NCBI GenBank assembly: GCA_963770835.1
Contig: CAVYRH010000011.1
Span: 224,001-288,000 of the forward strand
Length of the DNA stretch: 64,000 nucleotides
Reading direction: 5' to 3'
Source of the DNA: an uncultured Pseudomonadota bacterium
GTDB lineage: Bacteria > Oederibacteriota > Muellerivitia > Muellerivitales > Muellerivitaceae
Position numbers and translations under genes: made by a program. Below, one piece after another: positions 1 to 64,000 of the stretch (within the stretch, counting starts at the first letter, position 1; each line of letters begins with the position of its first letter). The notes below the pieces were generated by a model. The model did no database searches. It had not been told where the DNA came from and worked only from the letters and a program-made list of their open reading frames with translations.

Positions 1-85
1 GGCCGTATTCTACGGGAACTCCCAGGGGATAACAAGAGATGAATTTCGGCTCCAGGAACAACAGGGAAGAAACGTTTTATTCCAA

Positions 86-1501
86 TTAAGGATGGCCCTC
101 TTCCGGAACCAAACCCTCATGATGAGTTGTCTCCAATTTACGGATGAGATTCTTGATGTCGTAATTGTTGGGATCGAACTGCTCCGCTTTCCGGGCCTCG
201 TAAAGGGCGGAAGAGATGTTATTCAGGGCAAAATCATTTACCCCTTGGTCATAGTCTTTTTTAGCATCATCCAGTATGGGACGGGGCGTTACAACCCATT
301 CATTGCAGGCGTATTTCTCCTGGCCTCCGACCACCGAACGGACAATGATGTGGTACCGAATGCCGTTCGTAGCTCCCCGCAACAGGCAATATTTGGTTTG
401 AAGAAGCTCTTGTTTGGCCCGTTGGAAGTCCTTTTGCTCATCAGATCGGAAATAGACCAGATAACCGTCGGCCTGGCTTCCCTCCGGGATATCCCATTTC
501 AGGTAGATTTCCCCGTCCCCGACCAGGGATTGGACCATATAGGGCCTTGGTTCGGCTTTTCCCGGTGGACCGACATTGAAAAAATAACTCGCCGATAGAC
601 GGTTATTGTTTCCAAGGTCCGGATGGTTGGCATAAGCGTAGTCGATCGACCAATCGGAGGCTCGGTAACTGGCTCCCACGCTGAATTCCCCAGGAAGTGT
701 GACAAAGCTGATGAACCCCGCCCGCAAACCCAGGCGACCGTCGAAAAACCAATGCTCCACTCCGCCCCGGATACGCACATCTTCCCCCCCGAAGAGAGCG
801 TCATCAGAAAGGGTCCATGGCAAATCCGTGGCAACAAGGGTATAAGGGTCGAATTGGTAGGCCAATCCCAACGTCAAAACTGAAGGAATGGCTTGTTCTA
901 CGCCAGTGCTGTCATAACGAACCATCGTGGAAAGGTCAGTTAAGACGAGACCAGCTTTGAATTCGGTGTTGTCCTTGAACGGTTGGCGATACAGAAAACC
1001 CAGATCGACGCCCGTGCCCTCCACCGTTCCCCCTCCCCCAATGCCAGTATTGGCGAAAAGGTAGCGAAAATTAGCCCCCATCAACAAACGCTTTTCCGTG
1101 ACAAAGTCGATGGGGATGGCGACAGATCCCGTGTATTGATCCTCCTCGGCGCCCGCGATATCGGTATAAAACAAGTCATTCACGCTGATAGCCAAATGAA
1201 TGTCGTCAGGCAATGGGTATTGGAAGGAAAAATAAAGATTGCGGTTCTTGTCGTTTAAATACGAACCATACATTCCAAGGATCTGAGGCTGGTCCAATTG
1301 AACCAGTCCGGCGGGGTTCCAGTAGGCGGCGCTGGCATCATCGGCAACGGCCACGAAAGCCCCGCTCAAACCCATGGCGCGGGTTCCCACCCCCAATACA
1401 CCGCCCCGGTCGAAGAGCGCATAGCAAGGAGCAACGATGAGATGAAGTAGCAGCGCTATTCCAAGAAGCCGCAGACAGGCTTTAACTTTCATAGAAGTCA
1501 T
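86..1501 (-). CDS. PorV/PorQ-like (FadL-superfamily) outer-membrane beta-barrel with C-terminal fibronectin type III-like domain and TPR-like helices
   Basis: Signal peptide (..APCYA|). Motif GVGTRAMGLSGAFVAVADDASAAYWNPAGL. Alternating beta-strands ending SASYFF, then FN3-like GDGEIYLKWD..ADGYLVY..NGIRYHIIVRSV and a helical tail (..KAEQFDPNN). Start could be 1492. Confidence 0.75.
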   Translation of the reverse strand: MTSMKVKACLRLLGIALLLHLIVAPCYALFDRGGVLGVGTRAMGLSGAFVAVADDASAAYWNPAGLVQLDQPQILGMYGSYLNDKNRNLYFSFQYPLPDDIHLAISVNDLFYTDIAGAEEDQYTGSVAIPIDFVTEKRLLMGANFRYLFANTGIGGGGTVEGTGVDLGFLYRQPFKDNTEFKAGLVLTDLSTMVRYDSTGVEQAIPSVLTLGLAYQFDPYTLVATDLPWTLSDDALFGGEDVRIRGGVEHWFFDGRLGLRAGFISFVTLPGEFSVGASYRASDWSIDYAYANHPDLGNNNRLSASYFFNVGPPGKAEPRPYMVQSLVGDGEIYLKWDIPEGSQADGYLVYFRSDEQKDFQRAKQELLQTKYCLLRGATNGIRYHIIVRSVVGGQEKYACNEWVVTPRPILDDAKKDYDQGVNDFALNNISSALYEARKAEQFDPNNYDIKNLIRKLETTHHEGLVPEEGHP

Positions 1502-1537
1502 TCCATTAAGGAATCCGCTTCGATTCCTTCACTCCTT

Positions 1538-4500
1538 TCAGTGAGTGACCAACACTTTAACTGTTTTGTTCAAGGCCTGCCCGCTTGCAGAATCAATCCC
1601 ATCCAGGACGGCCAAATAAACCCCTGAAGCGACCGTTTGGCCGGACGCATTTCTCAAGTCCCAGGTCGAGGACCCGGCGTTGAGAGTGACGGTTTGAACC
1701 AGTTCCCCGTCGGCCGTGTAGATTTTTATTTTACTTTGATTATTCGCCGGTGTCCCGGCAAAAGAAGCAGTGAAGTTGACGGTGCCGCCTGGATGAGCGA
1801 AGTTCGGCCAAGCGATTAACGATATCGATTCCCCGTGGAATGTCGCGATAAAGGCATCCCTTTCCATCTGGACGGTACTCCCGTCGTTCGCGTGTTCCAG
1901 CAGGACAAAATGGTAGAAGCCGTTCGGAACCCAACCGCCGCTATCTTTCGTAGCGTTCCAAGTCCCGACGGTTTGGCCGTTCAGGTAGATCGAAATGGTT
2001 CCACCAGGTCCGTTCGGATTGGGAGTGAAGTTAGAAAGAGTCATCGAAAAAGTTGCTCCACTCGAGAAGGAAAGGGAGCCGCAAATAGAAGCCACCAATT
2101 CTCCACGTTCATCGTAAATGGACACCACTTGCAGGCCGCAGCCCGATGAGCTAGTTGCGGTCGGCGTACCCGTGATTGTGAAGGTGGGTGTCACAGAGGG
2201 TGTCAACGTGATAGTCGACGTGGGCGTTTGGGTGGCGGTAGTCGTGGGGGTGAAGGTCGCAGTATGTGTCAGTGTATTGGTAACAGTAGTGGTTGAAGTG
2301 GACGTAGCGGTATTCGTTAACGTGGTTGTCGGGGTCTGGGTCGGTGTAAGGGTGGTGGTATTGGTCGATGTATAAGTTGTGGTAGCCGTAGGCGTATTTG
2401 TATGCGTGTTTGTCGGTGTGTTCGTCGGGGTAGTAGTAAACGTGTTGGCTGGAGTATTGGTTGTCGTGCTCGTGGAGGAATTCGTCGGGCTATTAGTTGT
2501 TGTCATCGTGGCTGTATTGGTAGCTGTGTTTGTGGGCGTATTGGTAGGTGTGTTGGTGGCAGTAAGTGAAGCTGTGTTGGTTGGTGTATTTGTAGTTGTG
2601 TTCGTAGCCGTATTAGTGGCTGTATTCGTGGCGGTGTTCGAAGATGTATTCGTTGCCGTATTGGTCGCCGTGTTGGTGGTTGTGTTGGTCGCCGTATTAG
2701 TGGCTGTGCTTGTGGTCGTAGTCGTGGCCGTATTCGTGGGCGTACCTGTAGGTGTATTGGTAGCCGTATTTGTGGGTGTATCGGTTGGCGGCAATGTTCC
2801 AGTGTCAGAGGGAGTAGCCGTCGCTGTCTTTGTGGGCGTTTCGGTTATGGTGCTCGTCGCGGTATTCGTAGGCGTATTCGTGGCAGTATTGGTTGCCGTC
2901 GTCGTGGTTGTATTTGTGGGCGTATCTGTTGGGGTATTGGTCGGAGTATTAGTCGTTGTATTAGAAGCAGTAGTAGTTGTTGTTTCCGTCGGAGTACTGG
3001 TGGTCGTATCAGTAGCAGTATTAGTCGCGGTATTAGTAGCCGTATTTGTAGCGGTATCGGTTGGAGTGTTCGTAGTCGTACTTGTGGCCGTATTAGTTGC
3101 TGTGGAAGTGGGTGTGGTTGTCGGAGTATCGGTAGCGGTGTTCGTGGTTGTATTCGTTAACGTGGTTGTCGGGGTCTGAGTAGGCGTATTGGTAGGGGTA
3201 TTAGTGGTCGTATTAGTTGTGGTATTGGTAGCCGTATTCGTTGGCGTGTCCGTCGTTGTATTTGTAGCAGAATTGGTGGCCGTGTTGGTGGCAGTATTCG
3301 TTGCAGTATTAGTTGGTGTATTGGTTGGAGTATTGGTGGTCGTATTCGTCGGGGTGTTAGTTGCGGTTTCTGTGGCCGTATTTGTAGCGGTGTTAGTAGC
3401 AGTATTAGTGGCTGTATTCGTTGGCGTATTGGTCGGAGTGTTCGTGGCTGTGCTGGTGGCGGTATTCGTTGCAGTGGTAGTCGCGGTATTGGTTGCCGTA
3501 TTCGTCGAGGTATTAGTCGCTGTGTTTGTGGCGGTGTTAGTAGCCGTATTAGTGGCTGTATTGGTTGCGGTGTTGGTTGCCGTATTCGTTGGTGTATTGG
3601 TAGCAGTATCGACAAAGGTATTCGTAGGTGTGTTCGTCGGAGTACTAGTAGTCGTGTTGGTAGCCGTGTTCGTGGCTGTATTAGTGGCTGTATTGGTTGC
3701 AGTGGTGGTTGCTGTGTTCGTTGGCGTGTTCGTCGCAGTATTCGTGGCCGTGTTCGTGGCTGTGCTCGTGGCGGTATTCGTCGGGGTGTTAGTCGCCGTG
3801 TTTGTGGCGGTGTTAGTAGCCGTATTAGTGGCTGTATTGGTTGCGGTGTTGGTTGCTGTATTCGTTGGCGTATTAGTAGCAGTGTTTGTGGCGGTATTGG
3901 TAGCTGTGTTAGTGGCTGTATTCGTTGGTGTATTGGTAGCAGTATCGACAAAGGTATTCGTAGGTGTGTTCGTCGTAGTACTAGTAGTCGTGTTGGTAGC
4001 CGTGTTAGTAGGCGTATTAGTGGCTGTATTGGTCGCAGTGGTGGTTGCTGTATTCGTTGGCGTGTTTGTCGCAGTGCTAGTAGCGGTATTCGTCGCGGTA
4101 TTTGTGGCAGTATTCGTCGCAGTGTTTGTTGGCGTACTTGTGGCAGTGCTGGTAGCCGTGTTGGTAGCGGTGCTAGTGGCCGTATTCGTGGTGGTATTGG
4201 TAGCAGTGTTCGTAGCTGTAGGTGTATTGGTCGGGGTATTCGTAGTCGTACTAGTCGCCGTATTTGTGGGGGTGTTAGTCGCTGTGTTTGTAGCGGTGTT
4301 AGTAGCCGTATTAGTGGCTGTATTCGTTGGCGTGTTTGTCGCAGTGTCAGTAGCAGTATTCGTCGCAGTGTTGGTTGCCGTGCTGGTGGCAGTTTTAGTA
4401 GCAGTATTAGTCGCCGTGTTAGTAGCGGTGTTGGTTGCCGTATTGGTAGCAGTGTTCGTTGGCGTATTAGTCGCTGTGTTTGTAGCGGTGTTAGTAGCCG

Positions 4501-7270
4501 TATTAGTGGCTGTATTCGTTGGCGTGTTTGTCGCAGTGCCAGTAGCAGTATTCGTCGCAGTGTTGGTTGCCGTGCTGGTGGCAGTTTTAGTAGCAGTATT
4601 AGTCGCCGTGTTAGTAGCGGTGCTGGTTGCCGTATTAGTGGCTGTATTCGTTGGCGTGTTTGTCGCAGTGCCAGTAGCAGTATTCGTCGCAGTGTTGGTG
4701 GCAGTATTAGTCGCCGTGTTAGTAGCGGTGTTGGTTGCCGTATTGGTAGCAGTGTTCGTTGGCGTATTAGTCGCTGTGTTTGTAGCGGTGTTAGTAGCCG
4801 TATTAGTGGCTGTATTCGTTGGCGTATTTGTCGCAGTGCCAGTAGCAGTATTCGTCGCAGTGTTGGTTGCCGTGTTGGTGGCAGTTTTAGTAGCAGTATT
4901 AGTCGCCGTATTCGTGGGGGTGTTAGTAGCCGTGTTGGTGGCGGTTTTCGTTGCAGTGTTAGTAGCGGTATTAGTGGCCGTATTGGTTTGAGTGGTAGTG
5001 GCTGTGTTGGTAGCTGTATTCGTCGCAGTATTAGTAGTGGTGTTAGTAGGTGTATTAGTTGGTGTGGTGGTAGTCGTATTCGTCGCAGTGTTAGTAGCAG
5101 AATTGGTCGGTGTGTAGGTAGCTGTGACAGTCGGTGTTTTAGTAGGAGTGCTTGTAGTTGTATAGGTGGGGGTGTTCGTCGGAGTGGCTGTTGGCAAGCA
5201 TGAGGCGGCAAAAAATTCCGCGCCCAAGATATCCGATTTTTCACTAGCTGTTATGGCATATTCCATTGGATAGGCGTAATTCCCAACGGCGGCTAGCTGG
5301 TAATCCCCTTCCCAACCTCGGTTTGTACCCACCGTTGTCCATGCTTGGTTTTGGTTTGTGTTGTTTTTGGTTATGGCGTCGGCGGCGGCATCATTAGCAA
5401 AGCCCACAATGAGTGAATTGGTGGCCTGAGTTAGAAGGCTTGTGGATGGATTTTTCGAAGCGGCAAAGTTCGTCGCGAGCGTAGTTCCAAGGGGTGAAGT
5501 TTGTGCCGCCCCCGTGAAAACCATGGCTCCCACCACGGCGGAAGGGACAGTGGCGGCGCTGAATTTTGCGATGATGGTTTGCGGGCCCGAGAACATACTG
5601 GTTCCCGGTAAATAGTAAATCCAGCTGCTGTCCCCGGTTTCCGCGGAATTAACCAGCGACACGGCGGCGGTTAAAGTAGCCGAAGTTGTGCCATTGGTGT
5701 CCGTAACGGGCGCGGAAATCAGGAGGTTGTCATGCTCGCTGATTTCAACAACAAGGAGCGGGTTCTGGCTTAGGACAGCGGCCGGGACGTTCAGAGGAAG
5801 GGTGACGGCCCCGGTATTGGTGCTGTAAAGCACTGTTGCCGCCGAAGAGTAAGCCAAGTTAAAGCAAGGCGTCGGAGTGGGTGTAAAAGCCGGGACAGAT
5901 CCACCACAACCGATTGCGTAGATAGAGTAATTATTCGTTCCTGTGGCTTGGTTGGTACCATTATCCGTGTAAGGATCTTGCAACGTGGGATAAGGCCCGT
6001 TGTTAATCGTCTCGGAATATTCCGTCCCGGCGGCTCCGGTGTTGTAAGAAACTTCTGCGGTGGTGCCAATAAAGTAAAACTCAAGCCAGTAACTTCCCGG
6101 TGGGAGGGCCGTCGGCGAAACCGCGACTAGGTTCCATCCAGCCACCATGGAAGTTTCATCGCTTTGGACAAGCAGGCTTCCCGGGAACCCGCCATCGTTC
6201 GAATATATTCCTAAGACGCCGGTAACAGCGGTGGCCGTATTTAAGTTAATTTCCATCTCAGTAATTGTGGCGGCGCTGGACAAGGTGTAAAGAGAACCAT
6301 CTTGAAGTCCTACCTCGTTGCCGCTGACATTGGCGCCGACAGTCGTTAAGCCAACCGTTTGAGGGGAGGCACAGGCGGGAGTAGGAGTGGCCGTTATACA
6401 CGGGGCAGGGATAATAGACTGGATTGTGTCGGTTGCACCCGTTCCCGCCGTGAACCCCCAATTAACGACCGATTGGCCGCCAAAAACGCTATTCACCAAG
6501 TCGCGCGAATAAACCATGGATTGGGGATTTCCGTTCGAGTCCACGATGGTAAAAGTAAGCGTCTTCGCGGCGGCAGACCAAGTGATGGTAACGGCGTGGT
6601 TGCCAGTGGTGAAAATACTGGACGTGAAAGTGTAGGGGCAGATATCACCTGCGGTGACATATTGGCAGCTATTATTGGCTGGAGCGGGCCCATTGCCGTT
6701 TTCGGAGGTTTCCAATTCCCCATCCCCATAGGTACCCGCGTAAGTATTCAAGGTAAATGCCATCGACGGTGATATAGAAGCAGCGCCGGAATAACCCAGG
6801 CAGGCGCCACAAGAAGTGCCGCCATTATCACTTATGGCATAAATACCTTGCGGATCGTTTTGCAGGACGAAAGCGATGCCATCCGCCCCACCCGTCGCCC
6901 CGACATTGTAGGTGAAGGCCATGTTGAAATTCGAGGTAAGAGTCACGGGAGATAAGCTCCAACAGGCTCCTGCTTGCCCGGTTGACGCGCCAGTCAGGGT
7001 GACAGCGCCGCCAGGACCCGCAACCGCAGTCCCCACTAAATTCCAGCTTGGGCAGACCTGGGCTTGCACCTTGGATTCGATTCCGCAAAAAATAAAAATC
7101 AAAAACGAACAGAGATAGCGTGAAATCTTTACATTGGTGAATCGGGGAAATCTGAACAAAGCAAAATGACCCAAAAGCCATATAAATGGAAATGTTGAAG
7201 TCAATACCAAAGCAAAAAGAAGAACGTTAAAATAAATAGCATTAGAGTATTCCAAAATGTGACCCGTCAT
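1538..7270 (-). CDS. Giant secreted/surface protein: L-type lectin domain, two further beta-rich domains, ~1000 aa Thr-rich repeat stalk, tandem FlgD-Ig/T9SS-CTD-like C-terminal domains
   Basis: ATG at 7270 with GAGGAG RBS at 7275-7280. Legume-lectin motif LTGASTGQAGACW..GGADGIAFVLQ..WGFTAGTG. TNTA/TNTP repeats. C-terminus WPN..IKIYTADGELVQT..WDLRNASGQTVASGVYL..KVLVTH. Confidence 0.85.
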   Translation of the reverse strand: MTGHILEYSNAIYFNVLLFALVLTSTFPFIWLLGHFALFRFPRFTNVKISRYLCSFLIFIFCGIESKVQAQVCPSWNLVGTAVAGPGGAVTLTGASTGQAGACWSLSPVTLTSNFNMAFTYNVGATGGADGIAFVLQNDPQGIYAISDNGGTSCGACLGYSGAASISPSMAFTLNTYAGTYGDGELETSENGNGPAPANNSCQYVTAGDICPYTFTSSIFTTGNHAVTITWSAAAKTLTFTIVDSNGNPQSMVYSRDLVNSVFGGQSVVNWGFTAGTGATDTIQSIIPAPCITATPTPACASPQTVGLTTVGANVSGNEVGLQDGSLYTLSSAATITEMEINLNTATAVTGVLGIYSNDGGFPGSLLVQSDETSMVAGWNLVAVSPTALPPGSYWLEFYFIGTTAEVSYNTGAAGTEYSETINNGPYPTLQDPYTDNGTNQATGTNNYSIYAIGCGGSVPAFTPTPTPCFNLAYSSAATVLYSTNTGAVTLPLNVPAAVLSQNPLLVVEISEHDNLLISAPVTDTNGTTSATLTAAVSLVNSAETGDSSWIYYLPGTSMFSGPQTIIAKFSAATVPSAVVGAMVFTGAAQTSPLGTTLATNFAASKNPSTSLLTQATNSLIVGFANDAAADAITKNNTNQNQAWTTVGTNRGWEGDYQLAAVGNYAYPMEYAITASEKSDILGAEFFAASCLPTATPTNTPTYTTTSTPTKTPTVTATYTPTNSATNTATNTTTTTPTNTPTNTTTNTATNTATNTATTTQTNTATNTATNTATKTATNTATNTPTNTATNTATKTATNTATNTATNTATGTATNTPTNTATNTATNTATNTATNTPTNTATNTATNTATNTATNTATNTATNTATGTATNTPTNTATNTATSTATNTATNTATKTATSTATNTATNTATGTATNTPTNTATNTATNTATNTATNTPTNTATNTATNTATNTATNTATKTATSTATNTATNTATDTATNTPTNTATNTATNTATNTATNTPTNTATSTTTNTPTNTPTATNTATNTTTNTATSTATNTATSTATSTPTNTATNTATNTATNTATSTATNTPTNTATTTATNTATNTPTNTATNTTTSTTTNTPTNTFVDTATNTPTNTATNTATNTATNTATNTPTNTATNTATNTATNTATNTATNTATNTPTNTATSTATNTATNTATNTPTNTATTTATNTATNTATNTATNTTTSTPTNTPTNTFVDTATNTPTNTATNTATNTATNTATNTATNTATNTSTNTATNTATTTATNTATSTATNTPTNTPTNTATNTATNTATNTATETATNTPTNTTTNTPTNTPTNTATNTATNTATNSATNTTTDTPTNTATNTTTNTTTNTPTNTPTQTPTTTLTNTTTNTATDTPTTTPTSTATNTATSTTTNTPTDTATNTATNTATNTATDTTTSTPTETTTTTASNTTTNTPTNTPTDTPTNTTTTTATNTATNTPTNTATSTITETPTKTATATPSDTGTLPPTDTPTNTATNTPTGTPTNTATTTTTSTATNTATNTTTNTATNTATNTSSNTATNTATNTATNTTTNTPTNTASLTATNTPTNTPTNTATNTATMTTTNSPTNSSTSTTTNTPANTFTTTPTNTPTNTHTNTPTATTTYTSTNTTTLTPTQTPTTTLTNTATSTSTTTVTNTLTHTATFTPTTTATQTPTSTITLTPSVTPTFTITGTPTATSSSGCGLQVVSIYDERGELVASICGSLSFSSGATFSMTLSNFTPNPNGPGGTISIYLNGQTVGTWNATKDSGGWVPNGFYHFVLLEHANDGSTVQMERDAFIATFHGESISLIAWPNFAHPGGTVNFTASFAGTPANNQSKIKIYTADGELVQTVTLNAGSSTWDLRNASGQTVASGVYLAVLDGIDSASGQALNKTVKVLVTH
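2150..5197 (-). repeat. Intragenic 12-bp-period degenerate tandem repeat encoding (T-N-T-A/P)n, with higher-order duplicated blocks
   Basis: Translation has Thr at almost every second residue. 4441-4500 is identical to 4741-4800. The TFVDT block recurs near 3606 and 3942. Confidence 0.95.
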
Positions 7271-7643
7271 CTGGCTCCTCAATCAAGTAAAACAGTTACC
7301 CTTAAACTTCCATACAATTTTACCCCATATTTGGGCGAACTCAAGTGAACAATGGGGTAACTTTTTATTGAAAAAACAAGGGAAAACAAGCTTTTCTTAT
7401 AATCACTTAAAATTAATCTTCTTTTGAACTTGGGATTTAAGTTCATTTGAAGTTCATCCGTAGCTTGAATTGAGTCTTTTTTTCCCAATTGTTTATTTTT
7501 AACCCACATTCATAACGTTTTATGCTTCTTAAAAGGTGCTTTTTCCATCGAAAAACGAAATTTCAAGTTGGCACTACTGTTGCGTTATGTAAGACCAACG
7601 GCGGTTGAAATGGGACGGCCGAACTCAAAAGAGCGGGTGACTT

Positions 7644-8603
7644 ATGAAAAAATTTTTTTCTCTCTCGGTGCTGGTAATTCTCATAACACAAGGTCCATGG
7701 GGTTGTGGACACATCCAAAACCCAACTTCTCCCCTTGTCAAAAGCTCCAATGAACCTTCAACCACCCCAAACCCGTCCTATGTCGCGGCCTGGTCCAAAG
7801 CCGGTTCGGTGTCCTTTGTCAATCCCCAATGCGTGGCCGTGGATGAAAATAACAACATCTACGTCACGGACATGTATCTGGGGGAGGTTTTTAAGTTCGG
7901 CACCAACGGCAATCTTTTAGCCCAATGGAGCAACACCGGCACAAATATCTTAAACGAACCCAATGGGATCATGGTTGAAAACGGGAATATTTACGTAGCG
8001 GATTCTGGTAACGACCGCATCGTGGAATTCGATCCGAACGGCAATATGCTGGCCCAACTGTGCCCCGCCGGTTCCGATGGATACGACCTCTTTGTTTACC
8101 CCACAGGAATTTCGTTTGACCCATCCGGCAACCTTTACGTGGCAGACAATTCCGACCAGGTCTACCAATTCAACTCCTCCCTCCAGTTGAGCGCCCAGTG
8201 GGGGGTGAGCGGGTCGACCAACGGTGCCTTTAATTATCCTGTCGTGTCGGCCGAGGACGGCTTGGGGAATGTTTATATCGTGAACAACAACGCCGACAAC
8301 ATCGTCAAATTCAACCCCGCTCTCAACAATGTCGCGACTTGGGGCCGGATAGGCAGCCAAAACGGGCAATTCGAGGGCCCCAATGACGTCAAACTGGATT
8401 CCAATGGAAACGTTTATGTGGTGGACACCGGGAACAACCGCATCGAGGTCTTCACCACCACCGGTACTTATCAAATACAATGGGGCAACGTTTCCAACTC
8501 CCAAGGCTTGAACGGACCAACCGGTATTGCCTTAGATTCCAACGGAAACGCCTACGTGGTGGACAATGGTAACAACCGGATTGTCAAATACACCTTGAAT
8601 TAA
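7644..8603 (+). CDS. NHL-repeat beta-propeller protein, probable lipoprotein
   Basis: Six repeats like PxGIALDSNGNxYVVDxGNNRI. N-terminal signal with a Cys (GPWGC). Confidence 0.85.
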   Translation: MKKFFSLSVLVILITQGPWGCGHIQNPTSPLVKSSNEPSTTPNPSYVAAWSKAGSVSFVNPQCVAVDENNNIYVTDMYLGEVFKFGTNGNLLAQWSNTGTNILNEPNGIMVENGNIYVADSGNDRIVEFDPNGNMLAQLCPAGSDGYDLFVYPTGISFDPSGNLYVADNSDQVYQFNSSLQLSAQWGVSGSTNGAFNYPVVSAEDGLGNVYIVNNNADNIVKFNPALNNVATWGRIGSQNGQFEGPNDVKLDSNGNVYVVDTGNNRIEVFTTTGTYQIQWGNVSNSQGLNGPTGIALDSNGNAYVVDNGNNRIVKYTLN

Positions 8604-8612
8604 AAGTGGCAC

Positions 8613-8648
8613 AAAAATAGGGCGTTGAATTTTCAACGCCCTATTTTT
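8613..8648. terminator. Bidirectional intrinsic terminator between the convergent NHL gene and rsfS
   Basis: Perfect 17-bp inverted repeat AAAAATAGGGCGTTGAA-tt-TTCAACGCCCTATTTTT, overlapping the rsfS stop codon. Confidence 0.85.
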
Positions 8649-8989
8649 AAAATCTGAAACCTTTTTGCATCGCTCCACAAGCCTTCAAGATCGTAATAAA
8701 TCCTGCTTTCCTCCTTAAAAACATGAACTACCACATCAACGAAATCCAAAATCCACCAACTATCGTTCTTGGAGGAATTGATATAAATGGGCCCTTCTTT
8801 TTTCTCGAAAGCATGCTCGATGCTCGATACCAACGCAGCTACATGCGTGCTGGATGTTCCAGAACAGATAACCATGAAATCCGTGTAAGCCACGATTTCT
8901 TCCATTTCCAATATCTGAATGCTTATAGCTTTTTTGTCTTCAAGTACTTGTATGATTTTAGGAAGACACGGAGGAATGATCGGGCTCAC
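8633..8989 (-). CDS. rsfS: Ribosome silencing factor RsfS (iojap)
   Basis: LEDKKA..TDFMVICSGTS..WWILDFVDVVVHVF..RIYYDLEGLW. Downstream of nadD. Confidence 0.95.
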   Translation of the reverse strand: MSPIIPPCLPKIIQVLEDKKAISIQILEMEEIVAYTDFMVICSGTSSTHVAALVSSIEHAFEKKEGPIYINSSKNDSWWILDFVDVVVHVFKEESRIYYDLEGLWSDAKRFQILKIGR

Positions 8990-8999
8990 AAAACCTCAC

Positions 9000-9266
9000 C
9001 TATCGTGGATTGGCCTTCACATGCTTGATCGCCTTTGAGAGTTCCACCACAATGTCCGTTTTAAATTGCTGTTTCAACTCATCTACTCGGGTATAAAGAT
9101 GGCCTTTTTCTGTTACTACATACCGTGGTGGCAAATGGTTCAAAGCATAAGCCATAATATCCAATTTTTCTTTTTCACTAAGTTTCAATGATACGTACAG
9201 CGGGTCCAACAATAACTCTTCGAGGGTGTGTCTCACCGCCTCTTCCATGAAATTTTCAAGGTGCAT
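9000..9266 (-). CDS. comFB: ComFB family protein (late competence development / cyclic-dinucleotide receptor family)
   Basis: LENFMEEAV..DIMAYALNHLPPRYVVT..AIKHVKANPR is the ComFB signature. Confidence 0.85.
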   Translation of the reverse strand: MHLENFMEEAVRHTLEELLLDPLYVSLKLSEKEKLDIMAYALNHLPPRYVVTEKGHLYTRVDELKQQFKTDIVVELSKAIKHVKANPR

Positions 9267-9276
9267 TCGACTCGCC

Positions 9277-9900
9277 TCAAAGATAAAGCTGTTGGTTGTG
9301 AATAAATTGTTCCACTGGTTCCGGCACCAAGTATTTTATGCTTTTCCACTCCTTAACACGGCGGCGAACATCGGTAGCACTTATTTCAAGCATAGCCGTT
9401 TCTTCAACCGATATTCTTTCAAGCCATTGGGAAGCTAAAAAATGATTTTGCGACGACAAAAACTGCTGGTTTAATATTTTTTTCATGTCGTAGCCCGGTC
9501 GTGAAACAGCAATAAAATGGCAAATTTCAAGCAATTCGGCGATGTTTTTCCATGAGGCTATTTCTATCAACATATCGGCCCCAATTATAAAATAAAGCTC
9601 AACTTTACCCTCGAAAACACGGTGGAAATGTTTGACAGTGTCAATCGTATAAGATTTGCCGCCACGGTCGACTTCATAGGTGGAAACTTCAAAACAGGGA
9701 TTACTGACAGTCGCAAGATAGGTCATAATCGATCTTTTTTTGGCATCCACCAAATCTATCGGTTCTTTGTGAGGAGGCAAGCTGGTTGGGATAAAGATGA
9801 TTTTGTCTAGGTTGTGCTTTGATCGGACTTCCTCGGCAATAGCCAAGTGTCCGTAATGAATGGGATTAAAAGTTCCTCCAAACAACCCAACGGATTTCAT
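9277..9900 (-). CDS. nadD: Nicotinate-nucleotide adenylyltransferase
   Basis: GLFGGTFNPIHYGHL, PPHK, SYTIDT, FIIGAD, ISATDVR motifs. Confidence 0.97.
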   Translation of the reverse strand: MKSVGLFGGTFNPIHYGHLAIAEEVRSKHNLDKIIFIPTSLPPHKEPIDLVDAKKRSIMTYLATVSNPCFEVSTYEVDRGGKSYTIDTVKHFHRVFEGKVELYFIIGADMLIEIASWKNIAELLEICHFIAVSRPGYDMKKILNQQFLSSQNHFLASQWLERISVEETAMLEISATDVRRRVKEWKSIKYLVPEPVEQFIHNQQLYL

Positions 9901-11657
9901 TAATGTCCGGACTCGTCGGGATCTTTGAGCAGGAAATTGATCATATCTCCAGTTAAAACCTCTGTATCACTTTTTTCAGAACTATCGGAGGAAGCAAAAG
10001 AAGCTGCCGATGGAATTGTAGTAGTTCCTACTTCTTTTTTCCGAATATCGGACTGGTTTTTAACTTCTCTTTCATCCTTTGGAGCAGTAGAAATCACCCT
10101 TCCTTTTGCAACTTGAACTAGTTTATCCAGTTCATCCTTACTCAACCCACTCGTCGCCGATACTTTCATTTGTTGCATTTGACCAGTGGCTACATTTTTT
10201 GCCGTCACATGCACGATACCGTTTGAGTCAATAGCAAAGGTTACTTCGACCTGAACAGTGCCGGCTGGCGCCGGAGGCAACCCTACGAACGAAAAAAAAC
10301 CCAATGTCTTATTGTTGTTAGACGCTTTGGATTCTCCTTGCAAAACCTTTACATTGACTGATGTTTGCATGTCCTTGACCGTCGAATAAAGCTTGCTCAT
10401 TTTGGTAGGAACAGTTGTATTGCGGGGAATAATAACGCTAAAAGTTCCTCCTAAGGTTTCAACGCCGAGCGACAAAGGTGTCACATCAAGTAAAAGGGCG
10501 TTGCGGACGTTCCCATTGATAATCCCAGCCTGTATGGAGGCTCCCATGGCCACCGCTTCGTCCGGATTCACCCTGGTGTTAGGCTCCCTATTAAAAAACC
10601 GGCGAACGGTATCACGTACCTTTGGCATACGGGTCATGCCACCTACCAATATTACGTCGTTAAGGTCCGTGGGAGTCAGGTTGGCGTCACGAAGGGCCTT
10701 TTTGCAGGGTTCTAGCGTCCTTTCGACCAGCGAAGCGACGAGCGTTTCGTAATCCATACGAGACAAATTGTAAGAAAGATTAAGCGGTGTTCCCTCTTTT
10801 TTGGTGATGAAGGGAAGATTAATATCAACATTGGGCGCAGAAGATAAATCACATTTCGCTTTTTCAGACGCTTCACGCAATCGTTGCAAAGCAACAGGTT
10901 CCTGCCTCAAGTCAACTCCCTGTTCCGCGCGGAACTTTTCAAGCACCCATTGCATAATAGTTTGATCGAAGTCATCCCCGCCCAAATGAGTATCGCCACA
11001 GGTCGCTAACACCCTGTAAAGGCCGTTTAAAAGCTCCAGAATTGTGACATCTAGCGTACCGCCCCCCAAATCATAAACAGCGATTTTTTGGTTTTTCTTT
11101 GTATCAAAATCGTAAGCCAAGGCTGCGGCAGTTGGTTCATTAATAATCCTTAAAACTTCAAATCCCGCTATTTTCCCTGCGTCCTTAGTGGCTTGCCGTT
11201 GCGAATCGTTGAAATAGGCTGGAACGGTGACTACCGCGTTTGTCACTGTTTCGCCCAAACGAGCTTCCACATCCTGTTTTATTTTTTGGAGGATTATGGC
11301 CGAAATTTCCTCAGGAGATTTAAGCTGATCATCCAGATGGACGCGGATATCACCGTTTTCGGCCCCTTCGATGGCATAGGGTACGAGGCTCTTATCCTTT
11401 TGGACGTCCTCGTCCGTAATTTTACGGCCAATAAATCGCTTTATAGAAGCAACCGTGCCACTGGGATTCGTAACAGCCTGGTGTTTCGCATCCAAACCGA
11501 CCAACCAGTTTTTCTGCGATGTAAATGCCACCACGGATGGGGTCGTAGAATATCCATCAGAGTTTGGGATGACTTGTGGCTCGCCTCCATTTAAGTAGGC
11601 AACGCAGGAATTAGTCGTCCCTAAATCGATTCCAACGGCTAAACTTTTATCCGCCAT
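9900..11657 (-). CDS. dnaK: Hsp70/DnaK paralog with truncated or absent C-terminal lid
   Basis: GIDLGTTNS, TVPAYFND, INEPTAAA, DLGGGT, LGGDDFD and LLLDVTPLSLG motifs. C-terminus diverges after GLSKDELDKLV. Confidence 0.9.
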   Translation of the reverse strand: MADKSLAVGIDLGTTNSCVAYLNGGEPQVIPNSDGYSTTPSVVAFTSQKNWLVGLDAKHQAVTNPSGTVASIKRFIGRKITDEDVQKDKSLVPYAIEGAENGDIRVHLDDQLKSPEEISAIILQKIKQDVEARLGETVTNAVVTVPAYFNDSQRQATKDAGKIAGFEVLRIINEPTAAALAYDFDTKKNQKIAVYDLGGGTLDVTILELLNGLYRVLATCGDTHLGGDDFDQTIMQWVLEKFRAEQGVDLRQEPVALQRLREASEKAKCDLSSAPNVDINLPFITKKEGTPLNLSYNLSRMDYETLVASLVERTLEPCKKALRDANLTPTDLNDVILVGGMTRMPKVRDTVRRFFNREPNTRVNPDEAVAMGASIQAGIINGNVRNALLLDVTPLSLGVETLGGTFSVIIPRNTTVPTKMSKLYSTVKDMQTSVNVKVLQGESKASNNNKTLGFFSFVGLPPAPAGTVQVEVTFAIDSNGIVHVTAKNVATGQMQQMKVSATSGLSKDELDKLVQVAKGRVISTAPKDEREVKNQSDIRKKEVGTTTIPSAASFASSDSSEKSDTEVLTGDMINFLLKDPDESGH

Positions 11658-11672
11658 TCAATCCTCGATCAG

Positions 11673-12239
11673 TCAAACTTTCTTACCATAGACAAAACCC
11701 ATGGCTGTACTAAGGGTTTTTTTAGCTTCATAATCCGCCGGGTTGTACTTAATAGTCCTTTCAAAACAAGATACCGAATCCTTAAAGTTACCCTGGTAAC
11801 CATATAAAATCCCTAGATTAAAATGGGCATTTACAAATCCCGGAATCAGCTTGGTACAGGTAACCCATTCATGTTGGGCTTGGTTCCAATTGTCTTTGTC
11901 CTCAAAGAAGACAACACCCTTTTGAAAATGTTCCTCTGCCTCAACTTCTTCCTTGGATTTCATCATTTTTAAAAGGCCCCTCTTAACGCCGAATAATTCG
12001 CCTGTCTCTTTTCGGATATCATTCTTTACCTGAAAATTGTAGAGTTCCCTTTTTTGTGGGTCACTCAACACGTTGTAAGCTTCGACGATTTCCATGGTCT
12101 GTTCAATAGCCCAATCCTGCCGAGTTGGATTGCGATCTGGATGATACTCAAAAATTAATTGCTTATAGGTTTCTTGTAACTGATTCATCTCAATCGGTGG
12201 ATATAATTTGAAAATTTCATAATAATTTTTTTTTGGCAT
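11673..12239 (-). CDS. J-domain (HPD) plus TPR co-chaperone
   Basis: NYYEIF..EYHPDRNP..AYNVLSDPQKRELY J-domain followed by TPR (AHFNLGILYGYQGNFKDSVSCFERTIKYNP). ATG at 12239 preferred over TTG at 12323. Confidence 0.85.
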   Translation of the reverse strand: MPKKNYYEIFKLYPPIEMNQLQETYKQLIFEYHPDRNPTRQDWAIEQTMEIVEAYNVLSDPQKRELYNFQVKNDIRKETGELFGVKRGLLKMMKSKEEVEAEEHFQKGVVFFEDKDNWNQAQHEWVTCTKLIPGFVNAHFNLGILYGYQGNFKDSVSCFERTIKYNPADYEAKKTLSTAMGFVYGKKV

Positions 12240-12355
12240 TGGTTTTGACCTTGTCCCACTGACCGGCCTACGGTGACTGTTGAATTTGTCAACATCGTTG
12301 CATTTTAACAGTTTTGATTCCAAATAAAACTGGTAATAACAATACTATAAAAAGC

Positions 12356-13501
12356 CTAAAGCGGGTCTGCGGTTTTCACCATATTATCCCGATGTACTAC
12401 CTCTTCGGCTAAACCTGTGCCCAATTTTTGAAACACTTCAATTGTTTTGAGCCCCTTTATAAGATCAACATCCTTGGAGGAATAATTAGAAATCCCTTTG
12501 GCAATCTCCCGACCGTCTAAAGCCAAAATTCGAACAATGTCCCCTCTACTCCATGCGCCCTGAACCGCGCGGATTCCGCTGGGAAGCAGGCTTTTATTTC
12601 TATCGGTCAAGGCTCTTTCGGCTCCTTCGTCGACCACCAATTCCCCCTTGGGCCTGACGCTCCATGCCAGCCAACGCTTTCGGCTGGTCATTTTGGAGGC
12701 GGAAGGATGAAAAAAAGTCCCGACATTTTCCGAGTCCAATATACGATTCAAAACCAATCTGTTTGCACCATTTGCAATCACCATTGGCAGACCGGAGCGC
12801 ATCATGTTCTTAGCTGCTTGGATTTTAGTAAGCATTCCGCCCGTTCCCACCTTGGAAACCGACTTGCCCGCTCCCCGTTCCAACAAATCGTTCCATCGAT
12901 AAACATCGGATATAAGTGTTGCCTTAGGATTCAAACTTGGATCTTCATTGAAGAACCCATCTTTATCCGTCAAAAGGACAAGTAAGTCCGCTTCGCACAA
13001 ATGAGAAACCAAGACCCCGAGTGTGTCATTGTCGCCAAACCGAATTTCTTCAATCGCCACGGTATCATTTTCATTAACGACCGGAACAATTCCATGTCGG
13101 AAAAGCTCCATGAATGTATTGTGAGCGTTCGAATACCGCACCCGGTCCGACAAATCCTCACGCGTTAGGAGAATCTGTGCCACCTTCATTCCAAAACGTT
13201 GAAAAGTCGTCCCATAAGCCTGCATCAATCGGCTCTGTCCTACGGCGGCTAAAGCCTGGAGTTGTGCCATCTCTTTAGGGCGCTTACGAAAACCCAATTC
13301 AAACTGACCCGCCGCAATGGCTCCAGAGGTTACGATGACGCTCTGGATTCCACGTATTTGTAAAGCATGGACCTGCTTGGCGAGACTGGTCAAAAACCGA
13401 ATTTTTATTTTTTTGCTCGTAAAGTCGGTTAAAAGGCTGCTTCCCGCCTTGACCACGATTCGTTTGACCGTCGAAAGATGGTTTTTCCGCTCAGACATCA
13501 C
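12356..13501 (-). CDS. proB: Glutamate 5-kinase with PUA domain
   Basis: RIVVKAGSSLL, VNENDTV, FGDNDTL, GTGGMLTK, SLLPSGI, EVVHRDN. Confidence 0.97.
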   Translation of the reverse strand: MMSERKNHLSTVKRIVVKAGSSLLTDFTSKKIKIRFLTSLAKQVHALQIRGIQSVIVTSGAIAAGQFELGFRKRPKEMAQLQALAAVGQSRLMQAYGTTFQRFGMKVAQILLTREDLSDRVRYSNAHNTFMELFRHGIVPVVNENDTVAIEEIRFGDNDTLGVLVSHLCEADLLVLLTDKDGFFNEDPSLNPKATLISDVYRWNDLLERGAGKSVSKVGTGGMLTKIQAAKNMMRSGLPMVIANGANRLVLNRILDSENVGTFFHPSASKMTSRKRWLAWSVRPKGELVVDEGAERALTDRNKSLLPSGIRAVQGAWSRGDIVRILALDGREIAKGISNYSSKDVDLIKGLKTIEVFQKLGTGLAEEVVHRDNMVKTADPL

Positions 13502-14793
13502 AATACTTCCCCCAAGTTTTCGGACTCAAAAACCAATTCCTGTTCATCACAAAATATGGTATCGCCTTCCCGGACACCCATTTTTTTTAGCTCTTTAACA
13601 ATGCCCATTCTCTGAAGAATTTTTTGGAACCGCTCCAGCGAGTCTCGGCTGCCGAAGTTAGTCATCGCTACCCATTTATTAATCTCTCGACCCGTAACGT
13701 GAAAAACACCGCTTTCTTTTCGGATTTTAAACCGGGTTTTCGCCTGGTAAACCGTTTCCGGGGTTGGTTTTAAAACCTTGGACTCTTCGGTCTTTTTTCT
13801 CAATAGCTTCCAAGTTTCTTCCAATAACTCTTTCAGTCCTTCTCCCGTTACAGCCGATACCGACAGAACATTCACATTTTTTTTTCTTAGTTTTATCATC
13901 CACCCCAGGTAGTCCTTCTTAGAAACTGCATCTACTTTTGTCATTAATAAAATCTCCGGTATTGTTGAAAACCGCACACTGTGTTGTTTTAATTCACGAT
14001 GGATTGTCCGAATTTTTTTTTCCAATTCCGAATATTTTTGAAGGGTTGCAATATCCACCAAGTGTAACAAAACCTTCGTCCTCTCCAAGTGTCGCAAAAA
14101 CTTCGTCCCGAGGCCTTTACCATGGCTAGCACCTTCGATCAAACCAGGCACATCGGCTAAAACGAAACTGCGGCCTTCCGAGAGATTCACTACACCCAAC
14201 TGGGGCTCTAAGGTCGTAAATGGATAATCGGCGATTTTCGGATGTGCGTGAGTAACCCGTGATAGCAGTGTGGACTTGCCGGCATTGGGAAACCCTACAA
14301 CGCCAACATCCGCCAAAAGTTTAAGTTCCAACCGAAGTATTTTTGCTTCGCCTGGCTCCCCCTTTTCGGCCAACCGGGGTGCCTGTTGAGTTGAAGTAGC
14401 AAAAGTGGTGTTCCCACGGCCACCTCGGCCACCTTTTGCGATCAGAAATTGCATTCGATCCTGATTCATGTCGACAATCAGGCTTCCGTCTTCATTCCAT
14501 ACCAGTGTCCCTACAGGAACCCGTATTGTGACGGGTTCGGCATGTCTCCCATGTTTGTTCTTGCCTTTTCCATGTTCACCATGACGAGCTTGATAAATCG
14601 GACGATAAATAAAATCAATCAATGTACCGACATCTGTACGGGCCTCTATAAACACGTCGCCACCCCGGCCGCCGTTGCCGCCATCGGGACCACCTCGTGG
14701 GACATATTTTTCCCGACGAAAGCTGATGCATCCATTGCCACCTGTGCCGGCCTCAACTGTGATGGTTACTTCATCAATAATCATTGTCACCAT
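13498..14793 (-). CDS. obgE: GTPase ObgE/CgtA with C-terminal OCT (DUF1967-like) domain
   Basis: SFRREKYVPRGGPDGG, GFPNAGKST, IADYPFTTL, DVPGLIEGA. C-terminal MGIVKELKKMGVREGDTI. Confidence 0.97.
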   Translation of the reverse strand: MVTMIIDEVTITVEAGTGGNGCISFRREKYVPRGGPDGGNGGRGGDVFIEARTDVGTLIDFIYRPIYQARHGEHGKGKNKHGRHAEPVTIRVPVGTLVWNEDGSLIVDMNQDRMQFLIAKGGRGGRGNTTFATSTQQAPRLAEKGEPGEAKILRLELKLLADVGVVGFPNAGKSTLLSRVTHAHPKIADYPFTTLEPQLGVVNLSEGRSFVLADVPGLIEGASHGKGLGTKFLRHLERTKVLLHLVDIATLQKYSELEKKIRTIHRELKQHSVRFSTIPEILLMTKVDAVSKKDYLGWMIKLRKKNVNVLSVSAVTGEGLKELLEETWKLLRKKTEESKVLKPTPETVYQAKTRFKIRKESGVFHVTGREINKWVAMTNFGSRDSLERFQKILQRMGIVKELKKMGVREGDTIFCDEQELVFESENLGEVL

Positions 14794-14821
14794 TTTCCTA
14801 TGGCAAAACTTGCCTTAAAAC

Positions 14822-14853
14822 AAAAAAACCCCGCCCAAGGGCGGGGTTTTTTT
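14822..14853 (-). terminator. Intrinsic terminator after rpmA
   Basis: AAAAAAACCCCGCCC-aa-GGGCGGGGTTTTTTT inverted repeat with T-runs on both strands. Confidence 0.9.
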
Positions 14854-14873
14854 CCACAATTATTAATCTGAAC

Positions 14874-15134
14874 TCAAGCCTGCTTTGGCTCGACGCTCAC
14901 CATCTTCAAACCCTTTTTAAATTCGCGAAATGTCACCAATCCCGAAACTTTGGCAAAAAGAGTATCGTCTTTACCAACACCCACGTTTTGCCCGGGTTTG
15001 TACCTTAAACCCCGTTGACGGATTAAGATACTCCCTGCACTTACAAAGTTACCGCCAAAAGCCTTGATCCCTAACCGCTGGCTGTGACTATCTCGCCCGT
15101 TAGTAGTGGATCCACCAGCTTTATGCTGACCCAT
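14874..15134 (-). CDS. rpmA: 50S ribosomal protein L27
   Basis: [38 protein letters not shown]. Confidence 0.97.
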
Positions 15135-15160
15135 GACTGCACTCCTTAAAAATATAAATT

Positions 15161-15475
15161 TTAGGCTGTAAGAATTTTTTCAATCGATATGGTGGTGTAT
15201 TTAGGCCGGGATCCCTTTGTCCGCATTGTGTTTTTACGGCGACGATAACGAAAAACCCTTATTTTCTTGCCTTGGGTTGCTCCGATGATTTTCCCCGTGA
15301 CCTTGATGCTTTTGACCTCACTTTTTTTAATCCGCAGTTGCCCATTGTTTTCCAACAAAACAATGTTTTCGAATTCGACGGGGTCGCCGGGGTTTCCCTT
15401 GAGCCGGTTTACCGTAATCACGTCTCCTTCAGAAACCCGGTATTGTTTACCGCCGGTTTGAATAACAGCGTACAT
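15161..15475 (-). CDS. rplU: 50S ribosomal protein L21
   Basis: [27 protein letters not shown]. Confidence 0.97.
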
Positions 15476-15525
15476 GAATTCCTCCTAAGAATGAGGGCGG
15501 ACACAAGGCGCCCAAAGAAGGTAAG

Positions 15526-15554
15526 AGTTTATTGAGTGGCCCAGTGGTTGTCAA
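15526..15554 (-). promoter_or_regulatory. Sigma70-type promoter for the rplU operon
   Basis: TTGACA-N17-TAAACT on the minus strand. Confidence 0.75.
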
Positions 15555-15581
15555 GCTTTTGTAACCATCTCTTGCAGAAAC

Positions 15582-16508
15582 CTAGTACCAGAAAAGAAGG
15601 CCAAACAGATGGGAACTGGCGATAAAGTTGGAGCTGACCTGTGCCGGACGCCAGGCATATCCAATTTCATACTGTAGTTTGCCAATATTATAACGGAGTG
15701 CCGCTCCCGCCGAAAAACCCCCTTCCAGATTTTCCGAATCACTGAACCGGTATCCGGCGCGGATCGCCAAAACACTTCGATGCCAATATTCAAGACCTAC
15801 CGAAGCCTGACTTCCTTCGTCAAGAACATTAAAAACTTCCGCAGCAGCTAAGAGGGTTGAACTAGGTGAAACGATAAGAGGACGCGCCACACCTAAGCGA
15901 AAAGTCAGGGGCAGTGGATCCGAAGCCTGGGAATTCGGTTGAAATTGAACGTTGGGGCCCACATTTTGAGCCACCGCGGCGAAATCCGTATCCCAAAGTT
16001 GAATTTTAAATCCAAGGTCAATCGCATTGGTGAAAGCTTGTTTTTCACCCAGAGTCGAAACAATAGTTTTAAAAGCGCCACCCACCGCTATTTTCCCAAA
16101 CTGTTGGCCGTCTGCAAACGTCACTACAAAATCACTTGCCGAAACCGTTGGATCGGTGGCCAACGTATTCTGGATATCAGGCATGTGCCGGAAAATAATT
16201 TGAGCGCCCAAATTCCCATAATTTTTAGTAGGAATAGCCACACTCAGGGATTCAACTTGAACATCCGCGAAGCCTTGAATGTGATCGATACCTAAACTGT
16301 AAGTGGAGATTCGAGCTAATCCAGCTGGGTTGTAGCCGATAACGTAAACATCATCTCCTAATGCCGAGTATGTGCCTCCCAAAGCGGCCGGTCTTACTCC
16401 GATAGGAACCTTTAGAATGTCAGCACCGGTGGTTCCCGTATCTTGGGCCCACAGACCACCGGGGAAAGAAAAAGTCACAACCACTAAAATAAAATAAATA
16501 CTCTTCAT
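15582..16508 (-). CDS. PorV/PorQ-like outer-membrane beta-barrel (stand-alone)
   Basis: Signal peptide (GLWA|Q). LKVPIGVRPAALGGTYSALGDD..YNPAGL motif. PLTFRLGVA. Aromatic C-terminus (LLFWY). Confidence 0.8.
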   Translation of the reverse strand: MKSIYFILVVVTFSFPGGLWAQDTGTTGADILKVPIGVRPAALGGTYSALGDDVYVIGYNPAGLARISTYSLGIDHIQGFADVQVESLSVAIPTKNYGNLGAQIIFRHMPDIQNTLATDPTVSASDFVVTFADGQQFGKIAVGGAFKTIVSTLGEKQAFTNAIDLGFKIQLWDTDFAAVAQNVGPNVQFQPNSQASDPLPLTFRLGVARPLIVSPSSTLLAAAEVFNVLDEGSQASVGLEYWHRSVLAIRAGYRFSDSENLEGGFSAGAALRYNIGKLQYEIGYAWRPAQVSSNFIASSHLFGLLFWY

Positions 16509-16514
16509 TCAAGC

Positions 16515-16544
16515 AAACTAACACGATGGATGCAAAGGGGTCAA
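16515..16544 (-). promoter_or_regulatory. Sigma70-type promoter, probably giving a leaderless mRNA for the 15582-16508 barrel
   Basis: TTGACC-N18-TAGTTT with extended TGn. The -10 element ends 6 nt before the ATG and there is no Shine-Dalgarno. Confidence 0.55.
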
Positions 16545-16555
16545 GAAAACCCTCA

Positions 16556-18171
<1,616 letters not shown>

Positions 18172-18243
18172 CTATAAAACCACTGAAGTCGGAATAAATT
18201 TCAAAATCCCGTAAAATTAATCTTTGGAAGATCCATATTAATA

Positions 18244-20034
18244 TTAATTATGACTGAGTTTTTCAATGGATTGGAGTTTGACATAAGCTTTGTTAATGTT
18301 GCTCTGAGCGTTAATATTGCCAGGGTCTTCCTTCAAGACTTCTTTCCATTTTCCAATGGCTTCATTAATTTTTCCATTAATATAGAGGTTTACTCCATCG
18401 TAATAGAGCGCCTTAACTTTCTCTGCGTCCACCTTTTCTTGGGATTGCTGTCCTGTCATGCGCTTAACATAATCATTTGCCGTATCATCGTTTGACTTAA
18501 GCCGCAACACTTCCTGGAATTTCTCTTCGGCCTTTTCCTTGTTGCCGCTTTCATACAGGGAAATACCATCAGCATCCAGAGTTTTTACTTTTACACTGAT
18601 GTCTTTCTGGATCTTAAAAAAGGCCGTTCCAATCTTTTCATTGTCAGGAGCCAGGTCTTTGGCGAGGGAAATATATTTTTGGGCGTTTTTTAAATCACTT
18701 TTGGAATATGACTTAAGGGCTTTTGCATAAACTGCATCCAATTCGGTTGTTTGTTTAGACAGCAGCTTTTTAAGCCGGCCTTTCACTAGGGAATTGCGAG
18801 GATCTATTTCTTTCGCCTTGTTGTAATTGACCAACGCGTCGGAATAATCCTGTCCCTGATAATACTGATCCCCTTCCGAGATCAAAGCCTTGATGCGAGA
18901 AGTTCGGTTGACATTCAAAGCCTTTATGGCTTTTTGCACTTTTTCGTTGTTGGGGTCCATTGTTAACGCCAGGTTCCATTCATTAAGGGCCTGAAGCGTG
19001 TTGCCTTTTTTAAGGTCGGCTTTGCCTGCCACATAGTGCTTATCCACTTCAACACCTAATTTCGCTTGAGCGTCACCAATAAAACCTTGGGCTTGTTTAT
19101 TGTTGGAGTCCAACTTCAAGATATTGTTAGCCTCAGAAATGGCATCGGTGTATTGGCTGTTCAACATATAGTTACTGGCCTTTTCGAGATGAGTGTTGAC
19201 AGCGGCTTCATTAGCCTGGGCCTGGGCAACAGCAGCATTGGAATCCTTGGGGTTGACCTTGGATGCGTTTTCGAAAGCCTCTGCCGCTTCGTCAAAAGAA
19301 GCGTTGTCAAGATAGGCTACCCCTAAGTCATAGTAAGTCTCATCGAGGGAATCTGTGTCTTGATCTTTAGGAGCCAAAGAAGTTTCGAGTTTGATTGATT
19401 TATTATAGTTCTCAATCGCGTTGTTAAAATCACCAAGGTTGTAATAGGAAAAACCCAGGAACTTATAAATTCGGGGGTCTTCCCGAAGCTTCACCGCGCG
19501 TGTCCAGTTTTCAACAGCTTTTTTATAATCTTTTTGTTGGAAATAAATCACGCCTAAATTTTGGAGAGCCGAAAAGTTCTTCGGGTCTTCTTGAACAATT
19601 TCATTTAATACCGCCACTGCCTCCGTGTACTTTTTTTCGTCCATGAAAACCTTGGCTTGGCATTGAATTAATAAATGCTTGGCATTGGGATCATTCGGAT
19701 TAATTTTAAGTGTGTTTTGAAAATGGCTGATAGCCGATGCATAGTCACCTTTGGAGCGAGCAACGATGCCTTGGCAAAGCTCAAGATATCCTTTGGCATC
19801 GGCATCTTTGGAATCTAATTGTAAACATCTCGCAAATTCGGGGATGGCTTGGTCAAACTTCTGGTCGTTTAAGTAAGAAATTCCAAGGTTATAGTGGGCT
19901 TTTTCATTGTTAGGGTCGGCCTTAATGGCCTGTTGATAAATAGCTTCGTTGCTTGAATCCTGTCCTAGGGTAAGCAAGGGGAAAAAAAAGAAGACGGACA
20001 AAAGGAAAGTAATAAATTGAGCCGTTTTTTTCAT
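18244..20034 (-). CDS. Exported multi-TPR protein
   Basis: Signal peptide, then many TPR units (AHYNLGISY, ALQNLGVIYF, YYDLGVAY, ALNEWNLALTMDPNN). Confidence 0.88.
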   Translation of the reverse strand: MKKTAQFITFLLSVFFFFPLLTLGQDSSNEAIYQQAIKADPNNEKAHYNLGISYLNDQKFDQAIPEFARCLQLDSKDADAKGYLELCQGIVARSKGDYASAISHFQNTLKINPNDPNAKHLLIQCQAKVFMDEKKYTEAVAVLNEIVQEDPKNFSALQNLGVIYFQQKDYKKAVENWTRAVKLREDPRIYKFLGFSYYNLGDFNNAIENYNKSIKLETSLAPKDQDTDSLDETYYDLGVAYLDNASFDEAAEAFENASKVNPKDSNAAVAQAQANEAAVNTHLEKASNYMLNSQYTDAISEANNILKLDSNNKQAQGFIGDAQAKLGVEVDKHYVAGKADLKKGNTLQALNEWNLALTMDPNNEKVQKAIKALNVNRTSRIKALISEGDQYYQGQDYSDALVNYNKAKEIDPRNSLVKGRLKKLLSKQTTELDAVYAKALKSYSKSDLKNAQKYISLAKDLAPDNEKIGTAFFKIQKDISVKVKTLDADGISLYESGNKEKAEEKFQEVLRLKSNDDTANDYVKRMTGQQSQEKVDAEKVKALYYDGVNLYINGKINEAIGKWKEVLKEDPGNINAQSNINKAYVKLQSIEKLSHN

Positions 20035-20051
20035 TGTTCCCTCTGGTTTAA

Positions 20052-21269
20052 TTATGGATTAGTTGGAGCGGAAACGTCTAAAACCAGCAATTCATCAGTG
20101 GTTTTCTTGTGCTTATCCGTCTGGCTACATCGAATCATCGTACCATCAATCGACCATGACAATTCGGCAGTATAGTCAAGGTTTTCACTTGTTTTCAACA
20201 ACTGTTTGTAACCGGCACCATCGGTATCCACTAAACAAACCTTTCCTGCATAAACATAGGCAATTTTATTTCCCGTTGGATAATAAGCGGGGTGGATACC
20301 CAAATTAGCGCTTCGAGTGTAAAAAAGCGTTTGAGTCGCCTTAGTTCTCACATCTGTTTTTTGAAGTTGTCTTTTCTTACCAACTGTCTGCCAATAAACA
20401 AGATATCGGCCATCGGGAGTCCATGCGGGAATCTCAGCCCCAAAACTTTGGTTTAGAGGATGGAATACAGCGTTGTCGCTTTTAGTCGGGACCCTGGCGA
20501 CAAAAAGGTAATATTTGCCGTTCGAACCTCGTTTTCGTTCAGCCAAATAAGAACCATCCGGGGATTGCATCACCTGTTCATCCAGGGTCGCAGGAAAATC
20601 ACCCTCATAACTTTTGTTGAACGGTATCTCGTTCTTTAGAACGATCCAATCCACGCTGGTATTAGCGATTCCTTGGGCACGTCGAGCTCGGTCGGCCAAG
20701 AAATCTATCTTGGCTCTCGTGTCCGCCTGGATAAAAAGCAAGGGAAAGGTTTTGTAAATATTATCAAGGGTCTCCCCAGCATTTTTGTAATTTTTTTGAA
20801 CAAACAGGGCCGTGGCGGTCGAGATCTGGGCATCGATTAGCGATTGGATCGCGTCGTGAATTTGAACATTTCCCATATATCGGTTGTAAGCTTTTTGGCT
20901 GTAATCCATGGCCTTGGAAGGATTTTTGAGTTTGTCGCGATAAAGCGCGGCCAAATCGAGAAGCGCGTGAAGTTCTTCATCAGTCTGGGGAAAATCACGG
21001 ATTATTTTCTCATACCATTGAATAGCATTCGTGTAATCCGACTGCGCCTCATAATTTTTAGCGATTCGGTAATCCGCCTGCGGTGCGAGCACGGAAGAGG
21101 GCTGGTGGGTCAAATAATTCTGGTAAGCCTGTATGGCCTGAGCGTTTTTGCCTGCCTTGTCCAAGTCGCCAGCCGACTCAAACGATCCACCCAAGTATTG
21201 ACAACCGCCTAAAAACCCAAGAAAAAGCAAAAGCATCGGTGGAAAAAAAGCGGGAGTTATCTTTTTCAA
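20052..21269 (-). CDS. Lipoprotein with N-terminal BamD/CpoB-like TPR and C-terminal TolB/PD40-like beta-propeller
   Basis: Lipobox LGGC. TPR (AIQWYEKIIRDFP). Propeller motifs SPDGSYLA, PAWTPDGRYLVY, PAYYPTGNKIAY, SWSIDG. Confidence 0.8.
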   Translation of the reverse strand: MKKITPAFFPPMLLLFLGFLGGCQYLGGSFESAGDLDKAGKNAQAIQAYQNYLTHQPSSVLAPQADYRIAKNYEAQSDYTNAIQWYEKIIRDFPQTDEELHALLDLAALYRDKLKNPSKAMDYSQKAYNRYMGNVQIHDAIQSLIDAQISTATALFVQKNYKNAGETLDNIYKTFPLLFIQADTRAKIDFLADRARRAQGIANTSVDWIVLKNEIPFNKSYEGDFPATLDEQVMQSPDGSYLAERKRGSNGKYYLFVARVPTKSDNAVFHPLNQSFGAEIPAWTPDGRYLVYWQTVGKKRQLQKTDVRTKATQTLFYTRSANLGIHPAYYPTGNKIAYVYAGKVCLVDTDGAGYKQLLKTSENLDYTAELSWSIDGTMIRCSQTDKHKKTTDELLVLDVSAPTNP

Positions 21270-21291
21270 TTCTTCGGAAACCTTTCGGGAT

Positions 21292-23049
21292 TTATTTGGT
21301 AATCACGACGATATCCACGCGGCGGTTTTTGGCGCGAGCATCTTCCGTGTCAGAAGTATCCAAGGGACTGGCGGAGCCATGACCGCGGGAATAAAGATTA
21401 TCAGGCGAAACTTTTCCCTTTTCCACCAAATACCTCAAGACTTCGTCGGCCCGGTTTTGGGAAATAACCAGTGCCTGTTTTTCAGTCCCTTCATCTGGAT
21501 CCGCGTGGCCCTCAATGTAAACGCGGCAGTTGGGGTACCTGCGAATTAAACGGGCCACCTGGTCCAGGTAGTTATAGAATCCCGAACTTAATTTGGGGCT
21601 CTTTTCTCCGAAGGAAACGCTGGGCACTTTTACCACACCCGACATTCCCACCGGCTGCAAGGACGGGGGAATGGAAGGCGCCGAAAAAGCCTGAGGCACC
21701 ACGGATGCGGACGCGAATAAAGGTGCTTCTTTTGTCGAAACTTTTGCCACTTTAAAAATCGGATCGCTCGCCACCACTTGCTGACCCCGGACGTCCACCG
21801 TCCTCAAATTGTAGTTAGCGAAAATACCTCCAGTGACAACATTGCCGTTGTTGTCTTTTCCATCCCAGGCAATCTGACGAGGCGGGACTCCCTTCCCGCT
21901 GTAGCTCCGAAGAACGTTGCCCTTGGGATCGGTAATTTCGAGGGTCCAATTCTTGATATCTGTTCGGGCTTGGGGCTTTATGTCGAAAGTAGCCTGTCTA
22001 ATTGTTTGAGTCTGGTAATCGGCAATTTGTGTATTAATAGCTACCGCCGATGCTTTTTCTGTTTGAGGTCGTTGGACGGTTTGATTTTCCTCAAAACCGA
22101 ACCGGTAGGTCAGTGAAAACCTCTGGGTATCCCCCAAAACGCCGAACGGTACCAAGGCATAATTGAGTTCAAAATCAGAAAACCGAAGACCGGCGCCAAC
22201 GGAAGCTCCGACTCCACTCCCCAAATCCTGGTTCAAGGGATTAAAACTGTACCCGCCCCTAATCGCTACCGCGAAGGATTTTCCCCCCCACCAAAACTCT
22301 CCTCCCGTTTGGACAACGGCATCGTTGTCAATGGGCTTTTCCAAATCCACGCCCGCCAAGAAATGAATGGAACCGGGCGATTGGAACCGGTAAACCAGCC
22401 CGGATCGATAAACCAACGGTAATTTTTCCTGCGACGAATAGTCGGAAAAATTTGAGATCTGGCCTACATTCTGGACCGAAAGACCCAGGGTCCAATCTTT
22501 TTCCTTCGTGTAAAGCAAAAGACCGGCATCCATGGCTTCGCCGATGGCGGAATAGGTGACCAGGTTACTGGAAATGAACTTGCCCCCGATCCCCAGGGCA
22601 AAATTGTCCCCAAAAGTTTGGCCATAGCCCAAGGCAACGGCCAAATCGTTGGCGCTTCCCGGAATGGCTGCGGGGTTATTCGTGGAATTAAAACTGGGTA
22701 CAAAATCGAAAGACGCGCTTAACCCCAAAGTACTGCCAGGTTGAAGGGGTAAGGCCGCCCCCAAGAACTCATAATCCGTGCCGGCAAAATAAGCGACATG
22801 AAGAAGGTTGAGTTCAATATTATTCAATTGAGCTAATCCCGCCGTGTTCCAATACATCGTGCTAACATCATCCGCTACGGCGGTAAACATGCCACCCATA
22901 CCCGCGCCGCGAACACCAGCCGGAATTTCCAAAAATTGGACCCCTGTGGTGCTTACGCTATCCGAAAATGAAAAAACCGGAATTAAAAACAGAACCGAAC
23001 TAATAAAAAGGGGAGCAAGAAACTTAAAAATCCAGGATTTGAAGATCAT
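21292..23049 (-). CDS. PorV/PorQ-like barrel fused to a FlgD-Ig-like domain and an OmpA-like peptidoglycan-binding domain
   Basis: FLEIPAGVRGAGMGGMFTAVADD..YWNTAGL. Barrel ends SLTYRF. WTLEITDPKGNVLRSYSG..WDGKDNNGNVV. OmpA motifs IEGHAD..ISQNRADEV..GHGSASP..KNRRVDI. Confidence 0.85.
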   Translation of the reverse strand: MIFKSWIFKFLAPLFISSVLFLIPVFSFSDSVSTTGVQFLEIPAGVRGAGMGGMFTAVADDVSTMYWNTAGLAQLNNIELNLLHVAYFAGTDYEFLGAALPLQPGSTLGLSASFDFVPSFNSTNNPAAIPGSANDLAVALGYGQTFGDNFALGIGGKFISSNLVTYSAIGEAMDAGLLLYTKEKDWTLGLSVQNVGQISNFSDYSSQEKLPLVYRSGLVYRFQSPGSIHFLAGVDLEKPIDNDAVVQTGGEFWWGGKSFAVAIRGGYSFNPLNQDLGSGVGASVGAGLRFSDFELNYALVPFGVLGDTQRFSLTYRFGFEENQTVQRPQTEKASAVAINTQIADYQTQTIRQATFDIKPQARTDIKNWTLEITDPKGNVLRSYSGKGVPPRQIAWDGKDNNGNVVTGGIFANYNLRTVDVRGQQVVASDPIFKVAKVSTKEAPLFASASVVPQAFSAPSIPPSLQPVGMSGVVKVPSVSFGEKSPKLSSGFYNYLDQVARLIRRYPNCRVYIEGHADPDEGTEKQALVISQNRADEVLRYLVEKGKVSPDNLYSRGHGSASPLDTSDTEDARAKNRRVDIVVITK

Positions 23050-23078
23050 GATGCCTTATTAGTTTAAAAGGTTTAACG

Positions 23079-23109
23079 ATTATATCATCCGCAAGCACAA
23101 CCCTGTCAA
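23079..23109 (-). promoter_or_regulatory. Promoter for the PorV-OmpA/TPR cluster
   Basis: TTGACA-N19-TATAAT with extended TGn -10 on the minus strand. Confidence 0.6.
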
Positions 23110-23206
23110 CGCGGCAAACCTTGGAATCGATCTTCCTGTCGCCATTTTCTTCCACTTTCTCCATTCGAGTTTTACACGATTATTGGGATTTCAAGCCAGG
23201 TTACCA

Positions 23207-23234
23207 TTGCTCCAATTGAAGTACTTGTTATAAT
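23207..23234 (+). promoter_or_regulatory. Promoter for the PpiD/SurA-like gene
   Basis: TTGCTC-N16-TATAAT with extended TGn. Confidence 0.55.
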
Positions 23235-23312
23235 GCGCGGGTTTTACCTGAAGTTGAACATTGAATCAATCCGTTCCCTTTGATGGGAACCCGAAATTTC
23301 GGAGGCTTCTCC

Positions 23313-24776
23313 ATGATGCGTACCCTGCGGGATAAAAAAATAATGCATGTCGTCCTTTGGTCTCTAGTAGCTGCCTTCGTTGGAAGTATCTTCTTCGTGT
23401 TTGGAATGAAATATACCGCCGGAAGCAAAAACGATCCTAATCTTGTGGCCAAAGTCGGGGATGGGGGAGTCACCCGGGCTGATTTCAATAAAGCCTACCA
23501 GCCTGTCCTCGATAAGGTTTACGCGGCCGAACTCGATGGTCCTACCAGTGAGGAAACCCAACACCTACAGGAACAGGTTTTGAACGGCCTTGTTGACGAT
23601 ATGATCCTGGAAAACACGGCCCAAAAGTTGAATATTACCGTTTCTGACGAAGAATTAGCCGCAACGATCCGGCGACAGCCTTATTTCACTGATAAAAACG
23701 GAAATTTCGACAAGGAAAAATATGTTCAAGTTTTACAGGCGAACCAGCTGACGGCCGAGCAATTTGAGGCTTCCCAGCGTCGGGAACTCCTTGTCCAAAA
23801 AATACGTTCGGTTTTGTTGGATGGCATCCTCTTCGCCAGCAGCGAGGTGGATGACTACGTCTCCCTTCTCAACCGTGATCTGAAAGGCGTTTATGTGGCG
23901 TTGGATGAATCAGTCTATGAGAAAAACATCAAAGCAACAGAAGATGACTTAAAAGAATTCTACGAAAATACAAGAAGCCAATACGACCACCCGGAGAGGG
24001 TCAAAATCCGCCACATCTTCATCACTCCTCCCCAAAGCGAGGGCTTTCAGGACCCAGAAAAGGTCAAAAAAACTCTTGAAGATTACCGCTCGCAGGTCCT
24101 TTCGGGCAAAGCCAAATTCCAGGAACTCGCTAAAAAATACTCCCAGGATGAACAGACGAAAACCAAAGGCGGTGAAATCGGGTGGATTGAGCGCGGGACC
24201 TTGCCCAAGGACATGGAATCCAACATCTTTGGCTTGAAGAAAGGAGAGATTACTAGTCCCTTCAAACTTCAAAGCGGATACGATATCGCCCAAATCGAGG
24301 ATTATGAAACTGCCTACAAGAGCACCTTTGAGGAAGTCCGACCCAAGGTTTTGGACCAATTCCGAAAGCAGAAAGCGGCCCAAAAAATCGCCGTGCTCTC
24401 CGAAAAACTGGCCGAAAAGTTGAAAAATAAAGAAACATTGGAAAAAGCTGCCAAGGAACTGGGGCTTTCAGTTACAACCACCGACTGGTTCAGCCGCCAA
24501 ACGGGAATTCCGCATATCTTGGATTCGAAGGATGCCGCCGAAGAATTGGCCTCCCTTTATCCCCAGCAATGGAAGGGTCCCTTGTCGATCCACCAAAAGG
24601 AGTATTTTTTCCAAATCGTCGATGCCCAGGAAGAAAATAACCGCAAAGCTCTAACCGATCAAGAACGAATGGAGATCACCCAGCGGATGACTTATGAGCG
24701 GCAACAAGCTTGGCTTCAGGATTTCTTAACCAATGAACGAAAAATTCTAGACGTTAAAACTTTTTTGAACGGTTAA
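23313..24776 (+). CDS. PpiD/SurA-like periplasmic chaperone / parvulin peptidyl-prolyl isomerase
   Basis: N-terminal membrane anchor, SurA_N-like region (LNITVSDEEL..GNFDKEKY), parvulin RHIFI..FQELAKKYSQD..GGEIGWI. GGAGG RBS before ATG 23313. Confidence 0.88.
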   Translation: MMRTLRDKKIMHVVLWSLVAAFVGSIFFVFGMKYTAGSKNDPNLVAKVGDGGVTRADFNKAYQPVLDKVYAAELDGPTSEETQHLQEQVLNGLVDDMILENTAQKLNITVSDEELAATIRRQPYFTDKNGNFDKEKYVQVLQANQLTAEQFEASQRRELLVQKIRSVLLDGILFASSEVDDYVSLLNRDLKGVYVALDESVYEKNIKATEDDLKEFYENTRSQYDHPERVKIRHIFITPPQSEGFQDPEKVKKTLEDYRSQVLSGKAKFQELAKKYSQDEQTKTKGGEIGWIERGTLPKDMESNIFGLKKGEITSPFKLQSGYDIAQIEDYETAYKSTFEEVRPKVLDQFRKQKAAQKIAVLSEKLAEKLKNKETLEKAAKELGLSVTTTDWFSRQTGIPHILDSKDAAEELASLYPQQWKGPLSIHQKEYFFQIVDAQEENNRKALTDQERMEITQRMTYERQQAWLQDFLTNERKILDVKTFLNG

Positions 24777-25341
24777 AAGGAAGGTTCGTTTCCCTAATCA
24801 TCCATTGGAGAGGCAAGCCCATAACATTGAAATAATCCCCCTCCCATTTTCTAATCCACGTCCGGGCGGTTCCCTGAATATCATAGGCCCCTGCCTTGTC
24901 ATATGGTTCCTTGGAGTTGAGATAAACCCTTTGCTCTCGCGGGGTTAGGCCCCTGAAAAAAACCCTGGTTTTTTCCGCATGCGTGCGGGAGCGCTTTTTT
25001 TTCACCAGGGCTACACCCGTCCAAACCGTATGGGCCTTTCCTTGGAGAGTTCGGAGCATATTCCCCGCCTGGCTTCGATTTTTGGGTTTTCCAAATAATT
25101 TTCCATGGCACACAACCACTGTATCCGCGCCCAGAACCCAGGATTGTGGAAACCGTTTTGCGACGGCCTGGGCTTTCTTGAGGGCCAGTCTTACAACCAT
25201 TTTGGAAGGGTTTTCCCTGGGCAGTCGTTTTTCACTGACACCCAAAGGTTTTACGGTTCGAAAGGAAATCCCGGCAAAGCGAAGGATGGCCTTACGGCGG
25301 GGCGAATGGGAGGCCAATACCAGCTGGGTCTGGGATTTCAC
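24754..25341 (-). CDS. maf: Maf family nucleotide pyrophosphatase
   Basis: LVLASHSPRR, LGADTVV, GKP, DKAGAYDIQG, NVMGLP. Confidence 0.95.
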   Translation of the reverse strand: MKSQTQLVLASHSPRRKAILRFAGISFRTVKPLGVSEKRLPRENPSKMVVRLALKKAQAVAKRFPQSWVLGADTVVVCHGKLFGKPKNRSQAGNMLRTLQGKAHTVWTGVALVKKKRSRTHAEKTRVFFRGLTPREQRVYLNSKEPYDKAGAYDIQGTARTWIRKWEGDYFNVMGLPLQWMIRETNLPFNRSKKF

Positions 25342-25349
25342 AATATTAC

Positions 25350-25601
25350 TTGGAATAATAAAGTCCGGCGATCATGCCAATAACTCCGAAAAGGTTGATG
25401 AAATTTTTTCATCCCGAAAGTTAAGATGGTAATTTGAAGATTCAGGATCAGCGACGAATCAAACACCAAGGTCAAATCCTTCATAAGCGAATCATGAAAC
25501 AATTCTTTTGGAACCAATAGGCCCAATAATTCTACAACATACCCCCCCAATATCCCACCGAGGATAATCATCAAGAAGGTTAAACCGGCTCCCTTCGACA
25601 T
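25350..25601 (-). pseudogene. DUF4321-like small membrane protein interrupted by a +1 frameshift (probably a sequencing error)
   Basis: IILGGILGGYV..LNLQITILTFGMK, then the expected hydrophobic tail FINLFGVIGMIAGLYYSK* appears in another frame after the ATGAAAAAATTTC run. Typical position upstream of maf. Confidence 0.7.
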
Positions 25602-25697
25602 TTTAATTCTTCCCACAAAACTTGTCGAACAGTCGTAAATTGTCAGCCGTTAATCAAATTTTAACGATTGTTGACGTCTCAGACCCGATACCCACCA

Positions 25698-26501
25698 TTA
25701 GATTTTATGGTCGCTAGGAGTTGAAACTTGAATCTGTAACTTACTGATGGCTTCGTGAGCGGCTAGTTGCTCCGCTTCTTTTTTATTTTTCCCAACTCCA
25801 GTCGCAAGGGTTTTTCCTCCCACTATGCAGGCGGCTTCGAAGTTTCGGTTGTGGTCTGGACCCCATTCCCGGATGACTTCATACCGGGGGGCTGTTTTTT
25901 GGGTTTTTTGGAAATGCTCCTGTAAAAGCGTCTTGTAGTCCTTCTCAATGCGCCCGGAAAAAACCTTTTCCACGTCTTCTTGGAGAAGGTTCAAAACTAG
26001 TCCTTGGGCCGCGGGAAGCCCGCCCACCAAATACACTGCCCCAATTACCGCCTCCAAGGCATCCGCTAAAAGGGAGGTTCTAACCCGCCCGCCGGATTTT
26101 TCCTCACCTTTTCCCAATAGAATGAAATCCCCTAAATCAAGCGCGGCCGCCTTTTCACTTAAAACCTGGGCGCTGACGATTACGCTTTTAACCTTAGAAA
26201 GACCTCCTTCGGTGACGCCTGGATAGGTCTCGAAGACATAGTGGCTGATGACCAGCCCTAAAACCGAGTCCCCCAAAAATTCCAACTTCTCGTTATTGTA
26301 ACTTGGGTTCATTTTTCGTTCGTGTGTGTAGGACTTATGGGTCAGTGCTTCGTTTAAAAGCTGTCCGTCCCCCAATGGGATATGCAGGCTTTTGGAAAAT
26401 TGCTTAAGGTGTTCTAAGCGGGACTTTTCAAGGGTGACTTCGTCCCCGCCGGAACTTCGCCTTTTTTTAGGAATTAAATTTTTGAACAATGAGAGTGACA
26501 T
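25698..26501 (-). CDS. rnc: Ribonuclease III
   Basis: ALTHKSY, NEKLEFLGDSVL, ADALEAVIGA, dsRBD DYKTLLQE..GPDH..KKEAEQLAA. Start approximate (overlaps fabF end). Confidence 0.95.
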   Translation of the reverse strand: MSLSLFKNLIPKKRRSSGGDEVTLEKSRLEHLKQFSKSLHIPLGDGQLLNEALTHKSYTHERKMNPSYNNEKLEFLGDSVLGLVISHYVFETYPGVTEGGLSKVKSVIVSAQVLSEKAAALDLGDFILLGKGEEKSGGRVRTSLLADALEAVIGAVYLVGGLPAAQGLVLNLLQEDVEKVFSGRIEKDYKTLLQEHFQKTQKTAPRYEVIREWGPDHNRNFEAACIVGGKTLATGVGKNKKEAEQLAAHEAISKLQIQVSTPSDHKI

Positions 26502-27711
26502 TATGGCCGCCAAATCCGAGGGAATTGGAAAGGCAAACATTGACGGTTTGGGCTCTTTTTTGGTTGGGGATATAGTCCAAATCACATTCGGGGTCGGGAT
26601 TTTCAAGGTTGATGGTGGGCGGCAAGACACCCCGTTGGAGTGCCATCACGCAGGCCACATATTCAATCCCGCCGGCAGCCCCTAAAAGATGTCCCGTGCT
26701 TGATTTCGTGGAAGAAATGGCGACTTTTTTCGCGTGTTCCCCAAATATTGTTTTGATGGCCATAGTTTCGAACTTATCGTTATAGGGAGTAGAGGTGCCA
26801 TGGGCGTTGATGTAATCAATCTTCTCCGGCCCCATTTTCGCGTCCTTGAGGGCCAGTGCCATCGAACGGGCAGCTCCCTCCCCATTTTCGGCGGGAGTAG
26901 TCATGTGATAAGCGTCCGAGGTCGTGCCATAGCCGATGGCCTCAGCGTAAATCCTGGCGCCACGGGCCTGTGCGTGTTCGAGGGACTCAAGTACTACGAC
27001 TCCGGCTCCTTCCCCCATGACAAAACCGCAACGGTTTTTGTCAAAGGGACGGCTACCTTTAGTGGGATTTTCATTGAAATCCATGCAAAGGGCGTTCATG
27101 TTGCAAAAGCCGGCATATCCTAATTCGGTGATACAGGCTTCCGTGCCTCCAGCGATCACGACATCTGCTTCGCCTTTCTGGAGCCAGCGCATGGCTTCAC
27201 CGATTGCATGGGCGCCAGAGGAGCAGGCGGAAACGGTGGCGGTATTGGGACCCTGGGCTTGAAGGTAAATGGAGGTCATACCCGAGGCCATGTTGATAAT
27301 CATCATTGGGATGAGAAAGGGTGATACCCGGTCCGGCCCTTTTTCAATCAAGCGAGCGTGCTGTTCCACCAGAACTGGAAGCCCCCCAATGCCGGACCCG
27401 ATCAGGACTCCAACCCGGGTTTTGTCTTCCTTAGACATGTCCAGCCGGGCGTCGGCCACAGCCTGCAGGCTGGCCGCCACGGCGAACTGGACGAAATAGT
27501 CCATCTTGCGGACGTCTTTTTTTTCGATACCAAACTTAACCGGATCGAAATTCTTGACTTCCCCGCCGATCTTGCTGGGAACACGCGAGGGGTCGAATCG
27601 GGTGACGATTCCGATGCCACTTTTACCATCGCAGATGTTTTCGAAAAAATCGGTAGCGTTATTTCCATTGGGGGTAATGGCGCCCAAACCAGTAATAACG
27701 ACGCGTTTCAA
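26467..27711 (-). CDS. fabF: 3-oxoacyl-ACP synthase II
   Basis: KRVVITGLG, SACSSG, NAHGTST, GHLLGAAG, SLGFGGHN. Confidence 0.97.
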   Translation of the reverse strand: MKRVVITGLGAITPNGNNATDFFENICDGKSGIGIVTRFDPSRVPSKIGGEVKNFDPVKFGIEKKDVRKMDYFVQFAVAASLQAVADARLDMSKEDKTRVGVLIGSGIGGLPVLVEQHARLIEKGPDRVSPFLIPMMIINMASGMTSIYLQAQGPNTATVSACSSGAHAIGEAMRWLQKGEADVVIAGGTEACITELGYAGFCNMNALCMDFNENPTKGSRPFDKNRCGFVMGEGAGVVVLESLEHAQARGARIYAEAIGYGTTSDAYHMTTPAENGEGAARSMALALKDAKMGPEKIDYINAHGTSTPYNDKFETMAIKTIFGEHAKKVAISSTKSSTGHLLGAAGGIEYVACVMALQRGVLPPTINLENPDPECDLDYIPNQKRAQTVNVCLSNSLGFGGHNVTLIVQKFNS

Positions 27712-27735
27712 GGGTTCCCTCCGACGACAGAAAAA

Positions 27736-27972
27736 TTATTCCGAGGCTTTCGACTTGATATAGTTAATCGCGTCACCAACCGTCTTGATTTTCTCGGCGT
27801 CTTCATCCGGAATCTCAAGATCAAATTCCTCTTCAAACGCCATGACCAATTCGACGGTATCCAGGGAGTCGGCACCGAGGTCGTCAATAAAAGAAGCTTC
27901 GGGCTTCACTTGTTCGGCTTCCACACCAAGTTGGTCTACAATAATTTCCTTCACTTTATCTTCAATGGCCAT
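27736..27972 (-). CDS. acpP: Acyl carrier protein
   Basis: [28 protein letters not shown] before ATG 27972. Confidence 0.97.
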
Positions 27973-28051
27973 CGTCCTCACCTCCGTAAAAAGTGTGCCC
28001 ATCATAGGCAAAAAAAGGCTCTTTTCAACCATCCCTTCCAAAAGCAGACCC

Positions 28052-28795
28052 TTATATCACCATTCCACCGTCAACGCAAATAACTTGTCCCGTAATATAC
28101 CTGGCCTCGTCCGCGGCGAAAAATAAAACCGCATTGGCAACGTCGGACGTTTCGCCCAAAAAGCCCAAGGGGATTTGCCCCAATAATTCTTCCTTAGCTT
28201 TGTCCTCCATGGCCTTCGTCATGTCGGTTTGGATGAACCCGGGAGCAACAGCATTGCAGGTAATGTTTCGGCTTGCGAATTCCCGAGCCGTTGTTTTGGT
28301 AAGTCCAATGAGGCCCGCCTTGCTGGCCGCATAATTGGCTTGGCCTGCATTACCCTTAACCCCACTGACGGAAGTGATATTGACAATACGCCCCTGTCTC
28401 GCTTTCATCATGGACTTTATGAAATACTTGGTCATCAAAAAAGCGCTCTTGAGGTTAACATTGAGAACTTCCTCCCAATCCACTTCGCTCATGCGAAGGA
28501 GCAGGTTGTCCCTTGTGATTCCCGCGTTGTTGACCAAAATGTCAATTTTCCCAAAACCCTCTAGGACGGCCTTTGAAAAATTCTCCACCTCGCTTCCCTT
28601 GGAGACATCCAATTTCAAGGCCAAACACCGGGGAGCGCCAGCCGTTTCGATTTCAGTCGCCGCTTCCTTTAATGTGATTTCATTTGTGCCGCAAATGGCA
28701 ACCGAGGAACCCTTTTGGGCGAAGGCAAGAGCAATGGCCTTTCCGATCCCACGGTTCCCCCCCGTCACCACCGCGACTTTATCCCTCAAGTTCAT
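28052..28795 (-). CDS. fabG: 3-oxoacyl-ACP reductase
   Basis: [30 protein letters not shown]. Confidence 0.97.
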
Positions 28796-29715
28796 TTTGC
28801 TTCACCTATCGCTTTGATGGATGCAACGTCACCGGCATTGGAAACAATGGCTTCCTTGTTGATCTTCTGAATGAGCCCGCATAAAACTTTGCCCGAACCC
28901 ACCTCCACGAAACGAGTGAACTCGTCCCCCATCATTTTTTGGATGGTCTTTGTCCATTGGACCGGGGCCATTAGCTGACGAACCAGGCTTTCCTTGATCT
29001 GTGCCGGATCACTCATCGAAGCAGCGTCAATATCCGAGTAATAAGCGACTTGAGGGGCCGAAAGATGGACTTCATTCAGGGCCTTTTTAAAGCCTTCAGC
29101 GGCTTGCTTCATGAGAGAACTGTGGAAAGGGCCACTCACAGGAAGTTCCACGGCCCGCTTAGCCCCCAAAGCCTTGGCCTTTTCGCAAGCGACGGCGACA
29201 GCCATTTTTTCCCCTGAAATGACAATCTGTCCCGGACAATTGACATTGGCTGGTTCCACCACGCCCAGGGCTGAGGCTTCCCGGCAGGCCTGGAGAACTT
29301 TCTCTTCGTCCAACATCAGGATGACGGCCATGGTTCCCCGGCCCTTTCCGGCTTCTTCCATTAACTCACCCCGTCGCCGGACCAATTTCACGGCATCCTC
29401 AAACAAGAGGGCTTGGGCAGCTACCAGGGCACTATAAGCCCCCAGGCTGTGCCCCGCTACCGCCTCAAAAGAAACGCCAGTCTTCCGAAGAATGGCCAGG
29501 GCAGCCATAGAACAGGTTAAAAGGGCGGGCTGGGTAACGGCCGTCTTCTTGAGTTCCTCTTCGGGTCCCTCAAAGCATACCCGGGAAAGGGAAAAGCCAA
29601 GCACGGAGTCGGCTTTTTCAAAAAAATCACGGCTTTCAGGGTAGGACTCATAAAGGTCCTTTCCCATTCCGACGGTTTGGGAGCCTTGGCCCGGAAACAC
29701 AAAAGCTCGTTTCAT
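28792..29715 (-). CDS. fabD: Malonyl-CoA:ACP transacylase
   Basis: FPGQGSQ, AGHSLG, VSGPFHS. Confidence 0.97.
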   Translation of the reverse strand: MKRAFVFPGQGSQTVGMGKDLYESYPESRDFFEKADSVLGFSLSRVCFEGPEEELKKTAVTQPALLTCSMAALAILRKTGVSFEAVAGHSLGAYSALVAAQALLFEDAVKLVRRRGELMEEAGKGRGTMAVILMLDEEKVLQACREASALGVVEPANVNCPGQIVISGEKMAVAVACEKAKALGAKRAVELPVSGPFHSSLMKQAAEGFKKALNEVHLSAPQVAYYSDIDAASMSDPAQIKESLVRQLMAPVQWTKTIQKMMGDEFTRFVEVGSGKVLCGLIQKINKEAIVSNAGDVASIKAIGEAK

Positions 29716-29717
29716 GG

Positions 29718-30710
29718 TCACCACCTCACCGCGCTGGAAGCAAGAGTTGTCCCTGCGCCGAAGGCAACCAAGGCAATGACGTTGCCTTTTTTAACTTTCC
29801 CTGTTTTGACTGCTTCGTCCAAGGCGATGATCACGGAAGCCGCCGAAGTGTTGCCAACCTTGTCCAGGTTAATAAAAAGTTTCTCCGGGGCAACCTTCAA
29901 CCGCTCTCCGATAGCCTGGATAATGCGGATGTTAGCCTGGTGGGGAACAATAGTGGAAATGTCTTCGAGCTGCAGATGGGCTCGGTGAGCTGCTTCCAAG
30001 ATAGCTTCGCTCATCACCTTCACGGCGGTCTTAAAGATTTCCTTTCCTTCCATCTTAAGGGTATGCAAGCTTTGTTCAATCGTTTCCTTCGAGGATGGGA
30101 ACCGGCACCCACCTCCCGGAATTTTCAAAAGATCCGCTTCCTTTCCATTAGCCGCCATGTAAGAGGAAAGGATTTCATGATGACCTTCAGCCACTGATCC
30201 GATGATCGCGGCCCCAGCACCATCGCCAAAAAGGACGCAAGTACTTCTATCTTTCCAATCGATAAATGCTGTCAGTTTTTCAGCGCCGATAAGGAGAATA
30301 TGTTTGTAGGTTCCGCTTTCAATGAAAGCCCTCGCAACAGTCAATCCATACACAAAACCGGAGCAGGCGGCCGATAGGTCGAAGGCGGCGGCTTGTGGGG
30401 CGCCAAGTTTGCTTTGCACCCAACAAGCTGTCGCGGGCGTGGGTGTATCCGGTGTGATGGTGGCCACGATAATGAGGTCCAAATCGGTGGCTTTCAAACC
30501 GGCGGCCATAATGGCTTTCTTGGCCGCTTCCACCGCCATATCGGAGGTGGTTTGCTCGGGCGCCGCCATATGCCGCTCCCGAATTCCGGTTCGAGTAACG
30601 ATCCATTCATCGGATGTTTCGACGATTTTTTCCAAATCCTTGTTGGTCAAAACCTTCTCGGGCAAGTAGGATCCGGTCCCTAAAAAACCAGCATGGATTT
30701 TTTGGCTCAA
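29718..30710 (-). CDS. fabH: 3-oxoacyl-ACP synthase III
   Basis: RTGIRERH, AACSGF, LFGDGAGA, PHQAN, GNTSAAS. Confidence 0.97.
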   Translation of the reverse strand: MSQKIHAGFLGTGSYLPEKVLTNKDLEKIVETSDEWIVTRTGIRERHMAAPEQTTSDMAVEAAKKAIMAAGLKATDLDLIIVATITPDTPTPATACWVQSKLGAPQAAAFDLSAACSGFVYGLTVARAFIESGTYKHILLIGAEKLTAFIDWKDRSTCVLFGDGAGAAIIGSVAEGHHEILSSYMAANGKEADLLKIPGGGCRFPSSKETIEQSLHTLKMEGKEIFKTAVKVMSEAILEAAHRAHLQLEDISTIVPHQANIRIIQAIGERLKVAPEKLFINLDKVGNTSAASVIIALDEAVKTGKVKKGNVIALVAFGAGTTLASSAVRW

Positions 30711-30711
30711 A

Positions 30712-31770
30712 TTAGTTCCCCGGTTTCGTTTCGGGCTTGTCGGAAGTTTGCCCGTGTTGTGCGATCTGCTCCTTCAAAAGCCCATTCATATCTTTGTTGA
30801 CACAGCGCAGGGTGGCCCGGATGGCGTTTTTGATGGCCTCTGCGTTCGATTTCCCATGGGAAATCAGGCACAAACCGTCAATGCCCAACAGAGGAGCGCC
30901 GCCATATTCCTTGTAGTCGATGCTACGCTTGAAACGCCGGAAAGCGGGAGCGGCCAAAAGACCACCCACCAGCGTGAATAGGTTGGAGCTCATTTCCTTT
31001 TTTAAAAGTTTATAAACCAGTTCTCCAACACCCTCGATGGCCTTCAAGGTTACGTTTCCGACAAAACCGTCGCAAACGGTCACATCGCAATTACCGTTGA
31101 CGATATCGCGACCCTCGACGTTTCCGATGTAATTCAATGGAACTTTCTTCAAGAGGGCCTGGGTCTCAAATACCAGCTCATTCCCCTTGGTCTCCTCCTC
31201 CCCAATGGAAAGCAAGCCGACCCGGGGGTTCTTGAAATTCAGGACAGTCCTGGCGAAAACATCTCCCATCAGTGCGAATTGAAGCAAGTGTTTGGCTTTG
31301 CAGTCGACATTAGCCCCCGCATCCACGAGGACCGAAATACCTTGAACACTGGGAACCATGGTAACAATGGCGGGGCGGTAAACTCCGTCAATGCGCCCGC
31401 ACATCATTAGGGCCGCAGCCATAGAGGCCCCTGAATTCCCAGCCGAAACGGTAGCGGTTACTTCCCCTTTTTTAACCAGTCCGGCGCAACGGACGACGGA
31501 AGAATCCCTTTTTTGCTTGCAGGCCTGGGCCGGGCTTTCCCCCATTTCCACTACTTCCCGGGCATCAACGATCGAGATCGATTTTTTGGGGTAGTTCCCG
31601 ATATGGGAAAGTTCCTTTTCAATATCCTCTTTACGGCCTACCAGGACCACTTCCAGGTCGTGATTGGCCATTCCAAGAACTTCGGCGTCTTGAACGGCGA
31701 GAACACCCCCCAGCACGGTTTCCCGTGGGGCGAAATCACCACCCATGGCATCAAGGGCGATTCTTATCAT
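30712..31770 (-). CDS. plsX: Phosphate acyltransferase PlsX
   Basis: IALDAMGGDFAP, SAGNSGA, DAGAN, CDGFVGNV, YGGAPLLG. Confidence 0.97.
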   Translation of the reverse strand: MIRIALDAMGGDFAPRETVLGGVLAVQDAEVLGMANHDLEVVLVGRKEDIEKELSHIGNYPKKSISIVDAREVVEMGESPAQACKQKRDSSVVRCAGLVKKGEVTATVSAGNSGASMAAALMMCGRIDGVYRPAIVTMVPSVQGISVLVDAGANVDCKAKHLLQFALMGDVFARTVLNFKNPRVGLLSIGEEETKGNELVFETQALLKKVPLNYIGNVEGRDIVNGNCDVTVCDGFVGNVTLKAIEGVGELVYKLLKKEMSSNLFTLVGGLLAAPAFRRFKRSIDYKEYGGAPLLGIDGLCLISHGKSNAEAIKNAIRATLRCVNKDMNGLLKEQIAQHGQTSDKPETKPGN

Positions 31771-31779
31771 TGGACTGGA

Positions 31780-31962
31780 TTAGGCAATATCAACGCTGAC
31801 GACTTCTTTGCCTTTGTAATAACCGCAGGTGGGACATACCCGGTGGGGCAGTTTGGCGCTTTTGCACTGGGGGCAAACCGAGAGCGATTTCGTCTTGATT
31901 TTCCAATTTGTGCGGCGCTTGTCCCGGCGTTGGCGTGAATGTCTCCGTTTAGGATTAGGCAT
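31780..31962 (-). CDS. rpmF: 50S ribosomal protein L32 (Zn-ribbon form)
   Basis: MPNPKRRHSRQRRDKRR..CPQC..PHRVCPTCGYY. Confidence 0.97.
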   Translation of the reverse strand: MPNPKRRHSRQRRDKRRTNWKIKTKSLSVCPQCKSAKLPHRVCPTCGYYKGKEVVSVDIA

Positions 31963-32059
31963 GACAACCTCCAATAAAAGCGATGATTAATTTTGAATCC
32001 TCAACTTTGAATTTCGGAAGCCTCGGGTTTTTCCAACCTTGAGCCGCCTCGATTAAAAT

Positions 32060-32578
32060 TCAGAATTTTAATTTCCGTAATGCGTCCCACCTGGGATCGG
32101 CGGGCGGTTCCTGGCACTGGCAGGATTCCACGTTCAAGTCGCGTCCGCAACCGCCGCAAAGCCCCCGGCAGTCGTCGCGGCAAAGAGCCCGCATCGGGAC
32201 GGATAAAAGCACGGTTTGTCGAATTTGATCGGCGATATCCAATATATCGCCCTCAAAATACACAACCTCAAGCTGCCCTTCAGGCGGGCTTTCCTCCTCA
32301 GAGGTACTTTCCTCGCATTGAGCCCGGTAATGAACCTCAAAAAACGACTTAAAGCGGCTTTCAAACTCCTTCAAACAGCGGTCACACTCCAAGAGCATCT
32401 TGCCTTGAACCCAGCCCTTGGCCGAAACTAAGTCACCGCTTTTGGACAATTCACAGTAAATTTCAAGCGGCTCCCTGCAAAGTTCAGGGGCCAACTCGAT
32501 CCCCAACGCCTGGGCCCAGTCTTTTTCTTCTAAAACAAGGTCTTCTTGTTCCAGCGAGCGCAATTCCACCTTCAACAT
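32060..32578 (-). CDS. yceD: DUF177/YceD family protein
   Basis: ECDRCL, PMRALCRDDCRGLCGGCG, DPRWDALRKL. Upstream of rpmF. Confidence 0.93.
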   Translation of the reverse strand: MLKVELRSLEQEDLVLEEKDWAQALGIELAPELCREPLEIYCELSKSGDLVSAKGWVQGKMLLECDRCLKEFESRFKSFFEVHYRAQCEESTSEEESPPEGQLEVVYFEGDILDIADQIRQTVLLSVPMRALCRDDCRGLCGGCGRDLNVESCQCQEPPADPRWDALRKLKF

Positions 32579-32704
32579 CGTTGCGCCGCCTCCCTTCTAT
32601 GCCACAGCCTTCATCTTCAGCTGCCCGCAATCCATTTAAATTTTCATTAATTTAAGGCTTAAAATGGATAGTGACAACTCGAAGCCGCCTTAAAAGCAGG
32701 GGCG

Positions 32705-32734
32705 ATTATAGGAATGCGACTCTTTGAGTGTCAA
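32705..32734 (-). promoter_or_regulatory. Consensus sigma70 promoter of the yceD-rpmF-plsX-fab operon
   Basis: TTGACA-N18-TATAAT, both hexamers perfect. Confidence 0.85.
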
Positions 32735-32833
32735 GAAAATACCCCTATTTCGTGGCCAATTTACGGGGATTTTGACAAGTTATTCAATTGAATGTTGAGG
32801 ATCGAATTCTAGTCTTTTGGAAAAAACGGAAGG

Positions 32834-33319
32834 TCAAAAAGCGTTGCGCAAGGCCTTTTCAACCGCTGCGGGCACAAAACCGCTTACATTTCCCTTAAGC
32901 ATGGCCAATTCCTTGATGGAACTGGAGGAAAGAAAAATGAATTTCTCGTTTGGAACAAGGAAAACCACTTCAATACTTGGGTAGAGACTTCGATTGATCA
33001 AAGCCATCTGAAACTCATACTCGAAGTCCGCAACGGCCCTCAGGCCCCTAAAGATCATGCCGGCCTTGATGTCACGGGCATAATCCACCAAAAGCCCGTT
33101 GAAGGAGGAAATAACTACATTGGATAAATGTCGTGTTGTCTTTTTCAAAAGTTCCACCCGTTCCTCCACAGAAAAAAGGACTTTTTTGGAAGGATTGGCC
33201 ACGACGGCAACATGCAGTTGATCACAGATTTTATGGGCCCTTTGGGCGATATCCAAATGTCCATTGGTTACCGGATCAAAAGAACCGGGATAAAGGCCGA
33301 TGATTTTCTTTTGAGACAA
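32834..33319 (-). CDS. coaD: Phosphopantetheine adenylyltransferase
   Basis: YPGSFDPVTNGHLDI, RGLRAVADFEYE, LSSS. Confidence 0.97.
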   Translation of the reverse strand: MSQKKIIGLYPGSFDPVTNGHLDIAQRAHKICDQLHVAVVANPSKKVLFSVEERVELLKKTTRHLSNVVISSFNGLLVDYARDIKAGMIFRGLRAVADFEYEFQMALINRSLYPSIEVVFLVPNEKFIFLSSSSIKELAMLKGNVSGFVPAAVEKALRNAF

Positions 33320-33336
33320 TTTCGATTCCTTTCAAT

Positions 33337-33924
33337 TCAATCACCAGAGGTGGGTGAGGCGGGGCTATTTTTAAACAAGGTTAAAAGAGTATCTCCGTAT
33401 TTCTTCTGCCTGACCAAGGGGTACGGAAACTCCCCCGCTAGTTCCGTGTCCTTAAGCCCGTGTTCCACGGCAAAAATGCCGCCTTCTTTAAGAATAGGAT
33501 ATTCCATCAAAAGGTTTTGAAGACGTTTCAAAACGCCAGTCTCATAGGGTGGATCGGCCAGTAGGATATCAAACTTTTTGCCTTCTAGATGAAGCAAATA
33601 AAATGCCTTGGAAACCTCCGAGGCAATAACGCGGACGTGTTCTTCTGGATTCCGGAGATTTATCCCAAAATTCTGAAGGTTTTCCGAAATCAGTTTGAGA
33701 CTGTCTGGGGCCTTTTCCACAAGAATGACTTCGCAAGCACCACGGCTCAAGGCTTCGATGCCCAGATTTCCAGTACCAGCGTAAAAATCCACCACATTGC
33801 AACCTTCTACGGGCTCCAGCATGTTAAAAAGGGCCCCTTTTACTTTATCGGAGGTAGGGCGAATCTTCGTGTTTTTGGGAGCTTTAACGGTTCGGCTCTT
33901 AAATTTTCCGGCAATAACGCGCAA
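33337..33924 (-). CDS. rsmD: 16S rRNA m2G966 methyltransferase
   Basis: MRVIAGKFK, RPTSDKVK, DFYAGTG..EALSRGA, DPPY. Confidence 0.95.
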   Translation of the reverse strand: MRVIAGKFKSRTVKAPKNTKIRPTSDKVKGALFNMLEPVEGCNVVDFYAGTGNLGIEALSRGACEVILVEKAPDSLKLISENLQNFGINLRNPEEHVRVIASEVSKAFYLLHLEGKKFDILLADPPYETGVLKRLQNLLMEYPILKEGGIFAVEHGLKDTELAGEFPYPLVRQKKYGDTLLTLFKNSPASPTSGD

Positions 33925-33935
33925 TGTTTTAATCC

Positions 33936-36374
33936 TTATGAGATTTGGGCTAGATCCAGCAAATGATGGTATTTCGACTCTAAGCTTTGCCGTAATCCTT
34001 GGCTTTGCGGTTGTGTTAACCCTGGGTCCGCATCCAAGACTTTCAACGCCATTTCCCGGGCAGCTTCCACAACATCCACATCTCGCTTCAAATCGACAAT
34101 ACCCCCTTCACGGCGACCGGACTGGGCCATCCCGAAAATTTCACCCGGCCCCCGCATTTTAAGGTCGAATTCCGAAAGCTTAAACCCGTCGAGCGTTGAA
34201 ACCAAGATCTTCATCCTCTGGATTGCATCACTGGAAATTACCGGAGAGGTTAAAAGAAAACAAAAAGATTGTTCACCTCCCCTCCCCACCCTTCCCCGTA
34301 ATTGATGAAGCTGGGCCAGCCCAAATCTCTCGGCATGTTCGATCACGATCATTGTGGCATTCGGGATATCGATACCCACTTCAACAACTGTTGTAGCAAC
34401 CAGGATCTGGATTTTCTTTTTCTTGAAGGCCTCCATAACAGCTTCTTTTTCTTCGTTTCGCATTTTGCCGTGTAGTAAACCTACTTTGAAGCCATGAAAA
34501 ATTTCTTTTTGAAAATATTGATTCATTTGGATAGCGGACTTCAAAAAAATTTTTGATTCCTTCACCACCGGCAAAACCCAGAAAACCTGTTCCCCTTTCA
34601 AAATCCTTTCCTTGGCGAACTGGTAAACTTCATCCCTTTGGGATTCATTCTTCCAGAGGGTTTTAATGGCTTTTCGGCCTTTCGGGAACTCATCTAATAC
34701 GGATAAATCCGTGTCCCCATATTCCGTCAAAACGAGCGCGCGGGGGAACGGTGTGGCCGTCATCATAAGACAATCGGGCCAGTTGCCTTTGCTTTCCAAG
34801 GCCGCCCTTTGCATGACTCCAAACTTGTGCCTTTCATCAATTACCAAAAACCCCAGATTTTTGAACTTAATGTTCTCTTCAAGGAGCGCGTGGGTTCCTA
34901 CGGCCACATCCACCTTTCCGGCTTCCATGGCTTCTAAGGCATCTCTTTTGGCCCTTGCCTTCATGCCACTGGTCAAAGAGAGGATTTTCAACCCGAGTGG
35001 GTTCAAAAGCCTTTCCAAATTGAGGTAATGTTGTTTGGCTAATATCTCCGTCGGCGCCATAAAAACACTTTGAAGGCCCGAGTCCGCCGCATAAAGAAAA
35101 GAGATAGCTGCCACAAGTGTCTTACCGCTTCCCACATCGCCCTGGAGAAGCCGGTTCATGGGATAGGCCTTTGCCAAGTCCAGACGGATTTCCTTCAACA
35201 CTCTTTTTTGCGCTTGGGTTAATTGGTAGGGGATCGTTTTTCGAAAAGTTAGAATCTTTTTTCCCTCAAATTGATACTGCCTCCCTTTTTCTCGCTTTTC
35301 AATTGCTCGGCGCTTGACGAGGAGAAAAGTTTGCAGGGTTAGAAGTTCTTCAAAGGAAAGCTTTTTGCGAGCCTGCTCGAATGATTCCAATGTGCTTGGA
35401 TGATGAATTTCCTGAACGGCCTCTGCCAAGCCTATCTTTCCGAAAGTGGAGCTTTCAGCTTCGGCTCTGGGGATTAAATGCCCATATTTATCCAATATCG
35501 TTCCGATGAGATTGCGCCAAAAGGATTGGGTCAGGGTGGCGGTGGAAGGATAAAAAACAAGGACCTTCCCTTCACGGAGAGTCTGTTCTTCCTCCGGCGT
35601 CAGGAACTCAAAAGTCTCCGCCCTACCTACCACTTGCTTTCCCCACTTGGAACCCTGGGGTGTTTCGTGAAGAAGGACCCATCGGCCGTTGGTCAGTTCT
35701 TTCTTTAAATAAGGCCGGTTGAACCAAACCCAGCTTAAATGCCCGCTGGCGTCTTGCAAGACTACCTTTACCGTTTCCAGACGGCCCCGGCGCATCTCGG
35801 AGATACCGTTGATGTGGGCTAATATGAAGTAAGGTTCTTCCCGGTCATCGCATCGGGCAATCGGGGTGAAAGAGCCCCCATGAACGGCCCATTTGGGTGA
35901 ATAATGCAATAGATCGTCCACGGTCTTAAGGCCCGTCAAATGAAAGGCCCTGATTTTTTCCTTGGGAACGAAGGGAAGGACCGGGTCTAAAAGTGTAAAT
36001 TTTTCAGAAGGACCCCTTCCTAGGTGTTGTTCCATAGGAAGACGCTGTATCCAGTTTTCGATGAGGTTATAGGTCTTGGTAACCACTTCCCGCCGTTCTT
36101 CGAGTGAATAGGTCATGTATTGTGAAAAGGAACTGCGAAGATCTCTCAGGAAAACTGAGAACTCTCGGCCTTCGGGGAAATCAACCCACTCCCTTTTTAG
36201 GAGCTCTTCACATTGCCCCATGAGATACAGGTCTAGTCCCTTCATTACAGAACGATTAGAAAATTCCTGTTTTTCCTCCAGTCGGAGGGGTTTCAGCCAG
36301 TTTTCAAGTTGTTGGGGCCGCGAAAGCATTGCGAACCGCCTAAAGAGGATGGGCCATGATAGATCAAGTTTCAT
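33936..36374 (-). CDS. recG: ATP-dependent DNA helicase RecG with N-terminal extension
   Basis: MNRLLQGDVGSGKT, IDERHKFG, MTATP, QLHQLRGRVGRG, DLKMRGPGE. Start may be ~36329. Confidence 0.96.
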   Translation of the reverse strand: MKLDLSWPILFRRFAMLSRPQQLENWLKPLRLEEKQEFSNRSVMKGLDLYLMGQCEELLKREWVDFPEGREFSVFLRDLRSSFSQYMTYSLEERREVVTKTYNLIENWIQRLPMEQHLGRGPSEKFTLLDPVLPFVPKEKIRAFHLTGLKTVDDLLHYSPKWAVHGGSFTPIARCDDREEPYFILAHINGISEMRRGRLETVKVVLQDASGHLSWVWFNRPYLKKELTNGRWVLLHETPQGSKWGKQVVGRAETFEFLTPEEEQTLREGKVLVFYPSTATLTQSFWRNLIGTILDKYGHLIPRAEAESSTFGKIGLAEAVQEIHHPSTLESFEQARKKLSFEELLTLQTFLLVKRRAIEKREKGRQYQFEGKKILTFRKTIPYQLTQAQKRVLKEIRLDLAKAYPMNRLLQGDVGSGKTLVAAISFLYAADSGLQSVFMAPTEILAKQHYLNLERLLNPLGLKILSLTSGMKARAKRDALEAMEAGKVDVAVGTHALLEENIKFKNLGFLVIDERHKFGVMQRAALESKGNWPDCLMMTATPFPRALVLTEYGDTDLSVLDEFPKGRKAIKTLWKNESQRDEVYQFAKERILKGEQVFWVLPVVKESKIFLKSAIQMNQYFQKEIFHGFKVGLLHGKMRNEEKEAVMEAFKKKKIQILVATTVVEVGIDIPNATMIVIEHAERFGLAQLHQLRGRVGRGGEQSFCFLLTSPVISSDAIQRMKILVSTLDGFKLSEFDLKMRGPGEIFGMAQSGRREGGIVDLKRDVDVVEAAREMALKVLDADPGLTQPQSQGLRQSLESKYHHLLDLAQIS

Positions 36375-36461
36375 GGCCTTAAGAGCGTGAAAAAAGCTTG
36401 TTTATTCTAAAACCGTTTGCGTATAATGCCGCCCCTACGCTAAGAAAAGAGGAGTAGTTCC

Positions 36462-36710
36462 ATGGCTCAAGTTTGTGACATTTGTTCCAAAGGGCCCATA
36501 AAGGCCCGCAAGATTACCCGTCGCGGTAAGTCCAAGAAAGAAGGCGGGATTGGGTTGAACATTACCGGCGTGCACCTTCGCCGCCAAATGCCGAACCTTC
36601 AAACCATTCGGGCGATCGTTGACGGCCGCCCCCAGCGGATTTTGGTCTGCACCCGTTGCTTGCGTTCAGGCAAAGTTCAAAAGCGCCAAGCGGTCAAAAA
36701 GGCTTCCTAA
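36462..36710 (+). CDS. rpmB: 50S ribosomal protein L28
   Basis: CDICSKGP..RRQMPNLQ..VCTRCLRSGKV. GAGGAG RBS and upstream TATAAT at 36422. Confidence 0.95.
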   Translation: MAQVCDICSKGPIKARKITRRGKSKKEGGIGLNITGVHLRRQMPNLQTIRAIVDGRPQRILVCTRCLRSGKVQKRQAVKKAS

Positions 36711-36753
36711 TCGCTTAGCGGATTTTGGGTTTCAAATTCTGTATTTCAAGATA

Positions 36754-36796
36754 AAACAAAAAAGCCATTTGCTTGAGGGCAGATGGCTTTTTGTTT
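36754..36796. terminator. Bidirectional intrinsic terminator after rpmB
   Basis: AAAAAGCCATTTGC-loop-GCAGATGGCTTTTT stem with T-runs. Confidence 0.8.
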
Positions 36797-36824
36797 ACTG
36801 TGTTTCTCTAATTCCATCTCATTT

Positions 36825-37232
36825 TTACCGCAATGCCCGCCCCTTGTATTTCCACCTATTTCCATTCCAAATCCAAATGAAAGTTTCATTGGAAAAACTT
36901 TGCAAGCTTCCGGCCTGGAAGCTCCAGGTCAGCTTTACTTTGGCCGTATGGTCGTTCACCCAGGCCAATGAAGTGATCTCGCCGTTGGTAAGGGTCGCGT
37001 CCTGAACCCAGCTCTTCATCAGCTGGTTTTTCAATTGGTCGGAACTTCCCAGGGCCCCGTCGGTGGAAGCGTAGGCTTGTGGCCAATTACTTTGCACAAC
37101 GTCCGCTGTAAATGCCAGGACAGCCTGCTGCAGGGCTTGCTCACGCGCCACTTTATCCTCGGGTGAAAGCGAACAACCGCACCCAAAAACAACACCCGCG
37201 AGTAATAAAAATACAAAAAAAAGTCTTTTCAT
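36825..37232 (-). CDS. Hypothetical lipoprotein (NTF2-like alpha/beta pattern possible)
   Basis: Signal peptide with VFGCGC lipobox-like motif. Tightly packed after rpiB. Confidence 0.65.
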   Translation of the reverse strand: MKRLFFVFLLLAGVVFGCGCSLSPEDKVAREQALQQAVLAFTADVVQSNWPQAYASTDGALGSSDQLKNQLMKSWVQDATLTNGEITSLAWVNDHTAKVKLTWSFQAGSLQSFSNETFIWIWNGNRWKYKGRALR

Positions 37233-37241
37233 TCAAAGTCC

Positions 37242-37697
37242 TTAGGGTTTTAAATGCGCCTTTTCAATATCCCTGATTTCCTCGACCCTTCGGACATGCC
37301 GGTCCACGTTACTGAAGGGTGTATTCAACCAAATATCCGTCAGTTTCAAATTGGTTTCCATTGGAAGATCCCTTCCCGCCAGAGAGAGCACGTTGGAATC
37401 ATTATGGCTCCGGGTTTGTTCGGCCATCTTTTCGGTGAAAACCAGGGCCGCCCGTACTCCCGGCACCTTGTTGGCGACAATGGACATTCCGATACCGTTC
37501 CCACAAACCAGAATGCCCCGGTCTGCTTGCCGGGAAGCTACCGCCTGGGCTACCTTCTCGGCGTAGATAGGATAATCACTGGGCTGGGCGTCGGGGGCCC
37601 CCACATCTTGAACCTGGAACCCTTTTTCCCCCAGATGCTTGACCAAGGCTTGTTTTAAATCAAACCCGGCGTGATCCGCTCCAATGGCGATTTTCAT
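37242..37697 (-). CDS. rpiB: Ribose-5-phosphate isomerase B
   Basis: IGADHAG, DYP, CGNGIGMSIVANKVPGVRAA, HNDSNVL, RHVRRV. Confidence 0.96.
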   Translation of the reverse strand: MKIAIGADHAGFDLKQALVKHLGEKGFQVQDVGAPDAQPSDYPIYAEKVAQAVASRQADRGILVCGNGIGMSIVANKVPGVRAALVFTEKMAEQTRSHNDSNVLSLAGRDLPMETNLKLTDIWLNTPFSNVDRHVRRVEEIRDIEKAHLKP

Positions 37698-37776
37698 TTT
37701 GGTTCCTTAAACAGTTCATTGATCAAAGCCGGAGGACATCATAAACTTTGAAAGCAAGTTTTCCAGTGCCTCCGAC

Positions 37777-38229
37777 TTAATTTTTCAGTTTCTCCAGTGA
37801 TTTTTGAAGGAACGCTTCCATTTGCCCCAGGACTTTTCGGTAGGAATCCAAGGGTTGTCCGACCGGGTCTTCTACCTCCTGGGTACCCACCCCGGCGAAC
37901 TCTGAAAAAAGGGCGACTTTTGGCTCCAAGGCCGGCATCTTCTTAACAATCATTTCCTTATGTCGGCCCGTCATGGTCAGTATCAAATCGCTTTCCGTAG
38001 CCAGAGTTTTACTCAAAGACTGGCTTTGGTGGGTGGAAATGTCGATTCCTTTTTCCTGGCAGGCCTGGACCGCTTCGGGGGTGGCGGGCACTCCGGGGAA
38101 AGCCACTAAGCCCGCCGATTGTACTTCCACGTGAAATTGGTTTTCTTTGGCTATTTTCTTGAGCAGGCCCTCGGCCATGGGGCTTCGGCAGGTGTTTCCG
38201 GTACAGACAAAAAGGATTTTTTTAGGCAA
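37777..38229 (-). CDS. Low-molecular-weight protein tyrosine/arginine phosphatase (YwlE-like)
   Basis: FVCTGNTCRSPMAE P-loop and EDPVG. Between tsaC and rpiB, as for Bacillus ywlC-ywlE-ywlF. Confidence 0.92.
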   Translation of the reverse strand: MPKKILFVCTGNTCRSPMAEGLLKKIAKENQFHVEVQSAGLVAFPGVPATPEAVQACQEKGIDISTHQSQSLSKTLATESDLILTMTGRHKEMIVKKMPALEPKVALFSEFAGVGTQEVEDPVGQPLDSYRKVLGQMEAFLQKSLEKLKN

Positions 38230-38245
38230 CTCTTTTCCCCCGTTT

Positions 38246-38899
38246 TTATTCCTGTATTAACTGGGTTAAAAGAGCCTCCACTCTGGCGATTTCATCCTTG
38301 GAAACACAGCCGGTACGGATGATGGAAAGATGCTTTTTATCGAATTTTGCGATGGCGGTTTCCCCACCCAGGGGGCAGACGCCAGCGTCCAGCGCCGTAT
38401 CCACCTTTTCAAGAATTTCGGGTTCCACTTCATCGAACCGGACCGGGCTTTTGCCGCCGGAAAAATTGGCGCTGGAAACGGCCAGCGTATCACCCGCAGT
38501 GCGGAGCAATTCCAAGGCAATCCCATGGTCAGGGCAACGCAGCGCGACCGTGCCGTCGGGGCCGACTCCTCCGGGGGCCAAATGCACCTTTGCCTTGGCG
38601 ATTAGGGTCCAAGGGCCGGGCCAGATTTTCTTTAAGATTTCCAGGTCCTTGTCCTTGAAATCAGCAATTTCAAGAGCCACTTCTGGCCGGGAAATGAGAA
38701 TTGAGAGAGATTGGTTCAAGGGGCGGTCTTTGATCTTGAATATCCGTTTAAGGGCGTCCGGTTTTTTTACCGAACAGCCGATATCATAAACGGTGTCCGT
38801 TGGGAAAACGGCTATCCCACCATCCTTAATCACCTTTGCGACCTGCAAGAGGTTGGCTGGGGTATACGGTAAGGGTTTGGAGTCGATTTTTTCGCCCAT
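38246..38899 (-). CDS. tsaC: L-threonylcarbamoyladenylate synthase (TsaC/YrdC domain)
   Basis: FPTDTVY, KDRP, WPGPWTLI, SSANFSG. Confidence 0.9.
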   Translation of the reverse strand: MGEKIDSKPLPYTPANLLQVAKVIKDGGIAVFPTDTVYDIGCSVKKPDALKRIFKIKDRPLNQSLSILISRPEVALEIADFKDKDLEILKKIWPGPWTLIAKAKVHLAPGGVGPDGTVALRCPDHGIALELLRTAGDTLAVSSANFSGGKSPVRFDEVEPEILEKVDTALDAGVCPLGGETAIAKFDKKHLSIIRTGCVSKDEIARVEALLTQLIQE

Positions 38900-39062
38900 G
38901 GCTTTTCCAATCGTGGCTGAGTTATTCGCTCAACACACATCATCTATCTTTAATTTTCTCAGAGAACCAAGAATTTTTCAGCAGAAAATTGAACATTTCC
39001 TGGTAAATTCCCGTTTTGAACAACTTTTTAAGTTGAAAATTCTTGGCCTTACGGACCAGACT

Positions 39063-40340
39063 CTAACGGCTTCCAGCCAAAGCACGCCAACCAATATCTT
39101 TACGATACTGGGCGCCCTCAAAGCGGATGTCATGAATGGCCTGGTAAGCGTGATCAACGGCATCTTTAAGCGAATCGCCGACACCTGTGACGCACAAGAC
39201 CCTGCCGCCCGAAGTAACCGCTTTTCCCTCTTTCAGGGCCGTTCCGGCGTGAAAAATGTAGGATTCGGGATGGGCTGCGGCCCTTTCAAGACCTTCAATT
39301 ACTTTTCCCTTGGGATAGGACCCCGGATAGCCCTTGGAGGCCATCACTACGCAGGCCGTCGGTCTCTCGTCCCATTCAATTTTCAAGTGGGACAACTTGC
39401 CCTGGGCCACCGCCATGCAAATATTGACAAAATCGGTCTTAAGCCGGGGTAAAACAACCTGCGTTTCAGGGTCGCCAAATCGGCAGTTGTATTCAATCAC
39501 TTTGGGGCCTTCCGGCATGATCATTAATCCCGCGTAAAGTACTCCTTTATAAACAATCCCCAATCGTTTCAGGGCTTCAATAGTCGGTTTTAGGATTTTT
39601 TCCAATATTTCATCGTTCATCTTCTTAGTTACTACGGGCGCGGGCGAATAAGCTCCCATGCCGCCAGTGTTGGGCCCCTTATCACCGTCGAAAACCCGTT
39701 TATGGTCCTGGGCGCTCACCATGGGGATTATCGTTTCGCCATCCACAAAGGCTAGGATGGATGCTTCCTCGCCTTTAAGAAATTCCTCAATAACCACCTT
39801 AGAACCGGCATCGCCGAAAACCTTTTTCTTCATGGCCTCTTCCAGGGCTGTTTCCGCTTGTTCAAGCGTTTCGCAGACCGTCACGCCTTTTCCCGCGGCT
39901 AAACCGTCGGCTTTAACAACGATGGGGACTCCCTGGGAACGGATATAGGCCAAAGCTTTTTTATAATTTGTGAAGGTAGCCGCTTTAGCCGTGGGAATGC
40001 GGTTTTCTAAAAGCAGGTTTTTGGTGAAGTCCTTGCTGCCTTCCAACTGAGCGCCCGCCTTGGAAGGTCCAAAAACCAGAAACCCTTCATTGGTTAATTC
40101 ATCGGCCAATCCGAGGCAAAGAGGCACTTCAGGGCCGATAATAATCAAGTTGGGGTCATGCTGATTGCACCACTTCACCAGGGCTGGAATGTCATCGGCC
40201 ATAATGTCGGGACATTCCGCTAGCTGGGAAATACCAGCATTGCCAGGTGCGCAATAAAGCTTGGGGTTGCGCTTGGACTTGGAAAGCGCCCAGCAAATGG
40301 CGTGTTCCCTTCCTCCAGAACCGACAACGAGAATATCCAC
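39063..40340 (-). CDS. purD: Phosphoribosylamine-glycine ligase
   Basis: GSGGREHA, KADGLAAGKGV, QDHKR, GPNTGGMGAY, RFGDPE. Confidence 0.98.
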   Translation of the reverse strand: MDILVVGSGGREHAICWALSKSKRNPKLYCAPGNAGISQLAECPDIMADDIPALVKWCNQHDPNLIIIGPEVPLCLGLADELTNEGFLVFGPSKAGAQLEGSKDFTKNLLLENRIPTAKAATFTNYKKALAYIRSQGVPIVVKADGLAAGKGVTVCETLEQAETALEEAMKKKVFGDAGSKVVIEEFLKGEEASILAFVDGETIIPMVSAQDHKRVFDGDKGPNTGGMGAYSPAPVVTKKMNDEILEKILKPTIEALKRLGIVYKGVLYAGLMIMPEGPKVIEYNCRFGDPETQVVLPRLKTDFVNICMAVAQGKLSHLKIEWDERPTACVVMASKGYPGSYPKGKVIEGLERAAAHPESYIFHAGTALKEGKAVTSGGRVLCVTGVGDSLKDAVDHAYQAIHDIRFEGAQYRKDIGWRALAGSR

Positions 40341-40353
40341 TGGACTCCTCGAA

Positions 40354-41928
40354 TTAGTGTTTGAAATGCCGATATGTGGTGAAGATCATCGGAATCCCAT
40401 GTTGATTGGCGGCTTCAATAACTTCCTTATCCCGAACGCTGCCACCGGTTTGGATGATGGCGGCGACACCCGCCCCTGCACAGGCATCCACGCTGTCCCT
40501 AAACGGCAAAAGAGCATCCGAGGCCATCACGCTTCCTTTGGCCTTTTCCCCCGCCTGCTTGATTGCAATTTCCAACGAACCAACCCGGTTCATCTGGCCC
40601 GCACCCACTCCAATGGAAACCCCATCTTTTACCAAAATGATCGCGTTGGATTTCACATGTTTCACCAACTTCCAGCCGAATTCCATGTCCTTGGCTAGTT
40701 TAGGGTCGGGTTGTTTCTCAGTGACCACCTTGTAGAGGGATTTGTCTTCCGGCGCTTGGTCAAAATCCTGCACCAGGAATCCGCCTTCCACACGGCGAAT
40801 ATGATAGCCGGGGATCATTTCTTTGGATTTTCCGAGTCCCTCAACCGTCATGACCCTCAAGTTTTTTCGGGCTTCAAAAGCTTTCAAGGCACCCGAATCG
40901 TACGAGGGGGCCAGAATGATTTCAAAAAAGCCAAGCTTTTCCAAAATGACTTTGGCTGTTTGTTCGTCCAAAGGACGGTTAACCGCTACAATTCCTCCAA
41001 AAGCGGACAATGGGTCGGCGTCAAAAGCCTTTATAAAGGCTTCCATAATATTCTTTCCGATAGCCGTACCACAGGGGTTAGTGTGTTTGATGATGGTTGC
41101 GGCAGGATCCTCAAGGTCTTTCACAATCATCAGAGATGCATCCGCATCCATTATGTTGTTATAAGAAAGCTCCTTCCCCTGCAATTGCTTGCCGTTCGCG
41201 ATGGTGGGCAGAGTGTTGTTCTTGTCCTTGTAAAAAGCCGCGGGCTGGTGGGGATTTTCGCCATAGCGCATCTCCTGTACCCTCAAACCCGACATGGTGA
41301 AGATATCCGGCCATTTCTTTTCTGAAAGTCGCTTATGCAGGAATTCGTGGATCATTCCATCATAGCGCGCGGTATTACCAAAGGCCTCGATAGCGAGTTC
41401 CTGGCGGAGCTTAAAAGTTGTGGCTCCATTATTTTCCTTCATTTCCTTAATAACGTCGGTGTACCTGGCCGGTGACACGATGACCGTCACACTGCGGTAG
41501 TTTTTGGAAGCCGACCGAATCATAGACGGCCCGCCAATATCGATGTTTTCAATGGCATGGTCCAGTTCCACATTGGGTTTGGAAATGGTGGCTTCAAATG
41601 GGTAAAGGTTCACGCAAACGAGGTCAATGGGTTTGATGTTATGCTTGGCGATGGTTTCCATGTGTTCTTTGTTATCTCGCAGGGACAATAGTCCCCCGTG
41701 CACCACTGGGTGCAGGGTTTTTACGCGTCCATCCAACATTTCCGGGAAACCAGTGACTTCGGAGATGTCCTTGACCGCTAAACCCGCGTCCTTAATGGCT
41801 TTGGCGGTGCCGCCGGTGGAAATTAGCTCCACTCCATGTGCCACAAGCTCTTTTGCGAATTCGATGAGTCCCGATTTGTCCGAAACACTAATCAAAGCCC
41901 GTTTAATTTTCACTTTGTCTTCTGCCAT
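40354..41928 (-). CDS. purH: Bifunctional AICAR transformylase/IMP cyclohydrolase
   Basis: ALISVSDK, GRVKTLHP, IDIGGPSM, RYGENPHQ, KHTNPCG, RHFKH. Confidence 0.98.
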   Translation of the reverse strand: MAEDKVKIKRALISVSDKSGLIEFAKELVAHGVELISTGGTAKAIKDAGLAVKDISEVTGFPEMLDGRVKTLHPVVHGGLLSLRDNKEHMETIAKHNIKPIDLVCVNLYPFEATISKPNVELDHAIENIDIGGPSMIRSASKNYRSVTVIVSPARYTDVIKEMKENNGATTFKLRQELAIEAFGNTARYDGMIHEFLHKRLSEKKWPDIFTMSGLRVQEMRYGENPHQPAAFYKDKNNTLPTIANGKQLQGKELSYNNIMDADASLMIVKDLEDPAATIIKHTNPCGTAIGKNIMEAFIKAFDADPLSAFGGIVAVNRPLDEQTAKVILEKLGFFEIILAPSYDSGALKAFEARKNLRVMTVEGLGKSKEMIPGYHIRRVEGGFLVQDFDQAPEDKSLYKVVTEKQPDPKLAKDMEFGWKLVKHVKSNAIILVKDGVSIGVGAGQMNRVGSLEIAIKQAGEKAKGSVMASDALLPFRDSVDACAGAGVAAIIQTGGSVRDKEVIEAANQHGIPMIFTTYRHFKH

Positions 41929-41936
41929 AAATCACC

Positions 41937-42560
41937 TCAAGGTAGGATTTTGACACGCCCATCTGCCACTTTGACTTTCCCCTCGCAAAACAAACGGACA
42001 GCTTCTGGATAAATCAGGTGCTCCACCTTCAAAACTTTCTCCGCTAAGGCCTCAGGGGTATCCATCGAAAAAACTTTTACATGGCCTTGTAGGATAATGG
42101 GTCCAGAATCCACGCCCTCGGTCACGAAATGTACGGTGGCTCCCGATTCCTTCTCTTTGGCTTTAATGACCTCTTCGTGTACATGGTGGCCATACATTCC
42201 CGCCCCGCCGAATTTTGGCAAAAGAGCGGGATGGATGTTCATGATCTTCCACAGATAGGGCCTAATTAAAACAGGGGTCAAAATCCTCATATAACCGGCC
42301 AAACAGATGAGATCAATCTTTTTATCTTGGCAGAGCTCCAGAACCTCCTGGTCGTAGGCTTCCCGACTTCCGGAGTACCCTTTGCTAACAATAGCGACAG
42401 ATTCAATCCGATGGTTTTCAGCCCGTTCCAAGGCTTTGGCATCCGGCACATTAGAGAAAACTAAACCAATTTTGGCCTTAAAAAGGCCCGTTTCCTGGGC
42501 ATCGATCAAGGCCTGGAGGTTGGAGCCCCCCCCCGACGCAAACACGGCGATTTTGATCAA
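41937..42560 (-). CDS. purN: Phosphoribosylglycinamide formyltransferase
   Basis: ASGGGSNLQA, LAGYMRIL, NIHPALLP, GATVHFV..DSGPII. TTG start. Confidence 0.97.
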   Translation of the reverse strand: MIKIAVFASGGGSNLQALIDAQETGLFKAKIGLVFSNVPDAKALERAENHRIESVAIVSKGYSGSREAYDQEVLELCQDKKIDLICLAGYMRILTPVLIRPYLWKIMNIHPALLPKFGGAGMYGHHVHEEVIKAKEKESGATVHFVTEGVDSGPIILQGHVKVFSMDTPEALAEKVLKVEHLIYPEAVRLFCEGKVKVADGRVKILP

Positions 42561-42625
42561 TTGAAAAACTCCCAAGAAAATCTATTTACCATCGACGTTT
42601 GAAACAATCGAAGTGTCGTTAACGC

Positions 42626-44668
42626 TTACTCCAGTTCAGCACCCAGGATATTCATCTTTGGGTGCCCCGTTTCCTTTGAAAGCCTCAGGACATTCCAAAC
42701 CTTTTGAAGGTTGTGCTCGGCCTTGTTGTTTCCCGGATCGAATTGAAGCGCTTGCTGATAGAGGTCGATGGCAGATTGGCAACTACCAGCCATGGTGAAG
42801 CAGTTGGCGTAGTCAATCATCATTGGAACGCAGGTAGGATAGTCGAAATAGAGGTTTTGATAAATGATTAATGCTTCCTCAAGATGCCCTGTACTGGCAA
42901 GGGTTCGGGCTTTCTTGAAGTCATCCAATAGATAAATCAGGATCGGGTCCAAACGCACGGCGCGTCTTAATTCCGCCTTGGCTTCCTCATCCCGATTTAA
43001 CCGAAGGAGAGCTTCATATTTCTGGTAATGAATGAGTTTGTAATCGGGTAGGGTTTGACCCACGGTATTAAAATCAGTCAGTGCCTTATCCATATCACCG
43101 GGTTGGTAGCGGTCAAGAAAAACCGAACCTCGAAAATATTGAGCCGCAAAGTTCTGTGGATCTAGTTTTAAAGCCTTGTTATAGAAATCGAGGGCGTCGC
43201 CCCACTTTCCCAATGAAGTAGCCACCGAGGCTTTCTTTATATCCAAATCGGCGCCCTGCCGTTGAAAGGCATCCACAACCCTCTGAAAAACAAGTCCCGC
43301 CAATAAAACCAGGACCGGCAAAAGGTATATCCGCCAACGGGTTAAATCCAATTCTTTCCTTTGAATGGGAAAACCCTCCATCCGATAAAACCTTTGGGAA
43401 AGGGCCACGGGAAAAGCCGCGAGGAAAAGAAGAGGGATAAGGGTCGTCGGCATGTAACTATTCATGTTCAAAAGGTTGTCAACGGTTATCGCCGCGACCG
43501 AAGCGAAGACCCCGGCCGCCAAAGACTTGGAGATGGCATTAACCGCATAAAGTTTCCACCATTGGGCAAGGACATAAAACCAAAATGCGGCGAACAACAA
43601 GAACCCAACAACCCCCGTTTCGGCCGTCCATTCCAAAACCCAATTCGAGGCATGCTCCACTTCCAAAGCCCGTTGCGGGTTGTGCAGCATAAGAAATGCC
43701 GGACGATAGGATGGAAAAGCCGTGGCAAAGGCGCCATGACCGACGCCGAAAATTGGTTGTTTTTTGATCATCTCCATCGTTCCCTTCCAAACTTGTTCTT
43801 GAAATTGGACGACTTCGCTGGAGGGAGTCCAAAAGGCCTTCAAGCTGGTTGACATGGGCGGAACAAAAAAGGACATGACGATCAAAGCCAAGGGAAGCAT
43901 GAGCCACTTGATGGCTTGAAGCCCTTGGTCCTTGAGGATAAAAACCGCAAAAGTGATGGTTCCCACCGTCAAGCCCAACCAACCGCCGGCACTTCCGGTC
44001 AAAAAAAGTGAAAACAAAGAGCTCGTTAAAAGAAATCCCCAAAGGATCTGGGTCATTTTACTTTTCGCCCTCATCCAAAGGGCCAATGCGAGGGGCCAGA
44101 CCAGCATTAAATATCCGGCTAAACTGTCGGGATTTCCCAGCCCCGCGACAGGCTTTCCGTTAAATTGGGTTTTGACCACCGCTGTCCATCCGGCATCACC
44201 GATTCCGAAGACCTGGCCAAAAGCCCACAAACTACTTCCCAAACCCGATACCAAAAAAGAAACCAAAAGATTTTCGGCCTGCCAGGCCTCCAAACAAGTA
44301 AAGGTTAAAAGTACATACCAAAGCGGATAAACCACATAGTCCTCCATCTGTAAAAGGCAGGCCTTTGTATAAGGGGAGTAAAGAAGCGTAACGGTGGTCC
44401 AAACCATGAAGGCCAAAAGCGCCCAAAGCGCCCTGGAAGAAACCCAGACCAATTTCCCGGTTAAATATGTCCGGAGGGCCCACCCCCCCAGCATGAAATA
44501 CACAATGATTTGAGTGACCGCAAATTTAGGAAAAAGGGGGTCCATCCCGTCCAATTGGGTTAAAAAGGGCAGAGTAAAAAGAAGAAGCACCGAAAGGAAC
44601 TGGGGGGCTTTTTCAAGCGCGATACCCCAGCCGGTTTGTAGGGTTATGGGTTTTGTTTGTACGGACAT
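42626..44668 (-). CDS. O-antigen-ligase-like (Wzy_C) membrane protein with C-terminal TPRs and degenerate catalytic motifs
   Basis: Many TM helices. GLGNPDSLAGYL, PIFGVGHGAF, EHASNWVLEWTAETGVVG. TPR tail (ALKLDPQN, ALQFDPGN). Confidence 0.82.
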   Translation of the reverse strand: MSVQTKPITLQTGWGIALEKAPQFLSVLLLFTLPFLTQLDGMDPLFPKFAVTQIIVYFMLGGWALRTYLTGKLVWVSSRALWALLAFMVWTTVTLLYSPYTKACLLQMEDYVVYPLWYVLLTFTCLEAWQAENLLVSFLVSGLGSSLWAFGQVFGIGDAGWTAVVKTQFNGKPVAGLGNPDSLAGYLMLVWPLALALWMRAKSKMTQILWGFLLTSSLFSLFLTGSAGGWLGLTVGTITFAVFILKDQGLQAIKWLMLPLALIVMSFFVPPMSTSLKAFWTPSSEVVQFQEQVWKGTMEMIKKQPIFGVGHGAFATAFPSYRPAFLMLHNPQRALEVEHASNWVLEWTAETGVVGFLLFAAFWFYVLAQWWKLYAVNAISKSLAAGVFASVAAITVDNLLNMNSYMPTTLIPLLFLAAFPVALSQRFYRMEGFPIQRKELDLTRWRIYLLPVLVLLAGLVFQRVVDAFQRQGADLDIKKASVATSLGKWGDALDFYNKALKLDPQNFAAQYFRGSVFLDRYQPGDMDKALTDFNTVGQTLPDYKLIHYQKYEALLRLNRDEEAKAELRRAVRLDPILIYLLDDFKKARTLASTGHLEEALIIYQNLYFDYPTCVPMMIDYANCFTMAGSCQSAIDLYQQALQFDPGNNKAEHNLQKVWNVLRLSKETGHPKMNILGAELE

Positions 44669-44690
44669 GGGTGTCCCAAAATTTTATTTT

Positions 44691-46469
44691 TCAAGGAAGT
44701 ATCTGCCGTTTCAAGGATAAGGCCTTTGCGTTCCGTGGATCAATTTTTAAAACCTCGTCCAATTCCCTCAGGGCCGCCTTCAAATCCCGGTTCAGAAAAT
44801 AAACATAAGCAAGGTCAAAGTGGCCTTCCACCTTATTCGGATCCAATTGAATTGATTTCTTGTAATAGCCGCCAGCAAGTTCAATCCTTCTAGGATCGTT
44901 ATCCGAAGTCAAAAGATATATGTTTCCCAAGTTCAAATAGGCGCCAGCCGACTGCGGATTCAACTCAAGTTCCTTTTCAAAAGCCTTTTGAGCGTCCTCC
45001 ATCTTTCCCGACTTAACAAAGAGGTTTCCCAATTCATGGTAATTCTCGGGATTTTCGGGCTGGTTCTTGATGTTTTCCAATATCCTTTGTTGTTCGGTTG
45101 AAAGATCGGCCGGGATCTCCTTTAAAAAATCCTTTTCTGGGTTTTCCATCAAAACAGCGGCCAGGAGCCGGGTTTCTTGAAATAATCCAAAGACCGCGCC
45201 GCCTATAAGCAAAGATCCAATAAGAACACCCACCTGGACTTTAAACTTAATCTTATCGGCTGGAAAAACCTTGTTCGCCAGCAAACCGGCTGATATCCAA
45301 AGGAAAAAAGCAATCCCTGGCAGTCGGCAGTTGTAATCAAATAGGTTTGTGACCCCTAACCCCAAAAGACCGGCCGCTAGCCCAATTGATTCCATGGGGT
45401 GTTCTTTCCCACCCTTCCGGCCACCTAGAACCTGACGGGCCGCTCGGCCCATCAAACGGAACCAGAACAATCCTGCCACCGCCAATCCCACCAAGCCCAA
45501 TTCAACACCCAGCTCTAACACTTCATTGTGGGCATGTTCAGCAAAAGTATTGTCCTTCAGTGCTTGGACGGATAATTCCTCCGTCATGTAGGGTTGAAAA
45601 TGAAGGGAGAACTGGCCAACGCCCCAGCCTTGGAGGGGCCTGTCCAATATCATTCGAATAGCACCTTTCCAAACCTCGATCCGTTCGGTAGGACGCGTCC
45701 CTACCTTGTAGGCGACAAAACCGCCGCCCAATACGACCAAGACGGTGAGGGTGACCAATCCAAATCGTAATTTTCGATCTTTCCAAACTCGCCCCCCCAG
45801 CAAAAAAACAATCAGGAAAAATTCAATCGTAAAACCAAGAAATCCTGCCCTGCTCCAAGTGAAAAGAAGATTCATCAAAACGAATATCAGTAATGCAACA
45901 CGAAAAATCGTTTCCCACGCGCCTCTATTTCGATTCAAGGGACTTAAAAGAATAACAGGCGCGGCTAAGACTAGGAATGCGGCATAAAGATTGGGGTTGC
46001 CGAAGGTGGCGAAAATGCGGGCCGAAAAACCGCTTTGGGCGTATAGGGGGACAAAATCCAACCCGGCTTTTTGCAGAAGACCATAAAGGGCCACCAGAAA
46101 GACCAACCCCATCCAAACCCACATGCGGCCGGAGCCTTCCTTTTCCTGGGATTCCTGCCGGACCAATAAATAAAGGCCCACACAAGGCAAAAACCGGCCC
46201 AAGTATTCGGAAGCGGCCAAATCGACTGGGCTCCAGAAATAGGACAAACAGGTCCAGCCCACATAAAGGGCCAAATACAGTTCCAAGGGGGAAAAGGAAA
46301 GTTCTGGTTTCTTGAAAAGACGAAAGGCTTCCACCAGGAGCAACAAGAGAAACCCAATGGAAACAACGTAGGATTTGTAATCAACGTCCTGGAAGGAGGG
46401 AACGAGGATGACGGCGGCGACAGTCAACCCCCAAAGCACTCGCCGAAGAATCGAAAGGGTATTTTCCAA
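44691..46469 (-). CDS. O-antigen-ligase/O-oligosaccharyltransferase-like (Wzy_C) membrane protein with C-terminal TPRs
   Basis: RIFATFGNPNLYAAFL, TWSRAG, ERIEVWKGA..RPLQGWGVGQF, EHAHNEVLELGVELGLVG. TPR tail. Confidence 0.87.
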   Translation of the reverse strand: MENTLSILRRVLWGLTVAAVILVPSFQDVDYKSYVVSIGFLLLLLVEAFRLFKKPELSFSPLELYLALYVGWTCLSYFWSPVDLAASEYLGRFLPCVGLYLLVRQESQEKEGSGRMWVWMGLVFLVALYGLLQKAGLDFVPLYAQSGFSARIFATFGNPNLYAAFLVLAAPVILLSPLNRNRGAWETIFRVALLIFVLMNLLFTWSRAGFLGFTIEFFLIVFLLGGRVWKDRKLRFGLVTLTVLVVLGGGFVAYKVGTRPTERIEVWKGAIRMILDRPLQGWGVGQFSLHFQPYMTEELSVQALKDNTFAEHAHNEVLELGVELGLVGLAVAGLFWFRLMGRAARQVLGGRKGGKEHPMESIGLAAGLLGLGVTNLFDYNCRLPGIAFFLWISAGLLANKVFPADKIKFKVQVGVLIGSLLIGGAVFGLFQETRLLAAVLMENPEKDFLKEIPADLSTEQQRILENIKNQPENPENYHELGNLFVKSGKMEDAQKAFEKELELNPQSAGAYLNLGNIYLLTSDNDPRRIELAGGYYKKSIQLDPNKVEGHFDLAYVYFLNRDLKAALRELDEVLKIDPRNAKALSLKRQILP

Positions 46470-46480
46470 AAAAGAACCCT

Positions 46481-47512
46481 TTAAACGAATTCAACGCCTT
46501 TTTTTCCCGCCACGACCTCACCCACGACCGAGGGGTTGGCGCCGTTTTTGCGGAGCTTCCGCAGGGTCTTTTCCACCTTCTTGGGGCTGACGATCAGGAT
46601 CATTCCCAGGCCCATATTGAAGGTGCGGTAGGCATCTTCTTTGGGTACATTTCCCCTTTTGATGAGCCAGTCCATGACCGGTAGAACCTTCCAACTACCT
46701 TCCTTAAAGCGGATACGGCAACCTTCCGGCAACACGCGGGGAGGATTGTCAATAAGTCCGCCACCCGTAATATGGGCCATGGCCTTGATGTTCACCTCTT
46801 CCAAGACCGGATATATTTCGTGGAAGTAGGACTTGTGAGGGGTCAAGAGAATGTCCCCGATAACGCCGTTCAATTCGGGCACCCGATCCGTAAATTTCAA
46901 TCCCACTACGTCGGTCACAATTTTGCGGGCGAGGGAAAAACCGTTGGTATGGAGTGATACCGAGGGAAGGCCGATGCAGATGTCACCGGGAACGACTTCT
47001 TCCCCCCGGATAATGTTTTTCTTGTCCACCACACCCACAATGGTCCCGGCGATATCGTAATCCCCTTCCCGGTAAACCGAGGGCATTTCGGCGGTTTCGC
47101 CACCGATCAAAGCCACCCCGGCCTTGCGGCATTCCTCGGCCATTCCGGAGACAATTTCCTCCACCACCGCAGGGTTCAGCTTTCCTGCCGCGATATAGTC
47201 CAGGAAAAACAGGGGCTTGGCGCCCTGCACTAAAATGTCGTTGATGGAATGCCCCACAATGTCCTGGCCCAGGGTCTTGTACTTGCCCATTGCCAGGCCG
47301 ATCTGGATCTTGGTTCCCACGCCGTCAGTGGAAGCCACCAAAACGGGTTTTTTGTATTTCTTGGTTTTGAACTCATAAAGGCCGCCAAAGAGACCGATGT
47401 CGGAAAGGACGTTCTCGTTGAAGGTCGAGGCCACTTGTTTTTTAATGCGATCCACGGTTTCGTTGCCCGCATCAATATTCACGCCGGATGATTTATAAGT
47501 TGTAGTTTTCAC
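46481..47512 (-). CDS. purM: Phosphoribosylformylglycinamidine cyclo-ligase
   Basis: YKSSGVNIDAG, STDGVGTK, PLFFLDY, GGETAEMP, AHITGGG, RTFNMG. Confidence 0.98.
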   Translation of the reverse strand: MKTTTYKSSGVNIDAGNETVDRIKKQVASTFNENVLSDIGLFGGLYEFKTKKYKKPVLVASTDGVGTKIQIGLAMGKYKTLGQDIVGHSINDILVQGAKPLFFLDYIAAGKLNPAVVEEIVSGMAEECRKAGVALIGGETAEMPSVYREGDYDIAGTIVGVVDKKNIIRGEEVVPGDICIGLPSVSLHTNGFSLARKIVTDVVGLKFTDRVPELNGVIGDILLTPHKSYFHEIYPVLEEVNIKAMAHITGGGLIDNPPRVLPEGCRIRFKEGSWKVLPVMDWLIKRGNVPKEDAYRTFNMGLGMILIVSPKKVEKTLRKLRKNGANPSVVGEVVAGKKGVEFV

Positions 47513-47731
47513 GATTTCCTCCCGTGCATGAACACTTTCGTTTCAATTGTTCATGAAAATTCGAAATTTCAATCCCAACCCACTTGAAAATGATCCCACT
47601 AATTGTACTGGCATGGAAGGGGGTTGGGTGGGAATTGTGATTGTTCTAGAAGGCGTACCTAATTTACAATAGCGCCCAGAACCAACCTTACAGTTTTCCA
47701 CAATTCACGCATTCGATCCTAAGGAAATACC

Positions 47732-48994
47732 GTGTCCGAAAAAGCCAAGTGGGCAGGAATCTATCTTCTTGCCGGTTTCATTCCCCTTTTCTTTTATTTC
47801 CTTCCCCCATTAAGCCCGGAACTCATTTCCCATAAGGTTTTCACCAATTTTCTTATCTTTGCACCCTATGTGGGCCTTTCCCTGACGGCCTTCCTTGGCT
47901 GGCAGATCAATCAAACCCGCATCTTTTGGTCCGCGCTGCTTCTCCTAGCCTTTTACTTTTATTTGCTGAACCCTGGGTTGTTCGTCATCTCCGAAACCGG
48001 GCGAGTAGCAACCCTCCAGATCGTTAGCGTCGCTTATCCCTTGGCCCTTTGCCTTATCTATCTTTTAAAGGAAAGTCGTTTGTGGAGCGATTTAAGCCTG
48101 GCCCGCTTTGTTCTGTCCCTCATTCCTATCGTTTTACTGGTGTGCCTTTATAGCTGGGCCGTGGATGTTTACCAAAAGCTGATGTTTTGGGGGCCTCCAA
48201 CCCTCAATCAATCCCTGTATTTCCCGAAATTTACATGGGTCGCCGTCGGCCTGTTTCTTCTCGTGGCCTACAGCCTTTACGATCCCAAGGCGAAATCGTT
48301 CCTTATCGCCTTAGCGACCGCCTTTGTCCCGTTTCTATTCTGCGTCCAAGTCAGCCTCCTGAGCGGGGCCACCACTTCCAAGCTTCCAACCCGCTTCCAC
48401 ATCATCCTGGCTTTTACTGTTTTGGCGCTCATCCTCTTGCACGCCTTATTAAGAATGTACTGGCAAAAAGTTTACCTGGACATCCTGACCGCTGTCTCCA
48501 ACCGTCAGGCCCTGGATGAGCGCCTTCACACCTTGAGCGGGGATTTTTCCCTCGCCATGGTGGACATCGACCACTTTAAGAAATTCAACGACAGCTACGG
48601 CCACGCCGAAGGGGACAATGTGCTGAGGATGGTGGCGCAACATCTGCAGGAAAATCTCGGGGACAGGGTTTTTCGCTACGGAGGTGAGGAATTTTGCGTG
48701 GTTTTCGAGAAGACAGACCTCGATAAGGCCAAGTCAATGATGGAAAGCACCAGGGCCGGCATGGAGAAACGTAAGTTCACCTTGCGGGGACGCCGAAAAG
48801 CAGGCTACAGCGGGATCAACCTCCCCTTCAAAAAAGAGGAAGCCAAAGGAAAGAGAGTCCACGTCACGTTTAGCGTGGGGGTAGCCTCGTCCAATAAGAT
48901 TCATCCGACAAGTGAGGAAGTCATCAAACGGGCCGACCACGCCCTCTACGAGGCCAAGGAGAAAGGCCGAAACCGGGTGGTCTCGGCTAACTAA
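47732..48994 (+). CDS. Membrane-bound diguanylate cyclase (GGDEF)
   Basis: About 8 TM segments, then DILT..NRQAL, MVDIDHFKKFNDSYGHAEGDNVL, RYGGEEF, ADHALYEAKEKGRNRV. Confidence 0.93.
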   Translation: MSEKAKWAGIYLLAGFIPLFFYFLPPLSPELISHKVFTNFLIFAPYVGLSLTAFLGWQINQTRIFWSALLLLAFYFYLLNPGLFVISETGRVATLQIVSVAYPLALCLIYLLKESRLWSDLSLARFVLSLIPIVLLVCLYSWAVDVYQKLMFWGPPTLNQSLYFPKFTWVAVGLFLLVAYSLYDPKAKSFLIALATAFVPFLFCVQVSLLSGATTSKLPTRFHIILAFTVLALILLHALLRMYWQKVYLDILTAVSNRQALDERLHTLSGDFSLAMVDIDHFKKFNDSYGHAEGDNVLRMVAQHLQENLGDRVFRYGGEEFCVVFEKTDLDKAKSMMESTRAGMEKRKFTLRGRRKAGYSGINLPFKKEEAKGKRVHVTFSVGVASSNKIHPTSEEVIKRADHALYEAKEKGRNRVVSAN

Positions 48995-49021
48995 GGAACG
49001 TTCGGAAAACCCCAGCCATTA

Positions 49022-50476
49022 TCAACACTTAGCGGCCTCAAGGCTGTACTTCTCCGTTTCCTCGTCGAAAGGCACGGGATATTTTGCGGTAAAGCAGGCC
49101 GTACAATGCCCCTGGGGAGTTCCGGCCACCGCTTTCATCATGCCTTCAACGGATAGATAAGAGAGGCTGTCGACCCTCAAATAGGTCTGGATTTCCTCCT
49201 GGGTGTGGGTGGCGGCGATCAATTCTTTCCGGCTTGGAAAATCCATTCCATAAAAACAGGGTGAGATGATGGGGGGCGAGGTAATACGCAGGTGAACTTC
49301 CTTGGCACCCACGTTCTTTATCATCTTCACGATCTTTCGCATGGTGGTCCCACGCACGATGGAATCGTCGATCAGGATCACCCGCTTCCCCTCCAAAGAT
49401 TCCTTGACGGCGTTATATTTGAGGCGTGCCCCGAAATCGCGGATGGTCTGGTCGGGTTCGATAAAGGTTCGCCCAATATAGTGATTGCGAATGAGCCCCA
49501 TTTCATAGGGAATCTTGGCTTCTTCGGCATAGCCCGTTGCGGCCATGTTGGATGAATCCGGAACAGGCACTACCACATCCGCCGACACATAGGCTTCCTG
49601 GGCCAGAATGGCACCCAGGCGCTTTCGGACCTTTTGGACACTGGTATTAAAGATGCGGGAGTCGGGCCGGGCGAAATAAATGTATTCGAAGATGCACATA
49701 GCCGGAGTCGTCTTCTCGAAGGGCTTGATGGAAACTAGGCCGTTCTCGTTGATCAAAACAATCTCACCCGGTTCCACGTCGCGGATGTACTTGGCGTCCA
49801 CGATGTCGAAAGCGCAGGTTTCGCTGGCTAAAACCCAGGCGTCCCCAAGCTTGCCAAGGCAAAGTGGTCTGAAGCCCTGGGGATCCCTCATGCCCAGCAT
49901 TCCGTCGTCGGACAAAATCAAAAGGGAATAGGCTCCTCGCACCTGTTTCAGGGACTCGATGACTCCCTCGATGAGAGTATGGTTGGTGGAGCGGGCCAAA
50001 AGATGCACGATGATTTCGGAATCGACGGTAGAGACGAAAATGGAACCCCGCGCCTCCAATTCGTCACGGATGCGGCGGGCGTTGACCAAATTGCCGTTGT
50101 GGGCAATGGCGATGCTGCCACGGGCGTATTCAACGGCGATCGGCTGGGCGTTCCGGAGCTGGCTGGAGCCGGTAGTGGAATAACGCACGTGGCCGATCGC
50201 CACCCTGCCCGGCAATTCCTTGAAAGCCGCCTCGTCGAAAATGTCCGCGACCAGCCCCATACGCTTATGGTTGTACAAGCGGCCATTGTCCATGGTGCAA
50301 ATGCCCGCCGATTCCTGGCCCCGGTGCTGGAGGGAATGCAAACCCAAATAGGTGATCTTGGCCGCTTCCGGATGGCCAAAGACGCCAAAAACGCCGCACT
50401 GGTCGTGGGGCTTGTCGTCATCCAACCGGCGGTTGACCCCGGCTTCGTCCTCTTGTTGGTCGAAATTTTCGTTCAT
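49022..50476 (-). CDS. purF: Amidophosphoribosyltransferase (Fe-S type, with propeptide)
   Basis: CGVFG, LQHRGQESAG, HNGNL, DDSIVRGTT. Fe-S Cys motifs CIFEY, PCFYG, CTAC. Confidence 0.98.
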   Translation of the reverse strand: MNENFDQQEDEAGVNRRLDDDKPHDQCGVFGVFGHPEAAKITYLGLHSLQHRGQESAGICTMDNGRLYNHKRMGLVADIFDEAAFKELPGRVAIGHVRYSTTGSSQLRNAQPIAVEYARGSIAIAHNGNLVNARRIRDELEARGSIFVSTVDSEIIVHLLARSTNHTLIEGVIESLKQVRGAYSLLILSDDGMLGMRDPQGFRPLCLGKLGDAWVLASETCAFDIVDAKYIRDVEPGEIVLINENGLVSIKPFEKTTPAMCIFEYIYFARPDSRIFNTSVQKVRKRLGAILAQEAYVSADVVVPVPDSSNMAATGYAEEAKIPYEMGLIRNHYIGRTFIEPDQTIRDFGARLKYNAVKESLEGKRVILIDDSIVRGTTMRKIVKMIKNVGAKEVHLRITSPPIISPCFYGMDFPSRKELIAATHTQEEIQTYLRVDSLSYLSVEGMMKAVAGTPQGHCTACFTAKYPVPFDEETEKYSLEAAKC

Positions 50477-50499
50477 TACGGCTTTCCTCGTCCCAGGCC

Positions 50500-52729
50500 T
50501 CAGGCCATTAGTTTTTCAATACTCGTAAAAAACAGATCCGCCAGTTTGCCGACGGAAACGTTGATCTCATTCCCCACCACCAGCCCATCGCCGCCCACCT
50601 GGCCTATTTTCTCACAAGGAACTCCGAATTTCCTGGCCAAGGCTTCAAGTTGGGCTCCATTAGCGGGCCCGCAGGAAACCACCACCCTGGACTGGGTCTC
50701 CCCAAAAAGGCGGCCATCCAATCTCCCGGTGCCGGGCAAGGATAGCTTGGCGCCATGGATTTTTGATTCGTGGGTCAAACCTGTCACGCAGGACTCCGCC
50801 AAGGCCACCGCAAAACCGCCATCCGAGCAATCATGGGCACTTTGGAGCAGTTTGGCATCGGCCATGGTTTTTAAAGCCCGGTGAAGTTGATGCTCGGCCT
50901 CTAAGTTCAATTTAGGACAGCGGCCAGTCTTTTTTCCATGGATTAGCTGTAAATACCGGCTACCGCCAATCGTATCCCCAATATCCCCAAGTAAATAGAT
51001 AAGATCGCCGTCCTCCTTGAACCACTGGGTCACGGCGGTAGTTACATCAGCAAACAAGCCGATCATTCCCACAATAGGGGTCGGATCGATGGCGCCCGAT
51101 GGATTTTCGTTATAAAGCGAGACATTCCCCCCCGTAATGGGGATGTTGAAGGCCCGGCAGGCGTCACCCAACCCGGCTATAACCCGGTCGAAATAATAAA
51201 AAATTTCCGGCTTTTCGGGGCTTCCAAAATTCAGGCAATCGGTCATGCCGATGGGTTCGGCCCCAGAGCAGGCGATATTACGGGCGGCTTCCGCCACCAC
51301 GGCTTTAGCGCCCTCGTAGGGGTCAAGCGCGCAATAGGAACCTAGGCCGTCAATGGTCATGGCCAGCCCCAAGGAAGTGCCTTTTACCCTGAGGACCCCC
51401 GCGTCCGAACCAGGACGAACCAAGGTATTGGAACGAACCATATGGTCGTATTGCTGGTAAACCCAGCGCTTGCTGGCGATTGTCGGGTCGGACAAGAAGC
51501 TGTTCTAAAACATTACCCAAGTCTTTCGGCACCGATACGGTACCCTCGTCAAAGTCCCGGTGCTTTTTCAGGATGGCGGGCTCGCTTTTAGCCGGGTGGT
51601 AAACCGGCGCCTCGGTGAGGGAATCGGCAGGGACATCGGCCACCACTTTCCCATTTTCCTTGACGACCATTCGGCCCGTATCGGTGACGAAACCGATGGT
51701 GGCGGCATGGAGATCCCACTTGGCCAGGATATCATGGACCTTTTGTTCGCATCCGGGTTTTGCCACCAGGAGCATTCGCTCCTGGGACTCTGAAAGGAGG
51801 ATTTCATAGGGGGTCATTCCCCTTTCCCGCTGAGGTACCTTGGCTACATCGATTTCGATGCCGACCCCACCCCGGCTGGCCATTTCGCAAGTGGAACAGG
51901 TCAATCCTGCCGCGCCCATGTCTTGGATTCCCACCAAAAGATCGCTATGAATGAGTTCTAGCGTGGCTTCCATAAGGAGTTTTTCCATGAAAGGGTCGGC
52001 CACTTGGACCGCGCTTCGCTTTTCGGTGGATTCGTCGGTGATTTCAGTGGAAGCGAAGGTGGCCCCGTGGATGCCGTCCCGGCCCGTGGTAGCGCCGATA
52101 TAAATGACCGGGTTGTTCACCCCGGAAGCCCTGCCCTTGATGATGTGTTCGTGCCGCACCAGCCCCACCGACATGGCATTAACCAGGCAATTTTCGGTAT
52201 AGGATTCGTCGAAGACCACTTCCCCTGCCACCGTCGGAATGCCCATGCAATTCCCGTAATCGGCGATGCCCTTTACCACACCCGTGAAAAGGCGTTTAAC
52301 CTTCGGATCGGTCAAGGGGCCGAATCGCAAGGAATTGAGGGATGCGACGGGCCGCGCGCCCATGGTGAAGATGTCACGGAGGATGCCGCCGACGCCGGTC
52401 GCCGCACCCTGGTACGGCTCAATGGCGGAAGGGTGGTTGTGGGATTCCACCTTAAAGGCCACCGCCCAGCCTTCGCCGATGTCCATGATCCCGGCGTTTT
52501 CGCCTGGGCCTTGAAGCACCTTGGGCCCCTTGGTAGGCAATGTTTTCAGGAGCGCCCTGGAATGTTTATAACCGCAGTGCTCGCTCCACATGACCGAATA
52601 AAGCCCGAGTTCAGTGATGTTGGGCTTGCGGTCCAGAATTTTGCAGATTCGGTCGTATTCCTCGGGTTTAAGGCCGTGTTCCTTGATGACCTGGGGTGTG
52701 ATTGCAACATCCATGATGGAAGCCGTCAT
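50500..52729 (-). CDS. purL: FGAM synthase subunit PurL, split by a +1 frameshift near 51495
   Basis: N-half [28 protein letters not shown] (ORF 51350-52729). C-half [34 protein letters not shown] (ORF 50500-51495). Confidence 0.95.
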
Positions 52730-53424
52730 GCGACACTCACCTTGGCGGAGAGGATGGATTTCCAGATAAATTGGCCGTCATGGCTGCCCAAAATATCCTC
52801 ACCAGACCGATCCGGATGGGGCATGAGTCCGAAAACGTTACGTTTTTCATTGCAAACGCCTGCGATGTTGTCCAAGGAACCATTTGGATTCGATTCCGGG
52901 GTTATGTTTCCCTTTTCGTCACAATAGCGCGTCACAACCTGGCGGTGGTCCTGTAGGTTCTTCAACCCTTCGGAATCGATGAAGTAATTCCCTTCCCCAT
53001 GGGCGATGGGAATCTTCAAAACCTGGTTCATCTTACAAGCGTTGGTGAAAGGCGTGTCCGTCTGTTCCACCTTGATATAAACATTCTTGCAGATGAACTG
53101 GAGGCTCCTGTTACGGATCAACACGCCGGGAAGTAGGCCGGCTTCGCAGAGGATCTGGAAACCGTTGCAAATACCGATAACCAGGCCGCCTTTGGCTGCA
53201 AAATCGGCCACCGACCTCATTACGGGGGAAAAGCGGGCGATGGCGCCTGTGCGCAGGTAATCCCCGTAAGAAAAACCCCCTGGCACAATCACGCAGTCCG
53301 GGTTCTTCAAGTCGGTTTCCTTATGCCAAATCATTTCCACTTTTTGGCCCATAACGTCCCGGATCACGTATTCACAGTCGTGATCACAATTGGAGCCCGG
53401 GAAAACCGTCACCGAAAACTTCAT
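52726..53424 (-). CDS. purQ: FGAM synthase glutaminase subunit
   Basis: [34 protein letters not shown]. Confidence 0.98.
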
Positions 53425-53675
53425 TTCTTCTCCACTGTGAAGCGATAAGATTCAATGTTGGGATTGGCTAAAAGCTTGTCACAAATCTCGTCGGCCTGCT
53501 TTTTCACCTCAGTCTCGGAAAGGCTTCCCTCGAATTCCAGCTCAGTGAATTTTCCCATGCGAACTCCTTGGACTGCCTTGTACCCCATCTGGTTCAAGGC
53601 CCGTTGAACGGTAGCCCCTTGGGGGTCTTGGACCGAAGGTTTCAACGTTACATAAACGCTCACGTGCCAACCCAT
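53421..53675 (-). CDS. purS: FGAM synthase subunit PurS
   Basis: [25 protein letters not shown]. Confidence 0.96.
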
Positions 53676-53685
53676 TGCTCGCTCC

Positions 53686-54981
53686 TTAAATGATTCCCGC
53701 CCGTTTCAGGATGTAATTCACGTTCTTCAAGTGATAGGAAAGATTAAAACATTCTTCAATCTCACTCGGCGTCAAAACTTTAGTAACGTCCGGATCGGCC
53801 TCGATCAATTGCCGGAAATTCGCCTCATTTTCCCACGCTTTCAAAGCGTTCCGTTGGACGATGGCGTAAGCCTTTTCCCTTGTATATCCCCTCTTTACCA
53901 GGGCTAAAAGCACTTGTTGGGAGGAAACCAATCCGCGGGTCAGCTGGATGTTGCGTTTCATGCGTTCCGGATAGACGTTGAGCTTCTCCATGATGCCGAT
54001 GAACTTTGCCAGCATGTAATGCAGCAGGATGGTGGCGTCCGGCAGGATAATGCGCTCGGCCGAGGAATGGGTAATATCCCGCTCGTGCCACAAAGCCACG
54101 TTTTCCTGGGCGGCCAGGGCGTAACCCCGCATGACACGGGCCAAGCCTGCCACCCGTTCGGCCGTCAAGGGATTACGTTTGTGCGGCATGGCCGAGGAGC
54201 CCTTTTGGCCCACGGCAAAATATTCCTCCGCTTCCAGTATCTCGGTGCGCTGGAGGTTCCGGATTTCGGTGGCGAATTTTTCCAGCGAGGAGGCGATGAC
54301 CGCCAGGACCGACATAAAGTAGGCATGGCGGTCGCGCTGGAGGGTTTGGGTGGAAACGGGGGCGGGTTTCAAGCCCAGGATCTGGCATACGTGTTTTTCG
54401 ACGCGGGGGTCGATGTTGGCGAAGGTACCCACAGCCCCGGAGATCATGCCCACCGCCATTTGTTCCCGGGCCTGTTCAAGGCGTTCGATCTGACGTCCCA
54501 CCTCATCATACCAAAGGGCCATTTTGAGGCCGAAAGTGATGGGTTCGGCGTGCACCCCATGGGTGCGTCCGATCATCATGGAAAAACGGTGTTTCCGGGC
54601 CTGGCGTTTAAGGACTTCCCTTAGTTTTTTTAATTGGGCGAGGATCAAATCGGAGGCGGTGGTCAACTGAAGAGCCTGTGCCGTATCCACCACGTCGGTG
54701 GAAGTGAGCCCCAGGTGGATAAAACGCGAGGAGGGCCCAACGTTTTCGGCCACGGAAGTCAAAAAAGATATGAGGTCGTGGTTTGTCTTGCGCTCGATGG
54801 CTTCGATTCGTTTTACGGAGAATTTGGCCCTTTTCTTGATGACCATCAAGTCTTTGGGGGGGATGCGCCCCAGTCGGGCCCAAGCCTCGCAAGCCGCAAT
54901 TTCCACCTTCAACCAGGATTCGAACTTGGACTGTTCGGACCAAAGGGCGCCCATTTCCGGCAAGGTGTAACGCGGTATCAA
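53686..54981 (-). CDS. purB: Adenylosuccinate lyase
   Basis: TTG start MIPRY after GGGAG. GRTHGVHAEP, GSSAMPHKRNP, LWHERDITHSS. Confidence 0.97.
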   Translation of the reverse strand: MIPRYTLPEMGALWSEQSKFESWLKVEIAACEAWARLGRIPPKDLMVIKKRAKFSVKRIEAIERKTNHDLISFLTSVAENVGPSSRFIHLGLTSTDVVDTAQALQLTTASDLILAQLKKLREVLKRQARKHRFSMMIGRTHGVHAEPITFGLKMALWYDEVGRQIERLEQAREQMAVGMISGAVGTFANIDPRVEKHVCQILGLKPAPVSTQTLQRDRHAYFMSVLAVIASSLEKFATEIRNLQRTEILEAEEYFAVGQKGSSAMPHKRNPLTAERVAGLARVMRGYALAAQENVALWHERDITHSSAERIILPDATILLHYMLAKFIGIMEKLNVYPERMKRNIQLTRGLVSSQQVLLALVKRGYTREKAYAIVQRNALKAWENEANFRQLIEADPDVTKVLTPSEIEECFNLSYHLKNVNYILKRAGII

Positions 54982-55188
54982 GTCGTCTCCCTGAAAAAAT
55001 AAAGTCCTGCGGTTTCGCCCCAACGCGGAACCAGGAGTGCTACGTCTTAAACTATTTCAAATTCAACCGATGAGCGAGGAAAGGAAAACAACGGGGAAAA
55101 CGGGAACAGTATAAAAGACTCCGGGAATTCCACCAACAAAAAACAGTTAGTGAATCCGCCCTCAATCATCCAGGAGTGGGCATCGGAC

Positions 55189-55410
55189 TCAAACAGCCAC
55201 CACTTCCCTGACTTCGGGGATTTGTTCCATCAGCATCCGTTCCACGCCCCGCCGGAGGGTATTCATCGAGCCACCACAGGTGCCGCAGACTCCGATAAAA
55301 CGAACTCGCACGATCCCATTCGGGGTCACTTCGAGAAGTTCAATGTCACCCCCATCCGCTTGGAGAATAGCACTTATTTCCTTGATGACTTCCTGGACTT
55401 TTTCCCGCAT
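55189..55410 (-). CDS. NifU C-terminal (Nfu) Fe-S carrier protein
   Basis: LQADGGDIELL..GVCGTC..TLRRGVERML. Confidence 0.9.
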   Translation of the reverse strand: MREKVQEVIKEISAILQADGGDIELLEVTPNGIVRVRFIGVCGTCGGSMNTLRRGVERMLMEQIPEVREVVAV

Positions 55411-55458
55411 CGAAGCTCCTAGCATCTATTTGGCCGGCCAGCTACGGAACCCGGGAAT

Positions 55459-56235
55459 TCAACTATCGATTTCAAGGCCTTTTTCCCAAGGCCAATCCAA
55501 AAAATGAGGAAAATGATGCTTGGCCGTCAGGTCCAAGTGGAGGGGAGTCACCGAAACGTAACCTTCCCGCACCTTGGACACATCAGACTCCGGATGTTCC
55601 ATCAAGGGTTCGCTGGGGCTGTTCAGGATATAACTGAAATGACCCTCCAGTTCACCGTGGGGCTCCAAATCTTCCACGTGGCGAAATTGTCCTTGGTGTG
55701 TCAGGACGATACCTTTGATTTTTTCCAGTTCAAGGGGTGGAACGTTCACGTTGAGAAAAACCCCCTGCGCCAGGCCCTTCTTTTGAATCCATTGGGCGAC
55801 CTTTTTGGCAAAATGAGCGCTTGCGGTAAAATCCTTGTAGATGTGGCTGGTCAGTGAAACCGCCATGGCTGGAACGCCCAAAAGCACCGCTTCCGCCGCC
55901 CCGGCTACAGTACCCGAATAGAGGATCAAGGAGCCGTAATTAGCCCCCTGGTTAATGCCTGAAATCACCAAGTCGGGTTTCCACGGCAGAAGTTTTAAAA
56001 TCGCGGTTCTGACGCAATCCGCAGGGGTGCTGGAAACCCGGTAGGAAAAAGGAACATCCGGCCACGCTGGGGAAACCACCTTGAACGGCGCGTTCAGGGA
56101 AATGGAGTGGCCCGTGGCGCTGGCCTGTTGGTCGGGAGCTGAAACGGCCACCTCGCCCAGAGGCTTAACCGCCTCATAAAGCGCCCGGAGTCCAGCCGCG
56201 TCAATTCCGTCGTCGTTGGTCAGCAGTATTTTCAT
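55459..56235 (-). CDS. surE: 5'/3'-nucleotidase SurE
   Basis: MKILLTNDDG, TPADCV, SGINQGAN, YSGTVAGA, VSVTPL. Confidence 0.96.
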   Translation of the reverse strand: MKILLTNDDGIDAAGLRALYEAVKPLGEVAVSAPDQQASATGHSISLNAPFKVVSPAWPDVPFSYRVSSTPADCVRTAILKLLPWKPDLVISGINQGANYGSLILYSGTVAGAAEAVLLGVPAMAVSLTSHIYKDFTASAHFAKKVAQWIQKKGLAQGVFLNVNVPPLELEKIKGIVLTHQGQFRHVEDLEPHGELEGHFSYILNSPSEPLMEHPESDVSKVREGYVSVTPLHLDLTAKHHFPHFLDWPWEKGLEIDS

Positions 56236-56342
56236 GCGCGTAGGATAGGACAAAGACTAAGGCGGAACAATAGCGCAGGGATTTAAGGCGTCGCGTTGGC
56301 TTTCGGCTGAATACCCAAACGGCCCCTTCAAAAAGGTTGCGG

Positions 56343-58679
56343 TTAGAAAAGGTTCCCAAGATTGAAATTCAAAACACCGCCTGAAGGAGCGGCGGCTGGA
56401 GACAAGTCGGAAGCAATGGCCCATCCGTAATCCAGGCGGATATCCATGATGGTTCCGGGAATCGTCAAACGGATCCCAAGGCCCCAATCGTATTGAACGT
56501 GGGATTCATACAGGCTCCAAGCGTTGGTCCAGCAATCGCCAGCGTCGAAAAACGCCACCCCGACCAAGGGTCCGACGAGGGTACGCCTTAATTCCGTGTT
56601 GGAGACGAATAATGCGTTTCCACCCGATACGGGGCCGACGGTACGGAAGTTGTAACCGCGAAGCGTATCCATACCGCCCGCGAAAAACTTCTCATAGATG
56701 GGCAAATCCGTATAACCCCGCCCCTCGAACCAGTAGCCCTGGGCCACGCCCATATTGACGTGTTCCCCAAGGACGAAGTCGACGGGCAAAGGAATAAAAC
56801 GGCTGGAATCCGCGATAACTTTAACAAAATTATTGTCGAACCCCAGGGGCCCTCCTGCGAACTCGACGGAGAGAGAGTGTTTCCATCCGTCGGTGGGATT
56901 GAAATAATTATTGCGGCTGTCATAAACGATCCGGGGCGTAAAACTGCTCGTGGTGGTGTCCGTGGCGGCGATATATTGAGGCGTCCCAATGGTGGTGAAA
57001 TTGGAGTCAATGTTGTAGATATCGACGTTTTGCAGCGAATAAGTTCCAAAAACGCTCCAATAGCGGCTCAACCGCCTTCCCAACTGTAGGGAACCGCCAA
57101 TTTGGGTTTCAGTGTAGAAGGAATTGGTGCCATCCGGATTGGGAACGGCCGTCGTCCAATACTGGGTGGTATCAAAAAGGTTGATGCTCATGGAAGTCCG
57201 GGTGTTGAAGAGCCAAGGCTCGGTAAACCCGATGCTGAAACTGGACACCAGCGACCCAAATTCAAGATCGATACTGGCATGCTGCCCTTTTCCGAAAAGA
57301 TTCGCCTCCTCCAACTTGACGTTCCCCACCAATCCCTGGATGGAACTGTATCCCCCACCCACGCTGATAGAACCCGTTTTCCGTTCCTTCACACGGAAAA
57401 CAAGAATTTCTTTGTCGGGGGTGTCTCCGGGCTCAACCTCGGGGTTGATCTCGTCGAAAAAACCTAAATTGTAAAGGTCCTCTACCGACATCTTGATCTT
57501 GGCGGCCTCGAATTTGTCACCCGGGTGGATTTCCAATTCCCGGCGAATAACATAATCCTGCGTCTTATAATTCCCGACGATTTTAATGTCCTGGACATAG
57601 GCGACTTGGCCTTCCGTAACGTCAAAAGTGACATCAACCCTTTTTAAATCGTCGTCGTAATTCATGTCAGGTTCGAGATGGGCATAAATGTAGCCTTTAT
57701 CGGCATACAAGGTGCGCATATTCTTGGCCCCGTCGTCGAAATCTTTTTTCCTTAAAAGGTCACCTTTTTTCAGTTTGAATACCCTTAAAAGATCCGAATC
57801 ATCAAAAAGGATATTGCCCCTAAATTTAACGTTGCCCAGGGTGTACTTGATCCCCTCGTTGACTTTGAGGGTGATAAAAACCCGCTTTTTTTCCTGATTA
57901 ATCTTTTCCTCGTGGCTTAACACCACTGCCTTCAGATAACCCTCGTCATGATAAAAATCCTCGATGGCCTTCAAGTCATCGTCCAATTGGTCGGGCTTGA
58001 ATTTGTCCCCCTTCTTGTTTTCCTTCATCTGGCTGGCGATTTTATCGCCGCTGAAGGCTTGTGCTCCGAGGACTTCGATACCGCCTATCTTGATTTGAGA
58101 GCCCTCGTTGATCTCCATCACCAAATCAACATTATTGTCCTGGGGATTATTCTGAATTTTGGCTTCAACCGTGACGGTGGGATAACCTTCGTCCAAGTAG
58201 AGTTTTTTAACCGCCGCTATGTCGGCGTTCAATTGGGCCTGGTTGTAAGGCGACTTCGGGGCCAGTTTCATTTCGTCCAGAAACTTCTTGGAATCCCATT
58301 TCTTATTGCCCTTGAATATGATCCTGTCGATCAGTGGTCTCTCCACAACCTTAAAAACAAGGACGATTTGGCCGGGCTTCTCACCGGCTTGCGCCTCCAC
58401 CTTGACATCCTTGAAATCACCAGTCGAGAAAAGATTGTGGATGTCCATGCGTACCCGGCGGAGTGAAAACGGGTCCCCTTCCTTCTCCTGCAGGTGACCG
58501 TAGACGATCAAGCTGGAGACGTTCTTATTTCCCTCAATTTTAATGGAAGAAATTTTGAGGACATCCTTGTCGCTTTGGGCCCGTAGAAATCCGGCGCATC
58601 CAAAAAAGAAGGCCAGGGCGACAAAAAGCCCCAACCGGGTGGGTCCGATGGCGTTGAAACGGAGTTGATTCAAAAACAA
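56343..58679 (-). CDS. bamA: Outer-membrane protein assembly factor BamA
   Basis: POTRA repeats (GNYKTQDYVIRREL, YNLGFF), NLFGKGQ, FTEPWLF, GGMDTLRGY, C-terminal Phe. Confidence 0.95.
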   Translation of the reverse strand: MFLNQLRFNAIGPTRLGLFVALAFFFGCAGFLRAQSDKDVLKISSIKIEGNKNVSSLIVYGHLQEKEGDPFSLRRVRMDIHNLFSTGDFKDVKVEAQAGEKPGQIVLVFKVVERPLIDRIIFKGNKKWDSKKFLDEMKLAPKSPYNQAQLNADIAAVKKLYLDEGYPTVTVEAKIQNNPQDNNVDLVMEINEGSQIKIGGIEVLGAQAFSGDKIASQMKENKKGDKFKPDQLDDDLKAIEDFYHDEGYLKAVVLSHEEKINQEKKRVFITLKVNEGIKYTLGNVKFRGNILFDDSDLLRVFKLKKGDLLRKKDFDDGAKNMRTLYADKGYIYAHLEPDMNYDDDLKRVDVTFDVTEGQVAYVQDIKIVGNYKTQDYVIRRELEIHPGDKFEAAKIKMSVEDLYNLGFFDEINPEVEPGDTPDKEILVFRVKERKTGSISVGGGYSSIQGLVGNVKLEEANLFGKGQHASIDLEFGSLVSSFSIGFTEPWLFNTRTSMSINLFDTTQYWTTAVPNPDGTNSFYTETQIGGSLQLGRRLSRYWSVFGTYSLQNVDIYNIDSNFTTIGTPQYIAATDTTTSSFTPRIVYDSRNNYFNPTDGWKHSLSVEFAGGPLGFDNNFVKVIADSSRFIPLPVDFVLGEHVNMGVAQGYWFEGRGYTDLPIYEKFFAGGMDTLRGYNFRTVGPVSGGNALFVSNTELRRTLVGPLVGVAFFDAGDCWTNAWSLYESHVQYDWGLGIRLTIPGTIMDIRLDYGWAIASDLSPAAAPSGGVLNFNLGNLF

Positions 58680-58889
58680 ACTTTCCTCCTCGAAGGCTCA
58701 TGCCTTCGATCAAAACGAAATTTTAACGTCAACAAATCGCCAGAGAGGCGCGCAAAGACGCGCATTCTAGCATGGCTACATGGAAAATCGGCAAATGATA
58801 CTTCAATAATAACCTTACAAAAACGCTCATCCACTCCAATGACCCCACTATCCGAAAACAGTCCCTGTTTGGACGTTTCAAAGGCTTAG

Positions 58890-61800
58890 ATGGCACGAAA
58901 AGGATAGTTTTGCGGTCACCCCTGCGGTTTGTGATTAAAGACTCATCTTCGGGGACAAAAACCAGTTATCAACCGGCGGAAGCCGGTAATTTGCGAGTTT
59001 CAATCCTCTCGTTTTGGTTGAGGTCTTTCGCCGAGATTTGGAGTTTATAATCGGCTGCTTGGATCAAGTCCCTCAATGATCCACTTCATGATCATAATTC
59101 AGGCGTGCTGTTGGTTTTTCAACGTTGTCCTGAACGACTGGCCGTCCGAGTCCAGAACCTGAACTTCACATCGGGTAACTCTTGTCGGTTTCCCAAGCGA
59201 TATGGAATTTTCCCGGTAAAAGCGAGTCAAAGTCAAACGCAACGAAACGTGGTTTTTCCTATCCCCTACGACGTTGGGGTTGCTGATTTGGCAATTCCCA
59301 TCGTTTGTTCAACATGACCCGTTGATCTGGTTGACCGACTTCATTTTGCCCACCCGAACGCATCCAGGGTGAAATTGGGCCCGATGTCGTACTGCCAAAC
59401 CCAAGCCTGCCTCTGTAGCCCAGGCTGACCGTGGTGTTATTACTATTGACCCCTACCGACGCTGTTACTGAAAACCGTTGTCCATGTATCTTTCAATTGG
59501 ACTTCCAAAAGTTCGTAGTTGGACTCACCGCGAGAGGCATTCCGCCAGGTAGGGTTTACCAAGGGATCCGCGCCCGGGGTGGCCACTGGGGCGGGACACC
59601 GGAGAAGATGGCGAACGTTCGTCTTGATATTAACCTCCGTGGGCCTCAGAAGTTGGGGCCCAAGGCTCCGGAACAAAGTGCTGCCCAGATCGAGAAATAC
59701 CGGTTGATAAATCGTCTGCGGCTGCCCATGACCAGTCCCACTTTTTGCTGATAAGGTTCCGAATGTATTCCTGGGAATAAGTGGTGGGGGTGCCTGTGGT
59801 AAGACCCGTCATATCAGTGCCGAACATGATGTAGGAAAGCAGTATATTCTGGGAGGCGTCCCCATAGCTGCCGGGGCGAAGGTAGGTTGGGAGCTGAGCT
59901 TGAAGTCAATATCCCCAAAAGTTCCATTGAAGTCTACCCGGACGTTAAATCGGTTTGTCGGACGCCCCCCGGCGGTTAGGACATTGATGCCATGGAAGAT
60001 GTCCGTGGCATAACCCTCCATCCGGGGCGGTTGGCATCTTGGCGATGCTAAGGGAGATATCTTGCATTTCAAATTCATGGCCCAGATAGCGAAGCCAGCC
60101 CGATTTGGACTCGGCATTTCCCTCGCACTTGATCCCCCCTTGTCCGTTCCCCGGTCCGCGTCTTTCCCGAATATATGGATTCTGTCGCCGGATCAACCTT
60201 CAATTCGAGATACTGGGTATTGAACTCGTTTGAGTACCAGGTATCTTTGCCGGCCGCCAAGGTTAAATCAAAATTGACTCTGGCCAATTCCCGGTATTCG
60301 ATTTTTTGCCCAGTCTCATCGGTGTTTCGACCGGAGGGAAGGTGTAGTGGCCAGTATCCAAGAGCGCCGTGCCGATGACATTGGGCTCCGTTCAAAGGGC
60401 CCTGTATCAGCAGCGGATCATTGGGGGTGGCGCCATAAAAATAAATTTCACCCCATTCGCCATCGTCGCATGATAGTAGGGATGCTTAGCCATAAGCCGT
60501 GGGTTCCAATCGTTTGCACGCGGAAATCCAGGTATTGAGGAATGAAATCCACTAAGACCATCTTGCTCTGGTCAACGGGCGGCGAGGTGATGAAAACCCG
60601 GCCTTGCCCGATGCGGGCGTTTAAATCCTCCACGGCCAAGTGGTTGTGACGCACTTTAATCCGCCCGTTCAAGTCGTCGATGGATTGGGCGACCATAGGT
60701 GGGACGAGCTGGCATTTGGCCAAGTCCAGGTCCATCGTCACGTCGGGATTATCCAGTGTTCCGCCGATATGGGCGGAGAAGTCCATGTTTCCCGATGCCT
60801 TTTTCGCCCAGCCCGCCAAGAGGATCAAGCTAAAATCCCCTTTCTCCATCTTTGCGGTAATATCCATTTCACGGTTCCTAATTTTTTTCATTCCTTCCTC
60901 TGTCAAGGCTAGTGGCATTTTTCCAGCCAGTGTAAAGGTGAAAATGCCTTGGCGGCTGAGAGTGATGGGATTTTCCTCATCCCCCAGGAAAAGGGTGTTG
61001 TCGCTTTCTTTTAATTCTCCGTCCAATAGGTCAAATTTGAGGTCCCCCACCTGTCCGTCCATGACGGAGAGGGAAGCGGTAAAAATTGGTTCCGCTAATG
61101 TCCCCTCAAAGACCAAGGTGATAGCTGCCCGTTCCACTCAATGGAAAATTGGGCAAAATCCATCTTCCCGATTTCTTGGATCGGAACGTTTTTGGAATCC
61201 GAAACTAAACTGCAAGGTCCGTTAAGATCCAAGGCGCCATCTACCGAAAACAACCCCGTGGTATTGACCAGGTGTAAGTTATTAAAAAGAACGCGTTGGC
61301 CTAGCGACAAATCCACTTTGCCGACCAGTTGGGGATTCGAGTTGTCGAGGGGTTTGAATTCGATGACTTTATTGTGCACGCTTAAAGCCAAGTCAAAAGG
61401 AGTAGGCTGTTTGGTGTTGCTACCGGTTTCAATCACCGAAAGAAGACCATCAAAGGTAGGGCGGCTCTCTTTTTCCTCCAGGGCCAACCTTCCGGACATA
61501 TGGATCTGGCTCGTGAAATGAAGAAAACCGATAGGAAGGTCTTGAGTAGAACCGGATAGGTCCAAAACCGCAATAGTGGGGTCCTGGGCGTCCAAATAGG
61601 CGCTTCCCTGTTCAATGTCGATTTTTCCCTTGGGCAGGGTGATTTTATTATCCTTTTCCATGCTGATCTTCCCGCTGGAATAAGCGAAGTGAAGCCGGGC
61701 TTCGAGAACGATATTATTGTCGTACCTCAAATTTTCACCGGTCACCGTGAAATCCGCCACCGGCGCGGAAAAGGGGCCGGCTACCGACAAATTCCCGTTC

Positions 61801-64000
61801 ACTTCCCCCCCTACTTGGTGCTTTTCCGTGTCGATACCCATGAGCGCGAGAATGTTCCCGAGTTTTTCCCTTTCCACCGGGCCGTTAATATTGATCTCGC
61901 TATCGGAATCCCAAAAAGCCTTGGGTGATTCCAGTGTTCCGGAAAGGGTGTAATTCGCCTGACCTCGCACTAATGAAAACTTAGGGTCGATTTTGGATTT
62001 GTTGCCTTCAAAAGAAAATTCCATCCGATCGAAGTTATATTTTTGGATGACTCCATCCGTAACCGTGAAAGATCCCGCCATGGGTAATTCGTCGAAAGTT
62101 CCCTTTTTCAGTTTGAGTTCACCTGAAATTGTTCCCGACATTTTCATGGACTTCGGGAGGAATTGCGTCAATTCCGGGACTTCGGTTAACAAAGAGGGTG
62201 CAATTTTAAAAATTCCCTTCAACGTCGTTTTCGGTTCCGAAGCGTCCAAAACCGCCGAACCACTGATGTTTTTTCCGAGTTTGAACTCGCCATCCAAAAC
62301 CAAATCCTCGCAATTAGCCGCCATGGAAAAATCATCGAAAGAATAAACATTGCCTTTCAAGTCTTTGAGGGTAAAAGCGGGCGTTGAGAAATTACCATCC
62401 CAATTGGCCCAGAAAGGATCACCGGTGGATTTGGCATCTAACGAAAATTCCCCGGTAAGGAATGGTCCCCTCCCGAGTTGAAACCCACGGGATGAAAAGT
62501 GAAGGGCCATCAAACCCGACTGGGGCCGGGTGTCCCACGAACCTGTTATAGCCAGGAAATTTTCGGCTTGTTGGAGCTTTAGTTTTTTCACCAAAAGTTT
62601 GCCTTCAACCATATTTAATGAAGCGTTGACCTGGTCGGCATGCCAATCCCCGATGTTCAAGTCATTGATCGCGATATCATCCCCTTCCACGATGGGGTTT
62701 TTCATCAACCCGGAAAGATGAAGGTGGCCGGTGATAAAGCCTTCAAAAGGCTGGGGCGGATTGTTCCATTGGGTGATTTCAGCGATCAATGGCATCGGAA
62801 ACCCGTCGGCTTTTATCTTCAGATCGAGGGGGGATTGGGGGCTGAAGCCTAATTGGCCGGAGGCCGAGAAAATATTTCCGATTTGCAATTGGTCAAAATG
62901 GAGCTCGCCGGGTTTCCAGGTAAGGTTGGCGATTAGCGGCTGGGGTTCCAGCCCCTTGACGGAAGCCCCCTCCGAAGCCTTGATCGTTACCGCGTTTGAC
63001 GAGAGGGTGGCCGTGGAAACCGGATCTTTCTTCGTTCCTCCTACCTTCACATTAATGTTTACATTTCCGCTGATATCCGGAAATTGGTCGTGAAAAAACT
63101 GGGCCTCCTCCAAGGATGCGCCTTGACCTGAGATTTCAATTTGAATGGGCTTGTCGTCGGCCTTCGGCAGGATGCCCTTGCCCGACCACTTACCGGGCCC
63201 CTGTCTTTTTCCCGAGGAAATGGAAAATTTTTCCAATTTCCAATCCTCGGGTTCTTCCGTAAAGGCCGCTTCCAAACGGGATTTTTCGTTGAGGGTGGCT
63301 GAAACAAGAAGTTTACCGTCCTTCAACTGGGCGCTGTGGCGGATGCGGTATTGAACCACTGAGTCCCGAAGGGTCCGCGTCAAATCCATCTCTCCAGTGG
63401 TCGAAAAAACGTATTTCTCCCGGGTTCCACCATAATGAAGTTCCTCATTGATGGTTCCTTGGGTTTGGGAAATTCCTAGGATTGAAGCGGCTTTGTTCGC
63501 TGCCACGTCCACTAAGTTGACCCGAAGCGAAACAGGGGCATCCGGTTGGTTCAATAAAGAAATTAGGCCATCGGCCGTAAAGGACCCGCCCATCAACTTG
63601 CCCTCGACCGACTCGAAATAAAGGATTTGTTTTTCGAAATGCCCCTTGACCTCGAAAGAATCCACCGGCCACTGGTTCAATTTGGACGCGCCCAAGCTTG
63701 CGTTTCCGGTGACGACCGGGTCCTGAAGGGGCCCCGTAACCGAAAGGGTCGCCGACCCGGTGCCCTCGGTCTTGATCTGGTTGAGCTTAAAGATGTCGTT
63801 GATGACGGTGGAAAGGTACAACTGGTCCGTAGAGGAATGGACCGAGAGGGGCCTTCCATCCAGGGGGACAAGACCCGCGGCCTTCCATTGGGTTTCGCCG
63901 ACTTGGTAACTGATGCCGGTGGGAATATTGATTTCCGTGGGCCGCAGGATGGCCCGGCCCGAAATGTTGGAAAAAGTGATGAGAACCGGGCCGGGGGTTT
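58890..64000 (-). pseudogene. tamB: TamB/AsmA-like (bridge-like, DUF490-type) large protein, 5' truncated by the window edge and broken by many frameshifts; 3' end approximate
   Basis: Open frame from the window edge to 61095 with repeated beta-taco motifs (LSVTGPLQDPVVTG, VKVGGTKKDP, HLSGLMKNPIVEG, VAGPFSAP). Continues in ORF 60448-61137 (HIGGTLDNPDV) and fragments (VRVDFNGT..FKLSSQP). Directly upstream of bamA. Confidence 0.7.

Follow-up and report, generated by a model that had tools for sequence, protein, structure and literature searches.

Organization of the locus

A run of five co-oriented envelope genes in a bacterium of phylum FCPU426, outside the Bacteroidota as already suspected, raises the question of whether their products form one minimal machine related to the T9SS (type IX secretion system), as proposed in a preliminary description, or something else. 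The window analysed here is a stretch of 64,000 nucleotides (contig CAVYRH010000011.1, positions 224,001 to 288,000). All five open reading frames are indeed present on the minus strand between positions 15582 and 23049, separated by intergenic gaps of 17–72 bp, and the relevant features are:

21292..23049, minus strand: gene A, PorV-family outer-membrane barrel (residues 34–317), FlgD/CTD-type Ig domain (residues 352–408) and OmpA-like domain (residues 480–576)
20052..21269, minus strand: gene B, lipoprotein with a CpoB/YbgF-like TPR part, then about four TolB-like propeller blades
18244..20034, minus strand: gene C, exported multi-TPR protein with no lipobox and a conserved C-terminal motif
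18097..18171, minus strand: tRNA-Gly(CCC), between C and D, boundary of the two modules
16556..18124, minus strand: gene D, short-loop TonB-dependent-receptor fold, plug and 22 strands
15582..16508, minus strand: gene E, PorV-family barrel that lacks a periplasmic tail and has no cargo gene next to it
1538..7282, minus strand: giant Thr-rich secreted protein with a type-A-like C-terminal domain (CTD), cargo of a separate pair
86..1501, minus strand: cognate PorV-family barrel of that separate pair, 37 bp behind the CTD gene and outside the conserved cluster

The tRNA-Gly gene, previously overlooked, lies between two modules, A-B-C (module 1) and D-E (module 2). A scan for promoters and terminators stayed at chance level (10 vs 9.7; 8 vs 10.9). 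The third PorV-like barrel (92 bits) and the CTD of the giant protein (TIGR04183, 23.1 bits; our own CTD profile, E 2.5e-20) are both real, but they form a separate pair, one among the 15 cargo-barrel pairs of the genome, placed 8 kb from the cluster with housekeeping genes between. A PpiD/SurA-like gene is divergent from gene A in the host's family, the surA link being confined to family f1.

Domain architecture of genes A, B, C and E

The three domains ascribed to gene A were each matched above cut-off: the barrel by NCBIfam PorV_fam with 149 bits (cut-off 90), the Ig domain by Pfam FlgD_ig with 28.5 bits (cut-off 27) and the OmpA domain with 60 bits (cut-off 27.2). The stand-alone barrel of gene E, the most conserved of the five genes, scored 130 bits with PorV_fam, in agreement with its earlier description. 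The best match of the gene A barrel is PorV (6H3I chain F, E 2.8e-22), and the profile of E retrieved PorV 6H3I as the sole PDB match at E<=1, with no FadL chain. Both proteins match UPF0164 as well, and neither matches Toluene_X at E<=0.01. By the family model and the PDB matches, both barrels thus belong with PorV and not with the FadL transporters. Although A and E pass the cut-off of the PorV/PorQ family (NF033709), they remain far below the PorV and PorQ equivalog cut-offs. No CTD gene adjoins either of them in the host genome. Conserved, tail-less and lacking a cargo neighbour, E probably serves the host's order as its general shuttle.

The wall-binding motif of the OmpA-like domain of A is mostly non-canonical or degenerate. 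In PorE, the peptidoglycan-binding residues of the OmpA_C domain are Asp576 and Asn584, according to the available part of PMC12773672. When these two positions were matched through motif spacing, not structure, Asp was found in 7/37 A orthologues, Asn in 14/37, both in 1/37 and neither in 17/37 (2 of the 39 rows having no readable motif), whereas the motif Arg is kept in 38/39. A paralogue at C19:60765, which forms a canonical cargo-barrel-Ig-OmpA pair and also occurs in genomes G004, G006 and G015, keeps Asp, Asn and Arg.

Gene B carries a lipobox Cys (present in 37/40 orthologues), TPR and a weak PD40 signal in the profile search. Its predicted model (pLDDT 92) contains TPR helices and blades and lacks the TolB N-terminal domain; the lipobox, the TPR and the blades described earlier are therefore there, but the model holds only about four blades. 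TolB models matched 40/40 B proteins and YbgF models 38/40, whereas the PorE model NF052230 matched 1/40 (E 8.6e-4), so that B could not be upheld as an orthologue of PorE. The BamD model was weakly matched by 35/40 members, and the best Foldseek matches are TolB. The absence of T9SS proteins among the fold matches listed for B or D rules out nothing, and the atlas searches returned generic plug or PD40 clusters only. In a word-limited search for relatives beyond the phylum, scores of B homologues drop from 244 to about 100 bits, and the matches below that value are generic TolB-type proteins only. In 5/5 genomes NF052230 found isolated TPR or OmpA pieces, and no full TPR-propeller-CRD-OmpA_C chain. 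The suggestion that the domains of PorE are redistributed over two genes stands as to their layout (TPR and blades on B, Ig and OmpA on A) but not as homology. Since B is nearer to TolB/CpoB than to PorE, and the wall-binding residues of A are mostly degenerate, A and B together may be likened to a split PorE by analogy rather than by demonstrated homology. The predicted A+B complex (score 0.17, mark 0.32) weighs neither for nor against a contact.

Gene C is, as described, a multi-TPR protein with a signal-peptide-like start. It was matched in 75/99 genomes of the phylum, and most of the 24 genomes with no match have SprA. The 39 named C loci from a word-limited search are all labelled FCPU426, Goldiibacteriota, Firestonebacteria or looser. 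Its equation with PorW/SprE failed: C scored 34 bits with the model NF052312 (cut-off 250), less than with many generic TPR models, and it lacks a lipobox Cys.

Gene D and the tRNA-Gly gene

The sole ATG/GTG/TTG start ahead of the mature protein of gene D falls inside tRNA-Gly, and the T-stem GTG at 18124 is likely its start codon. Although D has no Pfam or NCBIfam match, its predicted model (pLDDT 87) is a plug with a 22-strand barrel that superimposes on BtuB with Z 33.9 and rmsd 2.9 over 453 residues. The protein had been called a reduced TonB-dependent-receptor-like barrel; the fold is correct, but the reduction lies in the loops, the strand number being full. D shares plug and 22 strands with BtuB and Cir, but differs from them in its about 490 residues, very short loops and apparent start inside a tRNA gene. 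The D family is small and lineage-restricted (53 representatives), under purifying selection yet fast-evolving. PorF has a TonB-receptor-like fold, and beyond that fold no link between D and PorF was found; the T9SS models gave no match among 21 D proteins. Probably D is a small TonB-dependent receptor in its own right whose translation begins within the tRNA gene; the same DNA would then code for a tRNA and for a signal peptide, one more example of such double use. The host genome contains four exbB-exbD-tonB-like loci; these ExbB/TolQ loci were rejected as partners of the cluster because they adjoin tonB-like genes and receptors, not A-B-C or sprA.

Type IX components in the genome and phylum

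Neither SprA nor PorK/L/M/N had been seen in the window. SprA is indeed not encoded there, but the genome has a homologue elsewhere, an ORF of 1994 residues (C5:192794-198778; TIGR04189, E 5.8e-34) whose best stretch reaches 117 bits, below the 200-bit cut-off. SprA was matched in 92/99 genomes of the phylum, in 7 of them above cut-off. The host genome encodes 24 PorV-family ORFs, and in 15 of these a CTD gene lies directly before the ORF, against 40 of 3001 other genes (1.3% background). Our own profile found 127 CTD ORFs in the host (0 in the reversed control) and TIGR04183 gave 45 matches. GldK was found in 0/1, GldL in 0/5, GldN in 0/5 and GldM in 0/99 genomes; as these sequence searches had no true positive control, the GldK/L/M/N motor is likely, though not provenly, absent. 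The two genes before sprA in the other clade, considered as a hidden motor, turned out to be an MCP chemoreceptor and a DUF3108-like protein with no host match. TolB was above cut-off in none of the 5 genomes searched, and the 99%-complete G006 has three non-MotB OmpA domains, each of them on a PorV barrel. No T9SS-like system or A-E cluster is reported for FCPU426/Goldbacteria in the literature covered, mostly the main texts of open papers.

Conservation and loss of the two modules

Among the 58 genomes of the phylum in which B occurs, A-B-C is contiguous in 51, and its order is conserved across 12 of 23 families (loci L033 and L037, TolB-like false matches, were left out of the synteny count). 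In one clade (families f8 and f15–f23), 14 of 24 genomes carry B and sprA on one strand, B being 3.6–11 kb upstream, while in 8 of the other 10 the contigs end too early to show the link. The genes between B and sprA in this clade are lacI, an O-antigen-ligase-like gene, a GT9 gene and often an MCP gene, and in 14 of its loci a CTD gene is placed 270–1400 bp upstream of A. A CTD gene also lies 90–101 bp upstream of A in the relocated A-B-C of G071 and G072. In the host's family, sprA either sits on a different contig or is about 200–380 kb distant. Synteny in relatives thus holds for A-B-C, with linkage to sprA in one clade.

All five genes are contiguous in the host and 14 same-family relatives. 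Module 2 and clear orthologues of E are known only from the host's order; the two modules are apart in G071, G072 and G013, and D has been lost in G024. C is still present in G004 and G020, where A-B are missing from the locus and B went undetected genome-wide; G097 keeps B alone, and families f5, f7 and f10 have C without B. A/B are missing from G004 and G015, both 99% complete, and G004, G015 and G025 retain SprA and cargo in the absence of A-B(-C) (47, 23 and 14 CTD matches, respectively). Module 1 is accessory, since near-complete relatives drop A-B or all three genes and retain SprA and cargo. A single five-gene system, split by the tRNA into two modules that separate, move and get lost independently, is not what the relatives show, and a cluster that genomes with SprA and cargo can do without is not the minimal T9SS-related system. 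The genome itself, outside the Bacteroidota, has SprA, CTD cargo and no motor match (in searches with no positive control).

Discussion

To the reading that A-B-C is an optional periplasmic holdfast of a type-IX-like system with no detectable GldKLMN motor we assign an even chance. By extension from the known T9SS, cargo would cross SprA and then be passed to a PorV barrel. Barrel A would bind the CTD outside, holding the CTD-tagged protein at the cell surface, and its Ig-OmpA tail, lipoprotein B and TPR protein C, the latter two in contact with A, would fix barrel and cargo from inside. The OmpA-like domain would link the unit to the wall or else, in view of its degenerate wall-binding motif, to a protein partner. 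Such a holdfast would work like PorP-PorE of the Bacteroidota, made of other parts.

The closest systems, in the available parts of their descriptions, are PorP-PorE-PG1035 of Porphyromonas gingivalis and the type B CTD-porP/sprF-porE loci of Flavobacterium johnsoniae (PMC9143113, PMC12773672, PMC12618676). A-B and PorP-PorE share a 14-strand FadL-family carrier barrel together with TPR, TolB-type propeller, Ig-like sandwich and OmpA_C, the last four being the fold set given for PorE in the accessible text of PMC12204202. Both are accessory to secretion, in genomes with many cognate cargo-barrel gene pairs, and the propeller of PorE likely contacts the barrel PorP (PMC12773672, in the part available). 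In contrast to PorP-PorE, the system here has a PorV-family barrel and type-A-like cargo, barrel A carries Ig and OmpA on its own chain, the Ig being of FlgD/CTD type and not a CRD, B has only about four blades, the wall-binding residues of A are degenerate, TPR protein C is extra, and no PorK/N ring was detected as attachment (motor searches having no positive control). Instead of the one shared shuttle that PorV represents, there are 24 paralogues, many with periplasmic tails.

An unlikely alternative, though one with several points in its favour, sees in A-B-C a compact module like Tol-Pal, acting in envelope tethering or division and not in secretion, B supplying CpoB and TolB parts and A a Pal part on a borrowed PorV barrel. 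The likeness to CpoB, TolB and Pal (PMC12204202, as far as accessible) lies in the YbgF-like TPR and TolB-like blades of B and in the Pal-like domain at the end of A; the TolB and YbgF matches and the Foldseek result point the same way, as do the genomes with no TolB above cut-off and the OmpA domains of G006, and such a role is proposed for PorE itself in the same source. However, B has a partial propeller with no TolB N-domain, the Pal-like domain sits on a barrel and not on a lipid, no tolQ/R/A lies beside A-B-C in any locus read, A/B are missing from the near-complete G004 and G015, and one clade places the genes near sprA and CTD genes. That all five genes make up a single minimal export machine related to the T9SS, with genuine counterparts of PorE, PorW and PorF, is highly improbable: contiguity in the host and its 14 relatives, the short gaps and a T9SS counterpart for each fold class speak for it, but the PorE and PorW models stay far below cut-off, clear E orthologues are limited to the host's order, SprA and cargo persist in G004, G015 and G025, and the independent losses and separations largely refute it.

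A very remote prospect is that A-B-C aids outer-membrane protein assembly, like BamG and the TPR lipoprotein BamD of the Flavobacterium BAM complex. The role of BamG, itself a barrel of the FadL family, is not transport (PMC12611786, in its accessible part), and the weak BamD matches and the PpiD/SurA-like neighbour agree with this, but the annotated neighbourhoods contain no bamA, the surA link occurs in f1 only and the genes are dispensable. Least probable of all is ordinary uptake machinery, in which the barrels would transport hydrophobic molecules in the manner of FadL and D would serve as a nutrient receptor. PorV is itself a FadL family member (PMC9143113) and five proteins of Treponema pallidum are termed 'PorV/FadL-like' (PMC13749626), according to the available text of both, and the UPF0164 matches, the fold of D and the exbB-exbD-tonB-like loci fit as well; against this, the profile of E retrieves PorV from the PDB at E<=1 but not one FadL chain, and 15 of the 24 barrels stand directly behind CTD genes. 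For D alone, uptake may still hold.

A tentative extension of the holdfast reading, possible but doubtful, is that FCPU426/Goldbacteria have a motor-less type IX system in which A-B-C is an ancestral translocon-side scaffold, a barrel-fused two-chain PorP-PorE anchor with a TPR bridge. T9SS and SprA are called specific to the FCB group (PMC12398890, PMC12611786) and the T9SS is proposed to derive from the gliding motor (PMC12635249), in the accessible parts of these papers. If the extension were true, type IX export would be older than, or separable from, the gliding motor of the Bacteroidota. A non-FCB phylum with SprA in most of its genomes, many cargo-PorV pairs and no motor match in searches lacking a positive control makes two questions testable by comparison, namely whether SprA can work without the PorKLMN chain and whether PorE serves secretion or envelope tethering. 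The cluster offers a conserved candidate for an accessory module, along with genomes that act as natural knock-outs (G004, G015, G025 and G097).

Five envelope genes and a tRNA gene

All five open reading frames of the preliminary description were found on the minus strand. A tRNA-Gly(CCC) gene that it overlooked separates C from D.

Features of the region (window coordinates)
21292–23049, minus: gene A, PorV/PorQ family barrel, FlgD_ig and OmpA
20052–21269, minus: gene B, TPR and weak PD40 matches
18244–20034, minus: gene C, TPR along the whole length
18097–18171: tRNA-Gly(CCC), between C and D
16556–18124, minus: gene D, no domain-model match; plug and 22-strand barrel in the model
15582–16508, minus: gene E, PorV/PorQ family barrel
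86–1501: cognate barrel of a giant CTD (C-terminal sorting domain) protein, 37 bp from the giant gene

The PorV-like barrels of A and E score 149 and 130 bits, above the NCBIfam PorV/PorQ family cut-off of 90, and the FlgD-Ig and OmpA domains of A both exceed their respective Pfam cut-offs. PorV (6H3I) is the sole PDB match of the E profile at E ≤ 1; for A, the barrel match among the 60 PDB matches listed is likewise PorV. The TPR part claimed for B stands and its propeller does so partially, the model (pLDDT 92) joining a CpoB-like TPR part to about four blades, with TolB as their top Foldseek matches. C is a multi-TPR protein as described; its assignment to PorW/SprE is not supported (34 bits against a cut-off of 250, no lipobox). 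D matched none of the Pfam and NCBIfam models searched, and its model (pLDDT 87) has the claimed TonB-receptor fold (BtuB, Z 33.9), reduced in its short loops and not in its strands. Beyond this fold nothing links D to PorF (no T9SS model matched any of 21 D proteins), for which a small-molecule role is tentative only (PMC12398890, section 2.6).

D appears to start at a GTG within the T-stem of the tRNA gene; its signal peptide would then take its positively charged front part from the 3' half of that gene. D was detected right behind this tRNA in 26 genomes, and the frame is open from the GTG in 15 of them, with about nine different spacer lengths (these genomes are kin, not independent). On manual reading of the listed starts, eight of the 15, host included, have no alternative ATG, GTG or TTG yielding a full signal peptide; of the other 11, nine offer an ATG or TTG of their own, and the remaining two seem frameshifted. 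At four more loci the tRNA is present with no D within 1.2 kb. D is under purifying selection (dN/dS about 0.15–0.33, four pairs), and its family has 53 representatives.

Type-IX-like secretion genes in the host genome

Near kin of the host are labelled candidate division FCPU426, and farther ones Goldiibacteriota or looser labels; both names are among the candidate phyla in the NCBI listing. Beyond the window, on a separate contig, the host genome (96% complete) encodes a 1994-aa homologue of the translocon SprA (E 5.8e-34, below the cut-off), and SprA matches occur in 92 of the 99 phylum genomes. Our own CTD profile, seeded from 45 TIGR04183 matches, finds 127 host ORFs with a CTD-like end and none in reversed sequences. 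A CTD gene directly precedes 15 of the 24 PorV-family ORFs, versus 40 of 3001 other genes. The third barrel and giant CTD protein of the preliminary description are real and form one of these 15 pairs; no CTD gene adjoins A or E in the host. Searches for motor and ring components, run without a true positive control, gave GldK in 0/1 genome, GldM in 0/99 (one trace at E 0.137) and GldN and GldL in 0/5 each.

Elsewhere in the window, a probable lipoprotein with NHL repeats (7644–8603, plus) diverges from the giant gene, over which long alternative-frame ORFs (2379–5244) are by-products of Thr-Asn-Thr-Ala repeats. A second, short DnaK (585 aa) and a small DnaJ-TPR protein (9900–12323) are kept across the family behind obgE-proB.

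Two separable modules

B was detected in 58 of the 99 genomes (G numbers; host G000), and in 51 of these, spanning 12 of 23 families (f1–f23; host in f1), A, B and C lie side by side in that order. The remaining seven are four cases on broken contigs, including G008, where that place was not fetched, and three with lost neighbours (G097, G077, G067). The complete five-gene row was seen in f1 alone, in the host and 14 relatives. Of the 32 genomes in the host's order, 26 carry a clear E orthologue (≥52% identity), and none occurs outside it.

A-B-C is an accessory, separable module, because genomes without part or all of it retain SprA, and C also occurs without B. At the locus, A-B is missing from G004 (99% complete) and G020, where B is undetected genome-wide and C is kept; in G015 (99%) and G025 (97%) B and C are undetected genome-wide and no A is next to the tRNA. 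SprA is retained in all four, with 47, 23 and 14 CTD matches in G004, G015 and G025. C matches occur in 75 of 99 genomes, without B in f5, f7 and f10. At six loci read in f7 and f10 (L071–L074, L081, L082) a C orthologue directly follows a 340–396-aa CTD protein that replaces A-B. Both families also have a second C paralogue, some 20 kb upstream of sprA (L063–L070).

That the five genes form a single machine, as first proposed, is improbable: A-B-C lies apart from D-E in G071, G072 and G013, and D is absent in G024. Integrase-like genes or foreign DNA lie directly behind the tRNA at L019 (1–6500), L023 (2806–3978) and L062 (2533–2877). It therefore resembles a site of integration, and this may account for breaks that separate the two modules.

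Of the 24 genomes in f8 and f15–f23, 14 have B and sprA on one strand, with B 3.6–11 kb upstream; eight other contigs end too early and two run on into other genes. As the genomes are kin, this counts as one ancestral linkage, which the host's family lacks. LacI, O-antigen-ligase-like, GT9 and DUF3108-like genes, and often an MCP gene, lie between. A CTD gene stands 270–1400 bp upstream of A at 14 loci of this clade (absent in three with room enough) and 90–101 bp upstream in G071 and G072. Near the sprA start, lptF/lptG-like genes occur in the host (contig C5:187879–192794) and at L063, L065 and L068 of f7/f10; with the O-antigen-ligase-like and GT9 genes they hint at a link to LPS handling.

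Relation to PorE and proposed role

PorE is described as a TPR-WD40-CRD-OmpA_C lipoprotein with an essential OmpA_C and a propeller likely contacting the barrel PorP (PMC12773672); PorP-PorE has been suggested to fasten type B cargo that is non-mobile to the cell wall (PMC9143113), and PorE is interpreted as a CpoB-TolB-Pal fusion tethering the outer membrane (PMC12204202). The claim that PorE's domains are redistributed over A and B survives as analogy, since the same fold classes lie beside a carrier barrel. Homology is not upheld: the PorE model matches 1/40 B proteins versus 40/40 for TolB and finds nothing but isolated pieces in five of five genomes searched, the Ig of A is FlgD-type and the propeller of B is partial. 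Of 37 A orthologues, one has both the Asp and the Asn examined in PorE and 17 have neither, Arg alone being retained, which speaks against a plain wall anchor. The paralogue C19:60765, in a cargo-barrel-Ig-OmpA-TPR arrangement seen also in G004, G006 and G015, retains the canonical motif and is the better wall-anchor candidate.

Besides A, the host has two conserved PorV+Ig+OmpA fusions, this paralogue (C19:60765–63014, behind a CTD gene) and C11:209699–212098 (L122, L123, L126–L128 for the two), and in G006 every non-MotB OmpA domain sits on a PorV barrel. Host contig C11 also encodes two paired, conserved lipoproteins with TolB-like propellers and no Pal beside them (195939–198312), and it carries a propeller-bearing gene pair (147850–153135) with a larger member whose end resembles an outer-membrane barrel.

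The uniform TolB match of B would also suit a Tol-Pal-like tether formed by A-B-C, which we consider unlikely. Less probable still are a BAM accessory (cf. PMC12611786) and, last, lipid uptake by the barrels (cf. PMC13749626 on Treponema).

Our literature search returned nothing describing such a T9SS-like system or gene cluster in FCPU426/Goldbacteria, and the portions seen of the Goldbacteria paper PMC7031533 and of PMC8542988 name type IX solely in reference lists. SprA has been called FCB-specific (PMC12611786) and T9SS derived from gliding (PMC12635249).

We give about even chances to export through SprA followed by transfer to PorV-family barrels, with A as a tailed carrier. Cargo would exit via SprA and pass to mostly cognate barrels, as for Flavobacterium type B cargo (PMC12618676); A would carry it with a built-in periplasmic tail, and B and C would dock on A and fix the unit, every contact being inferred. 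E and A evolve slowest (dN about 0.09–0.18 versus 0.39–0.55 for D), and E, which has neither a tail nor a cargo neighbour, is the strongest candidate general shuttle of the host's order.
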